DNA from: Candidatus Latescibacterota bacterium
Lineage (GTDB): Bacteria > Latescibacterota > UBA2968 > UBA8231
Length of the DNA stretch: 64,000 nt
Assembly (NCBI GenBank): GCA_965242865.1
Contig: CBDETK010000013.1
Coordinates: 4,352,001 to 4,416,000 of the forward strand
Reading direction: 5' to 3'
How positions within the stretch are numbered: position 1 is the first letter of the stretch; the number at the start of each line of letters is the position of its first letter. The notes under the pieces are model-generated. The model saw nothing but the letters and a program-made list of their open reading frames with translations, was not told the origin of the DNA and did not search any database. Positions 1 through 64,000 of this stretch are shown here, one piece after another. A program made the translations under genes and the position numbers.

Positions 1-721
1 CCGCAACATTAAGCGCAGCCAACAGCGCTCGCTCTGGGTGGGCATGGCCAAGGAGACGGCCCACCAGCTCGGGACCCCGCTCTCCTCGCTGTCCGGGTGG
101 CTGGAGCTGCTGCGCGGCGAGGTCGCCACTGTCCCGAGGCCGGACCGCGACGAGCGTTGGGAGCGCGTTGCTCAGATGATCGGGGAGATCGAGCAGGACA
201 TGCGCCGCCTCGATCAAATTGCCTCGCGCTTCAGCCAGATTGGCTCGGTGCCCGAACTCGCGGAAAAGGATGTAGCCGCCGTGCTGGAGGAGACGGTTGA
301 GTACTTCCGGCGGCGCGTCCCCCAGTTCGGGCGGCAGGAAATTGAGCTAGAATGCCGAAGCGACCTGCCGCTGGTGCCGATCAACGCCGAATTGATGAGC
401 TGGGCGTTTGAGAATCTGTGCAAAAACGCCATGGACGCCATGGAGGGCCAGACGGGCCGCTTGTGCATCCACCTAGCGCTTTTGCCCGAAGGCGTGCAGG
501 TCGCGTTTCAGGACGACGGGCGCGGCATTGAACCCGAGCACATCGAGCGCATCTTTGAGCCGGGGTTTAGCACCAAGAAGCGCGGCTGGGGGCTGGGGCT
601 GGTGTTTGTCAAGCGCATCGTCGAAGAATACCACAAGGGCAAGTTCCGCTTGGTGCAGAGCGCACCGGGCCAAGGCACGACGTTTGAGGTGGTTTTGCCC
701 TTGGGGGAGCAGCGTTCTTAA
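1..721 (+). CDS. Sensor histidine kinase (HisKA + HATPase_c), 5' end outside window
   Basis: H-box AKETAHQLGTPLSSL, N-box ENLCKNAMDA, G1 DDGRGI, F/G2 FEPGFSTKKRGWGLGL; frame open to window edge. Confidence 0.93.
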   Translation, partial: RNIKRSQQRSLWVGMAKETAHQLGTPLSSLSGWLELLRGEVATVPRPDRDERWERVAQMIGEIEQDMRRLDQIASRFSQIGSVPELAEKDVAAVLEETVEYFRRRVPQFGRQEIELECRSDLPLVPINAELMSWAFENLCKNAMDAMEGQTGRLCIHLALLPEGVQVAFQDDGRGIEPEHIERIFEPGFSTKKRGWGLGLVFVKRIVEEYHKGKFRLVQSAPGQGTTFEVVLPLGEQRS

Positions 722-818
722 CCATCGCGTTGGGTGGGAGGGGGTGGAACGGGTGCGCGGTTGTATCGTCTATCTAAGTACCCGACACGAGCGCACCGCC
801 TTCTAAGGATCGAGGGCG

Positions 819-922
819 GGACGCATTGGCAACAGCAGAAATAGATAAATCGCTGGCTGGGCGCGTGCTTTGTTTGCCGACAAGGCGATCCCGGACGCAT
901 TGGCAACACCAAATTAGATAAA
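819..922 (+). repeat. Pair of direct repeats upstream of porX-like gene
   Basis: GGACGCATTGGCAACA at 819-834 and 893-908, each followed by TAGATAAA (842-849, 915-922). Confidence 0.7.
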
Positions 923-931
923 GGGGGGCGC

Positions 932-2500
932 ATGGAAGGCGACAAGCGAAAGATACTCTGGGCCGACGACGAGATTGACCTGTTGCGCGCACACCGCCGC
1001 TTTCTCGACGAAAGGGGGTACGCGGTGACGCCGGTGAGCAACGGCCAAGACGCCATTGCCCTGATTGCCCAAGCACCCTTTGACATCGTGCTGCTCGACG
1101 AGATGATGCCGGGGTTGGACGGACTTTCGACCTTGGAGCAGATCAAGCGGGCCGATCCCAACGTGCCGGTGATTATGATCACGAAGAACGAAGAAGAGCA
1201 CCTGATGGACGAGGCCATTGGTCGCCGCATCGACAACTACCTGACCAAGCCGGTCAACCCCAGCCAGATCTTCATGGCGTGCAAACAGCTCCTCGATGTG
1301 CGGCAGATTCGCCAGAGCCAAGCCGGGCAGCACTATGTCTTGCGGGCCGGCCAGATCCGCGACCAGCTTGCCGGGGCGACTTGGCAGACTTGGATCGACA
1401 TATACCGGCAGCTCTGCGAGTGGGACATTGAGGTGGCGCGCTTGGGCGATGGGGGGCTCGGGCAGATGATTGGGGATCAGCGCCGCGAATGCAACCGCCA
1501 GTTCGGGCGCTTTGTCGAGCAGCACTACGCCCGCTGGGTAGCGGACGAGGAGGACTCGCCGCCGCTGTCGGTGGATGTGGTGCCCGAGTTCGTGGTGCCC
1601 TATCTCGAACAGGGCCGGCAGGTATTCTTCATTGTGGTTGATTGCCTGCGCTTAGACCACTGGCTGGTGATGGAGCCGCAGTTGGCCGAGTATTTCAACA
1701 TCAAGCGCTCCTATCACTACTCGATTTTGCCAACGGCCACGCCCTTTGCGCGCAACGCCATTTTCAGCGGGCTGTTCCCCAAAGAGATCGCCGACAAATA
1801 CCGCACGCGGTGGCACGAGGCCCAAGACAACGAATACAGCCTCAACCGGCACGAGCACCAGTTCATTGACGACCTGATCCGCGACATGGGCGTCGCGCTC
1901 AACCCGGGTTCGCACTACGTCAAGGTGCTCGACACCAGCGAGGCCCGGAAATTGACCCGCAAGGTCGCATCGCTGGGCAAGTGGCCGCTCGTGTCGGTGG
2001 TGTACAATTTTCTCGACATGCTGGTTCACAGCCAAGCGCAGTCCGACCTGCTGCGGGAAATGGCTCCCAACGAGGCGGCCTTTCGCGCATTGGTGCAGAC
2101 GTGGTTTGGCAATGCGTCGCTGTTTGAGACCCTCAAGGGCATTGCTCACACGGACGCGGTGGTGGTGCTGACGACCGACCACGGCTCCATGCGCGGTACG
2201 CGCGCTTCCGTGGTACATGGCGACCGCAGCACGTCTCCGAGCCTGCGCTACAAGTACGGCCAGAATCTGCGCTGCGAGGAAAAGGACGCGCTGCTGATCG
2301 CCGACCCGGAGGCCTACGGGCTGCCTGCGACCGGCCTGGGGCACAGCTTCGTCATTGCCCGCGAGGACTTCTACTTTGTCTATCCGACCCAGTTCAACAA
2401 GTACCAGCGCCGCTACAAGGGCAGCTTCCAGCACGGCGGCATATCGCTGGAGGAAATGATTTTGCCCGTGGCGATCATGGAGCCCAAGGGGGGAAAGTGA
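932..2500 (+). CDS. porX: PorX-like response regulator: REC domain + PglZ alkaline-phosphatase-family domain
   Basis: N-terminal REC (WADDE, LLDEMMPG, ITK, YLTKP); PglZ motifs VDCLRLD, SILPTATPFARNAIFSG, TTDHG, FQHGGISLEEM; followed by tsaE as in Bacteroidota. Confidence 0.88.
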   Translation: MEGDKRKILWADDEIDLLRAHRRFLDERGYAVTPVSNGQDAIALIAQAPFDIVLLDEMMPGLDGLSTLEQIKRADPNVPVIMITKNEEEHLMDEAIGRRIDNYLTKPVNPSQIFMACKQLLDVRQIRQSQAGQHYVLRAGQIRDQLAGATWQTWIDIYRQLCEWDIEVARLGDGGLGQMIGDQRRECNRQFGRFVEQHYARWVADEEDSPPLSVDVVPEFVVPYLEQGRQVFFIVVDCLRLDHWLVMEPQLAEYFNIKRSYHYSILPTATPFARNAIFSGLFPKEIADKYRTRWHEAQDNEYSLNRHEHQFIDDLIRDMGVALNPGSHYVKVLDTSEARKLTRKVASLGKWPLVSVVYNFLDMLVHSQAQSDLLREMAPNEAAFRALVQTWFGNASLFETLKGIAHTDAVVVLTTDHGSMRGTRASVVHGDRSTSPSLRYKYGQNLRCEEKDALLIADPEAYGLPATGLGHSFVIAREDFYFVYPTQFNKYQRRYKGSFQHGGISLEEMILPVAIMEPKGGK

Positions 2501-2955
2501 AAAAGGTTTTCACCACGCGTTCGGCCGCTCAGACCCACGCGCTGGGGGCTGCGCTGGGGCGGTGCTTGGGACCGGGCGACGTGGTCGCCTTTCGCGGCGA
2601 CTTGGGCAGCGGTAAGACCTGCATGATCCAAGGCGTGTGCGAGGCGCTGCAAGTGGCCGATTACGTCACGAGTCCAACCTTCATCCTGATCAACGAATAC
2701 GCCGGCCAATGCAGGGGGCGCGAGCTGCCCGTCTATCACTTTGATCTCTATCGGCTGGGGGGCGTTGACCAGCTTGAGGAATTGGGGGCAGCAGAGTACT
2801 TTTACGGCCGCGGCGTCTGTCTGGTTGAGTGGGCCGAGCGCGCCGATGGTGCGTTGCCCGATAGATGCTGCCACGTGTGGCTAGCGTACGGCGGGGAGGC
2901 TTGCGAGCGGCGGATTACCTTGCAAGGAGCTGGGGTGGGCGAAATAGCGTTCTGA
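2497..2955 (+). CDS. tsaE: tRNA threonylcarbamoyladenosine biosynthesis ATPase
   Basis: GDLGSGKT Walker A, VTSPTF, HFDLYRL, VEWAER. Confidence 0.95.
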   Translation: MKKVFTTRSAAQTHALGAALGRCLGPGDVVAFRGDLGSGKTCMIQGVCEALQVADYVTSPTFILINEYAGQCRGRELPVYHFDLYRLGGVDQLEELGAAEYFYGRGVCLVEWAERADGALPDRCCHVWLAYGGEACERRITLQGAGVGEIAF

Positions 2956-2974
2956 GAATTAAAGGGAGGGGACT

Positions 2975-3703
2975 TTGCAGCGGCTAATAGTGAGCCTTTG
3001 CATGGCCGCGGGGCCGGCCGCGGCCGACTGGGTCGAGTTGACCCGCTTGATCGATAGCCCAACGGCTGGGTTGGTTGCCAAGGGGCAGTACGCGGTGAAG
3101 GCGCGCCTGTTTGCCAACGGGGGAGCTGTCGGGCGCTTGCAGGTGGGGGTGCTCAAGCGTCTGAGCGTGGGCGCGTCTTTTGGCGGCGAGCAACTTATTG
3201 GCACGGGCGTGGTCGATTGGTATCCGCGGGTGGGATTGGCGGCCCGCTGTCGGCTCCTCGAAGAGGGCTACACCTGGCCCGCGCTGGTCTTGGGCTTTGA
3301 TTCCCAAGGCGTCGGGCCGTATCGCGGCGCGCGCTACCAAGTCAAATCCAAGGGAATCTACTTGGCACTGAGCAAGAATTACACCTCAATCCTCGGCGAA
3401 CTCGGCGTCCACGCGGGCGTCAATCGGTCGCGCGAAGATGCCGGCGGCGGCGATTGGTCCGCGTGGTTGGGTCTCGACAAGAGCTTGAGATTTATGGCGC
3501 TGTTCGCCGAGTACGACTGGGGCCGCAACAACGGCCTACCGAACCAAGGCGTGGAGGACGGCTATTTGAACGTCGGCGGGGCTTGGACCGTAACGCCGCA
3601 GCTGCGAGTCGCGTACTATTTCAAAAACGCGCTGGAAAGCGATCACTTCGACGCCCAGTCCATTCGGGAGCTGTCGGTCACGTACAGGGGGAAATTGCGA
3701 TGA
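2975..3703 (+). CDS. Exported YjbH-like outer-membrane beta-barrel protein
   Basis: Signal peptide, LIDSPTAG motif, amphipathic beta-strands. Confidence 0.6.
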   Translation: MQRLIVSLCMAAGPAAADWVELTRLIDSPTAGLVAKGQYAVKARLFANGGAVGRLQVGVLKRLSVGASFGGEQLIGTGVVDWYPRVGLAARCRLLEEGYTWPALVLGFDSQGVGPYRGARYQVKSKGIYLALSKNYTSILGELGVHAGVNRSREDAGGGDWSAWLGLDKSLRFMALFAEYDWGRNNGLPNQGVEDGYLNVGGAWTVTPQLRVAYYFKNALESDHFDAQSIRELSVTYRGKLR

Positions 3704-5046
3704 AGATACTGGCTATTGCTTTGCTATGCGTTTGGGTCGGCGGCGCGGTGGCCCAAGAGGAGCGGGCCATCGACAATTTTGCCGGGGTCGGGGTGCGGGC
3801 TATGGGCATGGGCGGTGCTTTTGTGGGGGTGGCCGACGACTTCACGGCTATGTACTGGAACCCGGCGGGCTTGGCCCAGATGCAGCGGCGCGAGGTGCAA
3901 GTGTCTTTCCTGCGCAACAGCCGCGCCAACGATTCGGTTTTCAACGGCACTGCGGGGAGCAGCGAGCTGACCAATACGCGCTTTGGCTCGCTGGGCTTTG
4001 TCTATCCCTATCCGGTCTATCGCGGCAGCTTGGTTTTGGCGGCTGGCTTTACCCGCATCAAGGACTTTGACTGGAGTCTCAGTCGCAAAGGCGACGACAA
4101 CGGGCTTACGGCGGACCACGCCTTCCAGCACGAGGGCGAGTTGGCTTTGGCCGGGGTGTCGGCTGCCCTCGACGTGTCGCCGGCTGTTTCGTTGGGAATG
4201 ACCTTGGGGTTGGTCAGCGGCGAAGACGAGGCGGTCAATGAATTTGACTGGGCCGATTCGCAGGACAAGTTCCTCGAGTCGCGCTTTCTCTCCCGCGATA
4301 CCTTTGCGGATGAATACCAGCGGACTCCATATCTCATCTTGGGCGCGATGCTGCGCACTCCGCGGGACGCGCCCCGCTATAGGCTAGGCGCGACGTTTGC
4401 CGCCGGGAGGGCGCACAAAATCCGCTACAAGTTTACTGGCCCGGTGTCCTCTGGTGAAAGAAATCCCTGCAATCCAGACGAGTTACTCGAAGAGGACTAT
4501 GACTCCATTGCGTGCGACGACGGGACCATAGGGAATTTCTCGGACGAAAATCTGAGCAACACGTACCAACTCACGCTGCCTTTTGAGTTCGGCGTGGGCG
4601 TTTCGGCCGAGGCCCTGCCGGGCCTGACGCTGGCTGGCAGCCTGCATTTGGCCGAGTGGTCGCAGAGCGAGTACCAGGGCACCGATGAATACGACTTGCG
4701 CGCTGCTACCTCGTTTGAGACCCAGTACCGAGATGTCTTGCGCTATCACTTAGGCGTTGAGTACCAAATGCCGGTCGTCGCGCTCGATCTGAGGGCTGGC
4801 TACTTCGTGGACCCGGTTCCCTTTGTCGGCCCACGCGACCCCAATTCCGACGATCCGCCCATCCGCATTGAGGAAGACCGCCGGTTTATCACCCTCGGGG
4901 CCGGCATATTGATCGACGAGGCTGTCCAAGTCGATTTGGCTTGGGTGCGGGGTGCGTTTAAGCAAGTGGAAGAGTACTCGGGCAACGTCCTCAGCGAGGA
5001 CTACGCGATCAATCGCCTCGTCGTCGGCGTGGGCTACAATTTTTAG
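3700..5046 (+). CDS. OmpP1/FadL (PorV-like) outer-membrane beta-barrel
   Basis: ATG overlapping upstream TGA (ATGA); signal peptide; GVRAMGMGGAFVGVADDFTAMYWNPAGL; C-terminal YNF. Confidence 0.85.
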   Translation: MKILAIALLCVWVGGAVAQEERAIDNFAGVGVRAMGMGGAFVGVADDFTAMYWNPAGLAQMQRREVQVSFLRNSRANDSVFNGTAGSSELTNTRFGSLGFVYPYPVYRGSLVLAAGFTRIKDFDWSLSRKGDDNGLTADHAFQHEGELALAGVSAALDVSPAVSLGMTLGLVSGEDEAVNEFDWADSQDKFLESRFLSRDTFADEYQRTPYLILGAMLRTPRDAPRYRLGATFAAGRAHKIRYKFTGPVSSGERNPCNPDELLEEDYDSIACDDGTIGNFSDENLSNTYQLTLPFEFGVGVSAEALPGLTLAGSLHLAEWSQSEYQGTDEYDLRAATSFETQYRDVLRYHLGVEYQMPVVALDLRAGYFVDPVPFVGPRDPNSDDPPIRIEEDRRFITLGAGILIDEAVQVDLAWVRGAFKQVEEYSGNVLSEDYAINRLVVGVGYNF

Positions 5047-5123
5047 GATTCTTTTTGCTCGAATGACTGGTTTGTGTATATTCAAACCGAAGTAGTTCAA
5101 CCCGCTCCTCAAGGAGATTTTCT

Positions 5124-5834
5124 ATGAAAATGAAGGCTTTGATTTTGTGCTCGGCCCTGCCGCTAACCGCGCTGATGGCCAGCGGCTGCTACACCGTGCT
5201 CAACAGCCCGTACGAGGCGGTCAGCCTGCACGACGAGGATCTGGATCGCGCCAAGAGCCGCGATGCTGAGGCCCCCACGATTGGCCAGTTCGACGACCGC
5301 GATTACATGGACGATCTCTACCGCTATCCCGGGGTGCGCGGCGGCTACGGTGGCTACGGCGGCTACGGCGGCTATGGTGGCTATAGTGGCTATGGCGGTT
5401 ATTACTATCCCACCGCTCGCTACAATCCCTACTACTACGGCAGCTACCCTTACTACTACGGCGGCTACGGCCCTTATAGTTATGGGTACGATCCGTACTA
5501 TCGGAGTGGGGGCGGGTACTACGTGCCGCCGGGTTACGAGCTGATCAACACGCGCCAGCTCGACGATTTGCGCGCAGCGAGCCGGCGAAGCACGACGCCG
5601 ACGCTTGTCGACCCGGCCGCCGCGGCCAAAGTACAGCGCCGCGAAGAGTCCGTGTGGCAGCGGCGAGTCGAGCCTCGGGTGCGCAACGCGCCGACGCCTA
5701 CGCCGCGTGCGACATCCTCTACGAGTGCGACGCAACGCTCGACTCCGACGGCGTCCCCTGCGCCGTCTGCACCGGCCTCCAAATCGTCCGCGACAAAGAA
5801 ATCATCGGCCAAGCCCAAGAAGCGACGGCGTTAG
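5124..5834 (+). CDS. Gly/Tyr-rich lipoprotein with Ser/Thr/Pro/Lys-rich tail
   Basis: RBS AAGGAG, lipobox ASGC, (GGY)n repeats at ~5340-5400. Confidence 0.7.
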   Translation: MKMKALILCSALPLTALMASGCYTVLNSPYEAVSLHDEDLDRAKSRDAEAPTIGQFDDRDYMDDLYRYPGVRGGYGGYGGYGGYGGYSGYGGYYYPTARYNPYYYGSYPYYYGGYGPYSYGYDPYYRSGGGYYVPPGYELINTRQLDDLRAASRRSTTPTLVDPAAAAKVQRREESVWQRRVEPRVRNAPTPTPRATSSTSATQRSTPTASPAPSAPASKSSATKKSSAKPKKRRR

Positions 5835-5849
5835 TTTTTCGTCAGAGAC

Positions 5850-5894
5850 GCACAAAGAAGCGGAGGTCCTTTCGCGGCCTCCGCTTCTTTGTGC
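5850..5894. terminator. Long hairpin, probable intrinsic terminator
   Basis: GCACAAAGAAGCGGAGG / CCTCCGCTTCTTTGTGC 17-bp stem just after the lipoprotein stop. Confidence 0.75.
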
Positions 5895-6443
5895 CTAAGC
5901 GGGGAGCGTCGGCATGAGCCTTTCTTTGGCTTTTGACCTGCTTGACGCTTGGAGCTAAAGTTACGCGATTTTTCAAAGAAGTAATACGTATGATACAGCC
6001 TAATGGGAGGCTAACATGGCCGTTAAAAAGCTGACCCTGAGCGCACCAGAGGAAGTTATCGCCGAGACCAAGCGGATCGCGGCGAAAAAGAAAACCAGCG
6101 TTTCGGCACTTTTCGTGCGGCTTTTTCGCACGATTGACCGAGAATGCGATCCTAAAGACGCTCTAGGCCCGATTGCGCTCAGTGCATCTGGAATCGTGAA
6201 GTTGCCAGCGGATCAAACAGAAAGCGAGTTAATCGAAGACGCGCTTGCTGAAAAATATGAGATGCGAGTTGGTGCCCATGTTCTGATCACGCGCAATCCG
6301 AATGACTTCCCGCAGCTAGGGGTGAGCATTGCGACGCCCGAGGAGTTTCTGCAAATATGGGCCGATCGACGCGACGAATGCCTATAAGCGCATCCATCAG
6401 TTGGCTGTGGTAGCACCAGCGGAGGTCCTTTCGCGGCCTCCGC
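5859..6443 (+). repeat. 26-bp direct repeat flanking the TA remnant
   Basis: AGCGGAGGTCCTTTCGCGGCCTCCGC at 5859-5884 and 6418-6443. Confidence 0.85.
6016..6387 (+). pseudogene. DUF6364-like antitoxin fused to C-terminal remnant of a PIN toxin
   Basis: KKLTLS...TSVSALF...SGIVKLP...LAEKY antitoxin pattern, then MRV directly joined to ITRNPNDF...TPEEFL (PIN C-terminus); catalytic DTN region absent. Confidence 0.7.
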
Positions 6444-6478
6444 ACTAAGCCGCTGAGAATTCCGCTAAACGAGGGCCG

Positions 6479-7903
6479 CTAATTAGTTATAACGGCACCG
6501 TTTGCTACCATGGCGGGGATGTGTGTGTTGATTGATGCTTGGCTGAGAGGGTTTCCGCTCAGCTGGGTCGAAAAACTCGAGCGTTGAGCCGCAGATATGG
6601 GGATCAACGGACTCACATCCACAATCTGGTTGTTGGCTAGCTCCAGCACTGTCAAGCTGGTTAGGCTGCCCAACCCCTGTAGATTCACAATCCGGTTGCC
6701 GTATAGATTCAGCCTTGTCAGACTGGTTAGATTGCCCAACGCACTCACATTCACAATCCGGTTGTTGCGCAGACCCAGGTATGTCAGATTGGTTAGGTTG
6801 TGCAACGCACTTACATTCACAATCCGATTGTCGCGTAGCTCCAGGTATGTCAGATTGGTTAGGTTGCGCAACGCACTCACACTCGTAATCGAGTTGTTCC
6901 ACAGCTCCAGCGTCTCCAGCCCTGTCGCGTGTTCAAGGCCGGCCAAGTCCGCAATGCTTCGAGAGTTCGCTCGGAGTAAGGTCAGGGAAGCCAGATCCGC
7001 CGGGGTAATATCCCGGGGCGGGCAACCATCCGTCGGGCAAACTGTCCACCGCACCGCAAGCTCCAGATTGGCGTCGGGGATGAGTTTCGGTTCCTCCAGT
7101 TCTGGATAGACTTGGACGGTTTCGACGCGGGGGTATTTTTCTATTACCGCTACGACGCGGAGGCCGCTTGTTATCGCGGCGGCGAGTTGTTGGTTAGCGG
7201 CGTGCTGGCTAAGGGCGTTTTCCATCACGCCCAGCCATTGCAGGTTGGTCAGGCTCGCCAAGGGACTTATATCCGCAATCGCGTTGTCCCCTAGCTGGAG
7301 AAATTGCAGGTTCGTTAGGCGAGCTAATGGACTCACGTCGGTAATTTCGTTGCCCCACATATCCAGCGTGCGCAAGCGGATCAGGCTGGCCAGCGGACTC
7401 GCATCCGCCACCTTGTTGCCCCACAGCGACAACGTTTGAAGGTTGGTCAAGCTGGCCAACGGCTGCACGTCGGTAATCGCGTTGCCTCGCAGATACAACG
7501 TTGTCAGGGCCGTCGCGTGTTCGAGGCCGGCCACGCTCTCAATGTCTTTATAGCTAGCGTCAAGTTCGGTTAGGGCCGCCAAGTCTGCCGGGGTAATCGG
7601 CCCTGCCGGGCGATCCAACGCTTCCCGCACACACCGCTCCAAATTGGCGTCGGCAAACGCCACGGTGGCCGATTGGGTGCTATCGGCGTCGGCGTCGGTT
7701 TGGGTGGTGTCGGGGCTTTCCGGGGCGGGCAGCCCGTCGGTAGCGGTGTAGGTGTCGCCGCCCAAGAATTCGCACAAGGAACAGGTGGCTTTGCCCGCTG
7801 GACGAGAGGCGACCGGCGCGGAGTCCGAGCAGCCCATCCAAGTGCCGACGATGCCCAAAAGGACGAACGCAAGTAGGGTTTTGAGAGATTTCAACGAAAG
7901 CAT
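6479..7903 (-). CDS. Internalin-like leucine-rich-repeat lipoprotein
   Basis: Lipobox MGC; two cap motifs (FADANLE, IPDANLE), each followed by 22-aa LxxLTNLxxLxLxxNxIxD repeats. Confidence 0.9.
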   Translation of the reverse strand: MLSLKSLKTLLAFVLLGIVGTWMGCSDSAPVASRPAGKATCSLCEFLGGDTYTATDGLPAPESPDTTQTDADADSTQSATVAFADANLERCVREALDRPAGPITPADLAALTELDASYKDIESVAGLEHATALTTLYLRGNAITDVQPLASLTNLQTLSLWGNKVADASPLASLIRLRTLDMWGNEITDVSPLARLTNLQFLQLGDNAIADISPLASLTNLQWLGVMENALSQHAANQQLAAAITSGLRVVAVIEKYPRVETVQVYPELEEPKLIPDANLELAVRWTVCPTDGCPPRDITPADLASLTLLRANSRSIADLAGLEHATGLETLELWNNSITSVSALRNLTNLTYLELRDNRIVNVSALHNLTNLTYLGLRNNRIVNVSALGNLTSLTRLNLYGNRIVNLQGLGSLTSLTVLELANNQIVDVSPLIPISAAQRSSFSTQLSGNPLSQASINTHIPAMVANGAVITN

Positions 7904-8095
7904 TTTTTGCTCCTTTGTATGGTTGGGGAAGAAATGGTATGGAGGTGTGGAAGAGGGGCATGACGCCCCGAAAGAGGCAGAGTTAGCCCTAGGGCTAACT
8001 TGGAATTTGCTGGTGTTCTGGCGGCGTCCGGGGCGAGAAGATTCCGCCCTCGGTCCTTGGCAGACAGGTTGCGGGGGTGGTGCAGTAAACGTGGA

Positions 8096-8191
8096 TCAGC
8101 ATAAAGGCCGCACGGCAGCGTGCGCTTGGGGTCGTGCGGCCAGACCGACGCGACGCCCAATGGCCGCGCACGAGCCGTCGGCCTATGCTGA
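8096..8191. ncRNA. Candidate structured RNA: three-way junction with complementary loops
   Basis: P1 TCAGCATA/TATGCTGA, P2 GGCCGCACG/CGTGCGGCC, P3 CCGACG/CGTCGG; loop-loop complementarity CGTGCGC/GCGCACG and TTGGG/CCCAA. Confidence 0.4.
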
Positions 8192-8392
8192 GAAGTGGAG
8201 AGTTTAGTGCTTGGTGCTAGAGAAGAATTTTCGGGGGGGGAGTAAGTCGTTGTTTTTCAAGGGCTTACGACGCATTAAATCCGACGATGAATCCAAGCAT
8301 CCAACAGGGTTTTGCCCCACAGCAAGGCCCCTGTCTGATATGAAATGCTTAACCATCGTCTCGTTCATTCGCCAACTCCAAATGGGCCGCTG

Positions 8393-8493
8393 TAACGGGC
8401 AGGCACGGGGGCCTGCCCCAACGGGATTCTAACGGGCAGGCTACGGAGGCCCGCCCCAACGCTAACGGGCAGGCTACGGGGGCCTGCCCCAAC
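8393..8493. repeat. Three tandem REP-like palindromic units
   Basis: TAACGGGCAGGC(T)ACGG(G/A)GGCC(T/C)GCCCCAAC at 8393-8422, 8430-8460, 8463-8493. Confidence 0.85.
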
Positions 8494-8541
8494 AATCTTT
8501 ACGTTAAAAAAGCCCTTACGCAACCCTCACGCAAGGGGCAA

Positions 8542-9225
8542 CTAGTCGCCGCTTAGATCGAAGTGGCGGGCCTGCGGCTTGGGGGGTGGGGCGATGCGGA
8601 AGAGGAAGCGTTGTAAGGGGCGAGACAGGGCCATGAGCAGTTGGTGCTCGCCTTGTTTGTTGCCGCCGAAGAGCTGGAGTTGCACCGGCTGGTAATTGCG
8701 TTGTGTGCCCCCCTGCTGCCAGACTTGATTGGTGTTGAAGTTGATCAGGCTGACCTTGAGATCGACCGTCAGATCGATGCCGGGGTTGGGCGACATGCCG
8801 TAAGGCGTAGGCGAAATGGGCATCATCCGCGCTTGTAAGTGCCTCAGCTCGACGAAGACTAAGGCGTCGAGCTCGAGCTCTTCCTGAATAACGGCGCGGA
8901 TCGAGTCTTGGTGGACGCTCGTCGAGTCGAGGCGGACCCCTTTGATCTTGTACGTGATCTCGTCTTGGTTCATCACTTCGGTCTTGGGCATGTTGCTGAG
9001 GCTGCGGGCCACGGCGTTGGACAGCCGCGCCATGACCTTTTCGATGTCCAACTCGCGGAAAGGTTCGATGTTGGTCGTGCAAACGACGCCGAGGTGATCG
9101 ACTTCTGCGAGGAAGGGGCGCAAAGCCGGGTCGGGTTGCGCGGGGGCGCGAAATTCGACCCGGGTGAAAGCACTGCGGCTGCCGCAGCCCGCAATGAGCA
9201 GTGCGAGGAAAGCGACGCGGATCAA
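8542..9225 (-). CDS. Hypothetical lipoprotein
   Basis: Lipobox IAGC; 4-bp overlap with upstream Omp85 gene. Confidence 0.7.
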   Translation of the reverse strand: MIRVAFLALLIAGCGSRSAFTRVEFRAPAQPDPALRPFLAEVDHLGVVCTTNIEPFRELDIEKVMARLSNAVARSLSNMPKTEVMNQDEITYKIKGVRLDSTSVHQDSIRAVIQEELELDALVFVELRHLQARMMPISPTPYGMSPNPGIDLTVDLKVSLINFNTNQVWQQGGTQRNYQPVQLQLFGGNKQGEHQLLMALSRPLQRFLFRIAPPPKPQARHFDLSGD

Positions 9226-12200
9226 AAGCTCCGTCCAAAGCTGAAGTGGAACTTGAAGTCCGAGAAGTTGCCCTGCATGTCCATCTGCCGGGCGAATTCA
9301 AAGTTCATCGGCAACAGGAAGTACACCAAGAGGCCGAAGCCGACGCTGGCGTGTATCTGCTGCGGGGAGGATGTAGGGTCGGTGGGAGCGGCGTGTGGAT
9401 CGCGGAAGGGCCACAGGTCGATTGCGTCGTCTTTGTTCCAAGCCATGCCCATATCGACAAACAGGCTGCCGTCCACCGCTGGAATCAGGAAGGTGCCGGG
9501 CCAGCCAAAGAGGATGCCGCGCACAAAGGGCACGCGCAGCTCGACATTGGTCAGCAAGACCCGGCTGCCGGTGAAGGCCGAGAACGGATAGCCGCGCAAG
9601 GGGCCGGTGTTGAGATTGAAGCCCGTGTAAAAGGGCAAGTACCAAATCGGCCCCCCTAAGTTGTATTGGAGGGCGTTGCGGCCCAAAGACCCCACGCCAT
9701 AAGCCCGCAGCCCCAGCACGGACCAACGCCCCAACCGCAAGTAATGGCGATAATCCAATTCGAGGTGCGAGAAAGAGCGCGAGGCCGAGCCGAGGTCGAG
9801 CGTCCGCCCCACCGAGAGGAAGTAGCGTTTGCCAGCCGTGGCCCCCAAGAGACCGTAGGTAATGGAGTCGTGGACGTAGGCGGTCTTGAACAGATGCGTG
9901 CTGGTAACAGAAGTGGAATCGGCTTCGTAGAAGGGACTGACCTGTTCTTCTTGCTCGCCGACGTACGTATAGCTCAGGTCGAGGCGGCGATAGAGATCGA
10001 GCGGGTAGCTGGCGTTGGCCAAGGCGCCGCGCTGCTGGAGACGGCTAATGCCCCGAGAGGGGGAGCGGCCTTGAACGATAAAGTTGCGGTTGTTGATGAA
10101 GTACTGGTTCCAATTGAAAATGGATGCGCGGTACGTGGGCCGCTTGCCGTAGTATTTGTAGTTGGCGGCAAAGTTGAAGTCGTTGCTGATGTCTTGGGCC
10201 GCCACGTAATCTGTGGCCAAGACCAGCGAGTGATTGCCCAAAAGATCGCTCATGCCGAGCTGGGCAATCGACGATAGAAACCCATCAAAATAGCCCATCT
10301 GCAAGGAGATGCCGTCAAATTCGAGCTTGGGGGTGTAGCGGCGTCGGCGCAGCTCCAATTCGCCGTCGGGGTCGAGCGGGACGGTCGCTTGTGGCTCTGG
10401 GGCTTCGGCCGGCGGCAGCGAGCCGCTGGCCCCGGCTAGGAGCACGGCATCGCCCGAAAGCGCCCGATCCTTCAGGGCCGAGACCTGCCCTAAGCCGGGG
10501 ACGCCGCCTTGGTCGGAGAGCGCGGCGTCGCCCTGTACCACGGGCCTCGGCGGCGGCTCTGGGGCGGGCGGCGCGGATTCAGCCTCGGCGGCGCGGGCCA
10601 GCAGGTGGGCGTCTTGGCGCTTGACCTCGGGCCATTCGGGCATGGCCATCCGGTAGAGATGGCTGCGGCCCTTGAAGTACGTGTTGAACACGATCTGCCG
10701 GCCGTCGGGCGAAAGGGCGGGATTCATAATGCCGCTGAGGCTGCGGGTTAGGCGAAATTCGCGGCCCTCGTCGAGGTGATAGACGAAGAGATCGTTGATT
10801 TTGTCGCGGGTGGAGACGAAGAGCAGCTTGTTGCCTTCGGGCAGCCACTGCGGCCACAGATCGTCGGTGGGGCTGGCTATGGCTGGGCGCGCCGCGTCCT
10901 CGGTTAGATCGTAAATTTTGATGTCGAACTGGTTGCGGTACTTGATGCTAAAGGCGATGCGCTGGCCGTCGGGCGACCAACTCGGGTGGTCTTCGCGCTC
11001 GGGCGTCCCGGTGAGCTGACGCCGCTCGCCGGTCTGCACGTCCATGAGGTAGAGATCGCTCTGGCCCTGTCCGGTGCCGATAAAGGCGAGTTGGCGACTG
11101 TCCGGCGACCAAGTTAGGCTCTCGACGAGATCCATATCGGGCATAGTCAGGGTCTGCACGAGCTCCTTGTCGTAGAGATCCCACAGCAGGATGCGGTCGC
11201 GAGGGCCTTCTTTGGCGACAAAGGCGATGGTCTGGCCGTCCTGTGCCCAAGCCACGGTGCCGCTGCCGATGCTGAGGTGATCGTAGTTGGCGGCGCGCAT
11301 GCTTGCGGTGACGCGCTCGACGAGCGAGGCGTCGCGCAGGCGGATGATATCTACGTGCTGCTCGATCCCGTCGGAGGAATGGACGGCGAGCATGTCGCCG
11401 CTGAGCGACCAGCAGGCGTTGGAGAAGCTGTGGGTATCGTCGTCGTCGCCTATTTTCTCGGCAAATTCAGAGGTGTAGTCGCGCGTCTGCAAGAGGGGCC
11501 AGTAGGTTTTGCGCATCTGGGCCGACCAGCGCTCGTCGAGGGTTTTCAAGTCCATGCCTATCAGGCGATCCATGAGCTTGTCGGTGTTGTGCTGGCTGTC
11601 CCACAGGCGGAGGATGCGGCTGATTTTTTCGGGGCCGTAGTGCTGGGCAATGTATTCCATGAGCGCGTGGCTCTGCTTGTACGCGAGGAACACGTTGCCT
11701 TGGCCCCAAGCCTGATTCATGGTTTCGAGGGGAATGAGGCCATCGGTGAGCACGGCGTCGCGGAGGACCATTTCATCGACCGTGTTGCGCCCCGGGGTGG
11801 TGTATTCGGCCATGCCCTCCATGAGCCAAGTGGGCGGCTGGGCAATTGGGCTGGTGATGCGGCGAATGGGGCCTTTGTGAACGATGTCGTACTGGAAGAT
11901 GTGGGTCAGCTCGTGGACGAGGACATTGCGGAATTCGTCGAGATCGCCGGCAAAGGGGACGACCATGCGGAAGCGTAGCGGCTCGGCAAAGCCGGCCACG
12001 CCGGGCGGCAGAAAGTCGGGGAAGATGTTGGTCTGCTGGAACTGGTAGTGCGACTGATAGATGACGACCGGCGGCCGGTGCGAAAGCTCGTGGTGTAGGA
12101 TTTGACTGATGTGATCGTACCCCTCTTCGAGGTACTCGATGGCCTGTACGGCCAGATTCTGGAATTCAGGCTCAAAGTGCAGCTCTATGTGCTCGCTTTC

Positions 12201-12365
12201 GAGTATCTCCCATTGGAAGTCCCGGTAGCGGACCTTGTTTTTACCGAACCCCTGCTGCAACTGCGAGGTGAGGATGTCTTGGGCGTCGAGGTCGGCGACG
12301 CCCCAAGCGAGCAGGGCGACGCCGGCGGCGAGGCTGCGGAATCTCGTGATAGCCTGCACGTTCAC
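9222..12365 (-). CDS. Zinc metallopeptidase-like + TolB/PD40 beta-propeller + Omp85 (BamA/TamA-type) barrel protein
   Basis: HELTH and WLMEGMAEY zinc motifs; WSPDG repeats; LRGY...NVELRVP...FVDMG barrel motifs; terminal F. Confidence 0.85.
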   Translation of the reverse strand: MNVQAITRFRSLAAGVALLAWGVADLDAQDILTSQLQQGFGKNKVRYRDFQWEILESEHIELHFEPEFQNLAVQAIEYLEEGYDHISQILHHELSHRPPVVIYQSHYQFQQTNIFPDFLPPGVAGFAEPLRFRMVVPFAGDLDEFRNVLVHELTHIFQYDIVHKGPIRRITSPIAQPPTWLMEGMAEYTTPGRNTVDEMVLRDAVLTDGLIPLETMNQAWGQGNVFLAYKQSHALMEYIAQHYGPEKISRILRLWDSQHNTDKLMDRLIGMDLKTLDERWSAQMRKTYWPLLQTRDYTSEFAEKIGDDDDTHSFSNACWSLSGDMLAVHSSDGIEQHVDIIRLRDASLVERVTASMRAANYDHLSIGSGTVAWAQDGQTIAFVAKEGPRDRILLWDLYDKELVQTLTMPDMDLVESLTWSPDSRQLAFIGTGQGQSDLYLMDVQTGERRQLTGTPEREDHPSWSPDGQRIAFSIKYRNQFDIKIYDLTEDAARPAIASPTDDLWPQWLPEGNKLLFVSTRDKINDLFVYHLDEGREFRLTRSLSGIMNPALSPDGRQIVFNTYFKGRSHLYRMAMPEWPEVKRQDAHLLARAAEAESAPPAPEPPPRPVVQGDAALSDQGGVPGLGQVSALKDRALSGDAVLLAGASGSLPPAEAPEPQATVPLDPDGELELRRRRYTPKLEFDGISLQMGYFDGFLSSIAQLGMSDLLGNHSLVLATDYVAAQDISNDFNFAANYKYYGKRPTYRASIFNWNQYFINNRNFIVQGRSPSRGISRLQQRGALANASYPLDLYRRLDLSYTYVGEQEEQVSPFYEADSTSVTSTHLFKTAYVHDSITYGLLGATAGKRYFLSVGRTLDLGSASRSFSHLELDYRHYLRLGRWSVLGLRAYGVGSLGRNALQYNLGGPIWYLPFYTGFNLNTGPLRGYPFSAFTGSRVLLTNVELRVPFVRGILFGWPGTFLIPAVDGSLFVDMGMAWNKDDAIDLWPFRDPHAAPTDPTSSPQQIHASVGFGLLVYFLLPMNFEFARQMDMQGNFSDFKFHFSFGRSF

Positions 12366-12955
12366 TCTCCCGTGGATGTAGGTGAATGGTCCGGGCGTCT
12401 AGTCCGCGGCGGATCGCCCAACTTGAATATATCAAGTGAGCCTGTGGAGTCGTGGCTGGCCTGCTGGTATTGTTGCAAGTGGCGCAAGTTGGCGGCATAC
12501 GCGGCTTGGGCGGGATTGAGGGCCTGCGCCCGGCCGTAGAATTGAGCGGCTTTGTCGGTCATGCCGAGCCGCTCGTAGATGACTCCGAGGTTGTTGTGCA
12601 AGCTGGCCGACAAGCTGTCTTGGGCTAGGGCGCGTTCCAAGTGCGATTGGGCCTCGTTCCACATGGCGTTTTCAATGCACCAGAGCGCGTACTTGTTGAC
12701 TTGCTCAATGTCTTGCAACTGCTGGCGCGAGCGCTGGGGGCGATCGACGACGACGAGCGTCGGCATGGGTTGGACGGTGGCCGTGGTGTCGGCGGCTCGA
12801 GCGATGGGTTGGCCCGCTGGCGGCCGGCGCACCAGCTCCAGACAGCCGTGCAGATACAGCACACCCAAGCCAAAGGCCACGAGACGATAGGTATTTTTTG
12901 TGGAGCAATGCACGTGCAATTTTCCCAGCGCGAGGGGGTCGTCGCCTCGCGCCAT
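12362..12955 (-). CDS. TPR-containing (lipo)protein
   Basis: HNNLGVIYERLG...AAQFYGRAQALNP TPR; possible lipobox LHGC; start uncertain. Confidence 0.75.
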   Translation of the reverse strand: MARGDDPLALGKLHVHCSTKNTYRLVAFGLGVLYLHGCLELVRRPPAGQPIARAADTTATVQPMPTLVVVDRPQRSRQQLQDIEQVNKYALWCIENAMWNEAQSHLERALAQDSLSASLHNNLGVIYERLGMTDKAAQFYGRAQALNPAQAAYAANLRHLQQYQQASHDSTGSLDIFKLGDPPRTRRPDHSPTSTGE

Positions 12956-13014
12956 AAGGGTATCCTTACTTACAGACTAAGCAATCGCCGTTCTGTTTCC
13001 GGGTGCTGTTAAAC

Positions 13015-14346
13015 TTATCTGTTCGCCTTGGGGCCGTAAAGCCCATCGCCCCAGCGACGAGCCAGCGCAGTGCCGCATAAGAGCAAGTAAAAAGGCGCGT
13101 ATTGCGCCCACAACACCCACGGCTTTTCTCGCCACACCCCTTCGCTCCCATAGCCGATCTGCACCTCGTACGCGAGGAAGACCAAGCCGCTGAGGAGCAT
13201 CCAAGCGGGGCTGGGGAAAAAGGCGAGGAACGGAAGGACCCACAGCAAGTACCAGGGATGCACGGTCGGCGAGAGCAAGACGTACGCCCCGAGGGTTGCG
13301 AAGGCGGCTCGGTAGGGGTCGCGGTCGCGGATTTGGACGCCGAGCGCCACGAGTGCGAAAAGAGCGGTGCAGAGCCAGCGAGCGTCGGCTGCGGGTACGG
13401 CAACGCGAAAGAGCGAGTAGGCCGCCGCGTTGAAGTGCCAGTGTTGCACGTACGTCAGCAGGCCGGTCGCGAGCTTTTCCCCGGCGCTGGCAAACGGCCA
13501 AACGGCCAATAGCCCCAGCGTTGGAAACAGCAGCAGGGCACTCCGCTGGCGGAGGTCGAACCAATCCGCGCACGGGCGGCGCCAAAAAGTGGGCAACAGC
13601 GCGAGGGGCACGAGTTTGACCAGAAAGGCCCCGGCGAGGGCGCAAACGGCTGCGCCCCAGCGCTCGCTGTGGAGCGCGTACAGGGCTGCGAAGAGGAGCA
13701 AAACGCCCAGCGCGTCGAGGTGACCGCTGCCGGCGACCTCGACTAGGGGCAGGGGATTCCAAGCGTAGAGCACGACGCGACGCGGGTCTTGGCCGCGCCG
13801 GACGAGGCTGTGGGCCAAGAGCAGGCAAAGGCCCCAATCGCACAGCAGCAGGGCCAGTTTGAACGCGGCCGGCGTCGCGCTGAGCAGGCAAATGGCGCGA
13901 AAGAAGAGCTGGGCGAGCGGCGGGTAAATCGTGGGAATGGCGGCGTGGTTGACGCTGGGGTAGAGCGCGTCGCGCAGGTGCGCCACCTGCGGGGCCGAGG
14001 GCGCGTAGAGGTATGGGTTGATGCCGGCTAGCTGGACGCGGCCATCCCAGACGTAGCGGAAAACGTCGTCCGAAAGCGTCGCTGGGGTCCACCACAGCGT
14101 CAGGCGGAAGACTAGGGCGGCCCCGAGAATCAGGTGCGGTCGCCCGGGAGACGCGCCGCGCCGCAGGACGAGATGCGCCGCGAGCGCGTAGCAGAGAAAA
14201 GCGGGCAAGGCCCCGGCCCACAGCGCGTCGATTTGGTGCTGGAGATCGCCGCGGAAGACCCAGTAGCAGCAACAGACCTCTAGGCCACCGGCCAAGAAAA
14301 GCAGGCCGCGCGGCCCCTTATCGCTCGACGCGCCGGGCGCCGACAT
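13015..14346 (-). CDS. GT-C membrane glycosyltransferase (GT87-like)
   Basis: LSDDVFRYVWDG, NPY, TIYPP, YAWNPL, HPWY; multiple TM helices. Confidence 0.85.
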   Translation of the reverse strand: MSAPGASSDKGPRGLLFLAGGLEVCCCYWVFRGDLQHQIDALWAGALPAFLCYALAAHLVLRRGASPGRPHLILGAALVFRLTLWWTPATLSDDVFRYVWDGRVQLAGINPYLYAPSAPQVAHLRDALYPSVNHAAIPTIYPPLAQLFFRAICLLSATPAAFKLALLLCDWGLCLLLAHSLVRRGQDPRRVVLYAWNPLPLVEVAGSGHLDALGVLLLFAALYALHSERWGAAVCALAGAFLVKLVPLALLPTFWRRPCADWFDLRQRSALLLFPTLGLLAVWPFASAGEKLATGLLTYVQHWHFNAAAYSLFRVAVPAADARWLCTALFALVALGVQIRDRDPYRAAFATLGAYVLLSPTVHPWYLLWVLPFLAFFPSPAWMLLSGLVFLAYEVQIGYGSEGVWREKPWVLWAQYAPFYLLLCGTALARRWGDGLYGPKANR

Positions 14347-14827
14347 AGCGGACGCGGAAATAAGGATGGTCGAGCGAGGTAATGGTCGCGCCCGTGCTCA
14401 CGCCCACGTGGGCAAAGCGCCCCTTGCCGACGTAAATCCCCACGTGAGAAACGCCCCGCCCTGAGAAGGTGTTCTGAAAGAAAACCAGATCCCCCGGTTT
14501 GAGGTCTTGCCGTCGGCTGACGGAGCGGCCGACGCGGTATATCTGCCTAGAGGTGCGCGGCAATTCAATGCCATAAGTCTGGCGGAAAACCGCGCGGGTA
14601 AAGGCCGAGCAATCCATGCCTGCGCGGGTGGTGCCGCCCCACTTGTAGGGTACGCCGAGATACCCTTCGACGACGCGCACGAGGCGGCTGGGGCTGGCAC
14701 CGCGGCGTTCCTTGAGTTCGCGCACTACGCTATCCGAATCCGTGGCGTCGGCCGTGTACCGCGGCGCCGAGCGGACCGAGCAGCTACACACGGCGAGAAT
14801 GCACGAGAAGAGGAGGAGGGTCCACAT
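14318..14827 (-). CDS. NlpC/P60 (C40) peptidoglycan peptidase lipoprotein
   Basis: GVPYKWGG, DCSAF, LPRTS, GDLVFF, HVGIY. Confidence 0.93.
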   Translation of the reverse strand: MWTLLLFSCILAVCSCSVRSAPRYTADATDSDSVVRELKERRGASPSRLVRVVEGYLGVPYKWGGTTRAGMDCSAFTRAVFRQTYGIELPRTSRQIYRVGRSVSRRQDLKPGDLVFFQNTFSGRGVSHVGIYVGKGRFAHVGVSTGATITSLDHPYFRVRYVGARRVER

Positions 14828-14837
14828 CGGGGCTTGG

Positions 14838-15692
14838 TTAGCTCGGATAGGAGAAAAACCCCCGCCCCGTCTTGCGGCCCAACGCGCCTTGCGCGACCAA
14901 CTCGCGCAGGAGGGGGCAGGGGCGGTACTTGGAGCGGTCTAGACGCTGGGCCAGCGATTCGAGGATATCCAATGTTACGTCGAGGCCGACGTAGTCGGCC
15001 AAAGCTAGCGGCCCTAGGGGATGGCTCGCCCCCAGCACCATCACCCGGTCGATGTCTTCGGCGCTGGCCACGCCTTCGGCGAGGGCATAAATGGCCTCGT
15101 TGATCATGGGAAAGAGGATGCGGTTGACCGCAAAACCGGGGCGGTTGGCCACCGCGACCGGAGTTTTGCCTAGGTCGTGGGCCAAGGCCGTGACCGCGGC
15201 CACGGTCTCGTCCGAGGTCGCGGTGGCACGCACGACTTCTACTAGGGGCATGGTCGGCGGGGGGTTGAAGAAGTGCAGGCCAATTACCTTGTCGGGCCGG
15301 CCGGCCGCAGCCGCCAGCGCGTTGAGGTCGAGGCCGGAGGTGTTGCTGGCGAGAATGGCCTCTCGCTTGGCCAATTGCCCGAGTTGGGCAAAAACATCCC
15401 GCTTGAGTGCTAGACGCTCGGGCACCGCTTCGACGACTAGATCGGCGGCCCCGACCGCCGCGAGTTGGTCGATGCCTCGCAGCGTGGCGATGGCCGCTTC
15501 GCTGGCGGCCGGCGCGAGCCGACCTTTGGCCGCTTGTTGGCGCAGGCGACCGGCGATGCGGGCCAACCCCTGTTCGCAGGCGCGGGGGTCTGCGTCGTAG
15601 AGCAGAACCTCCCGGCGGGCTTGGGCCAAAACTTGGGCAATGCCGCGCCCCATAGTCCCGGCCCCAATGACGGCAATGCGTTTGAGATCCAT
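14838..15692 (-). CDS. hbd: 3-hydroxybutyryl-CoA / 3-hydroxyacyl-CoA dehydrogenase
   Basis: GAGTMG, VEAVPE, ASNTS, HFFNP, GPLALADYVGLD, GRKTGRGF. Confidence 0.9.
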   Translation of the reverse strand: MDLKRIAVIGAGTMGRGIAQVLAQARREVLLYDADPRACEQGLARIAGRLRQQAAKGRLAPAASEAAIATLRGIDQLAAVGAADLVVEAVPERLALKRDVFAQLGQLAKREAILASNTSGLDLNALAAAAGRPDKVIGLHFFNPPPTMPLVEVVRATATSDETVAAVTALAHDLGKTPVAVANRPGFAVNRILFPMINEAIYALAEGVASAEDIDRVMVLGASHPLGPLALADYVGLDVTLDILESLAQRLDRSKYRPCPLLRELVAQGALGRKTGRGFFSYPS

Positions 15693-15827
15693 AGAGTCTT
15701 TCAGAGGTGAGTTTTATCCGAACGTACCGATCGCAAGCGGCTTATACTATAATATAGCATTGCGGGAGCGAGGAGATCGCCTAGATTGATTGCCTCGCCG
15801 CTAAAAAAATAAAACAGGGGAGAAGCC

Positions 15828-17549
15828 ATGGCAGCCGATCGGGGAAAACTGAGGAGTGCCGACTGGTTTGGACGCGAGGACAAAGGGGGGTTCATTCACC
15901 GCAGTTGGATGAAGCGCGGCCTGCCCGAGCATGAATTCGACGGCCGGCCGGTCATCGGCATCTGCAACACGTGGTCCGAGCTGACGCCGTGCAATATCCA
16001 CTTCCGCGACTTGGCCGAAGCCGTCAAACGCGGTGTGCATGAAGCGGGGGGAGTGCCCGTAGAATTCCCGGTCACCTCGCTGGGCGAGCCTATCATGCGC
16101 CCGACGACCATGCTCTTCCGCAACTTGGCGAGCATGGACGTGGAGGAGTGCATTCGCGCCAACCCGGTGGACGGCGTGGTGCTCCTGACCGGGTGCGACA
16201 AGACCACGCCGGCGTGCTTGATGGGGGCGGCTAGCGTTGATTTGCCGACCCTTGTCGTGCCGGGGGGCCCCATGCTCAACGGCAAGTACCGCGGCCGCGA
16301 TATTGGCTCGGGAACGGACGTGTGGAAGTTCAGCGAAGACTTGCGGGCCGGCAAAATGACGCGCGAAGAATTTGGTTTGGCCGAGGACGGCATGACGCGC
16401 TCGGATGGGCACTGCATGACCATGGGCACGGCCTCGACGATGGCCTGTATGGTCGAGGCGCTCGGCATGACCCTGCCCGGGGGCGCGGCGATTCCGGCCC
16501 CGGACTCGCGGCGCAAGGTGCTGGCGCATTTAGCGGGGTCGCGCATCGTCGAGATGGTGCGCGAAGACCTCAAGATGTCCGCCATTCTCGGGCGTGCGGC
16601 CTTTGAGAACGCCATCAAGGTCAACGCGGCCATCGGCGGCTCGACCAACTGCGTCGTCCACTTGCTGGCCTTGGCCGGGCGCGTCGGCGTTGAGTTGTCC
16701 TTGGACGATTTTGACCGTCTCGGCAGCGAGTTGCCGCTCTTGGTCAATTTGATGCCGGCCGGCAAGTATCTGATGGAAGACTTCTATTACGCCGGTGGCT
16801 TGCCGGTGGTGATTCAGGAGCTGAAGGAGGTCCTGCAGTTGGACGCTTTGACGGCGACGGGCCAGTCGCTCGGGGAAAATGTCGCCGGGGCGGTCTGCTA
16901 CCTGCGCGACGTGATCGCGCCGCTAAGCGCGCCGCTGATCGAGGCCGCGGGCTTGGCCGTGCTGCGGGGCAACCTGTGCGAGGACGGGGCGATCATCAAG
17001 CCATCGGCCGCCGCGCCCGAGCTGATGCAGCACCGCGGCCGAGCGGTGGTTTTCAAGACGATTGAGGACTATCACCAACGGATCGACCGCCCCGATTTGG
17101 CCGTGGATGAGTCGAGCGTATTGGTCCTGCAAAACGTCGGGCCGGTCGGCTATCCGGGCATGGCCGAGGTGGGGAACATGGGATTGCCCAAGAAACTGCT
17201 CGAAAAGGGCGTCCGGGACATGGTGCGCATTTCCGATGGCCGCATGAGCGGCACGGCCTACGGCACCGTGATCCTGCACGTGGCCCCCGAAGCGGCCATT
17301 GGCGGCTCGCTGGCGCTGGTGCGCGACGGCGACCTGATCGAGCTCGATGTGGCGGGCCGACAGCTACACCTAGCCGTGTCCGACGAAGAACTAGAGCGTC
17401 GCCGCGCCGCTTGGCAGCCCCCCGCGCCCCACGACACCCGGGGCTACGTGAGCCTCTATACCAACCACGTGATGCAGGCCGACAAAGGAGTTGACTTTGA
17501 CTTTTTGGTCGGCAAGTCCAGTGCGGTTGTAACGCGCGAGGCCCATTAG
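15828..17549 (+). CDS. IlvD/Edd-family sugar-acid dehydratase (L-arabinonate/D-xylonate type)
   Basis: SELTPCN, CDKTTP, CMTMGTASTM, GGSTN, ISDGRMSGT, HVAPEAA. Confidence 0.9.
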   Translation: MAADRGKLRSADWFGREDKGGFIHRSWMKRGLPEHEFDGRPVIGICNTWSELTPCNIHFRDLAEAVKRGVHEAGGVPVEFPVTSLGEPIMRPTTMLFRNLASMDVEECIRANPVDGVVLLTGCDKTTPACLMGAASVDLPTLVVPGGPMLNGKYRGRDIGSGTDVWKFSEDLRAGKMTREEFGLAEDGMTRSDGHCMTMGTASTMACMVEALGMTLPGGAAIPAPDSRRKVLAHLAGSRIVEMVREDLKMSAILGRAAFENAIKVNAAIGGSTNCVVHLLALAGRVGVELSLDDFDRLGSELPLLVNLMPAGKYLMEDFYYAGGLPVVIQELKEVLQLDALTATGQSLGENVAGAVCYLRDVIAPLSAPLIEAAGLAVLRGNLCEDGAIIKPSAAAPELMQHRGRAVVFKTIEDYHQRIDRPDLAVDESSVLVLQNVGPVGYPGMAEVGNMGLPKKLLEKGVRDMVRISDGRMSGTAYGTVILHVAPEAAIGGSLALVRDGDLIELDVAGRQLHLAVSDEELERRRAAWQPPAPHDTRGYVSLYTNHVMQADKGVDFDFLVGKSSAVVTREAH

Positions 17550-17565
17550 CGAAAGGACTAGGACC

Positions 17566-18705
17566 GTGAAAATTGCCAAAATCGAACAGTTTTTCCCGCG
17601 CCGACGCATGCGCTTAGTCAAAATTACCACGGACAACGGGCTAGTCGGCTGGGGCGAGACCACGCTGGAGGGCAAGCCCAAGAGCACTTGGGCGGCGGTG
17701 GAGGAATTGGCCGAGTACTTCGTCGGCCAAGACCCGCTCCGCATTGAGCACCACTGGCAGCACGTGTATCGCTCGGCCTTTTTCCGCGGCGGCAATGTGC
17801 TGATGAGCGCGCTGTCGGGCATTGATCAGGCCCTGTGGGACATCGCCGGCAAGCACTACGATGTCCCCACCTACATGCTCTTGGGCGGGGCGGTGCGCGA
17901 CCGGATTCGCGTGTACGCGCACTGGGGGATCCACGGCCAGACCGACGCGGCCTTGGCCTCGGCGCGGGCGCGGCTCGACATGCTGTTGGCAAAAGGCTAC
18001 ACGGCCTTTAAGACGGGGCCGGGCGGTACGTGGCGCGCCCACGAGCCGCCGGCGCGCATCGACGCCTTTGTCAAAGACGCGTACACCATGCGCGAATGGG
18101 TCGGCGACCAAGTAGAGCTGTGCTTTGACTTCCACGGCAAGATGACGCCGGGGCTGGCCATTGAGGTGTGTGGCCAGCTCGCGGGGATGCGGCCGATGTT
18201 CGTGGAAGAGCCGATCCCGCAGGAGAATGTCGCTGCGCTCAAGGAGGTCTCGGACCACGTGCCCTTTCCCATTGCCACCGGAGAGCGCTTGCTCTCGCGC
18301 TGGGAGTTCCGGGAGATTTTTGAAAAGCAGGCTGTCGCTTACATTCAACCCGATGGCTCGCACGCCGGCGGGATCACCGAGCTGAAAAAGATCGCCAATA
18401 TGGCCGAGGTCTATTACATCCACATCATGCCGCACTGCGCCATCGGCCCGGTGGCCTTTTCCGCTTGTATGCAGGTCGATGCGGTGGTGCCCAATTTTCT
18501 CGTGCAGGAACAAGTGGACGAGGGGTTGGGCGAAGGGCTGCTCGTCGCGCCTTGGCAGGTGGTCGATGGCCACATTGAGCTGCCGACCCAGCCGGGGTTG
18601 GGGTTTGACCTGATCGAGGCCGAGGTGGAAAAGACGATAGAGTACGCAGAGGAATTGGGTGGTGAATACCGCTACGAAAACGACGGCAGCGTCGCCGATT
18701 GGTAG
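17566..18705 (+). CDS. dgoD: Galactonate dehydratase-like enolase-superfamily enzyme
   Basis: GWGE, SGIDQALWDI, DFHG, EEP, ATGER, QPD, PHC. Confidence 0.82.
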   Translation: MKIAKIEQFFPRRRMRLVKITTDNGLVGWGETTLEGKPKSTWAAVEELAEYFVGQDPLRIEHHWQHVYRSAFFRGGNVLMSALSGIDQALWDIAGKHYDVPTYMLLGGAVRDRIRVYAHWGIHGQTDAALASARARLDMLLAKGYTAFKTGPGGTWRAHEPPARIDAFVKDAYTMREWVGDQVELCFDFHGKMTPGLAIEVCGQLAGMRPMFVEEPIPQENVAALKEVSDHVPFPIATGERLLSRWEFREIFEKQAVAYIQPDGSHAGGITELKKIANMAEVYYIHIMPHCAIGPVAFSACMQVDAVVPNFLVQEQVDEGLGEGLLVAPWQVVDGHIELPTQPGLGFDLIEAEVEKTIEYAEELGGEYRYENDGSVADW

Positions 18706-19081
18706 CGTTGCCGAGCGCCGGCGGGCGTTTGAGAAGCTGGTGGAAAAGGCCCTCCACCGCCTGCCGGCCGAGTTCCGTGCGGTGCTGGACAACCTAGCCA
18801 TCGTCGTCGAGGACTGGCCCGACCCGGAGTTGGTTGAAGAGGTCACGGGCGACCGCGAGGAAGTGCTCTACGGGCTTTTCACCGGTACGCCCTTACCCGA
18901 GCGTCGCCTCGAAGACAGCGGCGACCTGCCGCCGGTGATCGCGCTCTATCAGGGGCCTTTGGAGGAGGACTTCCCCGATTGGGCCGAGCTGGCGCGGGAG
19001 GTGGAAACCACCTTGGTCCACGAGTTGGCGCACTTTATGGGCTTTGACGAAGACGCCGTGAGAAGGTACGGCTATGAATAG
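18659..19081 (+). CDS. Zincin-like metallopeptidase (DUF1025 type)
   Basis: LYGLFTG, TLVHELAHFMG; start codon uncertain. Confidence 0.82.
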   Translation: MVNTATKTTAASPIGSVAERRRAFEKLVEKALHRLPAEFRAVLDNLAIVVEDWPDPELVEEVTGDREEVLYGLFTGTPLPERRLEDSGDLPPVIALYQGPLEEDFPDWAELAREVETTLVHELAHFMGFDEDAVRRYGYE

Positions 19082-20021
19082 CACGGACTTGCAAAACGCC
19101 CTCGACGCGAGCGATTTAGACGCTTTAGCGGCGTTGCTGCGCCGGCATCCGCACTTAGTACACCGCCGCGTCGAAGATGCACGCGGGCAGCGCTGTACCC
19201 CCTTGCAATACGCCGACCGCAGCGCCGCTAGCTTGGACGCCATGCGCCTGTTGATCGAATTCGGCGCCGACCCGAGCGAGCTAAACGACGCGCTTTTTGG
19301 GTGCTGCGAAGCCCACGATCTAGACCATATCCAGCGCCTGCTAGCCTTGGGGGTCTGCCCGGACGATGCGTACAACGAAGGCTGGGATTGCCGCGTCCTC
19401 TACGGACTTTTGCAGACCTACCAACGCTCGCCGCCCGCCCACCTACACGCCTGCGTCCAAGTGCTCGTCCAAGCGGGTGCCGCCTTTGAGGACGGTCCGA
19501 CGATGGACATGCACCGAGGCCGGCTCGACCAACTAGCGCAGCGGCTCGACCGCTGTCCCGACCTAGTCGCGGCGCGGTTCTGGCTCGACTACGGCGACCA
19601 TCTCACGCTGCGGGGCGTTACCCTCCTGCACGTGGCGGTCGAATACCGCGAACTAGAGGCCGTGCGCCTGCTGCTGGGGCGCGGGGCCGACTTGAATGCC
19701 CGCGCTGCGATCGGCGCCAACGGCGTGGGCGGCCAGACGCCCCTGTTCCACGCCATTGGCGCCAACCAAGGAACGGGCTGGGAGGCTTTCGAGTACCTGT
19801 TGGGCCGGGGAGCGGACTTGACTGTTCGAGCGCGCATCCAGCGCGACCCAGCGGCCGACGACAAAGTGATGGACTGCGTTCACAAAGGGCAGGACCACTT
19901 TTTCCCCGCCGTTGAAGAACTCACGCCGCTGGGCTATGCCCTGCGCTACGAATCCGGCGCGGGTTGGCGCGCCACCCCGCGCGAAGTGGCCCGGCTGCGG
20001 GCGCTGCAGGCCCCGGTCTAA
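19074..20021 (+). CDS. Ankyrin-repeat protein
   Basis: GVTLLHVAVE...LLLGRGADLNAR, GQTPLFHA...LLGRGADL. Confidence 0.85.
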   Translation: MNSTDLQNALDASDLDALAALLRRHPHLVHRRVEDARGQRCTPLQYADRSAASLDAMRLLIEFGADPSELNDALFGCCEAHDLDHIQRLLALGVCPDDAYNEGWDCRVLYGLLQTYQRSPPAHLHACVQVLVQAGAAFEDGPTMDMHRGRLDQLAQRLDRCPDLVAARFWLDYGDHLTLRGVTLLHVAVEYRELEAVRLLLGRGADLNARAAIGANGVGGQTPLFHAIGANQGTGWEAFEYLLGRGADLTVRARIQRDPAADDKVMDCVHKGQDHFFPAVEELTPLGYALRYESGAGWRATPREVARLRALQAPV

Positions 20022-20099
20022 GGCAATTGCTCCGAGCGGCGATATGGTTTAATTTCCCTTTTCTCAAGCAACGCACCATTTATCGAAGCAGCTTTTCTC

Positions 20100-21809
20100 G
20101 TGAACGTACCTAAACACGATATACTCATTGTCGGCGGCGGTGGCGCGGGGCTACGGGCCGCGATTGCCGCTGTCGAGCTCGACCCGAACCTCAGTGTCGG
20201 CTTGGTGTCCAAAGTGTACCCCATGCGCAGCCACACGGTGTCGGCCGAGGGCGGGTCCGCGGCCGTGCTGCGCGAGGACGACAGCTTTGACTCCCACGCC
20301 TTCGACACCATTAAGGGCAGCGACTTCCTCGCGGACCAAGACGTCGTCGAGGTATTCGTCAAGGAAGCCCGCGACGAGCTGATTCAATTGGAGCATTGGG
20401 GCTGCCCTTGGAGCCGCGACGACGATGGGCGGATCAGCGTGCGCGCTTTCGGCGGCATGTCGGTCAAGCGCACCCTGTACGCGGCCGACAAGACCGGCTT
20501 CCACATGCTGCACGCCCTTTTCCAGACTTCGCTCCGGTACGACCGCATCCAGCGCTACGACGAATGGTATGGGACGCGGCTGCTGCTCGACGACAACGGC
20601 GCGGCCTGCGGCGTGACCGCGCTCAACGTGCGCTCCGGGGCCATGGAGGCGATTCCCGCCAAGGCCGTAATCATCTGCGCGGGCGGCGGGGGGCGCATCT
20701 TTCCCTTTACAACCAACGCGGCCATCAAGACCGGCGACGGCATGTCCATGGCCTACCGAGCGGGCTGTCCCCTCAAGGACATGGAATTTGTGCAGTACCA
20801 TCCCACCGGCCTGCCGGGCACGGGCATCCTGATGACCGAGGCATCGCGCGGCGAGGGCGGCTACCTGATCAACAATAAGGGCGACCGCTACCTCAGCGAG
20901 TACCTGCCCGACAAAATGGAGTTAGGCCCGCGCGACATGGTTTCGCGGGCGTTCGTCCACGAGGAGCGCGCCGGTCGGGTCTTTTCCGGCCCGTACGGAA
21001 CCTATGTCCATCTCGATTTGCGGCACTTGGGGGAAAAGAAAATCGACGAGCGCATCCCCTTTGTGCGCGAGTTGACCAAAAACTACGTGGGCATCGATCC
21101 CGTGCATGAGCCGGTGCCCGTGCGCCCGGTGGTCCACTACATGATGGGCGGCATTCACACCGACATTACCACGGCGACGCCCATTCCGGGCTTGTACGCG
21201 GCCGGAGAAACGGCCTGTGCCACGATCAACGGCGCCAATCGCCTCGGTTCCAACTCCCTGTCCGAGCTTTTAGTCTTTGGGGCGCGGGCCGGCCGGTACG
21301 CCGCCGAGTATGCTGCCGAGGCCGAGCTGCTGCCGGACGACCGCTTGAATAAAATGGCGGCCGACGAGTGGCAGCGGATCGAACATGCGTTTTTCAAAAA
21401 CGAAGGCCGCGAGAAAATTGCCGACATTCGCACGGACCTGCAAAAGACGATGGAGCAAGGAGCGGGCATTTATCGCGAACAGGAGAGCCTAGAGGCGACC
21501 TGCGCCGAGTTAATCAAGCTCAAGGAACGCTATACGCGCGTGCAGGTTGACGACAGCTCCGCGGTTTTCAACACCGAGCTGACCACCGCGTTGGAACTGG
21601 GCTCGCTGCTCGACGTGGCCGAGGCCGTGGCCCATTCGGCGCTTTTGCGCCGGGAGTCGCGCGGCTCGCATTCGCGCACGGACTACGAGGAGCGCGACGA
21701 CGAAAACTTCCTCTGCCACTCCTTGGCGCGTCGCACCGATGGCGAGCCGCGCATTGAATACCAAGATGTCGTCATTACCCGCTGGCAGCCCCAAGAGCGC
21801 ACCTACTGA
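20100..21809 (+). CDS. frdA: Fumarate reductase flavoprotein subunit
   Basis: [50 protein letters not shown]. Confidence 0.92.
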
Positions 21810-21821
21810 CTGAGAGGAGCT

Positions 21822-22568
21822 ATGAGCGACAAGACCATTGGCATCCGAGTGACCCGCTTCCGACCCGAACAGGAGGACGCCCCGACCGAGCAGGTATACG
21901 AGGTGCCCTATCAGGAGGACTGGGTCGTCCTCGACGCGCTCAACCACATCAAAGACCACATGGACGGCACCCTCTCGTACCGCTGGTCGTGTCGCATGGG
22001 CGTGTGCGGCTCTTGCGGTATGATGGTCAACGGCGAGCCTAAGCTGACCTGCGCGGCCTTTCTCAAGGATTACTACCCGAATGAGTTGGTGGTCCAGCCC
22101 CTCGCCCACTTCCCGATCATCCGCGATTTGGTCGTCGATATAGACGATTTTATGGACAAGCTCAAGGCGGTCCAGCCGTGGATCATTCGCGCGGAAGACA
22201 AGCCGGTTGCCGAAGGCGAGTATTTGCAGTCGCCTGCGGAGCTAAAGGAGTTCAAGCAGTTTAGCCAGTGCATCAACTGCCTGCTGTGCTACGCGGCTTG
22301 TCCGGTCTATGGGTTAGAAGACGTCTTCGTCGGCCCAGCAGCCCTCGCGCTTTCCTACCGCTACAACTTGGACTCGCGCGACGAAGGCTACGCCCAGCGC
22401 ACGGTGGTTGCCGCTAGCAGCGAGGGCATCTGGGAATGCACCTTTATCGGTGAGTGCTCCGTGGTCTGTCCCAAGGATGTGGACCCGGCCGCCGCGATTC
22501 AGCGCACCAAGGTCGATACGACCGCCAATTGGTTCAAATCCTTTCTCATGCCTTGGGGGAACAAATGA
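21822..22568 (+). CDS. frdB: Fumarate reductase iron-sulfur subunit
   Basis: [34 protein letters not shown]. Confidence 0.92.
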
Positions 22569-22969
22569 GCCAGTCGTACGAAACCTACAAGCCAAAGCTG
22601 TCGCCGGCTTGGTGGCTGAAGAGCCGACGCTACTTCCTGTTTATGATGCGCGAATTGAGCAGCGTCTTTATCGCGGCCTTCGTCCTCCTCTTTCTCTACC
22701 AGCTCTTTGCGCTGGCTGAGGGGCCGGAGGCATACGCGGCTCGCCGCTTTGTGCTGACGAAGCCGGCGTTTGTGGCCTTTTACGCGGTTGCCTTGGTCTT
22801 TGCCCTCTACCACACGGTCACTTGGCTGGGGGTCATGGGCCGCGTCCAAGTCGTGCGGCTGGGCGCGTTTACCGTGCCGCCCAAATTGGTCACGGCTGGG
22901 GCCTTCGTCGGGTTTTTCCTCGTGTCGGCGGCCGTTGGCTGCATTTTCCTGTACGCGCTAGCGCTATGA
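22565..22969 (+). CDS. frdC: Fumarate reductase membrane anchor C
   Basis: ATGA overlap; WW...[15 protein letters not shown]; 3 TM helices. Confidence 0.88.
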
Positions 22970-23328
22970 GCTACAAACGAGACAAAACCGAACCTTTCTG
23001 GTGGGGCCTGTTTTCCGCGGGTGGCGTAGTGGCCGCCATGCTGATCCCCGTGCTGATTTACTTCGTCGGGCTGGCCGAGCCGCTGGGCTGGGTCGGTTCG
23101 GAGGCGAGCGGATACGAGGCCATGCGCGCATTGCTCAGCCACCCGCTGGCCAAAGTGTTCTTTTTCGTTGTAGCCGCCCTGCCGCTCTACCACGCGGCGC
23201 ACCGCATCCGCTTCATGCTCCACGAGCTGGGGGTGCGGAAGTTGCTCCTTCCCATTCATTATTTCTGCTACGGCGGTGCCTTAGTCGGCACTGGGCTGGC
23301 GGCCTATATCTTCTTCTACCTGCTTTAA
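22966..23328 (+). CDS. frdD: Fumarate reductase membrane anchor D
   Basis: ATGA overlap; EPFWWGLFSAGG, HAAHRI, CYG. Confidence 0.9.
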   Translation: MSYKRDKTEPFWWGLFSAGGVVAAMLIPVLIYFVGLAEPLGWVGSEASGYEAMRALLSHPLAKVFFFVVAALPLYHAAHRIRFMLHELGVRKLLLPIHYFCYGGALVGTGLAAYIFFYLL

Positions 23329-23425
23329 CGGCCGACGCTGGACAAGGTGCTGCTGGCAGGTCATCGCGGAAAATAGGGCCGTGTAGCGGAGCTTAGTGGC
23401 CCCTATAAAAAAAGGAAGAATGCCG

Positions 23426-23848
23426 ATGCCCCTAGGAGACAAAAACGCCATAATCGCTGGTTGCGGGATGCACCACGTGGCCGTGCAGACACGCGATTGG
23501 GAAACGTCGCTGTGCTTTTATCGAGATATACTGGGCATGGAGGTCGTCGCCGAATTTGGTGCGCCCGAGCGCAAAATCGCGCTTTTGGATGTGGGCGACG
23601 GAAGTCATCTCGAACTCTTCGCGCCCACAGCCGAATCGCCCACACTTGAAGCCGAAAGCCCCAATGATCCGGTGACGCACTTTGCCTTGGCAGTTGCAGA
23701 CGCTCGCGCTGCCACGGAGCGGGTGCGCGAGGCCGGCTGCGAGATCACGGTTGAACCCAAGGACCTGACGCTGGACAGGCTAACCGTGACGATTGCCTTT
23801 TTCATCGGCCCCAACGGCGAAGTCGTGGAGTTTTTCCAGACTCACTAG
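23426..23848 (+). CDS. VOC/glyoxalase family protein
   Basis: HHVAV, FYRDILG, HFALAV, GPNGEVVEF. Confidence 0.88.
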   Translation: MPLGDKNAIIAGCGMHHVAVQTRDWETSLCFYRDILGMEVVAEFGAPERKIALLDVGDGSHLELFAPTAESPTLEAESPNDPVTHFALAVADARAATERVREAGCEITVEPKDLTLDRLTVTIAFFIGPNGEVVEFFQTH

Positions 23849-23861
23849 GCTGAGTTGGTAC

Positions 23862-23895
23862 AAAAAAGCGCGGGTGCCCCAAAGGCCCCGCGCTT
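23862..23895 (-). terminator. Intrinsic terminator of csp transcript
   Basis: AAGCGCGGG/CCCGCGCTT stem with T-tract on minus strand. Confidence 0.7.
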
Positions 23896-23919
23896 CTCGT
23901 ATTGTTTGAGGGGTTGGGG

Positions 23920-24159
23920 TTATTCAGGAGCTTGGGGTGCGGGGGCCGTGCCGATGACGACCACGTCTCGGGCTTGGAGGCCCTTGGGGCTGGCGACCGT
24001 TTCAAATTCCACCTGCTGACCTTCTTCTAGGGAGCGGAAACCATCGCCGCGAATGGCACTGTAATGGACGAAGACGTCGTCTTGTCCCCCGCGCTGAATG
24101 AAACCAAACCCCTTGGAACTGTCGAACCATTTGACGGATCCAGTTTGACGTTCGGACAT
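23920..24159 (-). CDS. cspA: Cold-shock protein
   Basis: GSVKWF, KGFGFI (RNP1), VFVHYS (RNP2). Confidence 0.95.
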
Positions 24160-24224
24160 GATGAAGGCTACCTCCCTTTAATTGCTAATTGTGTTGATCC
24201 AACAGACTAGCGGACAAAAAAGAC

Positions 24225-24473
24225 CTAGCGCGAGTTGCGCGCCCCGGCCCCGTGTGCGCCGCGGACGAAGCCGGCCCCGGCCATGCGAATGGCCTTCTGC
24301 TGCCGGCGGATGCTCTTTTGGCGGTTGATTTTCTTCTGAACCGAGGGTTTGGTATAGAAACGCCGCTTCTTCAAGTCGCGCAATAAGCCGGCTTTGCGGG
24401 TTTTGGACGTAAAGCGCCGCAGCGCCTTTTCAAAAGGTTCGTCCGACCGGACCTCAACGCTGAAATTGCTCAT
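24225..24473 (-). CDS. rpsU: 30S ribosomal protein S21
   Basis: FEKALRRF, RRFYTKPS; RBS AGGAG. Confidence 0.92.
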   Translation of the reverse strand: MSNFSVEVRSDEPFEKALRRFTSKTRKAGLLRDLKKRRFYTKPSVQKKINRQKSIRRQQKAIRMAGAGFVRGAHGAGARNSR

Positions 24474-24519
24474 CTACTGCTCCTAACCCTTGGTTAAGTT
24501 CCTACGTAAACAAATGTAT

Positions 24520-24548
24520 ATTTTACGCTATGGATTGCTCTTAGTCAA
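24520..24548 (-). promoter_or_regulatory. Sigma70 promoter of rpsU(-cspA)
   Basis: TTGACT-N17-TAAAAT on minus strand. Confidence 0.75.
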
Positions 24549-24707
24549 GAGTCGTCTTGGTGGTCGTGCCGGCCTAAGACGAGGGGGCTACAAAAGAGTT
24601 GCGATGTTGGCCCGATGGCCTTTTTTTCCAAAAGACTCCCCGACCCTACTCAGCGGAAGTCGTGCTCGGCTTCCATATTCCTCTATCTCGCACCTAAAGG
24701 AGATGTC

Positions 24708-24902
24708 ATGGCCTTTTCGCATACAAATTCCAAGGGGGTCGCGTATGTTCTGCATCAACGGACCACGACCCTCAAAAACGGGAACTCCCAGACGATTTAT
24801 TTCTTTGCTAAGACTAAGAAGGAAGGTGCTCTCGACGCCGTGCCGAATGGTTATGAGGTGTCTGAGAGCAAAAACGGTCTGCCCGTGCTAAAGCGCGGGT
24901 AA
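24708..24902 (+). CDS. Small conserved hypothetical protein (64 aa)
   Basis: RBS AAGGAG; MAFSHTNSKG...QTIYFFAK...GLPVLKR; own terminator. Confidence 0.75.
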   Translation: MAFSHTNSKGVAYVLHQRTTTLKNGNSQTIYFFAKTKKEGALDAVPNGYEVSESKNGLPVLKRG

Positions 24903-24930
24903 GTAGCCTTCTCGGCGGTACCTCGTTCAG

Positions 24931-24978
24931 GCCGGTTCTTTTTTTCGGACTTCCCCTCGAAAAAGAACCGGCTTTTTT
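24931..24978 (+). terminator. Intrinsic terminator
   Basis: GCCGGTTCTTTTT/AAAAAGAACCGGC stem followed by TTTTTT. Confidence 0.85.
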
Positions 24979-25016
24979 GTGGGCAGTGCGGTCGCGCTTT
25001 TGCTATACTATGGGGC

Positions 25017-25736
25017 ATGGCAGCAAAAACGGTAAGAGAACAGGCCGTGGCCAACTTGCGGCAACGGCTGGCCGAAAATCCCTACGTAGGCCGCGGCATT
25101 GTCATTGGCCGGGCCGCGGCGGGGGCTTGGATGCAGGTTTACTGGATCGCGGGGCGCAGTGCCAACAGCCGCAATCGCATCTTCGTCGCCGAGGGCGACG
25201 TGCTGCGGACCGAAGCCGCCGACCCCGCGAAGTTGAGCGATCCCACGCTCATTATGTACAACGCCATGCGCGTTTGTGCGCGGCGCAGCATTGTCTCCAA
25301 TGGGGTCCATACCGACGCCATCCACGAGGGATTTGTCGCCGGCCACAGCTTGGCCGAGAGCTTGGCTGGCTGGCTACACGAGCCAGACCCGCCCAACTAC
25401 ACGCCGCGCATAGCGGGTTATGTGGATCTGGAGGCCGATGAGGCTTGGCTTGCCATACTCAAGGCCAGCCCCTTTGCGCCCGAGCGCAGCGAACGGCACT
25501 TCTTTCGCTTCGACTGCGTCGAGCCGGGCTACGGTTACGCCATCACCACGTACGATTCAGACGGCGACCCGCTGCCTTCGTTTTCTGGAGTTCCCTACCT
25601 GGTGCCCCTCGCCGACGCGCCCACCCGCCTGTGGGAAGCCCTAAACCCCGAGCACCGAATCGCGCTTGCAGTGCGCCAAATCGCGGCCGATGGCGCGATC
25701 GACACCGAGATTATCAACCGCTATGAGGCAGCCTAG
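25017..25736 (+). CDS. IMP cyclohydrolase-like protein (PurO-type Ntn fold)
   Basis: NPYVGRGIVIG, GRSANSRNR, LIMYN, SNGVHTD, EPDPPNYTPRIAG; extended -10 TGCTATACT 7 nt before ATG. Confidence 0.85.
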   Translation: MAAKTVREQAVANLRQRLAENPYVGRGIVIGRAAAGAWMQVYWIAGRSANSRNRIFVAEGDVLRTEAADPAKLSDPTLIMYNAMRVCARRSIVSNGVHTDAIHEGFVAGHSLAESLAGWLHEPDPPNYTPRIAGYVDLEADEAWLAILKASPFAPERSERHFFRFDCVEPGYGYAITTYDSDGDPLPSFSGVPYLVPLADAPTRLWEALNPEHRIALAVRQIAADGAIDTEIINRYEAA

Positions 25737-26737
25737 CCTCTCGACGAGCGGTGGCAGACGAAAAGCGCGGCCGCGAACAGGGCCACGGCCACGGCCTGAT
25801 GCAGTGAGGCCAAGGCCAAGGGCATCTGGGCGACGACAGTGCCGATCCCCAAGCCGATCTGCACCGCTACCAAGCAGAGGATTAGGCCGGCCCCGGTTTT
25901 TAGGGCCGTGCGGCGGGCTGCTACCCACAGCGCTAGCGCCAGCCCGAGGACCACAAAGGCGAAGAAGCGGTGTTGAAAGTGGACGGTGGTGGCGTTGTTG
26001 AGCAGGTTTACGAGCGGCGGCTGCATGGACCACAAGCCAGCCGGGACCCAAGCCCCGAACATCTTGGGAAAAGTATCCGCTAGGTAGCCGGCCTTGAGGC
26101 CGGCGACTAGGCCGCCAGCGGCGATCTGGAGGCAGATGGCGGCAAGCAGCCAAGCACAAAGGCAGCGCACGGCGCGGGGCACTGGCCGGACTTCTGCGTT
26201 AGACGACAGATAGCCAAAGACTTGCCAGAGGCAAGCGGCCAAAAGAGCAAAGGCGCAACAAAGGTGCAAGGTCAAGCGCAGGTGACTTACTTGGGGCCGG
26301 TCGCCTAGGCCGCTTTTGACCATCAGCCAGCCGACCAAGCCCTGTAGGGCAAAGAGCAGGCCAATGCCCAGATAGGTGGGGATGTGGGCGCGGGGAATGG
26401 CCCGGCCGCAGAGGAAATAGAGCAGGGGCACCACAAAGAGCAACCCAGCTAGCCGGCCGAGCAAGCGGTGGCCGAACTCCATGTAGTAGATAAACTTAAA
26501 TTCGTCCAGCCCCATGCCATAGTTGACGAGCTGGTATTCGGGCGTCTGCCGGTACTTGGCGAATTCGCCTTCCCAAGCCGCAGCACTCAGCGGCGGAACG
26601 ACGCCGGTGACGACGTTCCACTCGACGATGGACAGGCCCGAGCGGGTCAGGCGCACCCAGCCCCCGTACACGATGAGGACGACGATGAGGGCCGAGACCG
26701 CGAGGAGCCAGATGGCGAGTTGGCGATTGGTGGTCAT
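25733..26737 (-). CDS. ctaA: Heme A synthase (COX15/CtaA)
   Basis: GGWVRLTRSGLSIVEW, EFGHRLLGR, GWLMVKSGL, HFQHR, SLHQ. Confidence 0.93.
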   Translation of the reverse strand: MTTNRQLAIWLLAVSALIVVLIVYGGWVRLTRSGLSIVEWNVVTGVVPPLSAAAWEGEFAKYRQTPEYQLVNYGMGLDEFKFIYYMEFGHRLLGRLAGLLFVVPLLYFLCGRAIPRAHIPTYLGIGLLFALQGLVGWLMVKSGLGDRPQVSHLRLTLHLCCAFALLAACLWQVFGYLSSNAEVRPVPRAVRCLCAWLLAAICLQIAAGGLVAGLKAGYLADTFPKMFGAWVPAGLWSMQPPLVNLLNNATTVHFQHRFFAFVVLGLALALWVAARRTALKTGAGLILCLVAVQIGLGIGTVVAQMPLALASLHQAVAVALFAAALFVCHRSSRG

Positions 26738-26815
26738 GTAGCGGAGTTTGAACAAATCACTCGTAGAAAATATCCCATGGCGATATACCGCCGCAAGCAA
26801 TAGAGGGAGGTAAGC

Positions 26816-27556
26816 GTGAGACTCGCGAACAAAGATGCGTTGGTAACGGGCGGAGCTACCGGCATTGGCCGGGCTACGGCCGAGCTTTTCGCCCGAGAAG
26901 GGGCGCATGTCCACATTGTTGACTACAACGAAGCGGAGGGACGAGCCGCCGTGGAGCAGATCGAGGCAGCCGGCGGCCAAGCGCGGTTTTACGCAACGGA
27001 CGTGCGGTTGGAAGCGAGCGTGGCCGCGTCGGTCGCGCAGATCAGGGCGCACACCGCTCGCCTCGAGGTGGCGGTTTTCGCGGCCGGGGTCTTGACCGGG
27101 GCGTACAAGACCATTGAGGAGCTGTCGGAGGAAGATTGGGACGCGACGCTCGACACCAACTTGAAGGGCACCTTTCTCTCGGCCAAATACGCGACGCCGC
27201 TCTTGGCAGCCGCTGGTCAATCCGTGCTGCTGATCATCGCCTCGGGCGCGGGCGTGCGGGGCGGTTCCTCGTCCTACGCTTATGCCGCGAGCAAGGCCGG
27301 GCAGCACGGGTTGCACTACAAGCTCGAAGGCGAGTTGGGGCCTAAAGGGGTGCGCTTGCACGTGATTTGCCCCGGGGGGATTGCCACGCCGCTAAAGCTG
27401 AAGAATATCGCGCAAGGGGCCGAGGCCACAGGCCGCGATCCAGAGGAAGCAAAGCGCAACGCCGCGCTGGGGGAGCCAATGGGGGTGGCGCGGGTGCTGG
27501 CGTTTTTGGCTTCCGAGGAAGGGTCTTACGTGCGGGGGACGGTGTTCACTCGGTAG
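26816..27556 (+). CDS. SDR family oxidoreductase
   Basis: TGGATGIG, YAASK, ICPGGIAT. Confidence 0.92.
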   Translation: MRLANKDALVTGGATGIGRATAELFAREGAHVHIVDYNEAEGRAAVEQIEAAGGQARFYATDVRLEASVAASVAQIRAHTARLEVAVFAAGVLTGAYKTIEELSEEDWDATLDTNLKGTFLSAKYATPLLAAAGQSVLLIIASGAGVRGGSSSYAYAASKAGQHGLHYKLEGELGPKGVRLHVICPGGIATPLKLKNIAQGAEATGRDPEEAKRNAALGEPMGVARVLAFLASEEGSYVRGTVFTR

Positions 27557-27558
27557 CG

Positions 27559-28398
27559 TCAGACGCGCTCCCAGCGGCTGGGATCCATGCCCGGGGCCGC
27601 GGAGGCCATATTCGGGGGCTTGTTGCCGCCGTGGTAGTCCCAATGGCGCGTGTTGCGGTCGGCGAAGAGCGGCCGGATTTCGTTGGGCAAGGTCTGGAGG
27701 TCTTCTTCGCTCCAAGGGCTGATCGCGTCAACCGGCCCGGCCCAAGCGGGTCGGTAGGCGATGGCCAGCATTTCGCGCGGGTACGCCCCGACGTTGGGGA
27801 AGTTGCCGTGGAATACACGGTGGTGGATGAGCACGGCCGAACCGGCCTTGCAGGGCACCATGACTTCTTCGGGGTGGGATTCGTAGCGCGTGTAGGGGTT
27901 GGCGTGGGCGTGCAAGCACAGGTGGGAGCGCGGCACCACGCGGAACGGCGAGACGGCTGGTATGAGGTCGTCGAGATAGTAGAGCACCCGGATTAGCACC
28001 GGGCAAGAGCCTTCAAAGCCGAAAATTTTGGAGCCGTAGGGTTGGCCATCGGCGTGGAGGCTGATGCCGGGGTGGCCGGGTTCGGAGCGTGCGTAGCCGT
28101 AGTGCATGAAGATCACGTCGTCGCCCAAAAGTTCGCGCAGGAACGCGAGTGTTGGCGGGTGGCCGAGCAGGGCGGTGATTTCGCCGCCATCGAATTGGAT
28201 GTTGCTGCGGCCGCGCTGATGTTCGCTGTAATCGACGGCCTTGGTCTCGAAAGTAGCGGTGATGGCTTTGAGGCGGGCGAGGTGGTCGGCGTCGAGCAGG
28301 TCGGGCAGGACGAGGTAGCCCTCGACTTCGAGTTGGCGGATGCGCTGGCCGATAGTCAGAGCGGACCAATCGCGGTCGTCGATACGAGGTGTGGCCAT
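27559..28398 (-). CDS. Phytanoyl-CoA dioxygenase-family Fe(II)/2OG enzyme
   Basis: GYLVLPD, HAD (HxD), VPRSH, distal HG. Confidence 0.85.
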   Translation of the reverse strand: MATPRIDDRDWSALTIGQRIRQLEVEGYLVLPDLLDADHLARLKAITATFETKAVDYSEHQRGRSNIQFDGGEITALLGHPPTLAFLRELLGDDVIFMHYGYARSEPGHPGISLHADGQPYGSKIFGFEGSCPVLIRVLYYLDDLIPAVSPFRVVPRSHLCLHAHANPYTRYESHPEEVMVPCKAGSAVLIHHRVFHGNFPNVGAYPREMLAIAYRPAWAGPVDAISPWSEEDLQTLPNEIRPLFADRNTRHWDYHGGNKPPNMASAAPGMDPSRWERV

Positions 28399-28554
28399 GG
28401 GGATCCTCCTCTACGGGGGTGTGGCCCAAGAGGATACGGGATTGAGCAGCCGCAATCAACGGCGGTGAGTTGCAGAGAGCGGTCTGAAGTGATTTTATGG
28501 TGCTTGCGTAGAAAGCCCATATTCGACTCGAGACGGAAGGAGATTATTCAAACC

Positions 28555-31140
28555 ATGGCTGTTCCAAAGATAAAAGAACTGCGTCGGCCAACGTCGGGAA
28601 GCACGGCCTTCGCCCTCGTCATCGCGCTTGCCGCGAGCACCATCGCCAGCGCGCAGGAAGGTTCGTCTGGTGCGAGCGCGGATACCACCGCGACCGAGTT
28701 TTCGGATATTCTCGAACAAGTGGTCGCGTTTGATGAATTGGTGGTGACGGGATCGCGCGCCCAACCGCGTTCGGTCGCCGAGTCGGCCGTTCCCATCGAC
28801 GTGGTTGCCGGCGAAGATTTCGTCAAACAGGGCGGTTCGGATTTGCCCGATCTGCTGAGAAATGTCGTTCCGTCCTACAATGTCAACATCCAGCCGATCA
28901 GTGACGCTGCGACCTTTGTCCGCCCGGCCAACCTGCGCGGATTAGCACCCGACCACACCTTAGTACTCGTCAACGGCAAACGCCGCCACCGCGGCTCTGT
29001 GATCGCATGGTGGCCTACGGGCGTATCTGACGCGGCGCAAGGGCCTGACATATCGCCGATCCCGGCCATTGCATTAAAGCGCGTGGAAGTGCTGCGCGAC
29101 GGCGCCTCGGCGCAATACGGCTCTGACGCCATTGCCGGGGTGATGAACTTCCAACTCAAGAACAATTATGAAGGCGCGTCCTTGCAACTCAAGCCCGGTA
29201 TTTTCCAAGCGGGCGATGGGCTTACCTACAGCGTGGCCGGCAATGTTGGCTTGGGCAGCGACGAGGCGTGGGCAAACCTCAGCGCGGAGTATGGCAACGC
29301 GGATGAGACGGACCGCTCGGTGCAACGCGCCGATGCCGTGCGCCTGATCGCGCTGGGCAAGGATATAGCCGACCCGGCCCAGCCGTGGGGACAACCCATT
29401 GTTCGCAACGACGTGAAGCTCTTTGCCAATTACGGCGCGTTCATCAACGACCACGTCGAGTTGTACGGACACGGCAATTTTGCCAGCAAGGAAGTGGAGG
29501 GCGGGTTTTACTTTCGCAATCCCAATGAGCGGCACGGCGTGTACAGCATTGATAAGGGCGAGACCCTGCTCATTGGCCGTTTGAGCGGCGGCGCGGTCCC
29601 CCGGGTGCCCATCGTCGATGACGTGCCGCAGCCGGATTCTCTGCAAAAGGTTTTCGACGACCCGGATCTGTTCACCTTCCAAGAAACATTGCCCAATGGC
29701 TTCACGCCCCGGTTTGGCGCGAACACGCAAGACCGCGCCTTGTTGGCCGGGATTAAGGGCACAAAATCGCTGCTGGTATGGGACCTCAGCGCGTCTTATG
29801 GGCGGCACGAAACCGATTTTTTTATCAACCAAACCATCAATGCGTCCCTAGGCCCTAACACCCCAACCTCATTTGATCCGGGCGCGTATATCCAGACCGA
29901 TACCAATTTCAATCTCGATGCGATCTACCCACTTGGCGAGCGGTTGTTCGTTGCCAGCGGGCTTGAATATCGCATTGAAAGGTTTGAAATCGTAAGCGGC
30001 GAGCCAGCCTCTTATGAAGTAGGCCCGTTGGCGCGTTATGGCTTTCTGCCGAGTTCCAATGGGTTCCCGGGATTCAGCGATGTTGCGGCCGGGGCGTGGA
30101 GTCGGTCCAACTGGGCGATTTACGGCGATGCAGAGTGGAACCCGCAGGACAACTGGTTGCTCGGCGGCGCGTTGCGCTTTGAAAATTTCGAGGGATTTGG
30201 CGCGACGACCAATTACAAGTTGGCGACCAATTACGGGATCAACGAGCACGTGAAAGTGCGCGGCTCGTTCAGCACGGGCTTTAGAGCACCCACACCCGGG
30301 CAACAAAATGCGTACAACGAGACGACCGAGTCCGGCGAAGACGACGAGGGCAATCTCATTTTGGTCAATAAAGCCACGATTCCCTCGACGCATCCGGCCG
30401 CAAAATTGGTGGGTGGCGATGTGCTGGAGCCGGAAAAATCGACCAATGTTTCGGCGGGCCTCGTCGTGGCGGTTCCCAATTATCCCGTCCATGTCACGTT
30501 CGACTATTTCAATATTGTGGTGGAGGACCGCCTGACGACCTCGCAGGATTTTAAGCTCAGTGAGCTCGACGCCGCACTAATCGAACAACTGCGCGCAGCG
30601 GGCATCACCAATCTGCAAGAGTTCCGCTTTTTCACCAACAATTTTGCAACGCGCACCCAAGGGATCGACGTCGTTCTCACCGCGCCGGTTGGGTCCAAGG
30701 GGGAACTGAGCCTCGCGTACAATTTCACCAAAACCGCTGTCACCAAATTCGACGAAGACTTGGTCAACCAAAAGCGCATCACGCTCTTGGAACGAGGGCT
30801 TCCCCGACACCGCGCAAACGCGACTCTGACCCAATCCCCAACCGACAAATGGAGCGCGTTGGGCCGCGTCAGTTACTACGGTTCGTGGGATGAATGGGAT
30901 TGGGGCCACCAAGTTTTTGGCAGCGCGTTGTTGCTCGACCTCGAATCCAGCTTTTCGCTCAATGCGGGATCGACAATCACCATCGGCCTGCAAAATGTCC
31001 TCAACACCGAGCCGACGAATTACGAAAACGAGATCGCCGGCGAGGATCCCGCAACCGGCCTCGGCAGACCCTTTGGCGAGCACAGTCCTTATGGCTTTGG
31101 CGGCGCGTTCTGGTACGGGAAATACACCTTTGATCTTTAG
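28555..31140 (+). CDS. TonB-dependent receptor
   Basis: TonB box ELVVTGSR, LVLVNGKRRH, RVEVLRDGASAQYGSDAIAGV, STGFRAP, LEPEKS. Confidence 0.95.
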   Translation: MAVPKIKELRRPTSGSTAFALVIALAASTIASAQEGSSGASADTTATEFSDILEQVVAFDELVVTGSRAQPRSVAESAVPIDVVAGEDFVKQGGSDLPDLLRNVVPSYNVNIQPISDAATFVRPANLRGLAPDHTLVLVNGKRRHRGSVIAWWPTGVSDAAQGPDISPIPAIALKRVEVLRDGASAQYGSDAIAGVMNFQLKNNYEGASLQLKPGIFQAGDGLTYSVAGNVGLGSDEAWANLSAEYGNADETDRSVQRADAVRLIALGKDIADPAQPWGQPIVRNDVKLFANYGAFINDHVELYGHGNFASKEVEGGFYFRNPNERHGVYSIDKGETLLIGRLSGGAVPRVPIVDDVPQPDSLQKVFDDPDLFTFQETLPNGFTPRFGANTQDRALLAGIKGTKSLLVWDLSASYGRHETDFFINQTINASLGPNTPTSFDPGAYIQTDTNFNLDAIYPLGERLFVASGLEYRIERFEIVSGEPASYEVGPLARYGFLPSSNGFPGFSDVAAGAWSRSNWAIYGDAEWNPQDNWLLGGALRFENFEGFGATTNYKLATNYGINEHVKVRGSFSTGFRAPTPGQQNAYNETTESGEDDEGNLILVNKATIPSTHPAAKLVGGDVLEPEKSTNVSAGLVVAVPNYPVHVTFDYFNIVVEDRLTTSQDFKLSELDAALIEQLRAAGITNLQEFRFFTNNFATRTQGIDVVLTAPVGSKGELSLAYNFTKTAVTKFDEDLVNQKRITLLERGLPRHRANATLTQSPTDKWSALGRVSYYGSWDEWDWGHQVFGSALLLDLESSFSLNAGSTITIGLQNVLNTEPTNYENEIAGEDPATGLGRPFGEHSPYGFGGAFWYGKYTFDL

Positions 31141-31215
31141 GTGATCGGTCACTTTTTGTCTGGCGAAACGCCCAAACTTTGAGGAGCGACACAATGCCCA
31201 AATTCCAACTCAACA

Positions 31216-31268
31216 TGGATTCCCCCCCCCGTGTCGGCGCACGGGGTGACGTTCTTGTGCGGGAGTAC
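31216..31268. repeat. Degenerate GGATTCCC...GCGGGA-type palindromic intergenic repeat
   Basis: TGGATTCCC...CCCCGTG/CACGGGG hairpin...GCGGGAGTAC. Confidence 0.45.
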
Positions 31269-31300
31269 GAGGTAAAAAAAATGCTTTCAAGGAGTCCTCT

Positions 31301-34009
31301 ATGAGATCGCCTTTTTTTGTCGCGTCTTTGTTTTGCCTCCTAGCCGGCGCGGCCCTAGCCCAAGACTACGGTCGTCGGCTGGGCGTTCAGCGCGGCGGCC
31401 GGACCACGTTTGAGCCCCAAGGTTCGGGCGTCCTTTTTGACGCGATAGACCCGGCCGTGAAAAAGTGGTACATCCCGCAGGAGCTCTTCAACGAGTACCG
31501 CTGGCGGCAATGGGAGTACTCCAACTACGCCCGCACCCCCTACCAACGCTACGTCGATGTGGCACTGGAGGGCAGCTACTTCTACGACTTTTTTGGCAAT
31601 TTCGTCAATCGCGGCTGGCTCATCTTCAACAACAGCCAAAGCCAGCCCTTGCAGCGCGGCAACGAGCTGTTCAAGGACGACCGCTTTGGCACTTGGTTCA
31701 ACAGCTTGCTCATCGCGTCGGACTCCATCGGCGAGTACCACTACGCCCTCACCATTGGCAACGGCATCCGCACCACCCTGACGCCCATGACCTTTTCCAA
31801 GCCCGATTTCGACGGCGTCCAGTTCGACTTCGCCACGGACAAATACTTGCTCACCTTCCTGTATTCGCGGCTGAGCGAATCGGGCGGCTCGGGCACCAAC
31901 GTCGAGGGCATCAATCGCACCAATAACACCACCCTGATGGGGGGGCGCACCACCGTTCAGGTGGGCGATTTCACCACGTTGGGGTTCAACTTTGTCAACG
32001 CCCACCAATCGAATACCCTCACCGACGGCTTCGGCGGCAATCCCCTCGCCGGGGAACTGACCGTGGATCAAAAGAACGAAGCCATCGCTTGGATTGAAAT
32101 TTTGCTCAGCGACGACTCGCCAGCCGATGGCGAGGGGGGCGCGGCGTTTTTCCGCGCCGGCTCGGACATCATCATCACCTATTTGGACGGCAGCGTGGAC
32201 CGCGGCAGGGAAATTGGGTTTGAGCCGGTCGTCGAAGGCGGGTTCCCGCAGGAGGGATTTATCGCGGCCGACGGCAACGAGCAAATCCGCCTGCGCTACG
32301 ATTTCAACAGCGCGGATTTTTTGTTGGTCGCGTCGCAGGACAAATCCCAGATTCGCAACGTCCAGTTCGACTTGGTACTGGGCAACGACTACAAGGTGCA
32401 GGCCACGTCCAACCGCCAAACCGGCCGCAGCAACGACCCCATCTTCCTGCTGGTCACCCGCGCCCCAGGCAACGTCAAGGACAACACCAATCTGCGGGTC
32501 GTCTCGTTTGAGTACGGCCTGCCCACGGCCACGCAAATATTTGGCTTCACGCTCGCGTTGGAAGACGTCAAGGGCTTTCACCTGTACGGCGAGTGGGACA
32601 ACAGCCGCACGTATCGCAAGTATCCCTATCCGAGCGCGGACCAAGGCAACACCGACCACAGCACCTCCTCGGGCACATCCGCCAAGCCCTCGGCCGACGC
32701 CTTCATGCTCAACCTGTGGAAGCGCGCCGCGCCGTATTTCTTTTTTGCCGAGGCATTCCAGATGGACCCAGATTACGCCACCTCAACGTACATCAGCGAG
32801 CAGGACGGCTTCATCGACTACAATTCCGGCTATTTTGCCGACCACAACCCGGGCAGCAACGAGCGGTTCTTGGTGGAATTCGTCGAGGACAACGACGACC
32901 AAGACCGCACCCCGGATTGGGGCCGCAACGACGCCCTGTCGGTCGATCGCGCAGTCTTTCCGGGGTGGGACGAAAACAACGATTTCATTCCCGACTTCAA
33001 CCAAAACGACAACGGCCGCGTCATCAATCTGATCCCAGACTACGAGGAGCCTTTTCTCCGCCAACACGTCGATCGGCCCGAATTTCTCTACGGCATTGAC
33101 GCCAACAACAACGGCTGGGTCGATCGCTTTGAAAACGACAACGAGCCAGACTTTCCCTACAAGCGCGACCGCCGCGGCTTCAACGTGTACGCCGGCGTCC
33201 ACATCACCCCGGAAATCCGCGCCACCATCGGGCATTTGCGCGAGGAGCGGATTACCTCGGACCAGCGCAACCGCGCCACCTACGGCGTGCTGACCGTCGA
33301 TTTAGACCATCCGAATTGGGGGCGGCTCAAGGTCATGGAAGTGCTCAAAAGCGTGGCGGACGACATTCCCGACGACCTCATCCAGTGGGACAACCGCAAC
33401 ACCCTGCGCGACTCCCGCAACGTGGAGGTGCTGGACCCGCTGTTGGCCCGCGACGCGCTCAACAATTCGCTGTACATCGGCCATACGTACGCGCCGCTAG
33501 CGGATTTGACGATCAAAAATTCGCTCAAATACGACCTGTGGCACCAGCGTCTCGGCCCAGCCGCACGCACCCAGTTCGGCTTGGACGACGCGGAGTTTTT
33601 CTTGGGCGTCATCAACAAGGCCGACTACCTCGTGGAGCTGGCGCGGCTGCGGGTGCTGCCGAGGTGGAAAAGCGAATACCGCCGCCAGACCTACGACCTG
33701 TTTACCCAAGCCAAGCGCACCGAGCTGACCGAGATTCTGGGCGTGGTCGTAGAGCTGCCCCTGATGCGGCGCACCACCCTCGCGACCGGCGTCGAGTACG
33801 TGCTGTTTCGGGATTTGGAAGCCGACATCAACAACTTCCAATCCTTCATCACAGCGGGCCAAGTGACCAATGTGGCCGAATACCAAGGCTACGTGCTGAC
33901 CACGCAGGTCGGCCTGAAGTTCGACGCCCGCGACTTTGAAGACCCAGACATTAAAACCCGCACTGTGACCGAGGGCTTTATCACGGTGTACGCGGGCTTG
34001 GGTATATAG
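31301..34009 (+). CDS. Large exported hypothetical protein, probable outer-membrane barrel with Asp/Asn-rich Ca-binding-like loops
   Basis: RBS AAGGAG, signal peptide, DNDDQD/DENNDFIPD/DANNNG motifs, beta-rich C-terminus ending VYAGLGI. Confidence 0.7.
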   Translation: MRSPFFVASLFCLLAGAALAQDYGRRLGVQRGGRTTFEPQGSGVLFDAIDPAVKKWYIPQELFNEYRWRQWEYSNYARTPYQRYVDVALEGSYFYDFFGNFVNRGWLIFNNSQSQPLQRGNELFKDDRFGTWFNSLLIASDSIGEYHYALTIGNGIRTTLTPMTFSKPDFDGVQFDFATDKYLLTFLYSRLSESGGSGTNVEGINRTNNTTLMGGRTTVQVGDFTTLGFNFVNAHQSNTLTDGFGGNPLAGELTVDQKNEAIAWIEILLSDDSPADGEGGAAFFRAGSDIIITYLDGSVDRGREIGFEPVVEGGFPQEGFIAADGNEQIRLRYDFNSADFLLVASQDKSQIRNVQFDLVLGNDYKVQATSNRQTGRSNDPIFLLVTRAPGNVKDNTNLRVVSFEYGLPTATQIFGFTLALEDVKGFHLYGEWDNSRTYRKYPYPSADQGNTDHSTSSGTSAKPSADAFMLNLWKRAAPYFFFAEAFQMDPDYATSTYISEQDGFIDYNSGYFADHNPGSNERFLVEFVEDNDDQDRTPDWGRNDALSVDRAVFPGWDENNDFIPDFNQNDNGRVINLIPDYEEPFLRQHVDRPEFLYGIDANNNGWVDRFENDNEPDFPYKRDRRGFNVYAGVHITPEIRATIGHLREERITSDQRNRATYGVLTVDLDHPNWGRLKVMEVLKSVADDIPDDLIQWDNRNTLRDSRNVEVLDPLLARDALNNSLYIGHTYAPLADLTIKNSLKYDLWHQRLGPAARTQFGLDDAEFFLGVINKADYLVELARLRVLPRWKSEYRRQTYDLFTQAKRTELTEILGVVVELPLMRRTTLATGVEYVLFRDLEADINNFQSFITAGQVTNVAEYQGYVLTTQVGLKFDARDFEDPDIKTRTVTEGFITVYAGLGI

Positions 34010-34013
34010 CGCG

Positions 34014-36215
34014 GTGGCAAAACTCGCGCTCGTCTGGGGCGCGGCCTTTGCGTTGCGGCTGTTGTACCTCTTCCAGAGCCAGCGCAGCCCGTTCTACGAT
34101 TTTCCCCTCGTTGACGCCAAAACGTACGCCCAAGCGGCCGCGGCCATGGCCCTCGGCCACTTCGGGGATCAGCCCTTTTGGCAACCCCCGCTCTATCCGC
34201 ATTTCCTCGGCGCGCTCTACGCGCTTTTTGAGCCTAATTTTACCCTGCCGCGGTTGGTCCAAGCTGCACTGGGGGCCACGCTGTGCCTGCTGATTTTTCG
34301 CTTGGGGCGGGTCTTTTCGCCGACCGTGGGCTATTGGGCGGCTGGGCTGGCCGCGTGTTACGGGCCTTTCATTTTCTTTGAGGCCGAGTTGCTGCCGCCG
34401 GCCCTCGCGCTACCGTTAAACCTGCTCGCGCTGGGGGCGTTGTTGTGGGCGGTCGAGGGGCGGGCGCGGCGGTTGCTGTTGCCCGGGTTCCTCTTCGGCC
34501 TTGCCGCGCTGTGCGTGGCCAATGTGCTGGCGTTTGTGCCGGTGGCGGTGCTGTGGTTGGTATGGGTGCGGCGCGGCTCGTTGGCGGGGGCGGCCCTGCT
34601 GTTGTTGGGCACCGCCTTGGCCATCGCGCCGGTCACTTTGCGCAACTACGCTGTGGGCGGCGATTGGGTGCTCATCTCGTCCAACGCGGGGCTCAATTTT
34701 TACATTGGCAACAACGCCCAGTACGACGAGACCGTGGCGATTCAGCCCGGACCGGCGTGGGCAGAACTCACCGCGCGGCCGCGCTTGGAGGCCGGCGCGA
34801 CCCAGCCTTCGGCCCAATCCCGTTTTTTCTGGGCCGAGGCTTGGGACTTCATGCGCGAGCAGCCGGTGGCGTACCTCAAGCTGCTGCTGCACAAGTTGTA
34901 TCTGTTTTGGCATGGCGACGAGATTGGCCGCAATCAAGACCTCTACTTTGCCCGCCAGTACTCGCCGTTGTTGCAAGTCTTGCTTTGGAAGTGCGGCGTG
35001 GCATTCCCCTTTGGGCTGCTGGCGCCGCTCGCGCTGGTGGGGCTGGGCCTGAGCTATCGGAACGGCTTGTTGCGCCGCCCCGAACCCCTGTTGCTGGCGT
35101 TGTTCGCCGGCGCGTACATGCTCACGGTGGTGGCTTTTTTCGTTAGCGCCCGCTATCGCCTGCCCGTGGTGCCCATCCTACTGATATTTGCCGCATACAG
35201 CGGCCGGGAGCTCTACCGGCTGTGGCGGCGGAGGGCGTACCGAGACCTGCTCGTCGCTGGCGGGGCCGCGTTCGCGTTGGCCCTCGCCAGCAATTTCCGG
35301 GTGGGAGCGATGAATGTGGAAGGCGACGCCCACACGCACTATCGCTTGGGCTATGTGCAGGAGAAAAAGGGGTTGCCGATCAATGCCACCGCCGCTTATG
35401 AGAAAGCACTGACGCTCGACTCAGACCTCAAGTGGGCGCGGTTCAACCTCGCTTCTTTGTACGCCCGGAGCGGCGAGTACAACCGGGCCATGGCGGCATA
35501 CAGGGAGTTCATCCGGCGCTTTCCCGCAGAGGCACGGGCGCGGCTGGCGCTGGGCAATGTCTATTTGCGGACCGGCCGCTACGCCGAAGCAATCGCGATG
35601 TACGAGGGCTTGCTGAATGCCGAGGACGCAGACACCGCCGACCTCTACGGGCGGCTCGGCTATGCTCGCGCTCAGTTGGGGCAGTGGCAGCAAGCCGCGG
35701 TCGCCTATAGCGCGCTCGTGGCGGCCAAGCCGGATTCGCTGCAAGCGCGCTTTCAGTTGGGCGAGCTGTACGAGCGGCTGGACCGCTTGGACGTAGCCCG
35801 CGCCGAATACCAGCAGATTCTAGCGGCCGATTCCCTGCACACGGCGGCGCGCTACCGCTTGGCGCGCTTGCTCTTCTTCGCCGACCGAGCCGAGGAGGCC
35901 AAAGCCCACTTGCAGCAAGCGATTGCGGGTGACCCAGCCGCGGTTGATGCCCGCTTGCTCTTGGCCACCCAGTACATCGTCGAGCACCGTGCGGCCGCCG
36001 CCATGGAACAGGTGCAGGCCATTTTGGCGATTCAGCCCGAGCACTATCAGGGCAACCGCTTGGCCGGTCATTTGTACATGGTTTTGGGGGACACGCTCAA
36101 AGGCGTGCAGCACTTAGAGCAGTTTACCGAGCAGTATCGAGAAGGGCGCTCGGCCGAGATTTTTGAGCAGCTTAAAAAGCAGTGGGAGCAGCAGTTGCAG
36201 GGAGGGGGTCACTAG
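34014..36215 (+). CDS. GT-C (PMT/ArnT-like) membrane glycosyltransferase with C-terminal TPRs
   Basis: Many TM helices, WQPPLYPHFL, NFYIGNN, ARYRLPV, tandem TPRs. Confidence 0.85.
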   Translation: MAKLALVWGAAFALRLLYLFQSQRSPFYDFPLVDAKTYAQAAAAMALGHFGDQPFWQPPLYPHFLGALYALFEPNFTLPRLVQAALGATLCLLIFRLGRVFSPTVGYWAAGLAACYGPFIFFEAELLPPALALPLNLLALGALLWAVEGRARRLLLPGFLFGLAALCVANVLAFVPVAVLWLVWVRRGSLAGAALLLLGTALAIAPVTLRNYAVGGDWVLISSNAGLNFYIGNNAQYDETVAIQPGPAWAELTARPRLEAGATQPSAQSRFFWAEAWDFMREQPVAYLKLLLHKLYLFWHGDEIGRNQDLYFARQYSPLLQVLLWKCGVAFPFGLLAPLALVGLGLSYRNGLLRRPEPLLLALFAGAYMLTVVAFFVSARYRLPVVPILLIFAAYSGRELYRLWRRRAYRDLLVAGGAAFALALASNFRVGAMNVEGDAHTHYRLGYVQEKKGLPINATAAYEKALTLDSDLKWARFNLASLYARSGEYNRAMAAYREFIRRFPAEARARLALGNVYLRTGRYAEAIAMYEGLLNAEDADTADLYGRLGYARAQLGQWQQAAVAYSALVAAKPDSLQARFQLGELYERLDRLDVARAEYQQILAADSLHTAARYRLARLLFFADRAEEAKAHLQQAIAGDPAAVDARLLLATQYIVEHRAAAAMEQVQAILAIQPEHYQGNRLAGHLYMVLGDTLKGVQHLEQFTEQYREGRSAEIFEQLKKQWEQQLQGGGH

Positions 36216-36541
36216 CGTTTGTCGCGCCCGAGCTTGTAGAGCGCGACACTCCGTCCCGCTCGCTTCGCTTTGAGCCAGCGTTTGAACGAAGCCTCGCTCT
36301 CCCCGGATCGACGCCCCGCCAGCAGCCCTTCCACGCTAATGTCCTCGTCCAAATTTTCCCAGTGAATGTGGCGATTCGCAGCACACAGTTCCCAATTGTT
36401 GCGTTCGGCTGGCGTCGCGTGGACGAGCCGCGGATACCACGTTAGCGGAACGGAGATGATGCGACCGTCCGCGAGTTCGACCGTAAGCGTAGCTTCAGTG
36501 ACCGCGATGCTCTTTGCACCGGGCACTTCTAATTCCCTCAA
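36212..36541 (-). CDS. DUF2442-domain protein (TA component, orphan)
   Basis: LTVELADGRIISVPLTWYPRL...IHWENLDEDISVEGLLAG; TTG start overlapping upstream TGA. Confidence 0.85.
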   Translation of the reverse strand: MRELEVPGAKSIAVTEATLTVELADGRIISVPLTWYPRLVHATPAERNNWELCAANRHIHWENLDEDISVEGLLAGRRSGESEASFKRWLKAKRAGRSVALYKLGRDKR

Positions 36542-39195
36542 TACGCCACGGCCACTGAGCGCATCCGGTGGGTCTGACGCGCATCGCCATTGACCGAGAG
36601 CGATACCAAGTACAGCCCCGGCGGCACCCGGTTGCCGTTGGCGTCGCGCCCATCCCAAGACAGGTGGTCGTAGTGCCCGCTCAGTTCGGCGCCTGCGTAG
36701 AGCGGCTTTACGAGGCGGCCAGACAGGTCGAAGACGCGCACTTGTACGGCGGTGGGGCGGGTCACAGCGAGGATGTCGTAGCCAATGGTCGCGGCGTCGT
36801 TGATGCCGTCGCCATTGGGGGTAAACGCGCTCGGCTCAATGGCAAAAGCGCCGAACAGGTCGCCTTGGTTGATGTCTGGGCTTAACACGGTGATGCCCGA
36901 ATCCGTGGGCAGGTCGGCTTCCCCTAAGAAGTCGGCGTTGCCTGCGGAGATGCGCTGGATGCTCCCGGCCTGCGACGAGAGCACGGCCTGCCCGCGGAAC
37001 AAGGTGCTATACAGCAACACGCGCCCGCGGAACTTGATTTTTAGCAGCATCTCGCCGCCATCGGCCGGGCGAGTGATTTGGGGGAAGCGCACGATCGCAT
37101 TGCGCTCGGTCACCGCTTGGATGACAAACGAGCCGCCGTCGGCCGATTCTACGGTATAGGGCAAGGCGTGTTGGACGCCGTCGGGCGTCTGCACGGCCGC
37201 TTGCCCATTGGCCGCGGTCACGATGTCGGCGTTCAGGGCCTGCTCGGCCACGAGCCGGTCGGGCAGCTCCCAGATCTCGATTTTGTCAATGCCCAGCACT
37301 TGGTTCGCGGTTAGCAGCTCAAAGGTGTCGAACCCCTTGACCCCGGCGAACTCCATTTTGGCGCGCACCGCATACGTGAAATCCACCGGCTCAAAGACTT
37401 CCACCTCCCGCGGGAAGATCTCGGCGACGAGCTCCTCGGCAATCGGCGGCAGCAGGTATTCAATGGACAGCTGTTCCAACGCCTTGGTCGCGTTGATTTC
37501 GCGGTTGAGAAAATCGACGGAAAACTGGATGTAGCGGCGCGGCCCGGGCGACAAAACCGGCGTACCGCCCTCCCATTCGCCGCCTTGGTGGGGCGACGAC
37601 CAAGGGCTCCAATTTTGCAGGTCCTCTTCGATTTCTCCCTTGCCCCACACCTGCGGGGGCACGGCTTCGAGGTCGGGCGCGAGGTCGAGATATTCGTCGC
37701 GTGCGAGCTGGTCGCTCGGGCGGTCTAGGGAGGAGGCAAGTTGGTCGTCTGACACGCGCTGGACATTGCCGCGCTTGTACAGCACCGGGGTCGGATCCGT
37801 GCCCGTGCGGGTGCGGACGATGATCTCGGCGAGGCCGCTGGTGCGCCCGAGCGGTCTGGCCGTTGGCTCCGCGCTTTGCTGGCGGCCCGGCCGCACGACC
37901 GCGCCGCAGTGGGTCTGGAAGCACTCATGCACGTTGGTGTAGCCTTCGGCGGTAAACCGCGCCGTGGGGGCGCAGTCGCCGTAGTCGCTGGGGATGGCGT
38001 CCGGGGCGGTGAACACAGCGGATTCGACTCGGCAGGTACTGGGCGCGGGGTCGGTTGGATTGCTGCGGGAGCGCAAATCCACGGTTCTTTCGCGCCAACT
38101 GATGTTTCCCCAAGTGGCCGGTGCGCCCAAGTCGTACACGTGGGAGATGTAGCGGCTCGTGCCGATAAAGCCCTCGCCAAAGACTTCAAATTCGTCGAGC
38201 TCGTAGGGAAAGGAGGACGTGGATTTGAGGCGCACAAAGCGCGCGGTCTGGGCCGGGTCAATCGCCAGTTCCACGACCGCCTCTTCGTTGCTAGCGGTCT
38301 TGAGCAGCATTGCAAAGTCGTCGAGCTGGGGCACGAGGCGGCCGGTGCCGTCTAGGACGAGGTTTTGCCCGTCGTGGGAGAGCAACTCAAACTGGCGAAT
38401 GAAATCCGTCTGAAAGGGGTATTGGGGAGCACTTTGCACGGTGTTGCGCGGATAGAAGCGGATGCGGTTGATGCCAATGGGGCTGCCGAGGTCGAGGACG
38501 ATAAAGGTGCCCAAGGCCCCAAAGGTGCCCTTGCGGGCGAACGCATCTTCGGCCCCGCCCGGCTCAATGAGCTCCAGCAGGGTCGCTTCGAGCAACGATG
38601 CGGGGATATCCTTGATGGCCGGTGCCGTAATGCCGCCGCCCCACCCGAGGGCGCGCCGGGCCACGTTCTCGCCGCGGACGACGTGGTCTGGGCTCAACAA
38701 GACCGGCAGGATGAGCGGGTCAACGCCGGCCGAGCGCACCGGCTCTAGGGCGGCCGCGATTTGTGCCACGGCCTCGTCGAGGGAAATGTCCGCGGCAAAA
38801 TCAATGCGAATCAGGGAGAGTCCCTCGCGCTGGGAAGGCGCCATCGCCGTGGCCCCGGGCAGGGACGCGAGCGCGGCGAGCAGTTTCTCTTCGGCTAAGG
38901 CCACTTCGCCAGCGAGCAATTCGGGCGGGGCTTGGATCAGGGTCTTGACCAGCACTTGGGGGCTTACCACCGCTAGATTCGACAAATCGATGATGTTGCC
39001 CGGTACATTGCCGACTTCGGTGAAGAACCGGCTGACCTTGTATTCGGCGGGGAGCGGCTGCACGGCTGCGCCAAAGGTCTGCCCGGCCCAAGAGACGTTG
39101 CCGTTGTTGCCCACCCGCAGGGTATCGAGCGCTCGCAGGTCGGTGCCGAGCACCAGCACACCCCAGAGCATGCCCAACGCGAGCCGATAAGCCAT
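36538..39195 (-). CDS. Secreted protein with discoidin-like domain and FlgD-Ig / T9SS-type C-terminal domain
   Basis: Signal peptide; INRIRFYPR, EFEVFGEGF, FTPNGDGIND, WDGRDANGNRVPPGLY. Confidence 0.8.
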   Translation of the reverse strand: MAYRLALGMLWGVLVLGTDLRALDTLRVGNNGNVSWAGQTFGAAVQPLPAEYKVSRFFTEVGNVPGNIIDLSNLAVVSPQVLVKTLIQAPPELLAGEVALAEEKLLAALASLPGATAMAPSQREGLSLIRIDFAADISLDEAVAQIAAALEPVRSAGVDPLILPVLLSPDHVVRGENVARRALGWGGGITAPAIKDIPASLLEATLLELIEPGGAEDAFARKGTFGALGTFIVLDLGSPIGINRIRFYPRNTVQSAPQYPFQTDFIRQFELLSHDGQNLVLDGTGRLVPQLDDFAMLLKTASNEEAVVELAIDPAQTARFVRLKSTSSFPYELDEFEVFGEGFIGTSRYISHVYDLGAPATWGNISWRERTVDLRSRSNPTDPAPSTCRVESAVFTAPDAIPSDYGDCAPTARFTAEGYTNVHECFQTHCGAVVRPGRQQSAEPTARPLGRTSGLAEIIVRTRTGTDPTPVLYKRGNVQRVSDDQLASSLDRPSDQLARDEYLDLAPDLEAVPPQVWGKGEIEEDLQNWSPWSSPHQGGEWEGGTPVLSPGPRRYIQFSVDFLNREINATKALEQLSIEYLLPPIAEELVAEIFPREVEVFEPVDFTYAVRAKMEFAGVKGFDTFELLTANQVLGIDKIEIWELPDRLVAEQALNADIVTAANGQAAVQTPDGVQHALPYTVESADGGSFVIQAVTERNAIVRFPQITRPADGGEMLLKIKFRGRVLLYSTLFRGQAVLSSQAGSIQRISAGNADFLGEADLPTDSGITVLSPDINQGDLFGAFAIEPSAFTPNGDGINDAATIGYDILAVTRPTAVQVRVFDLSGRLVKPLYAGAELSGHYDHLSWDGRDANGNRVPPGLYLVSLSVNGDARQTHRMRSVAVAY

Positions 39196-39571
39196 AAAAA
39201 CCTGCCTGTTGGAAATGGATGTGCTAATATAGAACCCAGCCCAAAGAGTGCATAGCGGGGTTTTTCGCAAAGCTATCTTGATAATACCCGAATCGGTGAA
39301 AATCGCCTTTCGCCCTCCTTTGACTGGCTGCGCGGCTCGTCGTGCTGGTTGAGCAGGTTGCCGGGCGGGGCCGGCCGAGATGCGTTTTTGACAAGCTCCC
39401 TCTTTGGCGTTCTCTTATACTCGTAGCCCTGAAGCGGAGCGTACTGTTCCGCCCGTCGAACGGACCGTGAAGATGAGAGTCGAAGATGCCGACGCGAACC
39501 GCTGATCCCAAGTGCTTGGACAAACCGACCGTCCCTCGGGGCCGGGCCGCCGAAATCGCAGAGGCCGTAGG

Positions 39572-40747
39572 ATGATTGGAAAGAGCGGTACGCTGCTGTT
39601 GGTCGTTGCCAGTTTGGCCGTTAGTGCCCTCGTCGTTGAAGGCTCTTTTTGGCTGTTCACTCGTTGGGCCGAGCCGGTCTATCCCGTGGTCCATTACAAG
39701 ACGGACGAGCGACATGTTAGTCTGGATTGCTACGACGACCACTTTGCGGGCACTCCCGACTTTGTATGTGGGGGGGTGGGGGAATTGACCTATGTAGGGA
39801 ATGCCAACATGGATCCCGCCCTCGCCGATCTATCGCCGCGGAATGCCAACATGGATCCCGCCCTCGCCGATCTATCGCCGCGCAAAGTGCCCAATGCCAT
39901 TGAGATACGCCTCAATGGAAGAGGCCTGCGCGAGCGGCCTATGGCTGCATTCGATGCACGGCGGGACAAAATCGTCGTGTTAGTCGGCGACTCCTTTTGC
40001 TTTGGTCAGGGGGTGCGGGTAGTGGACCGGTTTTCAAATGTCTTGGAAACCCGATTGAATCGGGAGCACCCAGCCGAGCGCTATCGCATCTTCAATACCT
40101 GTTATAAGGCCTGGGATGTCACGTGGAGTGCCAAAAGGATGTATGAATATGTCAAGTTCTTTGGTCGGGTCGATCTCGTCGTGTATTCGTTTGTCCTAAA
40201 CGATCCAATTCAGGATGGGCGTCTGCAGAAAAAGGAAAGAGAATTGTGGGGCCGACTGAAGTTGGAAGGTGAAGTTAACGATTTTATGCACTTGCGGACC
40301 AAGTCTGATGTACCGAGGCGACGGTCTGCCCGATTTTTGGCGGGATGGGATAGCTATACCCTGCGTTGGTTTGCCCTGCGTGTGCAGCGGCAGCAGACCG
40401 CCCGCGAGACCATTGAGTGGTATCGACAACTGTACACCAACAACTCCTATTGGCCCCAGACCCAAGAGTTGCTTCGCCAGATGAAGGATTACTGCGCAGC
40501 GAAGGGGATTGCATTCTCTTTGGTCGTTTGGCCTGTATTCCACCAACTCGACGCCTATCCCCTAACAGAGGTACACGAATTCATCGGGGCCGTGGCGCAG
40601 CAGGAGGGAATCCACTCCGTGGATCTGCTCCCGCTCTTCGCTGGCAAGGACGCCCAGCAGTACCGGGTTCACCCGACGGATTTTCATCCCAACAGTCGGG
40701 CGCATGCCGAAGTAGCGGCCTTTCTGTACGACGCTATTCCTTGGTAG
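39572..40747 (+). CDS. Membrane-anchored SGNH/GDSL hydrolase, copy 1
   Basis: N-terminal TM; GDSF, LND, DFHPN. Confidence 0.85.
   Translation: MIGKSGTLLLVVASLAVSALVVEGSFWLFTRWAEPVYPVVHYKTDERHVSLDCYDDHFAGTPDFVCGGVGELTYVGNANMDPALADLSPRNANMDPALADLSPRKVPNAIEIRLNGRGLRERPMAAFDARRDKIVVLVGDSFCFGQGVRVVDRFSNVLETRLNREHPAERYRIFNTCYKAWDVTWSAKRMYEYVKFFGRVDLVVYSFVLNDPIQDGRLQKKERELWGRLKLEGEVNDFMHLRTKSDVPRRRSARFLAGWDSYTLRWFALRVQRQQTARETIEWYRQLYTNNSYWPQTQELLRQMKDYCAAKGIAFSLVVWPVFHQLDAYPLTEVHEFIGAVAQQEGIHSVDLLPLFAGKDAQQYRVHPTDFHPNSRAHAEVAAFLYDAIPW
39799..39882 (+). repeat. Perfect 42-bp in-frame tandem duplication
   Basis: Unit 39799-39840 identical to 39841-39882; NANMDPALADLSPR twice. Confidence 0.95.
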
Positions 40748-41048
40748 TGAGGCGTCTAAAGGGGCAAGTTCGCGAAATGGGGTCTCACTTTTGAGAAAGG
40801 CCCCAGGTTGCCGCTCGGGTCAACGCCGTCGACCCGCTCGGGGCCGGTCGAGATGCGTTCTTGACGAGCCCTCTCTTTGGCGTTTTTTTATGCTCGTAGC
40901 CCTGAAGCGGAGCGTACTGTTCCGCCCGTCGAACGGACCGTGAAGATGAGAAACCACCCCCCATTGGCGATGCCGTTGCTGCTGCTCGCCGCGCCGGCCC
41001 CTCGTACGTCCCTCGGGGCCGGACCGCCGAAATCGCAGAGGCCGTAGG

Positions 41049-42182
41049 GTGATTAGAAAGAGCGGTACGCTGCTGTTGGTCGTTGCCAGTTTGGCCGTTA
41101 GTGCCCTCGTCGTTGAAGGCTCTTTTTGGCTGTTCGCTCGTTGGTCCGAGCCGATCTATCCCTTTATCAATTACATGACGGACGAGCCACGTGTTCGTCT
41201 GGATTGCTTCGACGACCACTTTGTGGGCACTCCCGACTTTGTCTGTGGGGGGGAATTGACCTATATGGATAATGGCTTCTTGAATCCCTCCCTCGCCGAT
41301 CTATCGCCGCGCAAAGTGCCCAATGCCATTGAGAATCGCCACAACGAAAAAAGACTGCGCGAGCGGCCCATGGCTGAGTTTGATGGGCGGCGGGACAAAA
41401 TCGTCGTGTTGGTTGGCGACTCCTTTTGCTATGGCATAGGGGTGCGGGTCGAGGATCGGTTTTCGAATGTCTTGGAAACCCGCTTGAATCGGGAGTACCC
41501 CGCCGAGCACTACCGGCTCTTCAATGGCTGTAAGCCGGGCTGGGGTATCGAGCATGTCTCCGGGAAAATGGAGCACTTTATCAATTACTTTGCTCGGGTT
41601 GACCGCGTCGTGTATTTGTTTGTCCTAAACGATCCAATTATGCGGGGGCATCTTTGGAAGTGGTTCAAAGAATCTAAAGGTATTACAGTTAAGAACGGGC
41701 GTCGTCCGAGGTTGGACGGTGAATTTAACAATCTTATGAGCGTGTTCTCCAGATCGAATGCAGCCCGATTTTTGGCGGGACGGGATAGCTATACCCTGCG
41801 TTGGTTTGCCGCTCGCTTACAGCGGCAGCAGACCGCCCACGAGACCATTGAGTGGTATCGACAACTCTACACCAACAACCCCCATTGGCCCCAGACCCGA
41901 GAGTTGCTTCGCGGGATGAAGGATTACTGCTCGGCGAGGGGAATTGCATTCTCTTTGGTCGTCTGGCCTCTATTCTATAAACTCGAAGCCTATCCCCTAA
42001 CAGAGATACACGAAATTATCGAGGTCGTAGCGCAGCAGGAGGGAATCCATTACGTGGATCTGCTCCCGCTCTTCGCTGGCAAGGACGCCCGGGATTATTG
42101 GATTCACCCGACGGATTTTCATCCCAACAGTCGGGCACACGCCGAAGCAGCGGCCTTTCTGTACGACGCCATTCCTTGGTAG
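41049..42182 (+). CDS. Membrane-anchored SGNH/GDSL hydrolase, copy 2 (tandem paralog)
   Basis: Same motifs, near-identical N- and C-termini to copy 1. Confidence 0.85.
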   Translation: MIRKSGTLLLVVASLAVSALVVEGSFWLFARWSEPIYPFINYMTDEPRVRLDCFDDHFVGTPDFVCGGELTYMDNGFLNPSLADLSPRKVPNAIENRHNEKRLRERPMAEFDGRRDKIVVLVGDSFCYGIGVRVEDRFSNVLETRLNREYPAEHYRLFNGCKPGWGIEHVSGKMEHFINYFARVDRVVYLFVLNDPIMRGHLWKWFKESKGITVKNGRRPRLDGEFNNLMSVFSRSNAARFLAGRDSYTLRWFAARLQRQQTAHETIEWYRQLYTNNPHWPQTRELLRGMKDYCSARGIAFSLVVWPLFYKLEAYPLTEIHEIIEVVAQQEGIHYVDLLPLFAGKDARDYWIHPTDFHPNSRAHAEAAAFLYDAIPW

Positions 42183-42204
42183 TCTTAAACGCTGAGGTCG
42201 GGAT

Positions 42205-44337
42205 ATGCTCTTTGTTGGTCTTTTGCTCGGCGCGTTGAGTGCCTTGCCGGCTTTCGCTTTTAACGCGTACAAACTCGGCGGCGAGGACGGCAATGCTTGG
42301 ACGGCGGCCCTGTCGTTTGAGCCGGGGCACTACGCGGTGCTCGATTCGGCCGGTGCGCCGATTGAACTGCGTCCGGTGGCTTCCAATATCGCTTATGCCA
42401 CGTGGGAAGATACGCTCAACGAGATCGTCGATGCGGCCGATGGGCTGTGGATGCGCCCATTTTTCGTGCGGCCGGATTTGAACTTGGCGCACCCTGCAGT
42501 CCGCACCCGCATTGCCCGCGGCATTTCCAACAACATCACCACCAGCGGAAGCTGCAGCGACATCTCCACCCAACTGGTGCAGGTGGCCCCGATGTTCGAC
42601 GGCGACCCCAACACCGCGGCCTTTTTTAACGTCAGCACCAGCGAGAACAGCGGCATCCAGACCCGCTTGTACGTCCAAAACTCAATCGTCGAGCTGGGCG
42701 TCAACTATCCGATCAATCGAATCCGCTTTTACCCGCGGCTGGGCACGACCAACCCCAAAATCGACGAGCTGCTCGCGCTGATGGGCGAGCCGCGGCTGAC
42801 CAAAGAAACCTTGGCCGAGGAGGATTTTACTGAAAACTTTCTGCCGTGGTACGAGGTCTCGGCGGCCAACAGCTCCAACAACTTTGCCTCCCACTGCTAT
42901 TTGAGCACCTCCGAGAACCGCTGGTTCACGCGGATCAGCAGCACCCGCGTAGATGCGCCCAACGACTCGCGGCTGATTACCCTGAGCAAAGAAACCGAAA
43001 ACTTGGACCCAATCGTCGATATCCGCTTCCCCACTCAGCAGTTCCAATGGGTAGCCGTGCGCCCGCTCAACCCAATTGAAAACTGGGAGATCGCCGAGTT
43101 TGAGATTTTTGGCGAAGGCTTTGTCGAACGCGCCGTGTACACCACGGCCGTGCTCGACTTTGGCACGCCCATGGCGTGGGGCAAAATTCGCTGGGATGGC
43201 GCGTTTGCGGAGGGAGCGAATGCAATCATTCGCACGCGCTCGGGCCGCGACCCAGACCCCAATTTGTACTGGGTGCCGAGCAACATAGAAGGCGAGCCGA
43301 CGCCATTGATCCGCAAGGAGTTTGAACGCGCCGATTTGTCCGTGCGCTTTACAACCCTCGACGAAGAGAACTGGAGCTTCTGGTCGGCGCCCTACGCGTT
43401 AACGGCTGGTCAGCGCGATTCGACCTTAGCAGCGGCCGCGTGGGCCGATGGCACCCCCATCCTCTCGCCCGGCCCCGAGCGCTATTTGCAAATCCAAGTC
43501 ATCTTTCTGTCGAGCCTGCACCAAGCCGGTGCGTTGCGCGAACTAGAAATTCAATTCGCTCCGCCAGCTGCCTTAAAGGTCGTCGGGGAGATTTGGCCGC
43601 AGGACGTCTCGCGCAACGAGAGCACGCACTTCACCTATAGTGTGCGCCCGACCTTTGCCCAAGGCGACACCGGCTTTGATCGGCTGGAAATTTTCACCCT
43701 GACCCGCGCCGAGGCCGTGCATGCCGTGCGCGTGGATGGCGTCGTTTTGGGCCGCGACTTTCCGGTCGAAATCCTCGACGACCGCATCGTCGTGGCCTTG
43801 CCCAAGCTGGCGGGCGCGGGCGACACCTTCAAGCTCATCGAGGTGGAATTCGCCGCCCACGTGGTGCGCTATGGAACCCAGTTTCAAGGCTGGGTTTTCG
43901 ATAGCGAGAGCGACGGCGTCAAACAACTCATCGATCCCGGGGATGCCAACATCGACTTTCCGGGCAATTCCCTCGGCGTGCGCACCGACGAGTTGGGCGC
44001 GAATCCGCTGGCGCAAGTGCGCGTCGCGCCCAATCCATTCACCCCCAATGGCGATGGCCTCAACGACGCGGCCGAATTCCGCTTTCAGTTGCACGACGTG
44101 TCCGTGCAGCGCACGCTCACCGTGGGCATCTACGATTTGGCCGGCCGGCCGGTGCGCCAGCTAAAGCAGCTAAACGCGATTCGCGGCTTGTTTGACCGCG
44201 GCGCGGCCGTGCCGGCATGGGATGGTCGCGACGACGCTGGCCAGCCAGTGCCGCCGGGCCACTATCTCTATCGCATCTCACTGGACACGGACGCCGAAAC
44301 CGCAAGCCGGGTCGGCACGATCTCGCTCGCCTACTGA
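42205..44337 (+). CDS. Secreted protein with FlgD-Ig / T9SS-type C-terminal domain (paralog of 36538-39195)
   Basis: INRIRFYPR, EFEIFGEGF, SPGPERY, PNPFTPNGDGLND, WDGRDDAGQPVPPGHY. Confidence 0.8.
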   Translation: MLFVGLLLGALSALPAFAFNAYKLGGEDGNAWTAALSFEPGHYAVLDSAGAPIELRPVASNIAYATWEDTLNEIVDAADGLWMRPFFVRPDLNLAHPAVRTRIARGISNNITTSGSCSDISTQLVQVAPMFDGDPNTAAFFNVSTSENSGIQTRLYVQNSIVELGVNYPINRIRFYPRLGTTNPKIDELLALMGEPRLTKETLAEEDFTENFLPWYEVSAANSSNNFASHCYLSTSENRWFTRISSTRVDAPNDSRLITLSKETENLDPIVDIRFPTQQFQWVAVRPLNPIENWEIAEFEIFGEGFVERAVYTTAVLDFGTPMAWGKIRWDGAFAEGANAIIRTRSGRDPDPNLYWVPSNIEGEPTPLIRKEFERADLSVRFTTLDEENWSFWSAPYALTAGQRDSTLAAAAWADGTPILSPGPERYLQIQVIFLSSLHQAGALRELEIQFAPPAALKVVGEIWPQDVSRNESTHFTYSVRPTFAQGDTGFDRLEIFTLTRAEAVHAVRVDGVVLGRDFPVEILDDRIVVALPKLAGAGDTFKLIEVEFAAHVVRYGTQFQGWVFDSESDGVKQLIDPGDANIDFPGNSLGVRTDELGANPLAQVRVAPNPFTPNGDGLNDAAEFRFQLHDVSVQRTLTVGIYDLAGRPVRQLKQLNAIRGLFDRGAAVPAWDGRDDAGQPVPPGHYLYRISLDTDAETASRVGTISLAY

Positions 44338-44343
44338 TGCACA

Positions 44344-46149
44344 ATGCACTGGGGAAGGGGTGCGCTGTGGTGGGTCGCTTGGGCACTGCCCGCATGCATG
44401 CCGGCCGACTCGCCGGTGGTCGCAGCGATTGGCCCGCATCGCATTGACGCCGACTCACTGCGCGCGTACGTCGAGCAACTTCCCGCCGAAGACCTCGGCT
44501 TGTTGGACGCTGGCCAGCCCCAAGACGCCGCGGCGGTTAGACGCCAGTATCTCCAGCTAATCATCGATCGCTATCTGTTGCAATCGGCGGGCCGCGCTCA
44601 GGAGCTAGCCGCCGCCGAGATCTGCGCTTATTACCAAGACCCGTATCCCGCCGCCCTAGCCGAGGGCGCGCCCGGGGCCTTGTTGGCGAGGTTGCGGCAA
44701 CAGCGCGGCCCTGAGGTGCGCGTCTATCCCGAGCCGCTAGACCGGGCCTTGCCGGATTCACTGCTGGCACGCAAAGCCCGGCAGTGGGGCGTGCTGTTGA
44801 GCCAGCGCGGCCAAGCGTTGCTCAAACAGGGCCGCCACCGCCGGGCCGTTGCCGTGCTGGAGCGAGCGACCGCGCACGCGCCCAGCCGCGCACAAACGCA
44901 TTTCTACCTAGGATTGGCCTACGCCCGCTTGGCCGAGAACGAGCGGGCCGCACCCGCGTTTGAACGCGCCATAGCCCTCGCGCCGGAAGAGGCCGACTTT
45001 CACTACGCACTGGGCACTGCCTTGCAAATGCAGCATCGGTACGAGGACGCGGCCGCTTGTTTTCAGCGGGCCATTGAACAAAGCGCGGACCAGCCCCACT
45101 ACCACTTTCGCCTCGGGGAGGTGCGGCGGTCTTTGGCGGACTTTGACGGGGCGTTGGCCGCATACGACGCAGTGCTCGCATTGCAACCCGACCACGCCCG
45201 AGCCCTGCACCGGCGCAGCGACTTGCTGGCCCGCCGCGGCGATTTGGTTGCGGCCGCCGCCGGGCTTAAAAGGGTCTTGGCCTTGACGCCGGAAAACGCG
45301 GCCGCGCTCGTCGATTTGGCCGGCATCTATACCAAGCAGCAGGATCCCGCCGCGGTCCCTACTTTGGAACGCGCACTCCAGTTAAATCCGGCCGATTACA
45401 GCGTCCATTACCTGCTGAGTTTGGCCTACGCACAAGCGGGGCAACCCGACCAAGCGGCGGCCGCGGCGGCCGAGTTCCAGCGGCTGAGTGCCGCAGACCG
45501 CCACTACAAGGAGGGGCTACGCAATGCCAAGCGCGGCTCTTGGGATCGCGCCACGACGCTGCTGACCCGCGCCGTGGCGGCCAATTCCTCCCATGTGTTG
45601 GCGCACATTCGTTTGGGCATGGTCTATCTGTATCAAGACGAGCCTGCGCGGGGCATCTCAGCCCTCAACCGCGCCCTCGCGCTGGCCCCGCACCACGTGG
45701 AGGTTCACTGCCTGTTGGGCGAGGCGTATGCCGCGAGCGGCCAGCCGGACTCGGCGCGTCATTTCTTTAAGCGAGCGCTGGGCGTGGATTCTACTGCGGT
45801 GCGGGCGCATTACGGCTCGGCCAAGGTGGCGTACCAAGCCGGCGATTTGCCGGCCGCGGTGATCGCCAGCCAACGCGCCTTGGCCAGCGACCCGGACCAC
45901 CGCGACAGCCATTATTTGCTCGGATTGGCGCACCTGCAATTGGGGCAGCCGCGCCAGGCTTGGCGCAGCTTTCAGGCGTGTATTGAGCTCGATCCCGACG
46001 ACGCGGAAGCCCTTTACAGGCAAGGCTCGCTGTTGGTGCGCCACGGTTCAGCGGACGAAGCCGAGCGCGTCTTGGCCCAGGTCTTGCAGCACGATCCCAA
46101 CCACGCGGAGGCGCGACAGCAACTGGCGCGCTTGGAGCGGGAGCCATGA
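44344..46149 (+). CDS. TPR-rich lipoprotein with SurA/PrsA-like N-terminus
   Basis: Lipobox LPAC, VVAAIGPHRI..., more than ten TPR units. Confidence 0.8.
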   Translation: MHWGRGALWWVAWALPACMPADSPVVAAIGPHRIDADSLRAYVEQLPAEDLGLLDAGQPQDAAAVRRQYLQLIIDRYLLQSAGRAQELAAAEICAYYQDPYPAALAEGAPGALLARLRQQRGPEVRVYPEPLDRALPDSLLARKARQWGVLLSQRGQALLKQGRHRRAVAVLERATAHAPSRAQTHFYLGLAYARLAENERAAPAFERAIALAPEEADFHYALGTALQMQHRYEDAAACFQRAIEQSADQPHYHFRLGEVRRSLADFDGALAAYDAVLALQPDHARALHRRSDLLARRGDLVAAAAGLKRVLALTPENAAALVDLAGIYTKQQDPAAVPTLERALQLNPADYSVHYLLSLAYAQAGQPDQAAAAAAEFQRLSAADRHYKEGLRNAKRGSWDRATTLLTRAVAANSSHVLAHIRLGMVYLYQDEPARGISALNRALALAPHHVEVHCLLGEAYAASGQPDSARHFFKRALGVDSTAVRAHYGSAKVAYQAGDLPAAVIASQRALASDPDHRDSHYLLGLAHLQLGQPRQAWRSFQACIELDPDDAEALYRQGSLLVRHGSADEAERVLAQVLQHDPNHAEARQQLARLEREP

Positions 46150-46440
46150 ACGTACCTTGGGTTGAGAGCAATTTAGACTGTAGTGCGTTCCGCCGACCAT
46201 TGTTTTCCCTTGCGCTGGTGATGGGGTGTAGCAATCCTAAATCATTCAGTATGGAGTCAGCCTGCTTGGTTGGTAAATCAGCGGAACCATTGCCGACAAC
46301 ATCCTCGAGCAAGGCATAAGGGCCATGAACCTAGAAGCGTGTCAAGGCCAGGGCGCGGCCCCAACCAATCTCTTGGCGTTTGGTTTCCAAAAGGGCGAAC
46401 AAAAATTCACGAGGCCCAGAAGTCGCTGCTAACTACAAGC

Positions 46441-47427
46441 TCAACTGTCCCTCGGCACGGCCATCATTCGCTCCAACGCCCGCCGCGCCCCCGCAATCAC
46501 TTCGTCGTCTAGCTCGATTTCGTAGCGCTCGTAAAGCAGGGAAAAGTACACGTCTTGCAGGTCGGTGATCTTCATGTACGGGCAGTGTAGCCGGCAGCCA
46601 ATGCAGCCGTCAGCCGCTACGAACTCTTGGTGGGGGAAGCGCTGCCGGAGCTGGTGCAACATGCCGTTTTCCGTGGCGATGATGAAGCTCTTGGCCGCGG
46701 GATACTTTTCTACGGCCTTGAGCATCCCCGTGGTCGAGCACACTTCGTGCGCTATTTCGACCACGTCCTCGCGGCATTCTGGGTGCGCGATGATGACGGC
46801 CTCGGGATAGTCCGTGCGGGTGCGCTCGACGCTGGCGGCGCGCAGCACGTCGTGCGTTGGGCAAGCGCCGTCGTACACGACGATTTCTTTTTCTGGCACC
46901 TGCTCGGCCACCCAGCGGCCCAAGTTGCGATCGGGCGTAAAGAGGATTTTGTCGCTAGCGAGGCTGCGCACCACTGAGACGGCGTTGGCCGAGGTGCAGC
47001 AGATGTCGGACTCGGCCTTCACCTCGGCCGTGGAGTTGACGTACGTCACCACCGCGTGATCGGGATAGTCGGCTTTCCAATCGTCGAGGCTTTCGGGGGT
47101 GATGGAGTCGGCCAGCGAACAGCCCGCGCCCAAATGGGGCAAGAACACCTGCTTGTCCGGGCTGAGGATTTTGGCCGACTCGGCCATGAAATGCACGCCG
47201 CAAAAGACGATGCGCTCGGCATCCGCGTTGGCCGCTTCTACGGACAGCCCGAGCGAATCGCCCGTGAAGTCGGCCAAGTCTTGGATCGGCGGAATCTGGT
47301 AGTTGTGCGCGAGGATGACCGCGTTTTGCTCGCGGCGCAAGCGGTCGATCTGGGCGATGAGCTCCTCGGCCGGCAGGTCGCTGTAGTACTGCCCGGCGGC
47401 TGGGGCGAGCGTCTGTGAGTAGGTCAT
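46441..47427 (-). CDS. nadA: Quinolinate synthase
   Basis: LAHNYQ, GDSL, FCGVHFMAE, YVNS, CTSANA, AHPEC, CPYMK. Confidence 0.96.
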   Translation of the reverse strand: MTYSQTLAPAAGQYYSDLPAEELIAQIDRLRREQNAVILAHNYQIPPIQDLADFTGDSLGLSVEAANADAERIVFCGVHFMAESAKILSPDKQVFLPHLGAGCSLADSITPESLDDWKADYPDHAVVTYVNSTAEVKAESDICCTSANAVSVVRSLASDKILFTPDRNLGRWVAEQVPEKEIVVYDGACPTHDVLRAASVERTRTDYPEAVIIAHPECREDVVEIAHEVCSTTGMLKAVEKYPAAKSFIIATENGMLHQLRQRFPHQEFVAADGCIGCRLHCPYMKITDLQDVYFSLLYERYEIELDDEVIAGARRALERMMAVPRDS

Positions 47428-47633
47428 GGCTTGACTTGCGCTCCTTCGTCGGGGGGGATGGTCTCGGTGCCGTTGGGAAAAACGCGCCAAAACTCCTTGC
47501 GAATGAGGCCGGCGATCATGGCGCTTTTGCTGCTGCCGTGATAGCGGGCAATCGCGTCGAGCATCTCGTGGTCCCGGTCGGGGGCCGAAAAGGTTCGCAC
47601 CTTGGCCCGGCGGCTTTGGTCTTTGGTTGGCAT
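47424..47633 (-). CDS. Small ribbon-helix-helix DNA-binding protein
   Basis: Beta-strand VRTFSA, helix DHEMLDAIARYHG, turn SSKSAMIAGLIR; TGA overlaps nadA ATG. Confidence 0.72.
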   Translation of the reverse strand: MPTKDQSRRAKVRTFSAPDRDHEMLDAIARYHGSSKSAMIAGLIRKEFWRVFPNGTETIPPDEGAQVKP

Positions 47634-47639
47634 GAAATT

Positions 47640-47705
47640 ATTTATATTTTATATAAATTTTAATCAATATATATGTAATCTAACGAATCGCCGCCCGCCC
47701 GTCAA
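47640..47705 (-). promoter_or_regulatory. Sigma70 promoter and palindromic operator of RHH-nadA
   Basis: TTGACG(47705-47700)-N17-TAGATT(47682-47677); inverted repeat ATTTATAT-N3-ATATAAAT at 47640-47658. Confidence 0.7.
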
Positions 47706-47760
47706 TAAAATGTACCCATTTTTTAACGAAATTTTCGCAAGGGAAGGATGGGACTCGGCT

Positions 47761-48987
47761 CTAGAGCTGGCTAATCCGCGCCATGGCCTCTTCGATGCGG
47801 TCGCGGTGATTGAAGGCCGACAGGCGCAAGTACCCCTCGCCAGCCGCGCCAAAACCCGCCCCCGGCGTGCCGACGATGTGGGCCTTGTCGAGCAAGGAGT
47901 CGAAATAGGCCCAGCTGTCCTGCCCGTCGGGCGTGGCCACCCACAAATAGGGAGCGTGCTCGCCCCCATGCACGGTAAGCCCCGCCGCGCCCAACCGCTG
48001 GCGCATGATCGCGGCGTTTTCCATGTAGAACGCCACGCGCTCGGCAATGCCCTGCTGCCCGGCCGGCGAGTACGCGGCGGCCGCCCCGCGCTGCACTGGG
48101 TACGCCACGCCGTTGAACTTGGTCGAGTGACGCCGCGCCCACAGCCGATGCAGGTCTAATTCCTCGCCCGAACCCGCCCGGCCCATGAGTTCCTTTGGCA
48201 CCACAGTGTACCCACAGCGCAGGCCGGTAAAGCCGGCATTCTTGGAAAAACTGCGAAACTCAATGGCGACCTCTCGACCGCCTTCGACCTCGTAGATAGA
48301 GTGCGGGAGCGACGGATCCGTGATGTAGCTCTCGTAGGCCGCGTCAAACAGAATGACCGCCTGTTCCCGCCGAGCGTATTCGATCCAGCGGGCCAAGGCG
48401 TCGCGGGTCATGGCCGCGCCCGTGGGATTGTTGGGCGAGCACAAGTAAATCAGATCGACGTGCTCTGTGGGCAAGTCCGGGATGAAGCCGTTGGCGGCCG
48501 TACACGGCATGTAAATCAAACCGGCGTACGAGCCGTGCGCGTCGGCCGGGCCGGTGCGCCCCGCCATGACATTGGAATCGCAGTACACGGGATAGACCGG
48601 ATCGGTCAACGCAACGACGCAATCACTGGCGAAAATTTCCTGCACATTGCCCGAGTCGCACTTGGACCCGTCGGAGACAAAAATCTCGTCGCAGTGAACC
48701 GATACGCCGCGGGCGTCAAAGTCGTGCTCGGCAATGGCGGCGCGCAAAAATTCTTGGCCTTGGTCCGGCGGATAGCCCTGTAAGGTGTCGTCGTGGGCCA
48801 TTTCCTCGACGGCCTCTTTCATCGCATCGACGATCGGGCGCGGGATGCCCTTGACTACATCGCCGATCCCCAGGCGAATCACATCGGCCTGCGGGTGCGC
48901 GGCCGCAAACGCATCGACCCGGCGGGCGATTTCTGGAAAGAGGTAACCGGCTTTGAGCTTGAGGTAGTGGTCGTTGATATGCGCCAT
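47761..48987 (-). CDS. dapL: LL-diaminopimelate aminotransferase
   Basis: [48 protein letters not shown]. Confidence 0.95.
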
Positions 48988-49055
48988 GGCATTGCTTTCT
49001 TTGTTTGAAGGAATTACAGGATTGACGAGGATAAGAAGGATAAGGAATCCAAACC

Positions 49056-51962
49056 ATGAACGGCAACACGACTGAACCCACCCTCAATACCCATCTCGCC
49101 CAACTCTTGCGGCGCAAGGGCCTTGAAGCAGAAAGCGAGCAACGAGTGCGCGACGCCTCGGGCAGATACCATCAGGTCGATGTCCTCATAGAATTGGACG
49201 CCGACGCCATCGCCTTAGAAGCCGAGTTCGCACCGGCGCGTTCGGTGCGCGATGATGCGAGCAAACGCCTCCAACGAAGCTCGCTATACTGGCGCGGCCT
49301 GCCGGTCACCAGCGCGTTCACTGTGATTTACCCAGAATCCATGCGGCGCATCCCCGAAAGCGACGCGGCCAATGCGCTCGCCAATACCCACGATCTCGCG
49401 TTCGCCCAAGGCACTGGTGCCGATGGCGTCATCCATTGGCGGCCAGCCCAGACGGGCAGCGTCCGCGACTTGGCTGAGACGCTGCACAATTTCTGGGTCC
49501 ACACCAGCCAAGCCGTGAACATTCAAGACATGGTAGATATGGCTTCGCAGGCCATTGCCACGGCCGCCGAAACACTGGCGCGGGCACCGAGCCTGCGGCA
49601 AATCGAGAAAGACAGTGACCCCTCGGCCACCTGTGCCCTGATTTGGCTCAACGCGCTCCTCTTTCAAGAAATTCTCGCGAAAGACTTGCTGCCCGAGGCA
49701 CTCCCAGCACCCCACACTGGCCGCCGCATCCCCCGGCCGCAAACCCATGAGGGATCGGTCGATTTACTGCAACAATGGGACTTGATTCTCTCCATCAACT
49801 GGTATCCGATCTTTGACGTGGCCCGCAAAACACTCGCAGAAGTCCCGTCGCCGTTGGATGTGCAGGCGCTGGGCATTCTCAAGCCGTGCGCTAAGGCCAT
49901 GGCTGAAAACCAAGCCATCCGCCGCCACGATGTTATGGGGCGGATATTTCATCGCTTGTTGGAGAGCCGAAAATACTTGGCGACCAACTATACCACCATA
50001 CCAGCGGCTGTTCTATTGGCCGGCCTCGCTTTTGACGACGATTCTCCATTGTGGGGTGGGGTGAAATGGGATGACGCTGAGCGCTTGGGAAAATTTTTGC
50101 GGATCGTCGATCCGGCTTGCGGTAGCGGTACGCTGCTGATGGCCGCGACCCAAGAGATACTCAAGCGATTGCGGCGAACACAACAGGAGTTGGACGGATC
50201 GTTGAAGGCCGTGCTTGAAAACGCTCTCATCGGCTTTGATGTCGTCCCCGGCGCAGTGCATCTGACCGCTACGACGCTTTCCATGGCTGAAACCCGCCAA
50301 GTATTAAAAGGCATCCCCATCTATCGCATGCCGCACGACGTGAACAACTGCATCGCTCGGCTAGGTAGTTTGGATTTCCTCCGCAAGGCCCCGAACTACA
50401 CAAACGCCCGCTCCGAGAGCTTATTCCCCGATCCAGAACAAGAAGCGGTTCGCGTCACTGGGACCGGAGAGCAGTTGCACGATTCCGAAATGTCATACGA
50501 GTGCGATCTCATCATTTCCAATCCGCCGTACACCCGTGCGGGTGGTCCCGGAAGCAGCGACAACACTAGTTGGAATCCGCTGTTTGGGTCTGTGTTGTCG
50601 AGCAAGGACCAAGAACGCATGAATAAGGCACTACGCAAAACGTTAGATGGCACTCCGGCGAGTTTGTACGCCGGTCTTGGCTCCGCGTTTGTGACGCTAG
50701 CGGATGAGCACTTAAAGATCGGCGGGCGGCTCGCTTTTGTTTTGCCCGCTACCGTCTTGACCGGCAGCCGCTGGTCGCCCATCCGCGAGTTGCTGCTCGA
50801 CCGCTACGATATTGAGTGGGTAATCGTCAGCCACGACGACCGCAACCGGACGGCCCGTGCTAGCCTACCCGGCCGCAGTTATGTCGCCTTCTCGGAATCG
50901 ACTCGCATCGCCGAGACGTTGATCGTCGCCACGCGCCGCAATGATTTAGAAAAGGCCAACGGGTGGACGCGATTTGTCAACCTTCGCCGCATCCCGGATG
51001 AACCCATTGCGGCTATAGGACTTGTACGCGCCCTGCTCACGGATCGCACGGACAACGATCTTCAAGAAGATGTCGAATGTTCGGTGATCGACCTTGCTGG
51101 CGTTGAGTGGGGAGAAATCATCGCCGTGCGTCAGCAAATGTTAGATGCTGGCTCATGGGCACACACGACCTTTATTCAAAGCCAACTTGCGACAACTACC
51201 TTGGATTTCCTACACTCGCAAAAGCTCGGATCGGGTCAGATTCCTCTAACCACCTTGGAAACTATCTGCGACTTAGGTCCTTACCACATGCAGATCAAGA
51301 ATCCAACACACGGTCTATTCGACATCGTTGAAACGGATGATCCAACGAGCATGGGCGAACCGGCCGTGTGGCATCATTCAGAAAAAAAGATGACAACATT
51401 AAAAGCGGCTGCGAATGCAAAGTTGCGACGGAAGAGGGGAAAAAGTCGTGCTGAACAAGACAAAATGCTGGAGCAAGCAAGTCATTTGCAGATCGCGTCA
51501 GAGCTGAGACATGCCCCGCAGAGAGTGGCAGCTATCTATACGGAAGAGCCGATGCTCGGCGTTAGCTCATGGATCAGCTTAAAGATGAAGAATCCACGCG
51601 ATGGTGCAGAAGAGGTGCTATGCCTGTGGCTCAACAGCACCCTCGGTTTATTGCTGCGAATCGTTCACGCGAACCGGCCCTATCTCGGCAGAAGCAGGCT
51701 ACCGCACGAGTTAGGGCGCACGTTGCAGGTTATAGACGCGAATCGTCTGACCGACCAACAGTTACAGATAGGAAAGCAGATTTTCGCTGATTTAGCCGCC
51801 AGTCCGCTCGCTGGTTTCGCCAAGCTAACTTCCGACCCTGTTCGCCGCGAGCTAGACCAGCGAATAATGGCAGACCTGCTAGCGCTTCCCGACGCGGCAA
51901 CCACGGTCGAGCAATTGGCAAAAATGCTGGCGCATGAACCACTACTGACGACTCGCCATTAG
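49056..51962 (+). CDS. Type IIG-like restriction-modification enzyme (nuclease + amino-methyltransferase + TRD in one chain)
   Basis: N-terminal VDVLI...LEAEF nuclease-like motif; motif [12 protein letters not shown]; motif IV NPPY; lower GC than flanks. Confidence 0.8.
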
Positions 51963-52012
51963 AGCAGGTTTAAGTACGCGACACTTGCTTTAAGCAGTTC
52001 CCGTTGCGTCCG

Positions 52013-52064
52013 GGATCGAGGGCGTCCCGCCCGCCCTTGACGAGGGCAAGATGCCCTCGATTCC
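52013..52064. repeat. REP-like palindrome
   Basis: GGATCGAGGGC...CGAGGGCA-AGA-TGCCCTCG-ATTCC; related GGATCGAGGGCG also near 807. Confidence 0.5.
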
Positions 52065-52142
52065 GATACTTGGGAAGCAGGGGCTGGTGTCGCGTAGTAA
52101 AGTCAACCACAAAACCCGCATTCAAGCGGAGGAGAAAAGCTC

Positions 52143-53099
52143 GTGGACCTAAGTTTTATGACCAGCGCCGGCGGCGCCAACCATTGGAGCCTCGACGAAT
52201 GCGCCTGTTGGGCGCGAGCGCACGATTTCGACTGCGTACGCCTGAACGACTCCGGTGCGCTCGATTCGGATCACATTCTAGTGGTCGGCCCGGATGCGGT
52301 GTTGGCGACCCTGCGCCAGCACGGCCTGTATCTCGCCGCCCTCACCGCGCACCACAACCTGCTCGACGACGACCGCGCCCAAGCCCGCGCCGCCCAAGCC
52401 AAGCTGCTCAAGGCGATTGAGTCGGCCCGCGCCCTCGGCTGCCCAGTCGTGGTCACCAGCAGCGGCGCACCCGTGCGCAACGGCCAGTTCTACGGCATGT
52501 TCTCGGCCGAGCCGGGCAACCCCAGCGACCGGTCCGACGAATTAGTGGGCCGCTTCCAAGCCATGTTTGAACCCGTGGTGCAAGCGGCCGAAGCCAGCGG
52601 CGTCCGGCTCGCCCTCGACGTGGCCGTGCGCATGGGCCAAATTGGCTGCAACCCGGAGATGTGGGAAAGAATTCTCAACGCCGTGCCGTCGGATCACCTC
52701 GGCCTGTCCTGCGATCCTTCGCACTGGCTGTGGATGCACATTTTGCCGGTTGAGGACGTCATCCGCGACTTTGCCGGCCATTGGTACTACGCCGATGTCA
52801 AGGACTGCGAGATTAGCCCGCGGATGCTCTATCGCCAGGGCATCATTGGCAACTGGTGGTGGCAATACCGCGTCCCCGGCCGCGGCCAACTCAACTGGAG
52901 CACGATCATCGGCGCGCTGTGGGAATCCGGCTACGACTACGTGTTGTGCGTTGAAAACGAGGACCGCGGCTTTCCCGGGCTAGCGGGCTTTGCCTTTGGC
53001 GGCCGTCACTTGCGCGGCTTGCTGCCGCCCAAGGAAGCGAACTTTAAGCGGCAAGGGCCCCCTTGGAAGACCAGCGGATGGGAGCGCAAGGCCGAGTGA
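52143..53099 (+). CDS. Sugar-phosphate isomerase/epimerase (xylose-isomerase-like TIM barrel)
   Basis: DPSH, VKD, RVPGRGQLNW, YDYVLCVENED. Confidence 0.85.
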   Translation: MDLSFMTSAGGANHWSLDECACWARAHDFDCVRLNDSGALDSDHILVVGPDAVLATLRQHGLYLAALTAHHNLLDDDRAQARAAQAKLLKAIESARALGCPVVVTSSGAPVRNGQFYGMFSAEPGNPSDRSDELVGRFQAMFEPVVQAAEASGVRLALDVAVRMGQIGCNPEMWERILNAVPSDHLGLSCDPSHWLWMHILPVEDVIRDFAGHWYYADVKDCEISPRMLYRQGIIGNWWWQYRVPGRGQLNWSTIIGALWESGYDYVLCVENEDRGFPGLAGFAFGGRHLRGLLPPKEANFKRQGPPWKTSGWERKAE

Positions 53100-53159
53100 A
53101 GGTTGCCGTTGGGACCGTTTGCCCTATTTTGCCACCCTGCAACCAGCCACCGAGGAGCC

Positions 53160-54833
53160 ATGAGCACGGACAACAACCGCGACTTTATCCGCGAAGCCAT
53201 TGACGCCGACCTCAAAAGCGGCCGCTACGGCCGGGTCGTCACCCGCTTTCCACCGGAGCCGAACGCGTACCTGCACATCGGCAGCGCCAAGGCCATCTCG
53301 ATCAACTTCGGCATTGCCGCAGACTACGGCGGCCAGTGCAACCTCCGCTACGACGACACCAACCCCACGCGCGAAGAGCAAGAATACGTGGACTCCATGC
53401 AGGAGGACATTCGCTGGCTCGGCTACGACTGGGGGCCTCAGCCGTACTACGCTTCCGATTACTTCGGCCAGCTCTACGACTGGGCCGTCGTGCTCATCAA
53501 AAAGGGCTTGGCGTACGTGGACGACCAGACTGCGGACGCGATCCGGGAACACCGCGGCACCCTCACCAAGCCGGGCAAAAACAGCCCGTACCGCGACCGC
53601 TCCATCGAGGAAAATCTCCACCTTTTCGAGCAGATGAAAGCCGGCGCGTTCCCCGATGGCAGCCGCGTGTTGCGCGCCAAAATCGACATGGCCTCGCCCA
53701 ACATCAACCTGCGCGACCCGGTCATGTACCGCATCATGCACACCCCCCATCACCGCACCGGCGACGCTTGGTGCATCTATCCGCTCTACGACTGGGCCCA
53801 CGGCCAGAGCGACTCCATTGAGGGCGTTACGCACTCGTTGTGTTCGGACGAATTCATCAACAATCGCCCCCTGTACGATTGGTTCATCCAGCAGCTCGAC
53901 ATCTTTCCCTCGCGCCAAATCGAATTCGCCCGCGGCAACATCACGTACACCGTGTTGTCCAAGCGCTACCTCCGGCAGCTCATCGAGCAAAAGCTAGTGT
54001 CGGGCTGGGACGATCCGCGGCTCTCTACCTTGCGCGGTCTGCGCCGCTTGGGCTGCCCGCCCGAAGCCATTCGCCGCTTCTGGGCCGAATCGGGCGTCGC
54101 CCGCCGCGGCAACAACATCGACATCGCGCTCCTCGAATACTGCATCCGCGACCAGCTCAACAAGACCGCGCCCCGGCGCATGGCCGTGCTCAATCCGCTC
54201 AAGGTCGTCCTCGAAAACTACCCAGCGGACCAAAGCGAAATGCTAACGGCCATCAACAACCCAGAGGACGCAAGCGCCGGCACCCGGTCCATCCCCTTTT
54301 CGCGCCACCTTTACATCGAGCGCGAGGACTTTATGGAAGACCCGCCGCGCAAGTTCTTTCGCCTCGCCCCGGGCCGCGAAATCCGCCTGCGCTACGCCTA
54401 TTTCATCACCTGTACCGAGGTGGTCAAAGACGACCGCGGCGAGGTCGTCGAGCTGCGCTGCACGTACGATCCGGCCACCCGCGGCGGCAACGCCCCCGAT
54501 GGCCGCAAGGTCAAAGCCACCTTGCACTGGGTCTCGGCCCCCCACGCGGTCCCCGCCGAGGTGCGGCTCTACGACCGGCTCTTCAAGGTCGAAAACCCGC
54601 TCAAAGCCCCGCCCGGGGGCACTTGGCTGGACAACCTCAACCCAGACTCGCTCAAAGTCCTCAACCCCTGCTATCTAGAGCCGTCCCTCGTCGATATGGC
54701 CCCGGGGGACTCCTGCCAATTTGAGCGGCTCGGCTACTTCTGCGCCGACTGTGCGGACCACGCCCCGGCCGCGCCCGTCTTCAATCGCACCGTCACCTTG
54801 CGCGACACGTGGGCGCGGCTGCAGAAGCGCTAG
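53160..54833 (+). CDS. glnS: Glutamine--tRNA ligase
   Basis: [42 protein letters not shown]; RBS GAGGAG. Confidence 0.93.
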
Positions 54834-54849
54834 GCCAGCCCGGCCGCGC

Positions 54850-55620
54850 ATGCGGGTTTCGCGCATCTTACCGGCCTTACTGCTGGCGGCCTCCGTTGCC
54901 GCCGACGAGGTCCTCGTGCCGGCCGGTCCCTTCACCATGGGCATCGATCACCCGCGCGCCACCGACGAAAAGCCCAGCCGCCCAGTCTATCTCAGCGCCT
55001 TTTCCATCGACCGCTACGAGGTCACCAACGCCCGCTTCGCCGCCTTTGTCGCGGCCACCGGCTACCAGACAGACGCGGAAAAACGCGGCGCTGAAAGGGC
55101 CGATGGCATTAGCTGGCGTCAGCCCCATGGCCCCGGGTCGGCGGCCGCCCCAAGCCATCCCGTCGTCTATGTCAGTTGGCACGATGCCGAAGCGTATTGC
55201 GCGTGGCGCGGCGGCCGGCTGCCCACCGAAGCCGAGTGGGAAAAAAGCGCGCGCGGCCGCGATGGCCGGCTCTGGCCTTGGGGTGCGGCGTTTGCCGCTG
55301 ACCGCGCCAATCTTTGGGGCCCGGAAGACGGCTATGCCGAGTTGGCCCCGGTCGGCTCTTTTCCCGCTGGGGCCAGCCCGTACGGTGCCTTCGACATGGC
55401 CGGTAATGTCTGGGAGTGGTGCGCCGACTGGTACGACGCCACCTATTACGCCACCGCGCCGACCCAAGACCCGCAAGGGCCAGCGACTGGCCGCTTCAAG
55501 GTCTTGCGCGGCGGCTCGTGGATCAACCGAGGCCCCACCCTGCGCAGCATCAACCGCTTCGAGCTCCTGCCGGTAGAGCGCAGTGCCTACATCGGCTTCC
55601 GCTGCGCCCGCTCGCCATGA
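54850..55620 (+). CDS. FGE-sulfatase (SUMF1-fold) domain exported protein
   Basis: RYEVTNARF, HPVVYVSW, RLPTEAEWEK, DMAGNVWEW, RGGSW, GFRCAR; no catalytic Cys pair. Confidence 0.9.
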   Translation: MRVSRILPALLLAASVAADEVLVPAGPFTMGIDHPRATDEKPSRPVYLSAFSIDRYEVTNARFAAFVAATGYQTDAEKRGAERADGISWRQPHGPGSAAAPSHPVVYVSWHDAEAYCAWRGGRLPTEAEWEKSARGRDGRLWPWGAAFAADRANLWGPEDGYAELAPVGSFPAGASPYGAFDMAGNVWEWCADWYDATYYATAPTQDPQGPATGRFKVLRGGSWINRGPTLRSINRFELLPVERSAYIGFRCARSP

Positions 55621-57257
55621 CCCGGCTTATCGCGCTGGGCGTCGCGCTGTTAGCGGCCTGCGACGCGCCCGATCCCGTGCGCTTTGCCGAAGTGGGCACG
55701 GCCGCTGGCCTCCGCTTTGAGCTGCGTTCTGGCGGGCAGGTCAAAAACTACATCGTAGAGGCCAAGGGCGGCGGCGGCGCGTTTCTCGACTACGACGGCG
55801 ACGGTTGGCTCGACATCTACTTGGTCAACGGCTCGCGCCTAAAAGGCTATTCCGACTCAGCCCCGACCAACGCCCTCTACCGCAACCTAGGCGACGGCAC
55901 CTTTGAGGACCGCACCCGCTCGGCCGGGGTCGGCGATGCGGGTTGGGGCATGGGCTGCGCGGTGGCCGACTACGACCAAGACGGCGACCTCGACCTGTAC
56001 GTGACCAATTACGGCCCCAACATCCTGTACCGGAACGAGGGCCAAGGCCGATTCCGCGACGTCGGCCAAACCGCCGGCGTCGATCGGGCGGGCTGGAGCA
56101 CGGGGGCTAGCTTTGGCGACTACGATCTGGACGGCGACCTCGACCTCTACGTAGCCCAGTACTTGCACTTTGCGCCCGAGCGCGTTCCGCCCCGGGGCGG
56201 CATGTGGAAGGGGGTTTTAGTCTTTGCGGGACCATCCGGTCTTCCCGGGGCGCAGGATGTCCTGTACCGGAACGAGGGCCAAGGCCGGTTCCGCGACGTC
56301 ACCCGCCAAGCAGGGGTCAGTCAACGGACGCCGACCTACGGCCTAAGTGCCCTTTTTTGCGACTACGACCAAGACGGCGACCCAGACCTCTACGTGGCCA
56401 ATGACTCAGCCCCCAATTTTCTCTATCGGAACGAGGGAAACGGCCAATTCCGCGACGTCGGTGTGGAGGCGGGTGCTGCCCTCAGTGCCGAGGGCGGGGC
56501 GCAAGCCGGCATGGGCATCGCTTACGGGGACTGCGATGGCGATGGCGACGGCGATTTTCTGGTGACCCACTTTGAGGACGACTACAACACCCTGTACCGC
56601 AATCGCAGCGATGGGACCTTTGCCGTGGCCAGTGCTGAGGTCGGCCTCGCCGCGCCAAGCCTGCCCCACTTGGCCTTTGGCGCGTGCTTTTTCGATTACG
56701 ACAACGACCAAGACCAAGACCTCTTCGTCGCCAACGGCCATGTCTATCCCCAAATGCGACACCTGAACCCAGACGGGTACGCCGAGCCGAACCAGCTTTT
56801 TGCCAATCAGGGCCAAGCCGGGGCCTATCGCTTCTCAGAAGTTGCCGCCGGGGACCTAAGCCGCCCGGCCGTCAGCCGCGGGGTCGCCAAGGGGGACTAC
56901 GACAACGATGGGGATGTAGATGTTTTGGTCTGCAACCTCGACGGACCGCCGCACCTGCTGCGCAACGACGGCGGCAACCAGCGCAACTATCTGAGCCTGC
57001 GGTTGGTTGGCACCGCGTCCAATCGCGATGGCATTGGGGCGCGGGTCTCGGTCGTCAGTGGCGGGGTCGAGCAGATCGCCGAGCGGGTCAGTGGCGGCAG
57101 CTTTCTCTCGCACAGCGACGGGCGCGTCCATTTCGGTTTGGGCGCGAACACCGTGGCCGAGCGCGTTGAAATCCACTGGCCTTCGGGCCGCGGCCAGCGC
57201 TTAGAGGACGTGCCCGCGAATCAGTTCTTGGTGGTAGAAGAACCGGGGCCGCCCTGA
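55617..57257 (+). CDS. CRTAC1/ASPIC-UnbV FG-GAP repeat lipoprotein
   Basis: Repeated DYDxDGDLDLYV, LYRNEG; SNRDGIGARV, HFGLG, WPSG. Confidence 0.92.
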   Translation: MTRLIALGVALLAACDAPDPVRFAEVGTAAGLRFELRSGGQVKNYIVEAKGGGGAFLDYDGDGWLDIYLVNGSRLKGYSDSAPTNALYRNLGDGTFEDRTRSAGVGDAGWGMGCAVADYDQDGDLDLYVTNYGPNILYRNEGQGRFRDVGQTAGVDRAGWSTGASFGDYDLDGDLDLYVAQYLHFAPERVPPRGGMWKGVLVFAGPSGLPGAQDVLYRNEGQGRFRDVTRQAGVSQRTPTYGLSALFCDYDQDGDPDLYVANDSAPNFLYRNEGNGQFRDVGVEAGAALSAEGGAQAGMGIAYGDCDGDGDGDFLVTHFEDDYNTLYRNRSDGTFAVASAEVGLAAPSLPHLAFGACFFDYDNDQDQDLFVANGHVYPQMRHLNPDGYAEPNQLFANQGQAGAYRFSEVAAGDLSRPAVSRGVAKGDYDNDGDVDVLVCNLDGPPHLLRNDGGNQRNYLSLRLVGTASNRDGIGARVSVVSGGVEQIAERVSGGSFLSHSDGRVHFGLGANTVAERVEIHWPSGRGQRLEDVPANQFLVVEEPGPP

Positions 57258-57452
57258 GCTTACGGATGCCAATGCAAAAGTCTGGGGAGGTTGGACAGCC
57301 ATATCCTCGGACTCTCTGACCGATTCTCTCTTCGCCTCAACGATTGATTGGGTATAGGTCAGACATAGCAATAACTTCGCGTCCTCAACTTCACCCCGCC
57401 GCATCTCTTTTGTCAGCAGAGTTGCCGAAAAAAGGTAAAACGCGACGGCCTC

Positions 57453-58727
57453 CTACCAATAGCGCAGCGCGTCCGCAAAAATCCCCGCCAGTGCCTCGGC
57501 GTTAGCGGGGCGCGGCGAGAGCTTGGTCACCCGGTGCTGCGGCAGCGTGCCCTTGACCAGTGCCGGGATGTGCTGGGGGCCGTAGCCGAGCGCGCTGAGG
57601 CCGTTGGGCGCGTCGAGTCGGCGCATCAGCGCGACGATGCGGTCGGCCAAAATCGCGCCCGCGTCCTCGTCGTCAGCGCCGCGGCAATCGGCTCCCAAGA
57701 CCGCTGCGGCCCGCAGATGCCGCTGGGGGCTGGCCGGCGCGGTAAAGCGAAAAACGGCCGGCGCGTTGACGATCACGGCAAACCCGTGCGGCACCAGCGG
57801 GTAATCAACCGCGTATCCAGCCGGCACATAGCTTTCCACCATGCCAGCCACCGGATAGGACATGCCGTGCGGCAAGTGGACGCCGGCGTTGCCAAAACCA
57901 ATGCCGGCGAGGGCCGCGGCCAAGCTCATCGCGCTGCGAGCCTCGTCGTCGCTGGGGTCGGCCACGGCGCGGGGCAGAAATCGCGCCACCAACCGCAAAG
58001 CCTCCAACGCCCACAAGTCGCTGATGGGATTGGAGCCTTGGTAGGCCGGTCGCAGTTGGGGCCGGTCGGGGCGGGGACGTTGGTCAAACGGCAGGGCCGT
58101 GTACGACTCCAAGGCATGTGAGAGCACGTCGAGGCCGGTGGCCGCGGCCACCGGCCTCGACGTGGAGCGCGTGTTGTCTGGATCGACGATCCCCAGCGTT
58201 GGGCGCATATAGCGGTGGGCCATGCCGGTCTTGGCCTTCATCGCGAGGAAGTCGAAAATCGCCACGCCCGTCGTCTCGCTGCCGGTGCCAGCCGTGGTGG
58301 GAACGGCGATGAGCGGCTTGAGCGGGCCGGGCACGGGCACCCCCCGGCCAATTGGCGCGTTGACGTACGCGAGGAAGTCGGCCGGATACGTGGTGTACAC
58401 GTTGGCCGCTTTGGCCGTGTCCATCACCGACCCGCCGCCGACTGCGACAAACCCGTCAAACCCTTGTTGGGCGTACGCAATCGCGGCCTTGAACGAGGCG
58501 TCGGTCGGCTCGACGCGCACTTGGTCGAACAGCGCGTACTCGACGCCCGCCTCTGCAATGGCCGCCAAGGCTGTCTGCACCGGCGCTTGCGCACGCAAGT
58601 TTGGATCGGTCAAAACCAAGACCCGCTTCAGCCCCCAGTCCTTTAGGTCCATGCCGATCTCCTGAGTGGTGCCCGGGCCAAAGCGGATGTTGGAGGTGGC
58701 GATTTCGTAGGCCGTGTCACAAAGCAT
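57453..58727 (-). CDS. Hydroxyacid-oxoacid transhydrogenase (Fe-ADH family)
   Basis: GGGSVMDTAK, PTTAGTGSETTG, RPAYQGSNPISD, FGNAGVHLPHGMSYP, HRVTKLSPR. Confidence 0.9.
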   Translation of the reverse strand: MLCDTAYEIATSNIRFGPGTTQEIGMDLKDWGLKRVLVLTDPNLRAQAPVQTALAAIAEAGVEYALFDQVRVEPTDASFKAAIAYAQQGFDGFVAVGGGSVMDTAKAANVYTTYPADFLAYVNAPIGRGVPVPGPLKPLIAVPTTAGTGSETTGVAIFDFLAMKAKTGMAHRYMRPTLGIVDPDNTRSTSRPVAAATGLDVLSHALESYTALPFDQRPRPDRPQLRPAYQGSNPISDLWALEALRLVARFLPRAVADPSDDEARSAMSLAAALAGIGFGNAGVHLPHGMSYPVAGMVESYVPAGYAVDYPLVPHGFAVIVNAPAVFRFTAPASPQRHLRAAAVLGADCRGADDEDAGAILADRIVALMRRLDAPNGLSALGYGPQHIPALVKGTLPQHRVTKLSPRPANAEALAGIFADALRYW

Positions 58728-58798
58728 GGCGTCGTCCTTTCGGGCGGGGAATATAGGGTTGACGCGAAGGGGGAGGCAAGGCTAGTTAAAAGAGCTTT
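58693..58798. repeat. Left copy of 106-bp direct repeat (transhydrogenase 5' end + divergent promoter)
   Basis: Matches 62876-62981 with 7 mismatches; 78-bp core 58721-58798 has 2. Confidence 0.95.
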
Positions 58799-58861
58799 CA
58801 TGGCCTCTCAGCACCTGCGATTACTAACGCCGCCCGTCGCCAGACTATTCCCGCTTTTCGC

Positions 58862-60652
58862 GAAAAGGGGGCACTCGCGGCCAACTTCCGGGGCTATGAC
58901 ATTTCGCCCGATATGGTGCGGCTGTCGCTGGTGAATCTGTATCTGCACGGCTTTGTCGAGCCGCATATTGCCGAATACGATACCTTGACCAGCGAGGAGC
59001 GTTGGAACGAGTATGCCGACGTGATTTTGGCCAATCCGCCGTTTATGTCGCCCAAGGGGGGCATTCGCCCGCACAGCCGCTTTTCGGTCCAGTCCAAGCG
59101 CAGCGAAGTGCTGTTTGTCGATTACATTGCCGAGCATCTGACGCCTGCGGGTCGGGCGGGGATCATCGTGCCGGAGGGGATTATCTTTCAGAGCCAGCGT
59201 GCCCACAAGCAGTTGCGAAAGATGCTGGTGGAGAATTATCTGGTCGCGGTGGTCTCGCTGCCGGCGGGGGTGTTTCAGCCGTATTCCGGGGTTAAGACTT
59301 CCATCCTGATTCTGGACCGATCGCTTGCGACAAAGGCCGATCACATCGCCTTTTTCAAGGTAGAAAACGATGGGTTTGATTTGGGGGCGCAGCGGCGAGA
59401 GATTGTGGAGAATGATTTACCGCAGGTGCGGGCGGAGCTTGGCGAATACTTGCGCCGTTTGCACACAGGAGAATCTGTGGCAGACTTCGCGCCGACGTTG
59501 GGACTGGTCGGTGAAAAAGAAAGAGTTGCGGAGGGTGGGGAATACAATCTGAGTGGGGAAAGGTATCGGGAGAGTGGAGCAAGACAGTCTAATTGGCCGG
59601 TGGTCTCGTTAGGAGAGCAAGAGATTTTCAGCATTGAAAGTGGTGGCACACCCAAGTCAGGAATCGAGGAATACTGGGATGGTGGCATACCTTGGTTCAC
59701 GCTGGTTGATTTGCCAGCAGGCGATTTCATCACAGAAATTACCGACACGCAGAGGACGATAAGCGAGAAGGGCTTGCGGAACTCGGCTGCAAAGATGCTT
59801 CCTGCCAACTCCGTTGTTGTTTCATCAAGAGCGACTATTGGTCGAATCGGTATCAATCGCATCCCTCTCGCCACCAACCAAGGCTTCAAAAGTGTCGTCA
59901 TCAAAGATACAAATAGAGCCATTCCTGAATACGTTGCATTGGCATTGACGAAATTGGTGCCGACAATGCAAGCCCAAGCCAGCGGGTCAACGTACAAAGA
60001 AATTATCAAGTCAAGGTTCAGTGAACTAAGCATCCCTCTGCCGCCGCTGGAAGTACAGCGAGAAATCGTCGCGGAGATTGAGGGCTATCGGCGGGTGATA
60101 GAGGGGGCACGGGCGGTGGTGGAGAACTGGCAGCCGCAGATTGCGATTGATCTGGGGTGGCCGATGGTGGCGCTGGGAGAAATCATCTCTTTGGAATACG
60201 GCAAATCACTCAAAGCCGAAAACCGAATTGAAGGACCATATCCGGTATATGGATCAAATGGAATCGTCGGTTATCACAATGAATGTTTGATTGAGGGACC
60301 AGCCATCATTGTAGGACGAAAAGGTTCTGCGGGTGCCGTCAATTTTTGCGAGACGCCGTGTTATCCAATAGATACGACATTCTTTGTCCGTATCAGAGAG
60401 CGACAGCGGCTTGATGTCCTATTCTGCTACTATCAGATGCTTGAGCTTGAGTTGGACAAAGTAAATGTTCAGTCTGGTGTTCCGGGTCTAAATCGGAACG
60501 ATGCGTACCGCAAAACGATAGCTGTACCGCCCCTTAAAACTCAGCAAGCCATCGTCGCCGAGATAGAGGCGGAACAGGCATTGGTGGATGGCAACCGAGC
60601 GTTGATCGAGCGACGCGATGTGGTGGGACGGGTGTGGGGGGAGGGGGAATAG
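58862..60652 (+). pseudogene. 5'-truncated Type I HsdM-HsdS fusion
   Basis: Begins mid-MTase (GYDISPDMVRL), has NPPF but no SAM-binding motif I; two TRDs (SGGTP..TNQGF..LPPLEVQREIV; YPVYGSNG..GRKGS..VPPLKTQQAIV); no hsdR. Confidence 0.8.
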
Positions 60653-60685
60653 ACTAAAAGCTGATTGGGAAGTTGATCAGTTCGG

Positions 60686-61657
60686 TTAATGGTGTTTTGG
60701 CAGGTGTTTTTGAATCTCTTGGAAAATCTCACGCATACCACGCGGCAGATCTTGGCATATCAACGGCTCGGATTTCTCCAGCAACCGACATATTCTGTAT
60801 CGGTCACATAGGATACAGTAGTTGGTACGTGACGGATCTTCCCGCCATTGTGCGTGGATGATACGTGGAAAATGAGGAATCAATAAAAAATTTGTATGAT
60901 CTGTATTTAACCGCATGACCCCCGATAAAGCATGGCGAGATTGGGCTTCATGTTTTTTGGTCCACCATTCTTTTGCCACTGTGCATTGAGCGAAAGCAAA
61001 GAATGGATACTCCAATTTGTCCTCAAAAGGACAAATGGCAATCAAATCAATACCAAATTCGAGTTGCGTGTTGGGCAGTTTCTCTATTTCCTCTTGATAC
61101 TCTTGGGCGTTTAATTTTCGAGCCAAGGCCGGAATGGCCTCGCGTGCGGACCACCCAAGATTTTTTCTATCCTCGCTGTTTTGACTAAACAGAAAAACCT
61201 CTGCCCAATCGGGAAACAACGCCCGCATCGCCTCTTTGCAGAGATTTTCAAACTCTATCCTCAGATTATGCCGCAAAGATGGAATCTGATTGTGACATGA
61301 ACAGGCCAGCAAGAACAGATACGACAAATAGTGTTTCTTGGACGTTTGAGGTGCAAACAGTACTTCGCCACCGTCTTGTCTGAAAGGGTAAGTGTCCCCC
61401 AACCATAATGCGCGTTTTTTGATAAGATCCATCGCCTCTTCAAACTTTGCATTAAGATCATCAACTTGCTCGCCTTGTAAAAAATTATCCTCTTCCTCTG
61501 AAAAAATCTCTCTTTGAACTGCGTCAAATTCTGCGCGTGTGAAACGACCACCATGGTCGTTGTCAGGGAATGCGACAGCCAACTCAATGCAGTCGGTAAA
61601 ATCAACGACATCTTTGACTATTTTTTGACTCAGTTCAAAATCAATCATTGTGATCAA
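60686..61657 (-). CDS. Hypothetical protein, putative PD-(D/E)xK-like nuclease
   Basis: YPF...YLFLL, FENLC, GIDLI...PFED...AQC...W..K pattern; overlaps upstream ParB gene. Confidence 0.6.
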   Translation of the reverse strand: MITMIDFELSQKIVKDVVDFTDCIELAVAFPDNDHGGRFTRAEFDAVQREIFSEEEDNFLQGEQVDDLNAKFEEAMDLIKKRALWLGDTYPFRQDGGEVLFAPQTSKKHYLSYLFLLACSCHNQIPSLRHNLRIEFENLCKEAMRALFPDWAEVFLFSQNSEDRKNLGWSAREAIPALARKLNAQEYQEEIEKLPNTQLEFGIDLIAICPFEDKLEYPFFAFAQCTVAKEWWTKKHEAQSRHALSGVMRLNTDHTNFLLIPHFPRIIHAQWREDPSRTNYCILCDRYRICRLLEKSEPLICQDLPRGMREIFQEIQKHLPKHH

Positions 61658-62720
61658 CCTTTAAGTCTAAACGGTCAAGTGTGACATCAAGCACTTTCAC
61701 TACTTCTTGGACTTTCTTTATAGCCTCTTGGTCATCGGGCGTCACAGAATGCAGGTTTGAGTTTGCTTGCTTGATATGTTCTATGGTTAATATTATATCT
61801 TGTAAAAACTCCTTCCTGTCATCTACCGTATCACTATAAGCACTATCCAATGACACGCCTTGCCGAAACTTTTCTAGTGTGTTTGGGTTTTCTATTACCT
61901 CACTCAATTTGGGGATGTTGCGAGACTCGCCAAGACGTGTGGAACCCTGACTATCTTTTTCAAACATCCATTTGGTAAGTTCTTGAAGAGGTTCTTTCTT
62001 TAAGGATTTTGGATTGGCAATGGGGTATGTTGCACTACCGTCCTCTCCCCTGACGCCGACAAATGACGCGATTACCACATTCCCAATCGCAGTGTAGAAC
62101 ACGCCGAACTGAAAACTTTCTTCGTCTAAGTCACGAATGTCAAAAAAGTCGCGTTCCTTAATGGCTTCGTACGCTGCCAAAGCATCCAGATTTCGTCGGA
62201 CAGAATTGCTTTTACTCCCAATTTCACGAGCAATTTCCTTACAGCGGTCTTCTGGTTTACCTTGTGCTTGATCGAATAACAATTTCAAGTATCGCGCCTT
62301 TGCCAAAGGATCCCAGCGTTGGCTTCCAGAAATATGGCGAAAGCCCAGATATTGCAGGGTATCATCCCTTGAGTTGACTATATATGCTGGGATTCTAGTT
62401 GGCTTACTTTCAGCTTCTTCTGAGACTTTTGTGATGCTGCGGCGAGCACCCACCAATTCCGGATCTTGCAACAGTTTCAATGCTGCCAGTCTGCGGTTTC
62501 CCTCTAAGACTGTGTATTTGTCGTCTTCAGCAGGAGTTACGACGATGGCTTCGCCCGGGAAAAACCCGTTCTCTCCAATCGAAATCATCAAGTCCTCAAT
62601 GCCGGTTTTTGCCGCCAAATACTTGATAATGTCGCTTTCTTTAGTACCTACCGTAGTCGGCAGCCGCGGGTTTTGCTCGTCAAACTCGATCTGGTCAATG
62701 TTGAGTGTCTTAAAGTTCAT
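61641..62720 (-). CDS. ParB/sulfiredoxin-like N-terminal domain protein
   Basis: DEQNPR, SIGENGF, VLEGNRRLAALK, RHISGSQRWDPLAKARY. Confidence 0.85.
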   Translation of the reverse strand: MNFKTLNIDQIEFDEQNPRLPTTVGTKESDIIKYLAAKTGIEDLMISIGENGFFPGEAIVVTPAEDDKYTVLEGNRRLAALKLLQDPELVGARRSITKVSEEAESKPTRIPAYIVNSRDDTLQYLGFRHISGSQRWDPLAKARYLKLLFDQAQGKPEDRCKEIAREIGSKSNSVRRNLDALAAYEAIKERDFFDIRDLDEESFQFGVFYTAIGNVVIASFVGVRGEDGSATYPIANPKSLKKEPLQELTKWMFEKDSQGSTRLGESRNIPKLSEVIENPNTLEKFRQGVSLDSAYSDTVDDRKEFLQDIILTIEHIKQANSNLHSVTPDDQEAIKKVQEVVKVLDVTLDRLDLKVDHND

Positions 62721-62871
62721 GAGAATACCTCTCTTGGTAGGGCTTCAAAAATTTGTCGGAAGATCATCGGCGGCACGGCATTGCCAATGACCTTGTATTT
62801 ACTCATAGACCTCTTTGGCATAGGCCAGAATATCGTTTGCCATCAGAATCTCGCAGCCTGAATCAATCAGC
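62717..62871 (-). pseudogene. Scar of a C5-cytosine methyltransferase (N- and C-terminal fragments joined out of frame)
   Basis: LIDSGCEILMANDILAYAKEVYE (motif II-like) then, in another frame, SKYKVIGNAVPPMIFRQIFEALP (motif X); TGA overlaps ParB ATG. Confidence 0.8.
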
Positions 62872-62875
62872 CTTA

Positions 62876-62981
62876 GAGGCAGCGATTTCGTAAGCCGCGT
62901 CAAAAAGCATGGCGTCGTCCTTTCAGGCGGGGAATATAGGGTTGACGCGAAGGGGGAAGCAAGGCTAGTTAAAAGAGCTTT
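62876..62981. repeat. Right copy of 106-bp direct repeat
   Basis: Duplicate of 58693-58798; minus strand encodes MLFDAAYEIAAS vs MLCDTAYEIATS. Confidence 0.95.
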
Positions 62982-63015
62982 GAGAGGAGAGATCGTCTTG
63001 ATTGAACGAGCAAAT

Positions 63016-63423
63016 ATGACGCCCGAGGATGTGGAGGAAGGGCGGCGGTTGGCCTTGGATTTTGGCAAGCTGCGGCGGGCGGTAGCCGGGGGCGAAGGCT
63101 TGGTGCCGGTGGCGGTGCAGGACGCCGACAGCGGCGAAGTGCTGCTTGTGGCATACGCCAATGAAGCGGCCCTCAACTATGCGCGGCGGGCGGGCGTGGC
63201 CGCGTTTTGGAGCACGTCGCGCAACGAGCTGTGGGTGAAGGGCGCGACCTCGGGCAATGGGCTCAAACTGGTCGAAATCCGCGTCAACTGCGAGCAAAAC
63301 TCGCTGCTGTATCGCGTCCGCCCCCAAGCGGGCGGGGCCTGCCACACCCGGGACGCGGCCGGTCGGGCGCGGTCCGGGTGTTACTACCGGCGGCTCGTGG
63401 GAGACGGGCTCGAACCCATTTGA
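63016..63423 (+). CDS. hisI: Phosphoribosyl-AMP cyclohydrolase
   Basis: GLVPVAVQD, FWSTSRNELWVKGATSGN, NCEQNSL, GACHT, CYYR. Confidence 0.92.
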   Translation: MTPEDVEEGRRLALDFGKLRRAVAGGEGLVPVAVQDADSGEVLLVAYANEAALNYARRAGVAAFWSTSRNELWVKGATSGNGLKLVEIRVNCEQNSLLYRVRPQAGGACHTRDAAGRARSGCYYRRLVGDGLEPI

Positions 63424-63451
63424 ATCGCAATTTCACCGGGAGGATTAGGCC

Positions 63452-63979
63452 ATGGCCAATGCCGTGATTGTCGTCGATATGCAGAACGGCTTTATGCGCT
63501 CAGATGGGACGCTCTACTGCGGAGACCATGCACGGGCGATCATCCCGCGCATCGCCGCACGGGTCGAGCGCGAAAAGGCCGCTGGGGCCGCGCTCTTTTT
63601 CACCCAAGACAGCCACACCGCCAACGACCGCGAGTTTGAGATGTTTCCGCCCCACTGCATTGAAGGCAGTGAGGAAGAGCGCATCATCGCCGAGCTGGCG
63701 CCGCTGGCCCGAGACGCGCAGATTGTCAAGAAGCGGCGCTACAGTGCCTTTTTTGAGACCGAGTTGGCCGCACAGTTGGCTGCGCTGGCCCCGGACAAGG
63801 TCGTGGTCATGGGCGATTGCACGGACATTTGCGTCCTGCACACCGTGGCCGGGCTGCGCAATCGCGACTATTCAGTTGAGGTCCCGGCCGATTGCGTCGC
63901 CAGCTTTGATCCCCAACAACACGAATGGGCCTTGGGGCACCTAGAAAAAATCCTCGGAGCCCAAGTGACGAACCGCTGA
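63452..63979 (+). CDS. pncA: Cysteine hydrolase, nicotinamidase/isochorismatase family
   Basis: VVDMQNGF, QDSH, PPHC, KRRYSAF, TDICV. Confidence 0.75.
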   Translation: MANAVIVVDMQNGFMRSDGTLYCGDHARAIIPRIAARVEREKAAGAALFFTQDSHTANDREFEMFPPHCIEGSEEERIIAELAPLARDAQIVKKRRYSAFFETELAAQLAALAPDKVVVMGDCTDICVLHTVAGLRNRDYSVEVPADCVASFDPQQHEWALGHLEKILGAQVTNR

Positions 63980-64000
63980 TGGCAGAACGCGATCGCTACG

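Follow-up and report, generated by a model that had tools for sequence, protein, structure and literature searches.

NadR, NiaR, NrtR and NadQ, the described regulators of bacterial NAD supply, each join an HTH-type DNA-binding domain to an effector or enzyme domain, namely NMNAT/RNK, 3H, Nudix and Nudix-like, respectively. To our knowledge, how NAD synthesis is regulated is not known for most phyla outside the Proteobacteria and Firmicutes. The archetype of small RHH autorepressors is CopG (RepA), encoded by plasmid pMV158, which represses the copG-repB operon that it heads, with several dimers binding cooperatively along one face of the DNA at a single 13-bp element at the -35 box. The RHH repressor MetJ of E. 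coli controls a biosynthetic pathway; its dimers assemble cooperatively on tandem 8-bp boxes, and it senses SAM without a separate ligand domain. Arc and Mnt of phage P22 are likewise small RHH dimers, two of which occupy one face of the operator with half-site centres about 11 bp apart.

The locus described here lies in a window of 64,000 nucleotides from a Candidatus Latescibacterota bacterium (positions 4,352,001 to 4,416,000 of contig CBDETK010000013.1), where a gene for a 69-aa RHH-like protein, termed rhh, directly precedes nadA. It is probably a local RHH autorepressor of the rhh-nadA operon, acting through four phased boxes in front of its own gene. Its putative role, repression of nadA and/or of precursor uptake genes, is the one that NadR, NiaR, NrtR and NadQ fulfil, while the protein differs from them in being RHH-like and in having no second domain. 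If this is true, it would represent a fifth kind of bacterial NAD regulator, and its family would give Latescibacterota, Gemmatimonadota, Blastocatellia, Planctomycetota and a number of Burkholderiales-type lineages a candidate regulator whose operator is precisely defined. A direct test would take one protein of 69 aa and some 80 bp of DNA.

In the available portion of a 2025 paper (PMC12421817), NadR, NiaR, NrtR and NadQ are given as all NAD repressor types identified to date, and in that of another (PMC2330246) NiaR is described as controlling nadABC together with a niacin transporter. The sequence-only reading had placed the small protein outside these HTH-type regulators, and indeed it matches none of the four types as listed in that portion of PMC12421817. 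Searches of this genome, 93.6% complete, found neither the 3H domain of NiaR nor NadR. Rfam gave no match at E<=1 in positions 46000-49200 of the window and none at gathering score in 18 related loci, so the NAD+ riboswitch of nadA leaders (nadA motif) was not encountered there. A literature search for an RHH/CopG regulator of nadA or quinolinate synthase returned nothing relevant, any regulon tables in supplements lying beyond its reach.

Operon layout and linkage to nadA

Both genes lie on the minus strand. The first, rhh (47424..47633), encodes the 69-aa protein, and the second (46441..47427) encodes NadA, quinolinate synthase, of 328 aa (Pfam NadA, 5.3e-118; NCBIfam NF006878, 412 bits). 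The small reading frame had been reported to end over the nadA start, and it does: the TGA of rhh (47426-47424) and the ATG of nadA (47427-47425) share an ATGA overlap at 47424..47427, read off the sequence and suggestive of translational coupling. The assignment of the nadA start to the ATG at 47427 agrees with the alignment of its relatives, which begins at residue 1. RNA-library contigs of relatives, from four runs in two studies, span the rhh-nadA junction; strand, starts and expression levels are not readable from such contigs, and they lend weak support to an operon because a contig over two genes does not prove a single transcript. The intergenic stretch 47650-47757 had no RNA-contig coverage in any of the four runs, which is uninformative about the transcript start because the likeness cut-off was 90% and the relatives are divergent.

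The pairing of the two genes extends well beyond this genome. When the proposed linkage was followed across genomes, nadA was the gene directly downstream of rhh in 73/80 loci, labelled Latescibacterota, Gemmatimonadota, Blastocatellia, Planctomycetota and others; an ABC importer took this place in 6/80 and an Smr-domain gene in 1/80. Locus L037 bears the label Gemmatimonas phototrophica. The same 4-nt overlap was present in 54 of the 72 related loci compared, and in 66 of the 72 the distance between rhh and nadA fell between -10 and +20 nt. Each of the 74 positive genomes, among 168 genomes of the phylum, carries a single copy of rhh, as does the genome studied here. An aminotransferase gene lies upstream in loci L002-L024 and in many others, a stable synteny, and nadC was nearby in only 2/80 loci.

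These neighbourhoods also bear on whether the protein could belong to a toxin-antitoxin pair as its RHH antitoxin, or could be the repressor of a mobile element or phage and stand beside nadA by chance. Small RHH proteins are often antitoxins, one homolog (P0097) is labelled a DNA-binding phage protein by one source, and two weak PHROG matches of unknown function were obtained (E 0.027 and 0.039). Against this stand the single copy in every positive genome, the stable synteny and the identity of the downstream genes, among which no toxin was seen in the 80 loci, and this explanation is therefore regarded as extremely improbable. The linkage to nadA was thus not dissolved by toxins or random neighbours, the outcome that would have spoken against it. 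A type II RHH antitoxin was rejected, as no adjacent cognate toxin was seen in the 80 loci and the gene neighbourhoods contradict it.

A small protein with predicted RHH features

The 69-aa protein has no cysteines and matches no Pfam family at E<=1. Its homologs comprise 163 short proteins, with 37 representatives at 50% identity, and the protein ranges from 64 to 72 aa between loci. Fused forms were not found among them; the sole longer match, P0158, has 148 aa, carries no Pfam domain and covers 38% of the query. The earlier description of a regulator lacking a ligand domain accords with both observations.

The RHH assignment, also made from the sequence alone, is supported by several lines of prediction. 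The monomer model (mean pLDDT 70.3) begins with an extended N-terminus, followed by helices over residues 19-32 and 38-51 in the beta-alpha-alpha order, with the strand pairing only in the dimer model (14:14, 14:13, 15:13). Compared with the PDB, the family profile matched CopG (1b01/2cpg) best, at E 0.12, a value above any significance line, in an alignment that takes in the strand, helix A and the G-x-SKSA turn. The turn between the helices, H32-G33-S34-S35-K36-S37-A38, in which G33, K36, S37 and A38 vary little or not at all, aligns to G-L-S-K-S-A of CopG. The NCBIfam model aCcr1 (RHH) matched at E 0.19, and the nearest Atlas clusters that bear a Pfam family all belong to RHH families (0.93-0.94). 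Foldseek, run with the monomer model against the PDB, gave two matches, the best at E 9.2, which are unusable.

Prediction of a homodimer yielded a symmetric complex with a score of 0.56, against 0.00 for the best of three controls. The mark it passed is passed by 20/30 solved one-chain pairs and by 1/23 solved single chains, counts that hold only roughly here since the run used a custom alignment. Three runs shared at least 95% of contacts, the partner was placed with pLDDT of at least 70, and contacts at 14:14, 13:15, 40:40 and 43:43 fit an antiparallel ribbon on the dyad. The pass may merely reflect resemblance to solved RHH dimers. Taken with the predicted helices, the CopG profile match and the Atlas neighbours, the 69-aa protein behaves in modelling as an RHH-like protein of the CopG/Arc/MetJ type, from an uncharacterised family and forming an intertwined dimer.

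The resemblance to CopG is therefore that of a small stand-alone RHH protein matched over its strand, helix A and turn, whereas the protein lacks a Pfam RHH_1 match, is chromosomal and has a biosynthetic enzyme as its target. It differs further in an extra C-terminal segment: about 20 residues past helix B hardly vary from phylum to phylum (E47, F48, W49, R50, F52, P53 and G55), and W49, R50, P53 and G55 lie outside the confidently placed residues of the dimer interface. The protein has no match to the Pfam family of MetJ, nor any sequence relationship with Arc and Mnt, which are phage immunity regulators.

Promoter and phased candidate operator boxes

The promoter TTGACG-N17-TAGATT named in the sequence-only reading is present at 47705-47677 on the minus strand, with its -35 hexamer TTGACG at 47700..47705, a 17-nt spacer and its -10 hexamer TAGATT at 47677..47682. 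It is the sole promoter-like match in 46150-47800, though not significant on its own, as shuffles of the region gave a mean of 0.8 matches; in most related loci a TTGAC -35 is again followed by a 17-nt spacer. An AT-rich patch in an otherwise GC-rich genome had also been described, and the GC content is indeed 0.33-0.38 over 47600-47749 compared with 0.606 for the genome.

Between this promoter and the ATG of rhh, the sequence comparison identifies a conserved candidate operator, a series of TTANNTAA boxes at an exact spacing of 11 bp. Box 1, TTACATAT (47671..47678, minus strand as are the others), begins 45 nt ahead of the ATG and shares 2 nt with the end of the -10 hexamer; box 2, TTGATTAA (47660..47667), starts 34 nt before it and reads TTAATTAA at the same position in close relatives. 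Box 3, TTATATAA (47649..47656), is a perfect 8-bp palindrome starting 23 nt before the ATG, and box 4, ATAAATAA (47638..47645), with one mismatch to TTANNTAA, starts 12 nt before it. The four phased boxes in the window thus reach from the -10 hexamer to a point 4 nt short of the start codon, and three boxes in phase occur at this locus only in the whole genome of 5,997,474 bp. Of 79 related loci, 59 carry an exact TTATATAA in the 120 nt upstream and 68 a box that differs from it at no more than one position, the remaining 11/79 having no upstream box at that threshold. Box starts in related loci fall about 7-11 nt past the -10 or overlap it. In 57 non-redundant loci, box pairs spaced by 11, 22 and 33 bp were observed 59, 26 and 10 times, versus 1.8, 1.5 and 1.4 times after shuffling.

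The palindromic operator originally proposed was a different unit, and only part of that claim stood. A perfect inverted repeat (47640..47658) is present between promoter and ATG; its arms, ATTTATAT (47640-47647) and ATATAAAT (47651-47658), are 100% complementary and 3 nt apart, and no match arose when the window was dinucleotide-shuffled 100 times. Its conservation did not follow, since the exact ATTTATAT-N3-ATATAAAT repeat was found in 1/130 loci compared, the window's own, and in 0/80 related loci, where the TTANNTAA array is conserved instead. The repeat covers parts of boxes 3 and 4, and because it is limited to the window's locus and already altered in the nearest relative shown (L012, with A for T at one position), it is, by comparison of these sequences, a by-product of two adjacent boxes in a larger conserved array rather than a conserved unit.

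Several dimers of the RHH protein would bind side by side along one face of the DNA on the four TTANNTAA boxes, 11 bp apart. Dimers covering the array, from the -10 hexamer almost to the start codon, would prevent either formation of the open complex or escape from the promoter, so that the protein would repress its own two-gene operon. The strand residues V12, T14 and S16, or else K11 and R13, are the candidates for reading the boxes. The period of the boxes equals the half-site distance of about 11 bp in Arc and Mnt, whereas here there are up to four boxes and a metabolic target. CopG differs in using a single 13-bp element, not 8-bp palindromes at an 11-bp phase downstream of the -10, and the metboxes of MetJ are contiguous 8-bp units rather than palindromic TTANNTAA units with an 11-bp period.

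A scan for further copies of the operator before nadB and nadC had been suggested in the sequence-only reading; in this genome, no boxes lie ahead of nadC or of either copy of nadB. The regulon thus appears, from the distribution of boxes, to be the operon itself, a single-operon regulon unlike that of MetJ. Together with the scarcity of nadC near rhh, this also means that the RHH protein is not a controller of the whole pathway. The TTATATAA 8-mer alone is unfit for a regulon scan, being too frequent with 29 exact genome sites against about 13 expected, while box pairs (at most one mismatch, 10-12 bp spacing) occur at five genome sites, none of which adjoins an obvious NAD gene. In scans of five other genomes, double boxes totalled 27, 4, 2, 12 and 2, which is not above the 21, 7, 5, 11 and 2 of a reversed-pattern control, and only the sites at the RHH promoter stood out. 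This promoter was the site with the fewest mismatches in four of the five (G002-G005) and tied with two other sites in G001. One related locus, L080, has neither boxes nor an NAD gene.

The array could also be read by something other than the small protein, which would then assist its downstream partner as an accessory or chaperone, with the boxes serving as promoter, curvature or translation elements or as the site of another factor. Such a reading draws on the lack of a significant sequence match to any RHH family, on the 11-bp phasing, which is compatible with intrinsic bending, and on the expectation that AT-rich leaders without a Shine-Dalgarno sequence aid initiation. It is nevertheless improbable. 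The boxes follow the small gene rather than nadA and are kept when the target is an importer; they are palindromic, as a dimer on a dyad needs, and RHH features and a symmetric dimer are predicted for the protein. A global factor is unlikely, because three phased boxes occur nowhere else in the genome. Additionally, the centre of the box covaries with the strand residue: V or I pairs with a central TA in 55/85 phased boxes and proline in 0/14, a covariation that may go back to no more than one or two events in evolution.

The box array sits in an AT-rich leader without a Shine-Dalgarno sequence, and part of this AT-richness could serve translation or promoter melting.

Importer loci and the putative signal

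In the six loci without nadA that carry an importer, an RHH protein 81-86% identical to that of the window (52-56 identical of 64-65 residues, with the same tail) is preceded by the same boxes and followed, across the same 4-nt overlap, by a Peripla_BP_6 ABC importer, whose binding protein is encoded at 4189-5376 in locus L060. Five of these genomes were tested; NadA and nadC were each found in 0/5, NAPRTase and nadD each in 5/5, and the NAPRTase loci carried boxes in 0/8 cases.

These genomes weigh on what the repressor may respond to, if box occupancy does respond to a signal. Its dependence on NadA or on the Fe-S state of NadA, put forward in the sequence-only reading and requiring contact between the two proteins, fits the adjacency and translational coupling with nadA in 73/80 loci, and the conserved residues off the confident dimer interface could form a partner site. 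Near-identical proteins with the same tail, boxes and coupling nevertheless stand before the importer in genomes in which NadA was looked for and not found, and the RHH protein itself has no cysteines. This dependence is accordingly disfavoured and now appears very unlikely; a signal consisting of NadA or any other protein is scarcely more probable.

A simpler possibility is that there is no effector, the autorepressor being a ligand-free dosage homeostat that keeps the output of NadA, or of the importer, constant whatever the NAD status. Because the genes overlap by 4 nt, the repressor would be made in step with NadA and would thereby feed back on the output of quinolinate synthase. The strictness of this coupling, the small size of the protein without ligand domain or fused forms and the confinement of the regulon to its own operon all agree with pure homeostasis, and CopG-type plasmid repressors act in this way. 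On the other side, the near-invariant residues past helix B, four of them off the confident interface, suggest a further function, though their conservation could equally reflect cooperativity between dimers, and the module precedes NAD-supply genes, not random ones. On balance, control without an effector is conceivable and somewhat unlikely.

Autorepression by the RHH protein may instead be tuned by a small molecule of the pyridine pathway (niacin, NaMN or NAD), with the conserved aromatic segment EFWRVFPxGT as its binding site; this is quite possible, and we hold it tentatively, while a signal of some other nature seems unlikely. MetJ is the best precedent for how such a 69-aa RHH protein might sense NAD status. 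In its widest form, the proposal is of a fifth, RHH-type family of NAD-supply regulators that would sense a pyridine metabolite directly through the aromatic C-terminal segment, as MetJ senses SAM, and whose cassette would be re-used across phyla, gating de novo synthesis through nadA in prototrophs and, in Burkholderiales-type genomes without nadA and nadC, an ABC importer for pyridine precursors that has so far gone unrecognised. This wider form is doubtful as a whole. RHH lies upstream of the importer ortholog in only 2/17 genomes that have one, the others having AA_synth (PF06684) or unrelated genes there, and since importer orthologs elsewhere stand beside AA_synth and not beside NAD genes, this counts against the NAD theme. 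A literature search for a nicotinate ABC binding protein yielded nothing fitting. The importer is a candidate NAD-precursor transporter because its occurrence is complementary to that of nadA, and its closest solved structure is 3i45, matched at E 1.5e-145.

The rhh-nadA operon and its conservation

On the minus strand, a 69-amino-acid open reading frame (ORF; rhh, 47424-47633) lies directly 5' of nadA (46441-47427), which encodes a quinolinate synthase of 328 amino acids (Pfam NadA, 5.3e-118; NCBIfam NF006878, 412 bits), and the sequence reads as an ATGA overlap (47427-47424) between the TGA stop of rhh and the ATG start of nadA. A promoter scan places TTGACG at 47705-47700, with a 17-nt spacer before a TAGATT -10 box at 47682-47677, the only promoter-like match in 46150-47800, where shuffles average 0.8. 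The intergenic GC content is 0.33-0.38 against 0.606 for the genome, and a perfect inverted repeat, ATTTATAT/ATATAAAT, occupies 47640-47647 and 47651-47658, with 0 matches in 100 window shuffles. Since all of these elements are found in the window, the observation made in the sequence-only reading, namely the ORF, its nadA overlap, the promoter, the AT-rich patch and the perfect repeat on the minus strand, is confirmed.

Upstream, on the same strand as rhh, lies a class I/II aminotransferase gene of 408 amino acids (47761-48987; Pfam Aminotran_1_2, 2.1e-33), found on that side in all of the related loci L002-L024 and, at an identity of at least 65%, in 53 of 80 related loci. Just beyond it, a 968-amino-acid ORF on the plus strand (49056-51962) carries NPPY in its translation, a motif typical of DNA amino-methyltransferases.

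Related loci were collected by a pattern-based scan with one genome per species, and the best 80 of 113 relatives were used. The proposed linkage holds across them: queried by tblastn with the window's NadA, 73 of the 80 have nadA directly downstream of rhh, in genomes labelled Latescibacterota, Gemmatimonadota, Blastocatellia/Acidobacteria, Planctomycetota, Lambdaproteobacteria and others, with the 4-nt overlap in 54 of 72 loci and a gap between -10 and +20 nt in 66 of 72. Within the window's phylum, the small protein occurs in 74 of 168 genomes, one copy each time, including 70 of the 75 genomes in the window's family and all 3 in a second one, and in none of the 89 genomes of the other twelve families. 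RNA-library contigs from relatives 90-96% similar (four runs, two studies) bridge the rhh-nadA junction, which is compatible with co-transcription without proving it. No Rfam family was detected in the window stretch (E<=1) or, at the gathering score, in 18 related loci.

Phased boxes of a putative operator and the likely extent of the regulon

The inverted repeat had been proposed as a palindromic operator, an assignment that conservation does not bear out: it is present only at the window's own locus and in none of the 80 related loci, and the nearest relative shown (L012) already has one position changed, A for T. The recurring unit is a phased 8-bp box. The palindrome TTATATAA is found in the upstream 120 nt, exactly at 59 of 79 loci and with at most one mismatch at 68 of 79, L032 being omitted for want of a callable start codon. 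With a generalised box, TTANNTAA (at most one mismatch), pair spacings in 57 non-redundant loci (L002 and L025-L081 without L032, the near-copies L003-L024 of L002 being removed) peak at 11, 22 and 33 bp, with 59, 26 and 10 pairs where shuffles give 1.8, 1.5 and 1.4, while adjacent distances stay at background level; exact-box pairs at 11 bp number 14 against 0.01 expected. In the window, four phased minus-strand boxes, TTACATAT (47671-47678), TTGATTAA (47660-47667), TTATATAA (47649-47656) and ATAAATAA (47638-47645), form an array that begins on the final two bases of the -10 box and stops 4 nt short of the ATG, and the inverted repeat is composed of pieces of the third and fourth. The array of related loci either overlaps the -10 box or begins about 7-11 nt beyond it.

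Three phased boxes occur at a single site in the 5,997,474-bp genome, the window's rhh promoter. The double-box pattern, scanned in five other genomes, is no commoner there than a reversed control; its lowest-mismatch match is at the RHH promoter in four (G002-G005), and in G001 this promoter ties with two other sites. A scan for the operator before other NAD genes had also been proposed, and boxes are absent upstream of nadC and both nadB copies in the window's genome; the regulon therefore looks like the rhh-nadA operon alone. Among the 80 related loci, nadC lies inside the locus in 2 and nadB in none.

The two nadB matches in the window's genome are full-length and exceed the family cut-off, with 530.7 and 534.7 bits; they lie at 44814-46292 of contig C8 and 2342312-2343787 of contig C13, and one of these contigs is small. 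With contamination of the genome estimated at 6.84%, the second copy may be foreign. Elsewhere on C13, beyond the window, four near-identical copies of a roughly 68-nt stretch with a TTATATAA core, one of them inverted, lie within about 115 kb (near 379636, 397892, 405576 and 493777); they form a repeat family and are not phased boxes. An AT-rich stretch in two near-identical copies 6.5 kb apart (4557227 and 4563723), also outside the window, holds two box-like 8-mers 12 bp apart, TTTTATAA-N4-TTGTATAA.

A predicted ribbon-helix-helix family and its proposed action

The family, which is well conserved and real and apparently undescribed, comprises 163 proteins of 37-121 amino acids in a 90%-clustered collection. 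The 69-amino-acid protein has no Pfam match at E<=1, none of the 120 family members listed has a precomputed Pfam domain, and just 37 proteins match in a 50%-identity representative library scored without a word index. Longer proteins gave a single weak partial match and thus no fused form. Among the nearly invariant residues are M24, L25, Y31, H32, G33, K36, S37, A38, L43, E47, F48, W49, R50, F52, P53 and G55.

The ribbon-helix-helix (RHH) fold and its dimer are modelled. The monomer model (mean pLDDT 70.3) has an extended N-terminus followed by helices at 19-32 and 38-51. The family profile matches CopG best among PDB entries (1b01/2cpg), weakly (E 0.12), in an alignment spanning the strand, helix A and the G-x-SKSA turn; Atlas neighbours with a Pfam family all belong to RHH families (scores 0.93-0.94), and a Foldseek search with the monomer model found nothing. 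The homodimer prediction scores 0.56 against 0.00 for the best control, with runs concurring in at least 95% of contacts and a partner pLDDT of at least 70. Among proteins solved as same-chain pairs, 20 of 30 reach this mark, as does 1 of 23 solved as single chains; these counts are approximate because the author's own alignment was used, and a pass may show likeness instead of binding because RHH dimers are already solved. The confident contacts (14:14, 14:13, 15:13, 40:40 and 43:43) are as expected of an antiparallel ribbon across the dyad and of B helices that cross.

Aligned to CopG, whose corresponding residues contact bases, the protein would present V12, T14 and S16 to the DNA. A central TA is found in 55 of 85 phased boxes where position 12 is V or I and in none of 14 where it is P, the centres there being AT, AG, AA and others; phased boxes of this kind are lacking at the three loci with S. 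This covariation counts as few events, not many, because each residue class may be one clade.

Most likely, RHH dimers coat the phased boxes and repress rhh-nadA: the dimers would line the boxes along a single DNA face, and their coat would obstruct the promoter between the -10 box and about +35, so that the operon would be repressed by the product of its own first gene. Translational coupling would make repressor output track NadA output. Binding to the boxes, repression and any signal are what we infer. Sensing through NadA, as first suggested, is disfavoured, since genomes that gave no NadA match carry the same protein. A conserved aromatic segment after helix B, largely outside the confidently placed dimer interface in the model, could bind a pyridine ligand or mediate contacts between dimers.

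The proposed system resembles those of CopG, Arc/Mnt and MetJ, small RHH proteins with repeated boxes and cooperative dimers, among which MetJ shows that a metabolite can be sensed without a ligand domain. The protein belongs to none of NadR, NiaR, NrtR and NadQ, given in a passage of a 2025 paper as the four types identified to date (PMC12421817); NiaR, according to an excerpt of another, represses nadABC and a niacin transporter (PMC2330246). Neither the NiaR 3H domain nor NadR was found in the window's genome (93.6% complete), and no RHH regulator of nadA was found in the literature, supplementary files lying outside the search. The idea of a new NAD regulator survives as an RHH-like, nadA-linked protein outside the four known types, with the phased boxes in place of the inverted repeat as putative operator and with NadA sensing disfavoured, and the family would represent a new regulator type for NAD metabolism within the known RHH kind.

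Loci with an ABC importer in place of nadA

Seven of the 80 loci lack nadA, and in six (L060, L063, L065, L070, L075 and L076) rhh is directly followed by a branched-chain-type ABC importer, with a Peripla_BP_6 binding protein and a fused permease. These loci keep the 4-nt overlap and the same promoter boxes, and their RHH proteins share 52-56 identical residues of 64-65 with nadA-linked ones. Five importer-linked genomes (completeness not given) were searched for NAD genes, and all five have NAPRTase and nadD matches and none has a NadA or nadC match. The binding protein's nearest solved structure is 3i45 (E 1.5e-145).

In an order-wide sample of 151 Burkholderiales genomes, among them an unpublished one (G203) that bears on no conclusion, binding-protein orthologs (61-100% identity) occur in 17 (loci L113-L129, in G006, G190, G199, G211 and others). 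NadA matches are absent from all 17 and present in 123 of the 134 others (Fisher's test 1.8e-15, the genomes being kin and not independent). Because the two distributions are complementary, they suggest that the importer, a candidate NAD-precursor transporter, replaces de novo NAD synthesis; the complementarity may also simply mark one clade. Only 2 of the 17 genomes have rhh upstream of the importer, and several others have it beside AA_synth genes.

Without rhh, the importer is often preceded by such a gene (PF06684, 'Amino acid synthesis'), and those adjoining it (L117, 863-1477; L123, 665-1456) end in GGLKAxxIS.xDGQR. At L063, two small overlapping ORFs of 122 and 96 amino acids (5402-6045), on the opposite strand between the binding-protein and permease genes of the rhh-linked importer, look like an inserted small gene pair. 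At the seventh nadA-less locus (L080, 2044-3584), a 70-amino-acid RHH homolog lacks TTANNTAA boxes upstream, and an Smr-domain gene about 200 nt downstream takes the place of nadA or the importer; this homolog may be a decayed or re-purposed copy.

Follow-up and report, generated by a model that had tools for sequence, protein, structure and literature searches.

Positions 58799-62872 of the window (the whole 64,000-nt stretch of DNA that was analysed, from a Candidatus Latescibacterota genome designated G000) very probably represent a decayed RM/defence block of about 5.6 kb, which would have entered by an integrase-free insertion-duplication before a species split, its flanks being subsequently whittled down by lineage-specific deletions. 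The same islet was found at the same locus, in a fuller form, in an independent assembly of a sister species, G041 (also handled as G048; locus L111). The fuller state of G041 shows that the short direct repeat bordering the islet in G000 is the remnant of a much longer duplication, the two copies of which were resolved reciprocally. The islet is a well-resolved case of an ordinary kind of gene gain. The features of the locus in G000 were as follows:

57453..58727, minus strand: host iron-type alcohol dehydrogenase (ADH) gene, 424 aa (Pfam Fe-ADH 8e-43, ADH_Fe_C 4.3e-33), its first 38 nt within the left repeat
58690..58798, unstranded: left repeat copy, with the ADH 5' end, ribosome site and ADH-hisI divergent promoter region (repeat comparison)
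58750..58779, minus strand: leftward promoter-like TTGCCT-N18-TATATT, overlapping the rightward TTGACG at 58760-58765 (consensus scan)
58799..58871, plus strand: 73-nt 3' piece of a Fic/DOC gene, the left terminal fragment of the islet (96% identical to G000:C13:5531349-5531421)
58861..60652, plus strand: type I-like M.S fusion gene, 5'-truncated, with the N6-methylase catalytic half and two specificity domains (Pfam, PADLOC)
60686..61648, minus strand: gene X, 320 aa, intact (conserved family without a Pfam name)
61641..62720, minus strand: ParB-like protein, 359 aa, intact (PADLOC PDC-M38A 2.9e-30)
62717..62872, minus strand: two remnants of Dcm, a C5 cytosine methylase (translation; matches to the intact Dcm of G041)
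62873..62981, unstranded: right repeat copy, a decaying ADH' remnant plus the promoter region now serving hisI; leftward -35 reads TTGCTT
62998..63423, plus strand: hisI (phosphoribosyl-AMP cyclohydrolase), the sole copy retained in G000 (Pfam PRA-CH 1.6e-22)
63452..63979, plus strand: isochorismatase-family gene (Pfam Isochorismatase 5.8e-40)

The GC content was 0.62-0.72 in the flanks versus 0.40-0.59 within the island. The ADH gene had a nucleotide identity of 88-92% to 18 same-genus genomes, and its 424-aa product reached no NCBIfam equivalog cut-off; hisI starts at TTG 62998 or ATG 63016, after GAGAGGAGAG. In each of the 18 same-genus genomes that were compared at this locus, ADH and hisI were adjacent, with a plain single-copy spacer of 81-88 nt in 11 of them and other small insertions in the remaining 7, so that the empty site at which the first-pass annotation had suggested looking does exist among the relatives. 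The Dcm-ParB-X DNA was present in only two of the 31 genus genomes, namely, G000 and G041. On three other segments of the window, G041 was the nearest of the 30 other genus genomes (91, 95 and 92% versus at most 86, 92 and 88%, respectively).

The direct repeats (58690-58798 and 62873-62981, 109 nt each) were identical at 101 of 109 positions, and a search of the whole 5,997,474-base assembly (6.0 Mb) found these two copies only (E-value = 2.2e-40 for the second). The eight mismatches (58692, 58697, 58698, 58710, 58715, 58720, 58742 and 58775 in the left copy) correspond to a divergence of 7%, with a longest unbroken identity of 32 nt. Seven of the eight are on the side of the hisI -35 element that faces ADH, and at six of the eight the right copy carries the derived state and the left copy the ancestral one. 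As described in the first-pass annotation, both copies contain the beginning of the left-hand host gene (38 nt, i.e., 12 2/3 codons of the Fe-ADH gene) with an AGGA-type ribosome site, and each points outward to a host gene and inward to one arm of the convergent cargo. In the right copy, the ADH' remnant forms a 15-codon ORF, MLFDAAYEIAASKAD (62910-62863, minus strand). Both promoter motifs named earlier were likewise present; the rightward TTGACG lies at 58760-58765 and 62943-62948 in the left and right copies, respectively, whereas the leftward TTGCCT-N18-TATATT (58779-58750) was recovered by the consensus scan in the left copy but not in the right, because the latter reads TTGCTT. It should be noted that the scan of the region yielded 4 promoter-like matches against 4.1 expected by chance. 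Among 18 relatives, TTGAC was kept in 18, TAGTTA in 17, AATATA in 14 and AGGCAA in 15, and the combination AATATA-N18-AGGCAA in 13. The leftward site at 58750-58779 presumably drives ADH. One derived difference (TTGCTT) weakens the inward-facing -35 of the right copy, and the derived changes there look like decay of an inward promoter rather than its maintenance; any present-day transcription into the islet would be presumptive.

In G041, an intact hisI stands to the left of the islet, and a second ADH' with the promoter region and the hisI 3' end stands to its right. In L111, the ADH gene and repeat region occupy 2503-3857, hisI 3744-4342 and the islet 4391-9721; beyond it, the second ADH'+promoter copy (10016-10155) jumps directly to the hisI 3' end and isochorismatase (10156-10760). 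Direct repeats of 66, 59, 58, 40 and 39 nt occur in the same order on either side of the islet. The 59-nt repeat, comprising the hisI 3' end and the isochorismatase start, is 98% identical between the two sides, and the first few bases of isochorismatase are the right-hand limit of the ancestral duplicated segment. The duplicated host DNA in G041 thus begins within ADH, takes in the promoter region and the entire hisI gene and ends in the first isochorismatase codons, a length of about 0.63 kb. This sets a minimum of 0.63 kb for the original flanking duplication, which probably measured about 2.5 kb. The larger value would follow from the sequence of the right flank of L111 at 9929-10019, which matches DNA downstream of an NYN gene and the 3' end of a DUF3226 gene (92% over 91 columns in G019, 83% in G001), the last 49 nt matching the copy of G041 itself at 96%; this estimate presupposes an upstream fragment originally continuous with ADH' in copy 2, and it is just as possible that the fragment was added during the initial event.

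Both ends of the island in G000 (58798/58799 and 62872/62873) are secondary deletion scars. At 58798/58799, 533 nt still present in G041 have gone, namely, hisI copy 1, the isochorismatase start, a 28-nt filler and 25 nt of Fic; at the right end, 62872/62873, a further scar accounts for about 320 nt. Two more deletions lie within the cargo. The first removed 673 nt from M.S at an 8-11-nt microhomology, GA(A/G)AAGGG, taking the N-terminal domain and the AdoMet-binding motif and shifting the frame; the second removed 733 nt from inside Dcm and joined its two remnants. The hisI gene retained in G000 is copy 2 of the ancestral duplication, and G041 retained the copy to the left of the islet. A genome with both hisI copies intact was not found. 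The state of the cargo is also complementary: in G000, both methylase genes are broken while the ParB-like gene and X are intact, and in G041, both methylase genes are intact while X is broken.

The gene order of the two islets is identical, and their synonymous divergence is that of the surrounding host genes (dS = 0.25 for M.S versus 0.23 for ADH, 0.24 for isochorismatase and 0.25 for hisI; dN/dS = 0.14 for both M.S and hisI). The second specificity domain is 93-98% identical between them, versus at most 59% in other modules, and the Dcm piece at 62803-62872 is 99% identical. From these sequence comparisons, it was concluded that the islet is older than the split between the two species and is therefore not a recent arrival. 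Meanwhile, the ParB-X segment is just 79% identical between the islets (dS = 0.41-0.59) and is a mosaic with modules of other genomes; therefore, exchange after the insertion has affected some of the cargo, and only parts of the islet have descended strictly vertically. In addition, species-specific characters are common to both repeat copies within each genome (CTAGTT and AAAGCAT in G000, TCTATT and AAATCAT in G041). If there was a single ancestral duplication, gene conversion must later have acted on the two copies to produce these shared characters; two independent events would account for them without conversion.

We infer the following order of events. A block of about 5.6 kb, consisting of a Fic 3' fragment and a rightward M.S followed by leftward nuclease-like X, ParB-like and Dcm genes, would have entered the ADH-hisI-isochorismatase locus before G000 and G041 diverged. 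It would have been flanked from the outset by two direct host copies of at least 0.63 kb (ADH codons 1-25, divergent promoter region, hisI and the first isochorismatase bases), which probably extended over about 2.5 kb, from the 3' end of the DUF3226 gene through the NYN-domain gene and all of ADH onward. Microhomology-type deletions differing by lineage would then have removed the redundant DNA, with the loss of hisI copy 1 in G000 and of hisI copy 2 in G041 and a similarly reciprocal decay of the cargo, until only those parts that each flanking gene still needs survived twice. The promoter region is needed on the left by ADH and on the right by hisI-isochorismatase, presumably with selection on both copies, and this requirement would account for a residual repeat that coincides exactly with the promoter region.

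For the origin itself, the favoured mechanism, held with middling confidence, is a Campbell-type, RecA-dependent single crossover in which the chromosome recombined with a circular DNA that contained the block together with a piece of a relative's chromosome. Campbell-type insertion-duplication is the single-crossover integration of circular DNA with chromosomal homology, as in F-prime factors, specialised transducing phage genomes and suicide plasmids. The islet resembles such products in that a host segment present once in relatives occurs here as two direct copies enclosing foreign DNA, without loss of host sequence; the insert has no recombinase of its own, and homologous recombination could reverse the event. 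It differs in that neither a circle nor a donor was seen, the kilobase homology has since been cut to 109 nt in G000, and the product is fixed in two species and decaying rather than mobile. An in situ tandem duplication of 0.63-2.5 kb, formed by RecA-independent illegitimate joining of sister chromosomes with capture of foreign DNA at the joint and no circular intermediate, is possible but rather unlikely; it rivals the origin step only and leaves the remainder of the favoured explanation unaffected. It agrees with the illegitimate character of both host/foreign junctions in G041 (28 nt of filler between the isochorismatase start and the Fic fragment, no shared sequence on the Dcm side), with the G041-lineage characters in the last 49 nt of the upstream fragment and with smaller insert-plus-duplication events in the same lineage (56-nt and 19-nt duplications). 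However, duplication joints rarely take up as much as 5.6 kb of foreign DNA, and no Ku was found in the 93.6%-complete genome. The end structure that it predicts is identical to that of a Campbell product, so the data cannot separate the two origins. In the view attributed to Reams and Roth, duplication and amplification reportedly proceed through tandem duplication with later remodelling deletions; the islet shares with this scheme a kilobase direct duplication with a novel joint, promoter copies beside foreign genes and later deletions that shorten the repeats and so stabilise the structure, but its joint holds 5.6 kb of foreign DNA and the time scale is that of species rather than of laboratory selection. 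An excerpt of a published study (PMC11111574) describes spontaneous tandem duplication at 9-bp microhomology borders as able to switch on horizontally transferred genes.

The first-pass annotation had also proposed Campbell-type integration, which stands among the two best origins; the flanks of G041 show, however, that the unit of about 106 nt was neither the original recombination substrate nor the island boundary. A recent single crossover of a circular promoterless cassette with a host segment of just that length, the repeats being the original junctions, supplying host promoters and permitting clean RecA excision, would agree with repeats that directly flank the insert and each face one cargo arm, with one-copy empty sites and with the lack of an integrase. 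It is nevertheless improbable, since the duplicated flanks of G041 are far longer and its genes are complete at the points where G000 has truncated genes next to the repeats, the age of the islet matches that of the species split, and the repeats have diverged as described above, with the inward -35 of the right copy weakened. The cargo also did not arrive promoterless, having upstream DNA of its own in the fuller form: in G041, M.S follows hisI and starts 1 base past the stop codon of a 137-nt Fic gene 3' piece, and an AT-rich upstream stretch of about 70 nt that belongs to Dcm itself separates this gene from the host-derived DUF3226' piece. A decayed site-specific integrative element (CIME-like), with the repeats as attL/attR and the integrase deleted, is very improbable. 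Some integrative elements are typically bordered by direct repeats that reconstitute the 5' end of an adjacent gene; the island resembles genomic islands of this kind in its higher AT content relative to the host and in its variable locus, and DNA was clearly lost from both of its ends. On the other hand, no integrase family was found among the island ORFs, in agreement with the earlier reading, nor was an integrase or excisionase remnant found in either islet, a tRNA gene in 45000-64000 or an inverted repeat at the island ends. The duplicated segment was of kilobase scale and once included the whole of hisI, and four other genomes (L127, L128, L129 and L133) carry this module in different contexts, with no flanking direct repeats of at least 35 nt and no att site common to the copies. 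Least credible of all is an assembly artefact in which co-occurring strains were chimerically joined in the MAG to give a repeat-flanked block. The same samples do hold a fuller right-end variant (loose end after 62872 in X1, joint 62872->58655 in X5), and the contamination estimate of the genome is 6.8%. However, the block sits within a 5.6-Mb contig, the homologous islet occupies the same locus in an independent assembly of a different species, and, over the pieces listed, Logan contigs (runs X1 and X2) are identical to the cargo and to both outer flanks, although Logan contigs break at the repeats and none of the pieces listed crosses any of the four junctions. The repeat copies differ at eight sites and so are not a collapsed duplicate.

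The cargo is a type I RM locus fragment ('Fic, M.S) together with a triad of Dcm, a ParB-like protein and a PD-(D/E)XK-like nuclease. The counterpart of the Fic piece on C13 falls within the Fic gene L104 6570-7460. In M.S, the Pfam N6_Mtase match begins at profile position 90 of 311 and the PADLOC MTase_I match at 237 of 491, Methylase_S matches twice and the first in-frame start is ATG 58913; the intact ortholog of 811 aa was found in G041 (L111 4503-6938). As in type I RM systems with a fused M.S, an N6-methylase domain is combined with two specificity domains, and fuller copies have HsdR upstream; unlike them, the islet is without HsdR, and M.S is truncated in G000. The Dcm remnants, a C-terminus ending ..YKVIGNAVPP.. 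and a short N-terminal piece, match residues 304-341 (83%) and 45-69 (88%), respectively, of the intact 341-aa Dcm of G041 (L111 8829-9854, PF00145 2.4e-55).

The ParB-like gene overlaps both of its neighbours, Dcm (its start with the Dcm stop) and gene X (its stop with the start of X). Its product, 72% identical in amino acids to the G041 ortholog, has no Pfam match at E 0.01 and an NCBIfam parB_part match (2.1e-5) under the cut-off. It matches protein A of the PADLOC candidate PDC-M38 and also PD-Lambda-5_A (1.1e-26), the latter match being confined to the N-terminal 146 residues. In an excerpt of its description (PMC9519451), PD-lambda-5 appears as a compacted RM+Abi system, with a methyltransferase as its top domain hit. 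Gene X belongs to a family of 161 homologs, none with a Pfam domain, and retains all 48 invariant columns of a 66-sequence alignment. Its product probably is a PD-(D/E)XK-type nuclease, judging from the AlphaFold model (pLDDT 88), whose top fold matches were restriction nucleases (MspJI, Z = 6.6; N.BspD6I, 5.9; FokI, 5.6; NgoMIV, 5.5), with a lowest Foldseek E-value of 2.8e-3. Literature searches found no published function for the Dcm/ParB-like/X triad as such; the triad was also found in MAGs labelled as several different phyla.

The islet at 58799–62872 is bounded by 109-nt direct repeats (left, 58690–58798; right, 62873–62981), which are identical at 101 of 109 positions and match nothing else in the 5,997,474-base assembly of G000 (the genome holding the window), where the window lies within a 5.6-Mb contig. 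The repeat contains the first 38 nt of the gene encoding the iron-type alcohol dehydrogenase (ADH) together with its ribosome site; the first-pass annotation had placed here the first 12 codons and the RBS of a transhydrogenase gene. The GC content was 0.40–0.59 between the repeats versus 0.62–0.72 in the flanks. The ADH protein attained no equivalog cut-off in the NCBIfam search, and "transhydrogenase" is therefore no more than a putative name for it. The genes of the islet and its flanks were as follows:

57453–58727, − strand: ADH (Pfam Fe-ADH, 8e-43)
58913–60652, + strand: methylase-specificity fusion gene, M.S (Pfam N6_Mtase from position 90 of 311; two type I specificity domains)
60686–61648, − strand: gene X, 320 aa (161 homologs, no Pfam family)
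61641–62720, − strand: ParB-like protein (PADLOC PDC-M38A, 2.9e-30; PD-Lambda-5_A, 1.1e-26, N-terminal domain only)
62717–62872, − strand: Dcm (C5 cytosine methylase), two fragments
right of the right repeat: hisI (Pfam PRA-CH, 1.6e-22)
right of the repeats, with hisI: isochorismatase-family gene (Pfam, 5.8e-40)

The promoter-like motifs described earlier are present in the repeats; the consensus scan was passed only by the leftward TTGCCT-N18-TATATT of the left copy, the −35 element of the right copy being TTGCTT. Scanning the region for the sigma-70 consensus gave 4 promoter-like hits versus 4.1 in shuffled sequence, that is, not above chance, and the promoter calls therefore draw only on position and conservation. 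Pieces of the motifs were kept among 18 relatives (TTGAC in 18, TAGTTA in 17, AATATA in 14 and AGGCAA in 15), and this conservation supports the presence of a putative divergent promoter region that is real.

Empty sites were surveyed by DNA searches in 40 relatives and by local comparisons, with 18 same-genus genomes examined at the locus. ADH and hisI were adjacent and divergent in all 18, and in 11 of them were separated by a plain spacer of 81–88 nt holding a single copy of the repeated segment, which is the empty site anticipated in the first-pass annotation; the duplication was seen in none of the 18. Other small insertions were found in the spacer of seven genomes:

G019 (L012 2439–2852), G007 (L013) and G005 (L015), − strand: 137-aa ORF
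G013: ~160 nt of other extra sequence
G010 (L019 1945–2012) and G014 (L017 ~1864–1994): ~30-nt hairpin-forming insert
G004: heptamer repeats (runs of a 7-nt unit)

The 137-aa ORF of the three species matched no Pfam family; it contains tandem repeats of 33 nt and encodes a hydrophobic tail. In G010, 19 nt of the spacer are directly duplicated on the two sides of the hairpin insert; in G014, the repeat was not called by the tool, and the sequence was similar by eye. In the more distant genus members G016 and G024, no hisI was found beside ADH in the stretch fetched. The stretch between ADH and hisI is variable across the genus.

A closer relative was reached through the ADH search, at locus L027 of genome G041 (95% amino-acid identity). 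Among the 30 other genus genomes, G041 was also the closest on three further segments of the window (identity of 91, 95 and 92%, the remaining genomes reaching at most 86, 92 and 88%, respectively). In this sister species, the islet occupies the same locus (L111) in a fuller form, in the following order:

1: ADH, promoter region and complete hisI
2: first bases of the isochorismatase gene, then a 28-nt filler
3: last 137 nt of a Fic gene
4: intact 811-aa M.S gene, starting one base past the Fic stop
5: X, ParB-like gene and intact 341-aa Dcm, on the strand opposite to M.S
6: ~70 nt of AT-rich DNA
7: fragment matching DNA downstream of an NYN-domain gene
8: ADH codons 1–25 (ADH', a partial copy) and a second promoter region
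9: direct jump to the hisI 3' end, then the isochorismatase gene

The two loci were compared on BLAST segments, since global MAFFT alignment was misled by the rearranged duplicates. Five direct repeats (58, 39, 40, 66 and 59 nt) were collinear on both sides of the G041 islet, indicating a duplicated host segment of at least 0.63 kb (L111 ~3707–4337). The fragment at L111 9929–10019 matched the DUF3226–NYN intergenic region of G019 (92%) and G001 (83%), its last 49 nt being 96% identical to the copy of G041 itself. Assuming that this upstream fragment and the remainder were originally continuous, the duplicated segment would have spanned ~2.5 kb, and its second copy would then have lost the NYN and ADH bodies.

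Relative to G041, 533 nt are missing from G000 at 58798/58799 (hisI copy 1, 25 nt of Fic and, between these, the isochorismatase start and the filler) and ~320 nt at 62872/62873 (the Dcm 5' end, the DNA upstream of Dcm, the upstream host fragment and ~40 nt of ADH'). Judged by this comparison of sequences, neither "end" of the island in the window is original; each is the scar of a later deletion. The first-pass annotation had regarded the repeats as the original boundary and recombination site of the island, a reading that fails given the longer duplication in G041 and the scars in G000. Two further losses in G000 affected the cargo: 673 nt are missing from M.S at a GA(A/G)AAGGG microhomology, with loss of the AdoMet-binding motif and a shift of frame, and 733 nt are missing internally from Dcm. 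In turn, G041 is without 415 nt of hisI copy 2 and 14 nt of ADH', and its X gene (islet genes at L111 7090–9854) carries a 235-nt deletion spanning the invariant residues D201 to E234. As a result of these reciprocal losses, one hisI was kept per species, a different copy in each. The ParB-like gene and X are intact in G000 (window 60686–62720) and both neighbouring methylases are lost, whereas in G041 both methylases are intact and X is broken.

Since the N6_Mtase match of M.S in G000 begins only at position 90, the gene is a 5'-truncated fusion; the PADLOC MTase_I match begins at position 237 of 491. The AdoMet-motif region (DPACGTAGFL in G041) is deleted, leaving the N6_Mtase domain incomplete, so that a complete N6_Mtase domain with two target-recognition domains is found in the M.S of G041 and not in that of G000. 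The Dcm remnant of G000 comprises residues ~45–69 and 304–341 with stop codons between them and no full-length catalytic domain (PF00145), which is present in the intact Dcm of G041; at least nine other C5-methylase-like ORFs of G000 had at most 37% identity to the latter. The AlphaFold model of X had a pLDDT of 88 when computed from a 66-sequence alignment and 36 from the single sequence. Its best fold matches were MspJI (Z 6.6), N.BspD6I (5.9), FokI (5.6) and NgoMIV (5.5); the top 12 VIA matches were restriction or related nucleases with Z of 4.8–6.6, values too low to exclude a common arrangement, and the best Foldseek E-value was 2.8e-3. In the 66-sequence alignment, invariant residues included E197, D201, D210, Q221 and E234, with K231 nearly invariant. 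Taken together, the model and the alignment suggest that X is likely a PD-(D/E)XK nuclease. The ParB-like protein matched PD-lambda-5 through its N-terminal ~146 residues (positions 1–160 of the 466-position profile), and assignment to that system was rejected, as protein A is partial and X and M.S had no PD-lambda-5 match among the hits listed.

The 73 nt at 58799–58871 and M.S have paralogs in the resident HsdR–Fic–M.S loci of both genomes (L104 and L112). A search for relatives with the alignment of X relatives yielded 19 loci (L127–L144; X at 6001–69xx in each), whereas none were found with the ParB-like protein alone. The overlapping Dcm, ParB-like and X genes were conserved as a unit in 17 of the 19, in metagenome-assembled genomes (MAGs) labelled Latescibacterota, Rhodothermales, Dehalococcoidia and Chloroflexota. 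A convergent M.S adjoined this triad in five loci, with HsdR beyond it in four, the exception being L139, the islet of G041 itself. Thus, the islet is a fragment of a larger composite restriction–modification locus, devoid of HsdR. Triad identity was mosaic, with local peaks of 97–99% between different genomes, which suggests that exchange may be frequent. No description of the triad function was found in the literature searched (ParB-like/Dcm triad, PD-lambda-5); a Dcm, a ParB-like protein and a PD-(D/E)XK-like nuclease exchanged among MAGs labelled as different phyla form an uncharacterised unit and a possible defence candidate. The runs holding the stretch include several labelled sponge metagenome, and no RNA run was among those listed.

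In the comparison of G000 with G041, ADH, isochorismatase, hisI and the shared part of M.S had dS values of 0.23, 0.24, 0.25 and 0.25 and dN/dS values of 0.13, 0.10, 0.14 and 0.14, respectively. The second specificity domain was 93–98% identical between the two islets, against at most 59% for other modules there, and the Dcm–ParB–X DNA was held by only these two of the 31 genus genomes. The matching dS values, the shared domain and this distribution indicate that the insertion precedes the species split. For the ParB-like gene and X, dS was 0.59 and 0.41 (dN/dS of 0.25 and 0.29, respectively), and both are mosaic with the modules of other genomes (local peaks of 97–99%), so that parts of the cargo have been exchanged since. 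The repeat copies inside each genome share species-specific characters, and gene conversion is therefore required under a single origin. Such conversion occurs in the system: the 5' 1.95 kb of the G041 islet M.S (L111 4366–6455) is 97.4% identical to its own paralog 16 kb away (L112 5799–8437), indicating probable recent gene conversion, while the G000 islet copy reaches ~92% at best to any paralog.

A foreign block between two host segments, a segment that is single-copy in relatives, and no recombinase: this structure is the footprint of insertion-duplication. The Campbell-type integration proposed in the first-pass annotation agrees with the footprint, the empty site and the lack of an integrase, and host direct repeats flank the insert as in such events (109 nt in G000; five blocks of 39–66 nt in G041), but tandem duplication gives the same product. 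The origin that we favour, with about an even chance of being correct, is a RecA-dependent single crossover with a circle carrying the block and a piece of a relative's chromosome, for which F-primes and specialised transducing genomes are the classical analogues; a larger element that was later trimmed at its edge is compatible with the truncated Fic. Tandem duplication in situ with capture of foreign DNA at the joint, which would leave an identical arrangement, is in our estimation the less likely of the two. Host and foreign DNA meet at an illegitimate junction on both sides, and a search of the 93.6%-complete genome for Ku (PF02735) gave no match, a negative that leaves room for end joining. 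A site-specific integrative element or CIME was rejected: no integrase family was found in the islet ORFs of G000 (Pfam, PADLOC, NCBIfam) or G041 (Pfam), there is no tRNA gene within 45000–64000, in agreement with the first-pass annotation on both points, and the modules in L127, L128, L129 and L133 are not flanked by direct repeats of at least 35 nt. Likewise, a transposon or IS was set aside, as there is no transposase family and no inverted repeat pairing the island ends, and the duplication, 109 nt long in G000 and no shorter than 0.63 kb in G041, is not of a short fixed length.

As direct repeats of such length are unstable, shortening deletions would stabilise the insert, with sequence needed by the flanking genes escaping deletion. 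The left copy would keep the ADH start and promoter, and the right copy would have to keep the hisI–isochorismatase promoter, because the convergent islet severs these genes from the left copy; the needs of both flanking genes would account for the residual repeat being the bidirectional promoter region. Of the eight differences between the repeat copies, seven fall to the ADH side of the hisI −35 element; at six of the eight, the right copy has the derived state, and one of the eight makes the inward −35 weaker, a pattern that fits selection by the flanking genes. With the promoter of the ParB-like gene and X upstream of Dcm deleted, these two genes are either silent or transcribed from the ADH' promoter copy. 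The lineage also contains smaller events of similar structure (duplications of 56 nt around a hicB–hicA pair and of 19 nt around the hairpin insert), and a mechanism shared with the islet is possible. We consider it improbable that the symbiont lineage has a general recombinase-free route for cassettes, in which the target is always duplicated over a variable length and the neighbour's promoter or 5' end is preserved; the surviving promoter copy would then drive the methylase-less ParB-like/nuclease pair. A similarly low probability attaches to reading the duplication lengths as one series under that route (19 nt for the hairpin, 56 nt for hicB–hicA and 0.6–2.5 kb for the defence block).

The islet is an ordinary kind of event, well resolved; what the present comparison adds is the sister-species record of a longer original duplication and its reciprocal erosion. 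Because the two species kept complementary halves of one event, the original kilobase-scale duplication can be reconstructed, giving a rare before-and-after view of the ageing of an integrase-free insertion. Where a short "duplicated promoter" bounds an island, it is not necessarily a recombination site and may instead be the part of a longer duplication held by selection on the flanking genes, which calls for caution in interpreting similar short-repeat islands in MAGs.

Logan contigs of four public runs cover the stretch and break at the repeats and paralogs, with no listed piece bridging a junction. In the same samples, a fuller right end was present as a loose end after 62872 (run X1) and as a joint 62872→58655 (run X5). 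Exact-string scans of metagenome contigs gave no match for the G041 filler junction or for the G000 left junction.

Several minor features of these loci were also recorded. In the resident HsdR–Fic–M.S loci, Fic and M.S are separated by an inserted toxin–antitoxin pair, comprising a hicB-like gene of 69 aa and hicA of 73 aa. The pair sits between 56-nt direct repeats (96% identical) that duplicate the first 55 nt of M.S; the Fic/M.S junction of the islet copy is uninterrupted. The inserts lie at:

L112 5935–6539 (G041): hicB–hicA
L104 7461–8062 (G000:C13, ~5.53 Mb): hicB–hicA

An NYN-domain gene (~200 aa) separates ADH from its upstream neighbour in G041 (L111 1868–2494) and G019 (L115 1679–2263) and is absent from the corresponding place in the window (57387–57440); a DUF3226 gene adjoins it in G019 and is absent from both G000 and G041. 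The ADH of G041 appears frameshifted near codon 385 (L111 ~2582–2700), its last ~55 residues matching in another frame with 67% identity; the cause may be either a genuine lesion or a fault in the assembly. Finally, the ADH coding region of the window includes a 40-nt perfect palindrome (58125–58164), parts of which (31 nt, 90–94% identical) are palindromic in five relatives too.

Follow-up and report, generated by a model that had tools for sequence, protein, structure and literature searches.

A candidate two-subunit restriction architecture of a ParB-like protein and a predicted nuclease, left without its methylase in a Latescibacterota genome

ParB-type modules and nucleases in described systems

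ParB-type nucleotide-binding modules are known from modification-linked defence, where the DUF262 + DUF1524 HNH proteins GmrSD, SspE, DndI and BrxU couple a ParB/Srx module to a nuclease, as described in PMC11662687. The phosphorothioate-sensing effectors SspE and DndI combine a DUF262 NTPase of the ParB superfamily with a nuclease domain, according to PMC11662687 and PMC13251355. Vassallo et al. (2022, PMC9519451) present PD-lambda-5 as an 'RM+Abi' system that is compact, prophage-borne and equipped with a methyltransferase, and it is placed among HEPN-containing systems in 10.1101/2024.10.26.620412. ParB, KorB and Noc are CTP-dependent DNA clamps, and MspJI and AspBHI carry an Mrr-like PD-(D/E)xK catalytic domain (PDB 4f0p, 4f0q, 4oc8).

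The window analysed here, a stretch of 64,000 nucleotides of a Latescibacterota genome, holds a ParB-like gene and a partner gene beside scraps of a C5 methylase. The logic resembles that of GmrSD, SspE, DndI and BrxU, and some of the related pairs in other genomes lie in dnd clusters, a context in common with Dnd systems. In contrast to those proteins, the two functions are found on two separate proteins and the nuclease is predicted to be of the PD-(D/E)xK type rather than HNH, with no HNH or DUF1524 match for either protein in the Pfam search. Unlike DUF262 proteins, the ParB-like protein has the canonical ParB-type boxes (NPR, GNRR) and is usually methyltransferase-linked.

With moderate confidence, the window is considered to contain the decayed, methylase-less remnant of a three-gene mobile restriction-modification-type cassette, whose remaining pair would represent a new two-subunit restriction-enzyme architecture. 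In the intact cassette the methylase would come first, followed by the ParB-like protein and then the nuclease. The methylase would mark host DNA, the ParB-like protein would act as the DNA-reading subunit, switched by nucleotide through its NTP pocket and HTH as in the ParB/KorB/Noc clamps, and the 320-aa partner, whose predicted PD-(D/E)xK fold comes closest to the catalytic domain of MspJI/Mrr enzymes, would be the DNA-cutting subunit. Both subunits would form a complex and work together as an NTP-dependent restriction enzyme on unmarked DNA.

A decayed island between two direct repeats

The island of low GC measures 4.07 kb, with values of 0.41-0.50 over 59500-62999 compared to 0.60-0.70 in the flanks, and is bordered on both sides by direct repeats of 109 nt that are 93% identical at a spacing of 4183. 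Its ORFs are the hsdM-S remnant, the partner, the ParB-like gene and the dcm scraps only, with no ParA-like or other partition gene among them. The features are the following:

57453-58727, minus strand: Fe-alcohol-dehydrogenase (adh) gene
58690-58798, no strand: direct repeat R1, the original copy, with the true 5' end of the adh gene and the DNA upstream of it; left island border
58800-58934, plus strand: ORF, original start of hsdM-hsdS, a 44-aa leftover cut off by an internal deletion of about 673 nt
58913-60652, plus strand: fusion of a type I-like N6-adenine methylase, here truncated, with a specificity subunit; 579 aa (Pfam and PADLOC searches)
60686-61648, minus strand: partner, 320 aa in its ATG form, intact frame; predicted PD-(D/E)xK / Mrr-MspJI-like restriction-nuclease fold
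61641-62720, minus strand: ParB-like protein, 359 aa, intact frame; ParB/Srx fold
62717-62806, minus strand: C-terminal scrap of the C5 methylase with motif X and GNAVPP, ...KYKVIGNAVPPMIFRQIFEALPREVFS; its stop overlaps the ParB-like start
62803-62872, minus strand: N-proximal scrap of the C5 methylase, 23 codons, LIDSGCEILMANDILAYAKEVYE, just after motif I
62873-62981, no strand: direct repeat R2, in which the adh upstream region is duplicated together with the first 15 codons; right island border

R2 points into the operon made of the dcm remains, the ParB-like gene and the partner gene. The methylase stop and the ParB-like start overlap in ATGA and the ParB-like and partner genes by 8 nt, while a 34-aa ORF spans 62717-62821 on the minus strand. 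An alternative TTG start would extend the partner to 323 aa (60686-61657); the ATG form is identical to the cluster representative P0001. A preliminary description of this DNA had reported three overlapping minus-strand genes in AT-rich DNA, with intact frames for the ParB protein and its partner and the motifs EGNRR and GID...AQC...K, all of which agree with the GC values, the ORF list and the overlaps; the motifs are present as LEGNRR and GID...FAQCT...K respectively.

The same description had the methylase deleted and left as two short fragments, and this was confirmed by alignment of the scraps with 13 full-length orthologous C5 methylases and by comparison with a sister genome (L019) carrying the same island with the methylase whole. 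The scraps are out of frame with one another, the whole middle of the enzyme including the PCQ, ENV and QxRxR motifs is absent between them, and the C-terminal one gives a weak Pfam match (PF00145, E 0.0091, 15.9 bits for a cut-off of 22). The N-proximal one is 98.6% identical to L019 3972-4041. Compared with L019, the internal dcm deletion amounts to 733 nt (BLASTN), its two sides overlapping by 4 nt where they meet, and a separate 5' deletion accounts for a further 294 nt of the 5' gene and upstream DNA.

The hsdM-hsdS fusion is likewise incomplete. It is without roughly its N-terminal 270 aa (relatives have 825-880 aa, the full-length one in L009 being of 825 aa), and the N6_Mtase profile is covered only from position 90 of 311, together with a Methylase_S match at 4.7e-38. 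At its junction, 58799-58869 corresponds to L019 9232-9302 and 58861 onward to L019 8558 downward, with a 9-nt overlap (BLASTN). In all, four separate deletions distinguish the island from that of L019, affecting the dcm 5' end with 161 nt upstream, the dcm interior, the hsdM interior and a flanking copy of hisI. The cassette is decaying here, the C5 methylase having lost about 1 kb in two deletions and hsdM-hsdS about 0.67 kb.

One contig from a public run that is independent of this assembly (X5 record 29) crosses the internal dcm junction with no gap. This run represents a second strain, with 19 differences in 1350 nt, which has the same internal dcm deletion and an ungapped ParB-like gene, its gaps near the partner being confined to 60613-60616, outside the ORF; contigs from independent runs are short, and none of those listed bridges the 62872/62873 junction or the whole island. 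As the internal deletion recurs in this second strain and its pair shows no gaps, the methylase-less state is tolerated. Decay of the cassette is also seen in relatives. In L019 both methylases are kept and the partner gene has a 235-nt deletion, in L010 the partner gene is split and L023 is a lone partner fragment. Among nine close Latescibacterota copies the nuclease is lost in two, the methylase in one, and one consists of a lone nuclease fragment.

The ParB-like protein and its predicted nuclease partner

The NTP-pocket motifs of the ParB-like protein, D..NPR and EGNRR, lie at its N-terminus, its centre probably holds an HTH, and its tail is helical. In 21 diverse sequences, D14, N17-P18-R19, E73-G74-N75-R76-R77 and H129 are invariant, and the profile of these relatives matches H. 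pylori ParB (4umk, E 3.5e-4), with EGNRRLAA aligned to GERRLRA, as well as, weakly, the lambda cI HTH (E 0.086, positions 143-208). Judged from the alignments, the N-domain box residues of the ParB, KorB and Noc clamps are kept, and the order of N-domain, HTH and helical C-terminus is probably the same. In contrast to these clamps, the ParB-like protein always has a nuclease gene as its companion, and its scores for Pfam ParB_N (PF02195, E 0.015, 15.8 bits) and TIGR00180 (24.4 bits) are below the cut-offs of 26.3 and 58.45. A weak match to GmrSD_N (PF03235, E 0.015, 15.8 bits) also falls below its cut-off of 33.2.

In the PADLOC search, PD-Lambda-5_A models (profiles of 428-613 positions) match residues 1-146 of the ParB-like protein with a best E of 1.1e-26, and the unpublished candidate PDC-M38A matches residues 38-342 (E 2.9e-30) over positions 58-356 only of its 715-position profile; no mention of PDC-M38 was found in the literature searched. 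Identity with PD-lambda-5 was rejected, as the protein A match is restricted to residues 1-146, the partner has 0 PADLOC families at E <= 0.1 and the island contains no candidate for protein B. Moreover, no HEPN domain was seen here, the layout of PD-lambda-5 being taken from text descriptions. The earlier statement that no named system could be matched therefore holds, with partial PADLOC matches of the ParB-like protein only and no description of such a system found in the literature searched. Current annotation gives the proteins of the cassette no names beyond 'hypothetical' and 'ParB N-terminal domain'.

For the partner, a first AlphaFold model built from 27 close sequences (pLDDT 65, core 195-256 below 50) gave no sensible Foldseek match and was replaced by a model from 120 sequences (pLDDT 94.4, pTM 0.93). 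With the latter, the ten best Foldseek rows in the PDB are all restriction or nicking endonucleases, the first being MspJI (4f0q_D, E 7.4e-3, probability 1.00), and the best BFVD rows bear the names 'Restriction endonuclease' or 'Mrr-like'. Only the core is in common, with a best MspJI TM-score of 0.32 on the query and 0.24 on the target, and no match in the structure and profile searches of the partner reaches E 0.001. These results are consistent with the nuclease-like partner of the preliminary description, for which the confident model and the PDB rows, weakly scored as they are, predict a restriction-endonuclease fold with MspJI and AspBHI as its best structural neighbours.

The profile of the partner family aligns its GDGGxD...GQ(C/A) stretch with the catalytic stretch of MspJI (E 0.16), the only sequence-profile match in the PDB. 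Across the 120 sequences, D201 and Q221, the Asp and Gln of this stretch, are invariant and K231 is conserved in at least 90%. Compared with MspJI, however, the D ... Q-x-K triad is incomplete: the canonical (D/E/Q)xK lysine is absent in the family, which has Q-C-T/A there, with T two residues after Q221 in the window protein and A in most relatives, and the conserved K231 comes ten residues later. Residues 1-145 are helical in the model, and the N-terminal half is predicted to be wholly helical and is probably not a reader of modified bases like that of MspJI. The partner family is also encoded next to a methylase, whereas MspJI is encoded alone.

Other searches with the partner gave two NCBIfam YcaO matches that were rejected as noise (E 5.6e-4 and 0.021; 18.5 and 13.1 bits for cut-offs of 700 and 900). 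Its named Atlas neighbours, HaeII (0.82) and BsobI (0.79), are below 0.9 and serve as leads only. No match was found in the plasmid collection, and a metagenome scan with the close partner alignment yielded no relative.

Linkage to DNA modification and survival of the pair

Among the close genome loci, dcm, ParB-like gene and partner are overlapping, co-directional genes in 13 of 15, with a ParB-like/partner overlap of 4-8 nt in all 13. The ParB-like gene lies directly upstream of the partner in 12/12 distant loci of the phylum and is followed by it in 61 of the 62 metagenome loci with at least 600 nt of room downstream. The ParB-nuclease pair consequently appears obligate, and in the island no cognate ParA adjoins it, which differs from ParABS. 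The nuclease family is common: it comprises 1130 clusters at 50% identity and occurs in several phyla as well as in enterobacterial P2-like phages. In these phages (L024, L025 and five of six IMG/VR loci, the sixth being cut by a contig end) the order is ParB-like gene, partner and then a convergent dcm, and the trio adjoins gene A, in an accessory slot.

Distant pairs adjoin C5, D12 or N4/N6 methylases, or are located inside dnd or type I R-M clusters. The 12 distant loci of the phylum include three with a C5 methylase, four with D12, two with N6_N4 and three without a methylase, and the 28 metagenome loci with both flanks include C5 in 15, D12 in 2, N6_N4 in 3, dnd genes in 2 and none in 6. 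A methyltransferase hence adjoins the nuclease gene(s) in 13/15 close, 9/12 distant and 20/28 metagenome loci, and a DNA-modification gene of any of these kinds (C5, Dam-type or N4/N6 methylase, or dnd) stands beside the pair in 22 of the 28 fully flanked metagenome loci; no modification gene is in reach in 6/28, 3/12 and 1/15 metagenome, distant and close loci respectively. A Vsr gene (PF03852) follows in 5 of the 13 close dcm loci, as would be expected since 5mC is made there. The linkage of homologues to dcm and defence loci, for which the preliminary description had proposed to look, was accordingly recovered, in the 13 close loci as well as in the phage, dnd and type I R-M contexts. Neither unlinked homologues nor a partner of non-nuclease fold nor an already described system thus speaks against the nuclease system put forward there, its nucleotide switch and methylation gate being putative.

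Adjacent, translationally coupled methylase and nuclease genes are shared with ordinary type II R-M systems having a C5 methylase and Vsr, as is the loss of the nuclease with retention of the methylase in two relatives. In contrast to these systems, the restriction part is split over two proteins, of which one has a ParB fold, three classes of methylase as well as dnd genes accompany the same pair at different loci, and in the window the pair outlives its methylase. This last point counts against the two-subunit restriction enzyme favoured here: loss of the methylase should leave no classical restriction enzyme intact, but both genes of the pair are whole. The host may tolerate it through silence of the genes, protection by another methylase or a need of the pair for the mark; for the lost methylase, the most similar protein of the genome reaches 37% identity, confined to the N-terminal half, so that a close paralogue is absent.

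A need for the mark leads to a modification-licensed defence comparable to SspE and DndI, in which the ParB-like subunit would sense the host mark (5mC, m6A, m4C or phosphorothioate) and be loaded or activated by it, and only then would the nuclease act on invading DNA, loss of the methylase disarming the system instead of killing the host. Licensing would explain an intact pair in two diverged methylase-less lineages, the second strain having the same internal deletion, although one or two such lineages could equally be silent copies. It is also in agreement with decay in both directions among the nine close copies, with the ParB-superfamily DUF262 NTPase joined to a nuclease in the sensors SspE and DndI, with the weak GmrSD_N match and with pairs inside dnd clusters (DndB, pair, DndC, DndD in L135; DndD, DndE, pair in L093). 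On the other hand, the ParB-like protein has the canonical GxRR box and not the DUF262 signature, with both Pfam scores below threshold, and translational coupling of methylase and nuclease together with Vsr is typical of ordinary type II systems. Licensing is regarded as possible but unlikely. A broader proposal, held just as tentatively, is that a ParB-type nucleotide-switched clamp reads DNA for a nuclease and can be plugged into at least four chemistries (5mC, Dam-type m6A, N4/N6 methylation and phosphorothioation), the host mark licensing rather than merely blocking it.

Silence of the genes, in turn, would make the pair dead cargo, unexpressed and surviving only because the deletions are recent, in an island that is a non-functional remnant as a whole. 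The four deletions and the repeated decay of the cassette in relatives point in this direction, as does the lack of a promoter-like site on the minus strand of 60500-63100 in a simple sigma-70 scan, even though this crude E. coli-type consensus says little for this phylum and R2, which duplicates the DNA upstream of adh along with its start codon, could drive the pair. However, at columns conserved in at least 97% the partner departs at 1 of 67 and the ParB-like protein at 1 of 88, within the range of relatives; the pair still has its conserved residues, without excess change in either gene. In addition, the deletion state is not brand new, since the diverged strain carries the same internal dcm deletion with its ParB-like gene ungapped. 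Dead cargo is considered quite doubtful.

A Type IV nuclease that depends on methylation is very improbable, as is a function outside defence in which a repair nuclease works with a partition protein or regulator. Among solved folds, the nearest does belong to MspJI and AspBHI, whose catalytic domain comes from enzymes that require modification, and ParB proteins are classically partition proteins. However, a nuclease would be suicidal if it cut what the methylase of its own overlapping operon produces, the match to the MspJI chain is partial, the island ORFs include no partition gene, and the cassette is found next to gene A in the P2 accessory slot as well as within type I R-M and dnd clusters.

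If the two-subunit reading is correct, the cassette would constitute an undescribed restriction-enzyme architecture, in which the ParB nucleotide switch of chromosome partition controls a nuclease. The window and its sister genome form a natural experiment, with the methylase gone and the pair intact in the former and, conversely, the methylases intact and the nuclease broken in the latter, and this contrast makes the question of whether the mark protects or licenses directly testable.

Layout and borders of the island

The window genome (G000, 6.0 Mb in 13 contigs, the window being G000:C13:4352001-4416000) carries at 58799-62872 a 4.07-kb stretch with a GC content of 0.41-0.52, the surrounding DNA being at 0.60-0.70. 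The direct repeats at its borders consist of the first codons of adh, an Fe-alcohol-dehydrogenase gene, together with the sequence upstream of them. In the preliminary description, the DNA around 60686-62871 had been presented as a candidate undescribed defence module composed of a C5 cytosine methylase, a ParB-domain protein and a nuclease-like partner, with the methylase deleted. Its account of the gene content proved right in every particular, and the strings it cited for the ParB-like protein (EGNRR) and the partner (GID...AQC...K) were both found in the window translations. The remnant of the cassette, that is the ParB-like and partner genes (the pair) with what is left of the DNA methylase gene (dcm), is a real feature.

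Features of the island and its borders
57453-58727, minus strand: Fe-alcohol-dehydrogenase gene (adh)
58690-58798 and 62873-62981: 109-nt direct repeat, copies 93% identical, bordering the island
58913-60652, plus strand: truncated hsdM-hsdS fusion, 579 aa, N6_Mtase profile (311 positions) matched only from position 90 onward
60686-61648, minus strand: partner gene, 320 aa, intact
61641-62720, minus strand: ParB-like gene, 359 aa, intact
62717-62806 and 62803-62872, minus strand: two remnants of one C5 cytosine methylase gene

Upstream of adh, a gene for a 613-aa FG-GAP/ASPIC-like repeat protein was identified by eye from the translation (55416-57257).

Methylase deletions in the window and in independent contigs

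The same island was found in a congeneric sister genome (locus L019 of G139), whose flanking genes are ~92% identical to those of the window and in which dcm (341-aa methylase) and hsdM-hsdS (848 aa) are both whole. Compared with L019, four stretches are absent from the window.

Stretches deleted from the window relative to L019
Inside dcm: 733 nt (L019 4042-4774), the two sides sharing 4 nt where they join (window 62803-62806)
5' end of dcm: 294 nt (L019 3678-3971), comprising dcm codons 1-44 and the 161 nt that precede them
Inside hsdM: ~673 nt (L019 8559-9231), with a 9-nt overlap at the junction
hisI copy: absent relative to L019

As dcm and hsdM-hsdS are each internally deleted, both methylases of the window island are dead. 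At 58800-60652, the ~673-nt loss removes the N-terminal part of the hsdM-hsdS fusion, the fusions of relatives being of 825-880 aa. No hsdR was seen within the island. L019 represents the reverse case, with both methylases whole and the 320-aa gene broken by a 235-nt deletion (window 60869-61103 is missing there), so that only a 200-aa and a 66-aa ORF are left.

In the window, the island is flanked by hisI and adh; in L019, its neighbours are an isochorismatase-like gene and hisI. In both genomes, an adh upstream copy is directed into the operon at its dcm end. Copies of the adh 5' region bracket the island in the window (58690-58798 and 62873-62981) and in L019 (3538-3677 and 9836-9949), with hisI on opposite sides. 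This arrangement of repeats and hisI would fit an ancestor in which a duplicated hisI-adh-upstream segment flanked the island on either side, with reciprocal loss afterwards.

Contigs from four public sequencing runs were compared with window 58600-63100. Run X5, a sponge metagenome from a study other than that of the best-matching runs, yielded a 1695-nt contig that aligns ungapped to 61523-62872 with 19 differences and so spans the internal dcm junction as well as the entire ParB-like gene. The other 345 letters of this contig match partly from 58655 onward, as might be expected of an L019-like 5' end. A second contig of the same run extends over 60578-61525 and has 6 differences, all its gaps being at 60613-60616, outside the partner ORF. 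The 62872/62873 junction was bridged by none of the contigs listed from these runs over this interval. A contig of run X1 leaves the window match at 62872 and continues with letters reading as methylase motif I, so that this sample, too, contains a form that keeps the 5' part of dcm, or a relative of such a form.

The ParB-like protein and its partner

Family scores of the ParB-like protein were all below the cut-offs (PF02195 E 0.015, GmrSD_N E 0.015, TIGR00180 E 2.1e-5), and it matched phrog_3694 strongly (E 1.8e-100). Its family counts 2240 proteins at E <= 1e-3, with D14, N17, P18, R19, E57, V71, E73, G74, N75, R76, R77, H129, W136, G168 and F205 invariant in 21 diverse members. Over the GERR box, the profile matched ParB of H. 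pylori (4umk, E 3.5e-4), and at positions 143-208 it had a weak match to a lambda cI HTH (E 0.086). The predicted order of a putative NTP-pocket domain, a probable HTH and a helical tail is the layout of ParB-type clamps.

The partner had no match in Pfam or PADLOC and matched phrog_3984 (E 8.9e-31). At E <= 1e-3, a word-indexed search gave 161 related proteins and a full profile search 1130 cluster representatives, 635 of them at E <= 1e-10; the family is large and uniform (117-370 aa across the 150 matches listed). The AlphaFold model built from 120 diverse sequences reached a pLDDT of 94.4 and a pTM of 0.93. Foldseek against the PDB returned nothing at E <= 0.001 for this model, and the best ten rows were restriction or nicking endonucleases throughout, including MspJI (the best, with E 7.4e-3, probability 1.00 and TM-score 0.32), BsaWI, HindIII, AspBHI and N.BspD6I. 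In BFVD, 'Restriction endonuclease' and 'Mrr-like' proteins ranked first (E 0.019-0.076). MspJI was also the only PDB match of the family profile at E <= 1 (E 0.16), with ssgDgGlDlVa...fgQCa aligned to SSGDGGVDFIG...LGQAK. In the 120 sequences, E22, R79, Y87, P88, Y110, F133, D201, Q221, R283 and R285 are invariant and K231, C222 and D282 at least 90% conserved. Of the residues of a D...QxK-type site, the Asp and Gln are thus kept and the Lys at position +2 from the Gln is not; another, conserved Lys ten residues downstream of the Gln may replace it.

Among the systems named in PADLOC, the nearest is PD-lambda-5, of which only the first ~150 positions of protein A match the ParB-like protein. 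Its authors present it as a compact 'RM+Abi' system of prophages that includes a methyltransferase (PMC9519451), and another paper places it among HEPN-containing systems (10.1101/2024.10.26.620412). PDC-M38A, an unpublished PADLOC candidate, matches ParB-like residues 38-342, and no mention of PDC-M38 was found in the literature. Nor was a description of this cassette found in the text of the literature on ParB in relation to methyltransferases, restriction, phage defence or P2 hotspots.

Linkage to modification genes and persistence of the pair

Among 15 close loci in GTDB genomes (Latescibacterota, Dehalococcoidia and Chloroflexota), 13 have dcm, ParB and partner co-directional with 4-8 nt overlaps; in L018 the pair is present and a C5 methylase was not found, and L023 has a partner fragment alone. 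Vsr lies downstream in 5 of the 13 loci with dcm. Among P2-like phages, the Escherichia vB_EcoM-12474 series and Yersinia phage HQ103 carry ParB and partner next to replication gene A, together with a convergently oriented gene for a C5 methylase that belongs to the same family. This arrangement was recovered in 5 of 6 IMG/VR loci, the sixth ending at a contig end. The HQ103 methylase ORF (L025 2335-3279, 314 aa), orthologous to the cassette dcm, is unannotated in the deposited record.

Within the phylum Latescibacterota, 18 of 168 genomes hold a family member. ParB was directly upstream of the partner in all 12 distant phylum loci fetched, with a neighbouring methylase of C5 (3), Dam-type D12 (4) or N6_N4 type (2), or not found (3), classes resting on Pfam for L056, L057, L060, L061, L063, L065 and L066 and on likeness to L056/L057 for L058 and L059. 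In L057 (220-9303) and L059, the Dam-type cassette lies between type I R-M hsdS and hsdR and adjoins a VapBC-like pair.

Of 80 metagenome loci retrieved with the ParB profile, 62 had at least 600 nt downstream of ParB, and the partner followed in 61; in the exception, L128, the ParB ORF is truncated. Modification genes were counted in the 28 loci where the pair is flanked by 1300 nt or more on each side, the other 52 being left out: C5 methylase in 15 (purpose-built HMM), D12 in 2, N6_N4 in 3, dnd genes in 2 and none in 6, classes that rest on 25 of 46 families listed, so that a rare methylase family could be missed. A motif screen for additional methylases at the metagenome loci gave no further candidate. 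The pair lies inside dnd clusters in L135 (822-7201; DndB, pair, PAPS-reductase/DndC-like, DndD-like AAA_23) and L093 (817-4489; DndD-like AAA_23, DndE-ATPase, pair). Just upstream of the pair, methylase-less L084 (2124-2936) has a gene for a DpnII/MboI-type REase-domain protein, as does L090 (3581-4402) by likeness, and methylase-less L115 (3502-4461) one for a DUF4420 PD-(D/E)xK protein.

At columns conserved at 97% or more, the window pair departs in 1 of 67 (partner) and 1 of 88 (ParB); 94 of 115 and 90 of 118 relatives, respectively, have at most one such departure. That the methylase is lost yet the pair unblemished is unusual for a restriction-modification-type system. The same internal deletion in the ~1.4% diverged X5 strain argues that the methylase-less state has been tolerated for some time. 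Nine further full-length genes for C5 cytosine methylases and a fragment on contig C8 are present in G000, an unusually large set; none of the nine is a close paralogue of the lost dcm, the best being 37% identical over the N-terminal half only.

Three explanations may be considered. The pair may be silent in the window genome, or another methylase may cover its sites. Alternatively, the pair may not attack unmarked host DNA at all, which would make it modification-licensed, as described for SspE, a ParB-superfamily effector (PMC13251355).

At the level of comparative genomics, the defence-module reading is supported by the obligate pair, the predicted restriction-nuclease fold and the recurrent linkage to modification genes. 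The ParB-like protein and its partner would form a two-subunit restriction enzyme. Pointing this way are their obligate, translationally coupled pairing, the predicted restriction-nuclease fold of the partner, the predicted ParB-type DNA and nucleotide binding of the other protein, and their repeated association with exchangeable DNA-modification genes at phage accessory sites and within defence clusters. Judged from sequence, the cassette is best explained as a restriction-modification-type system with such an enzyme.
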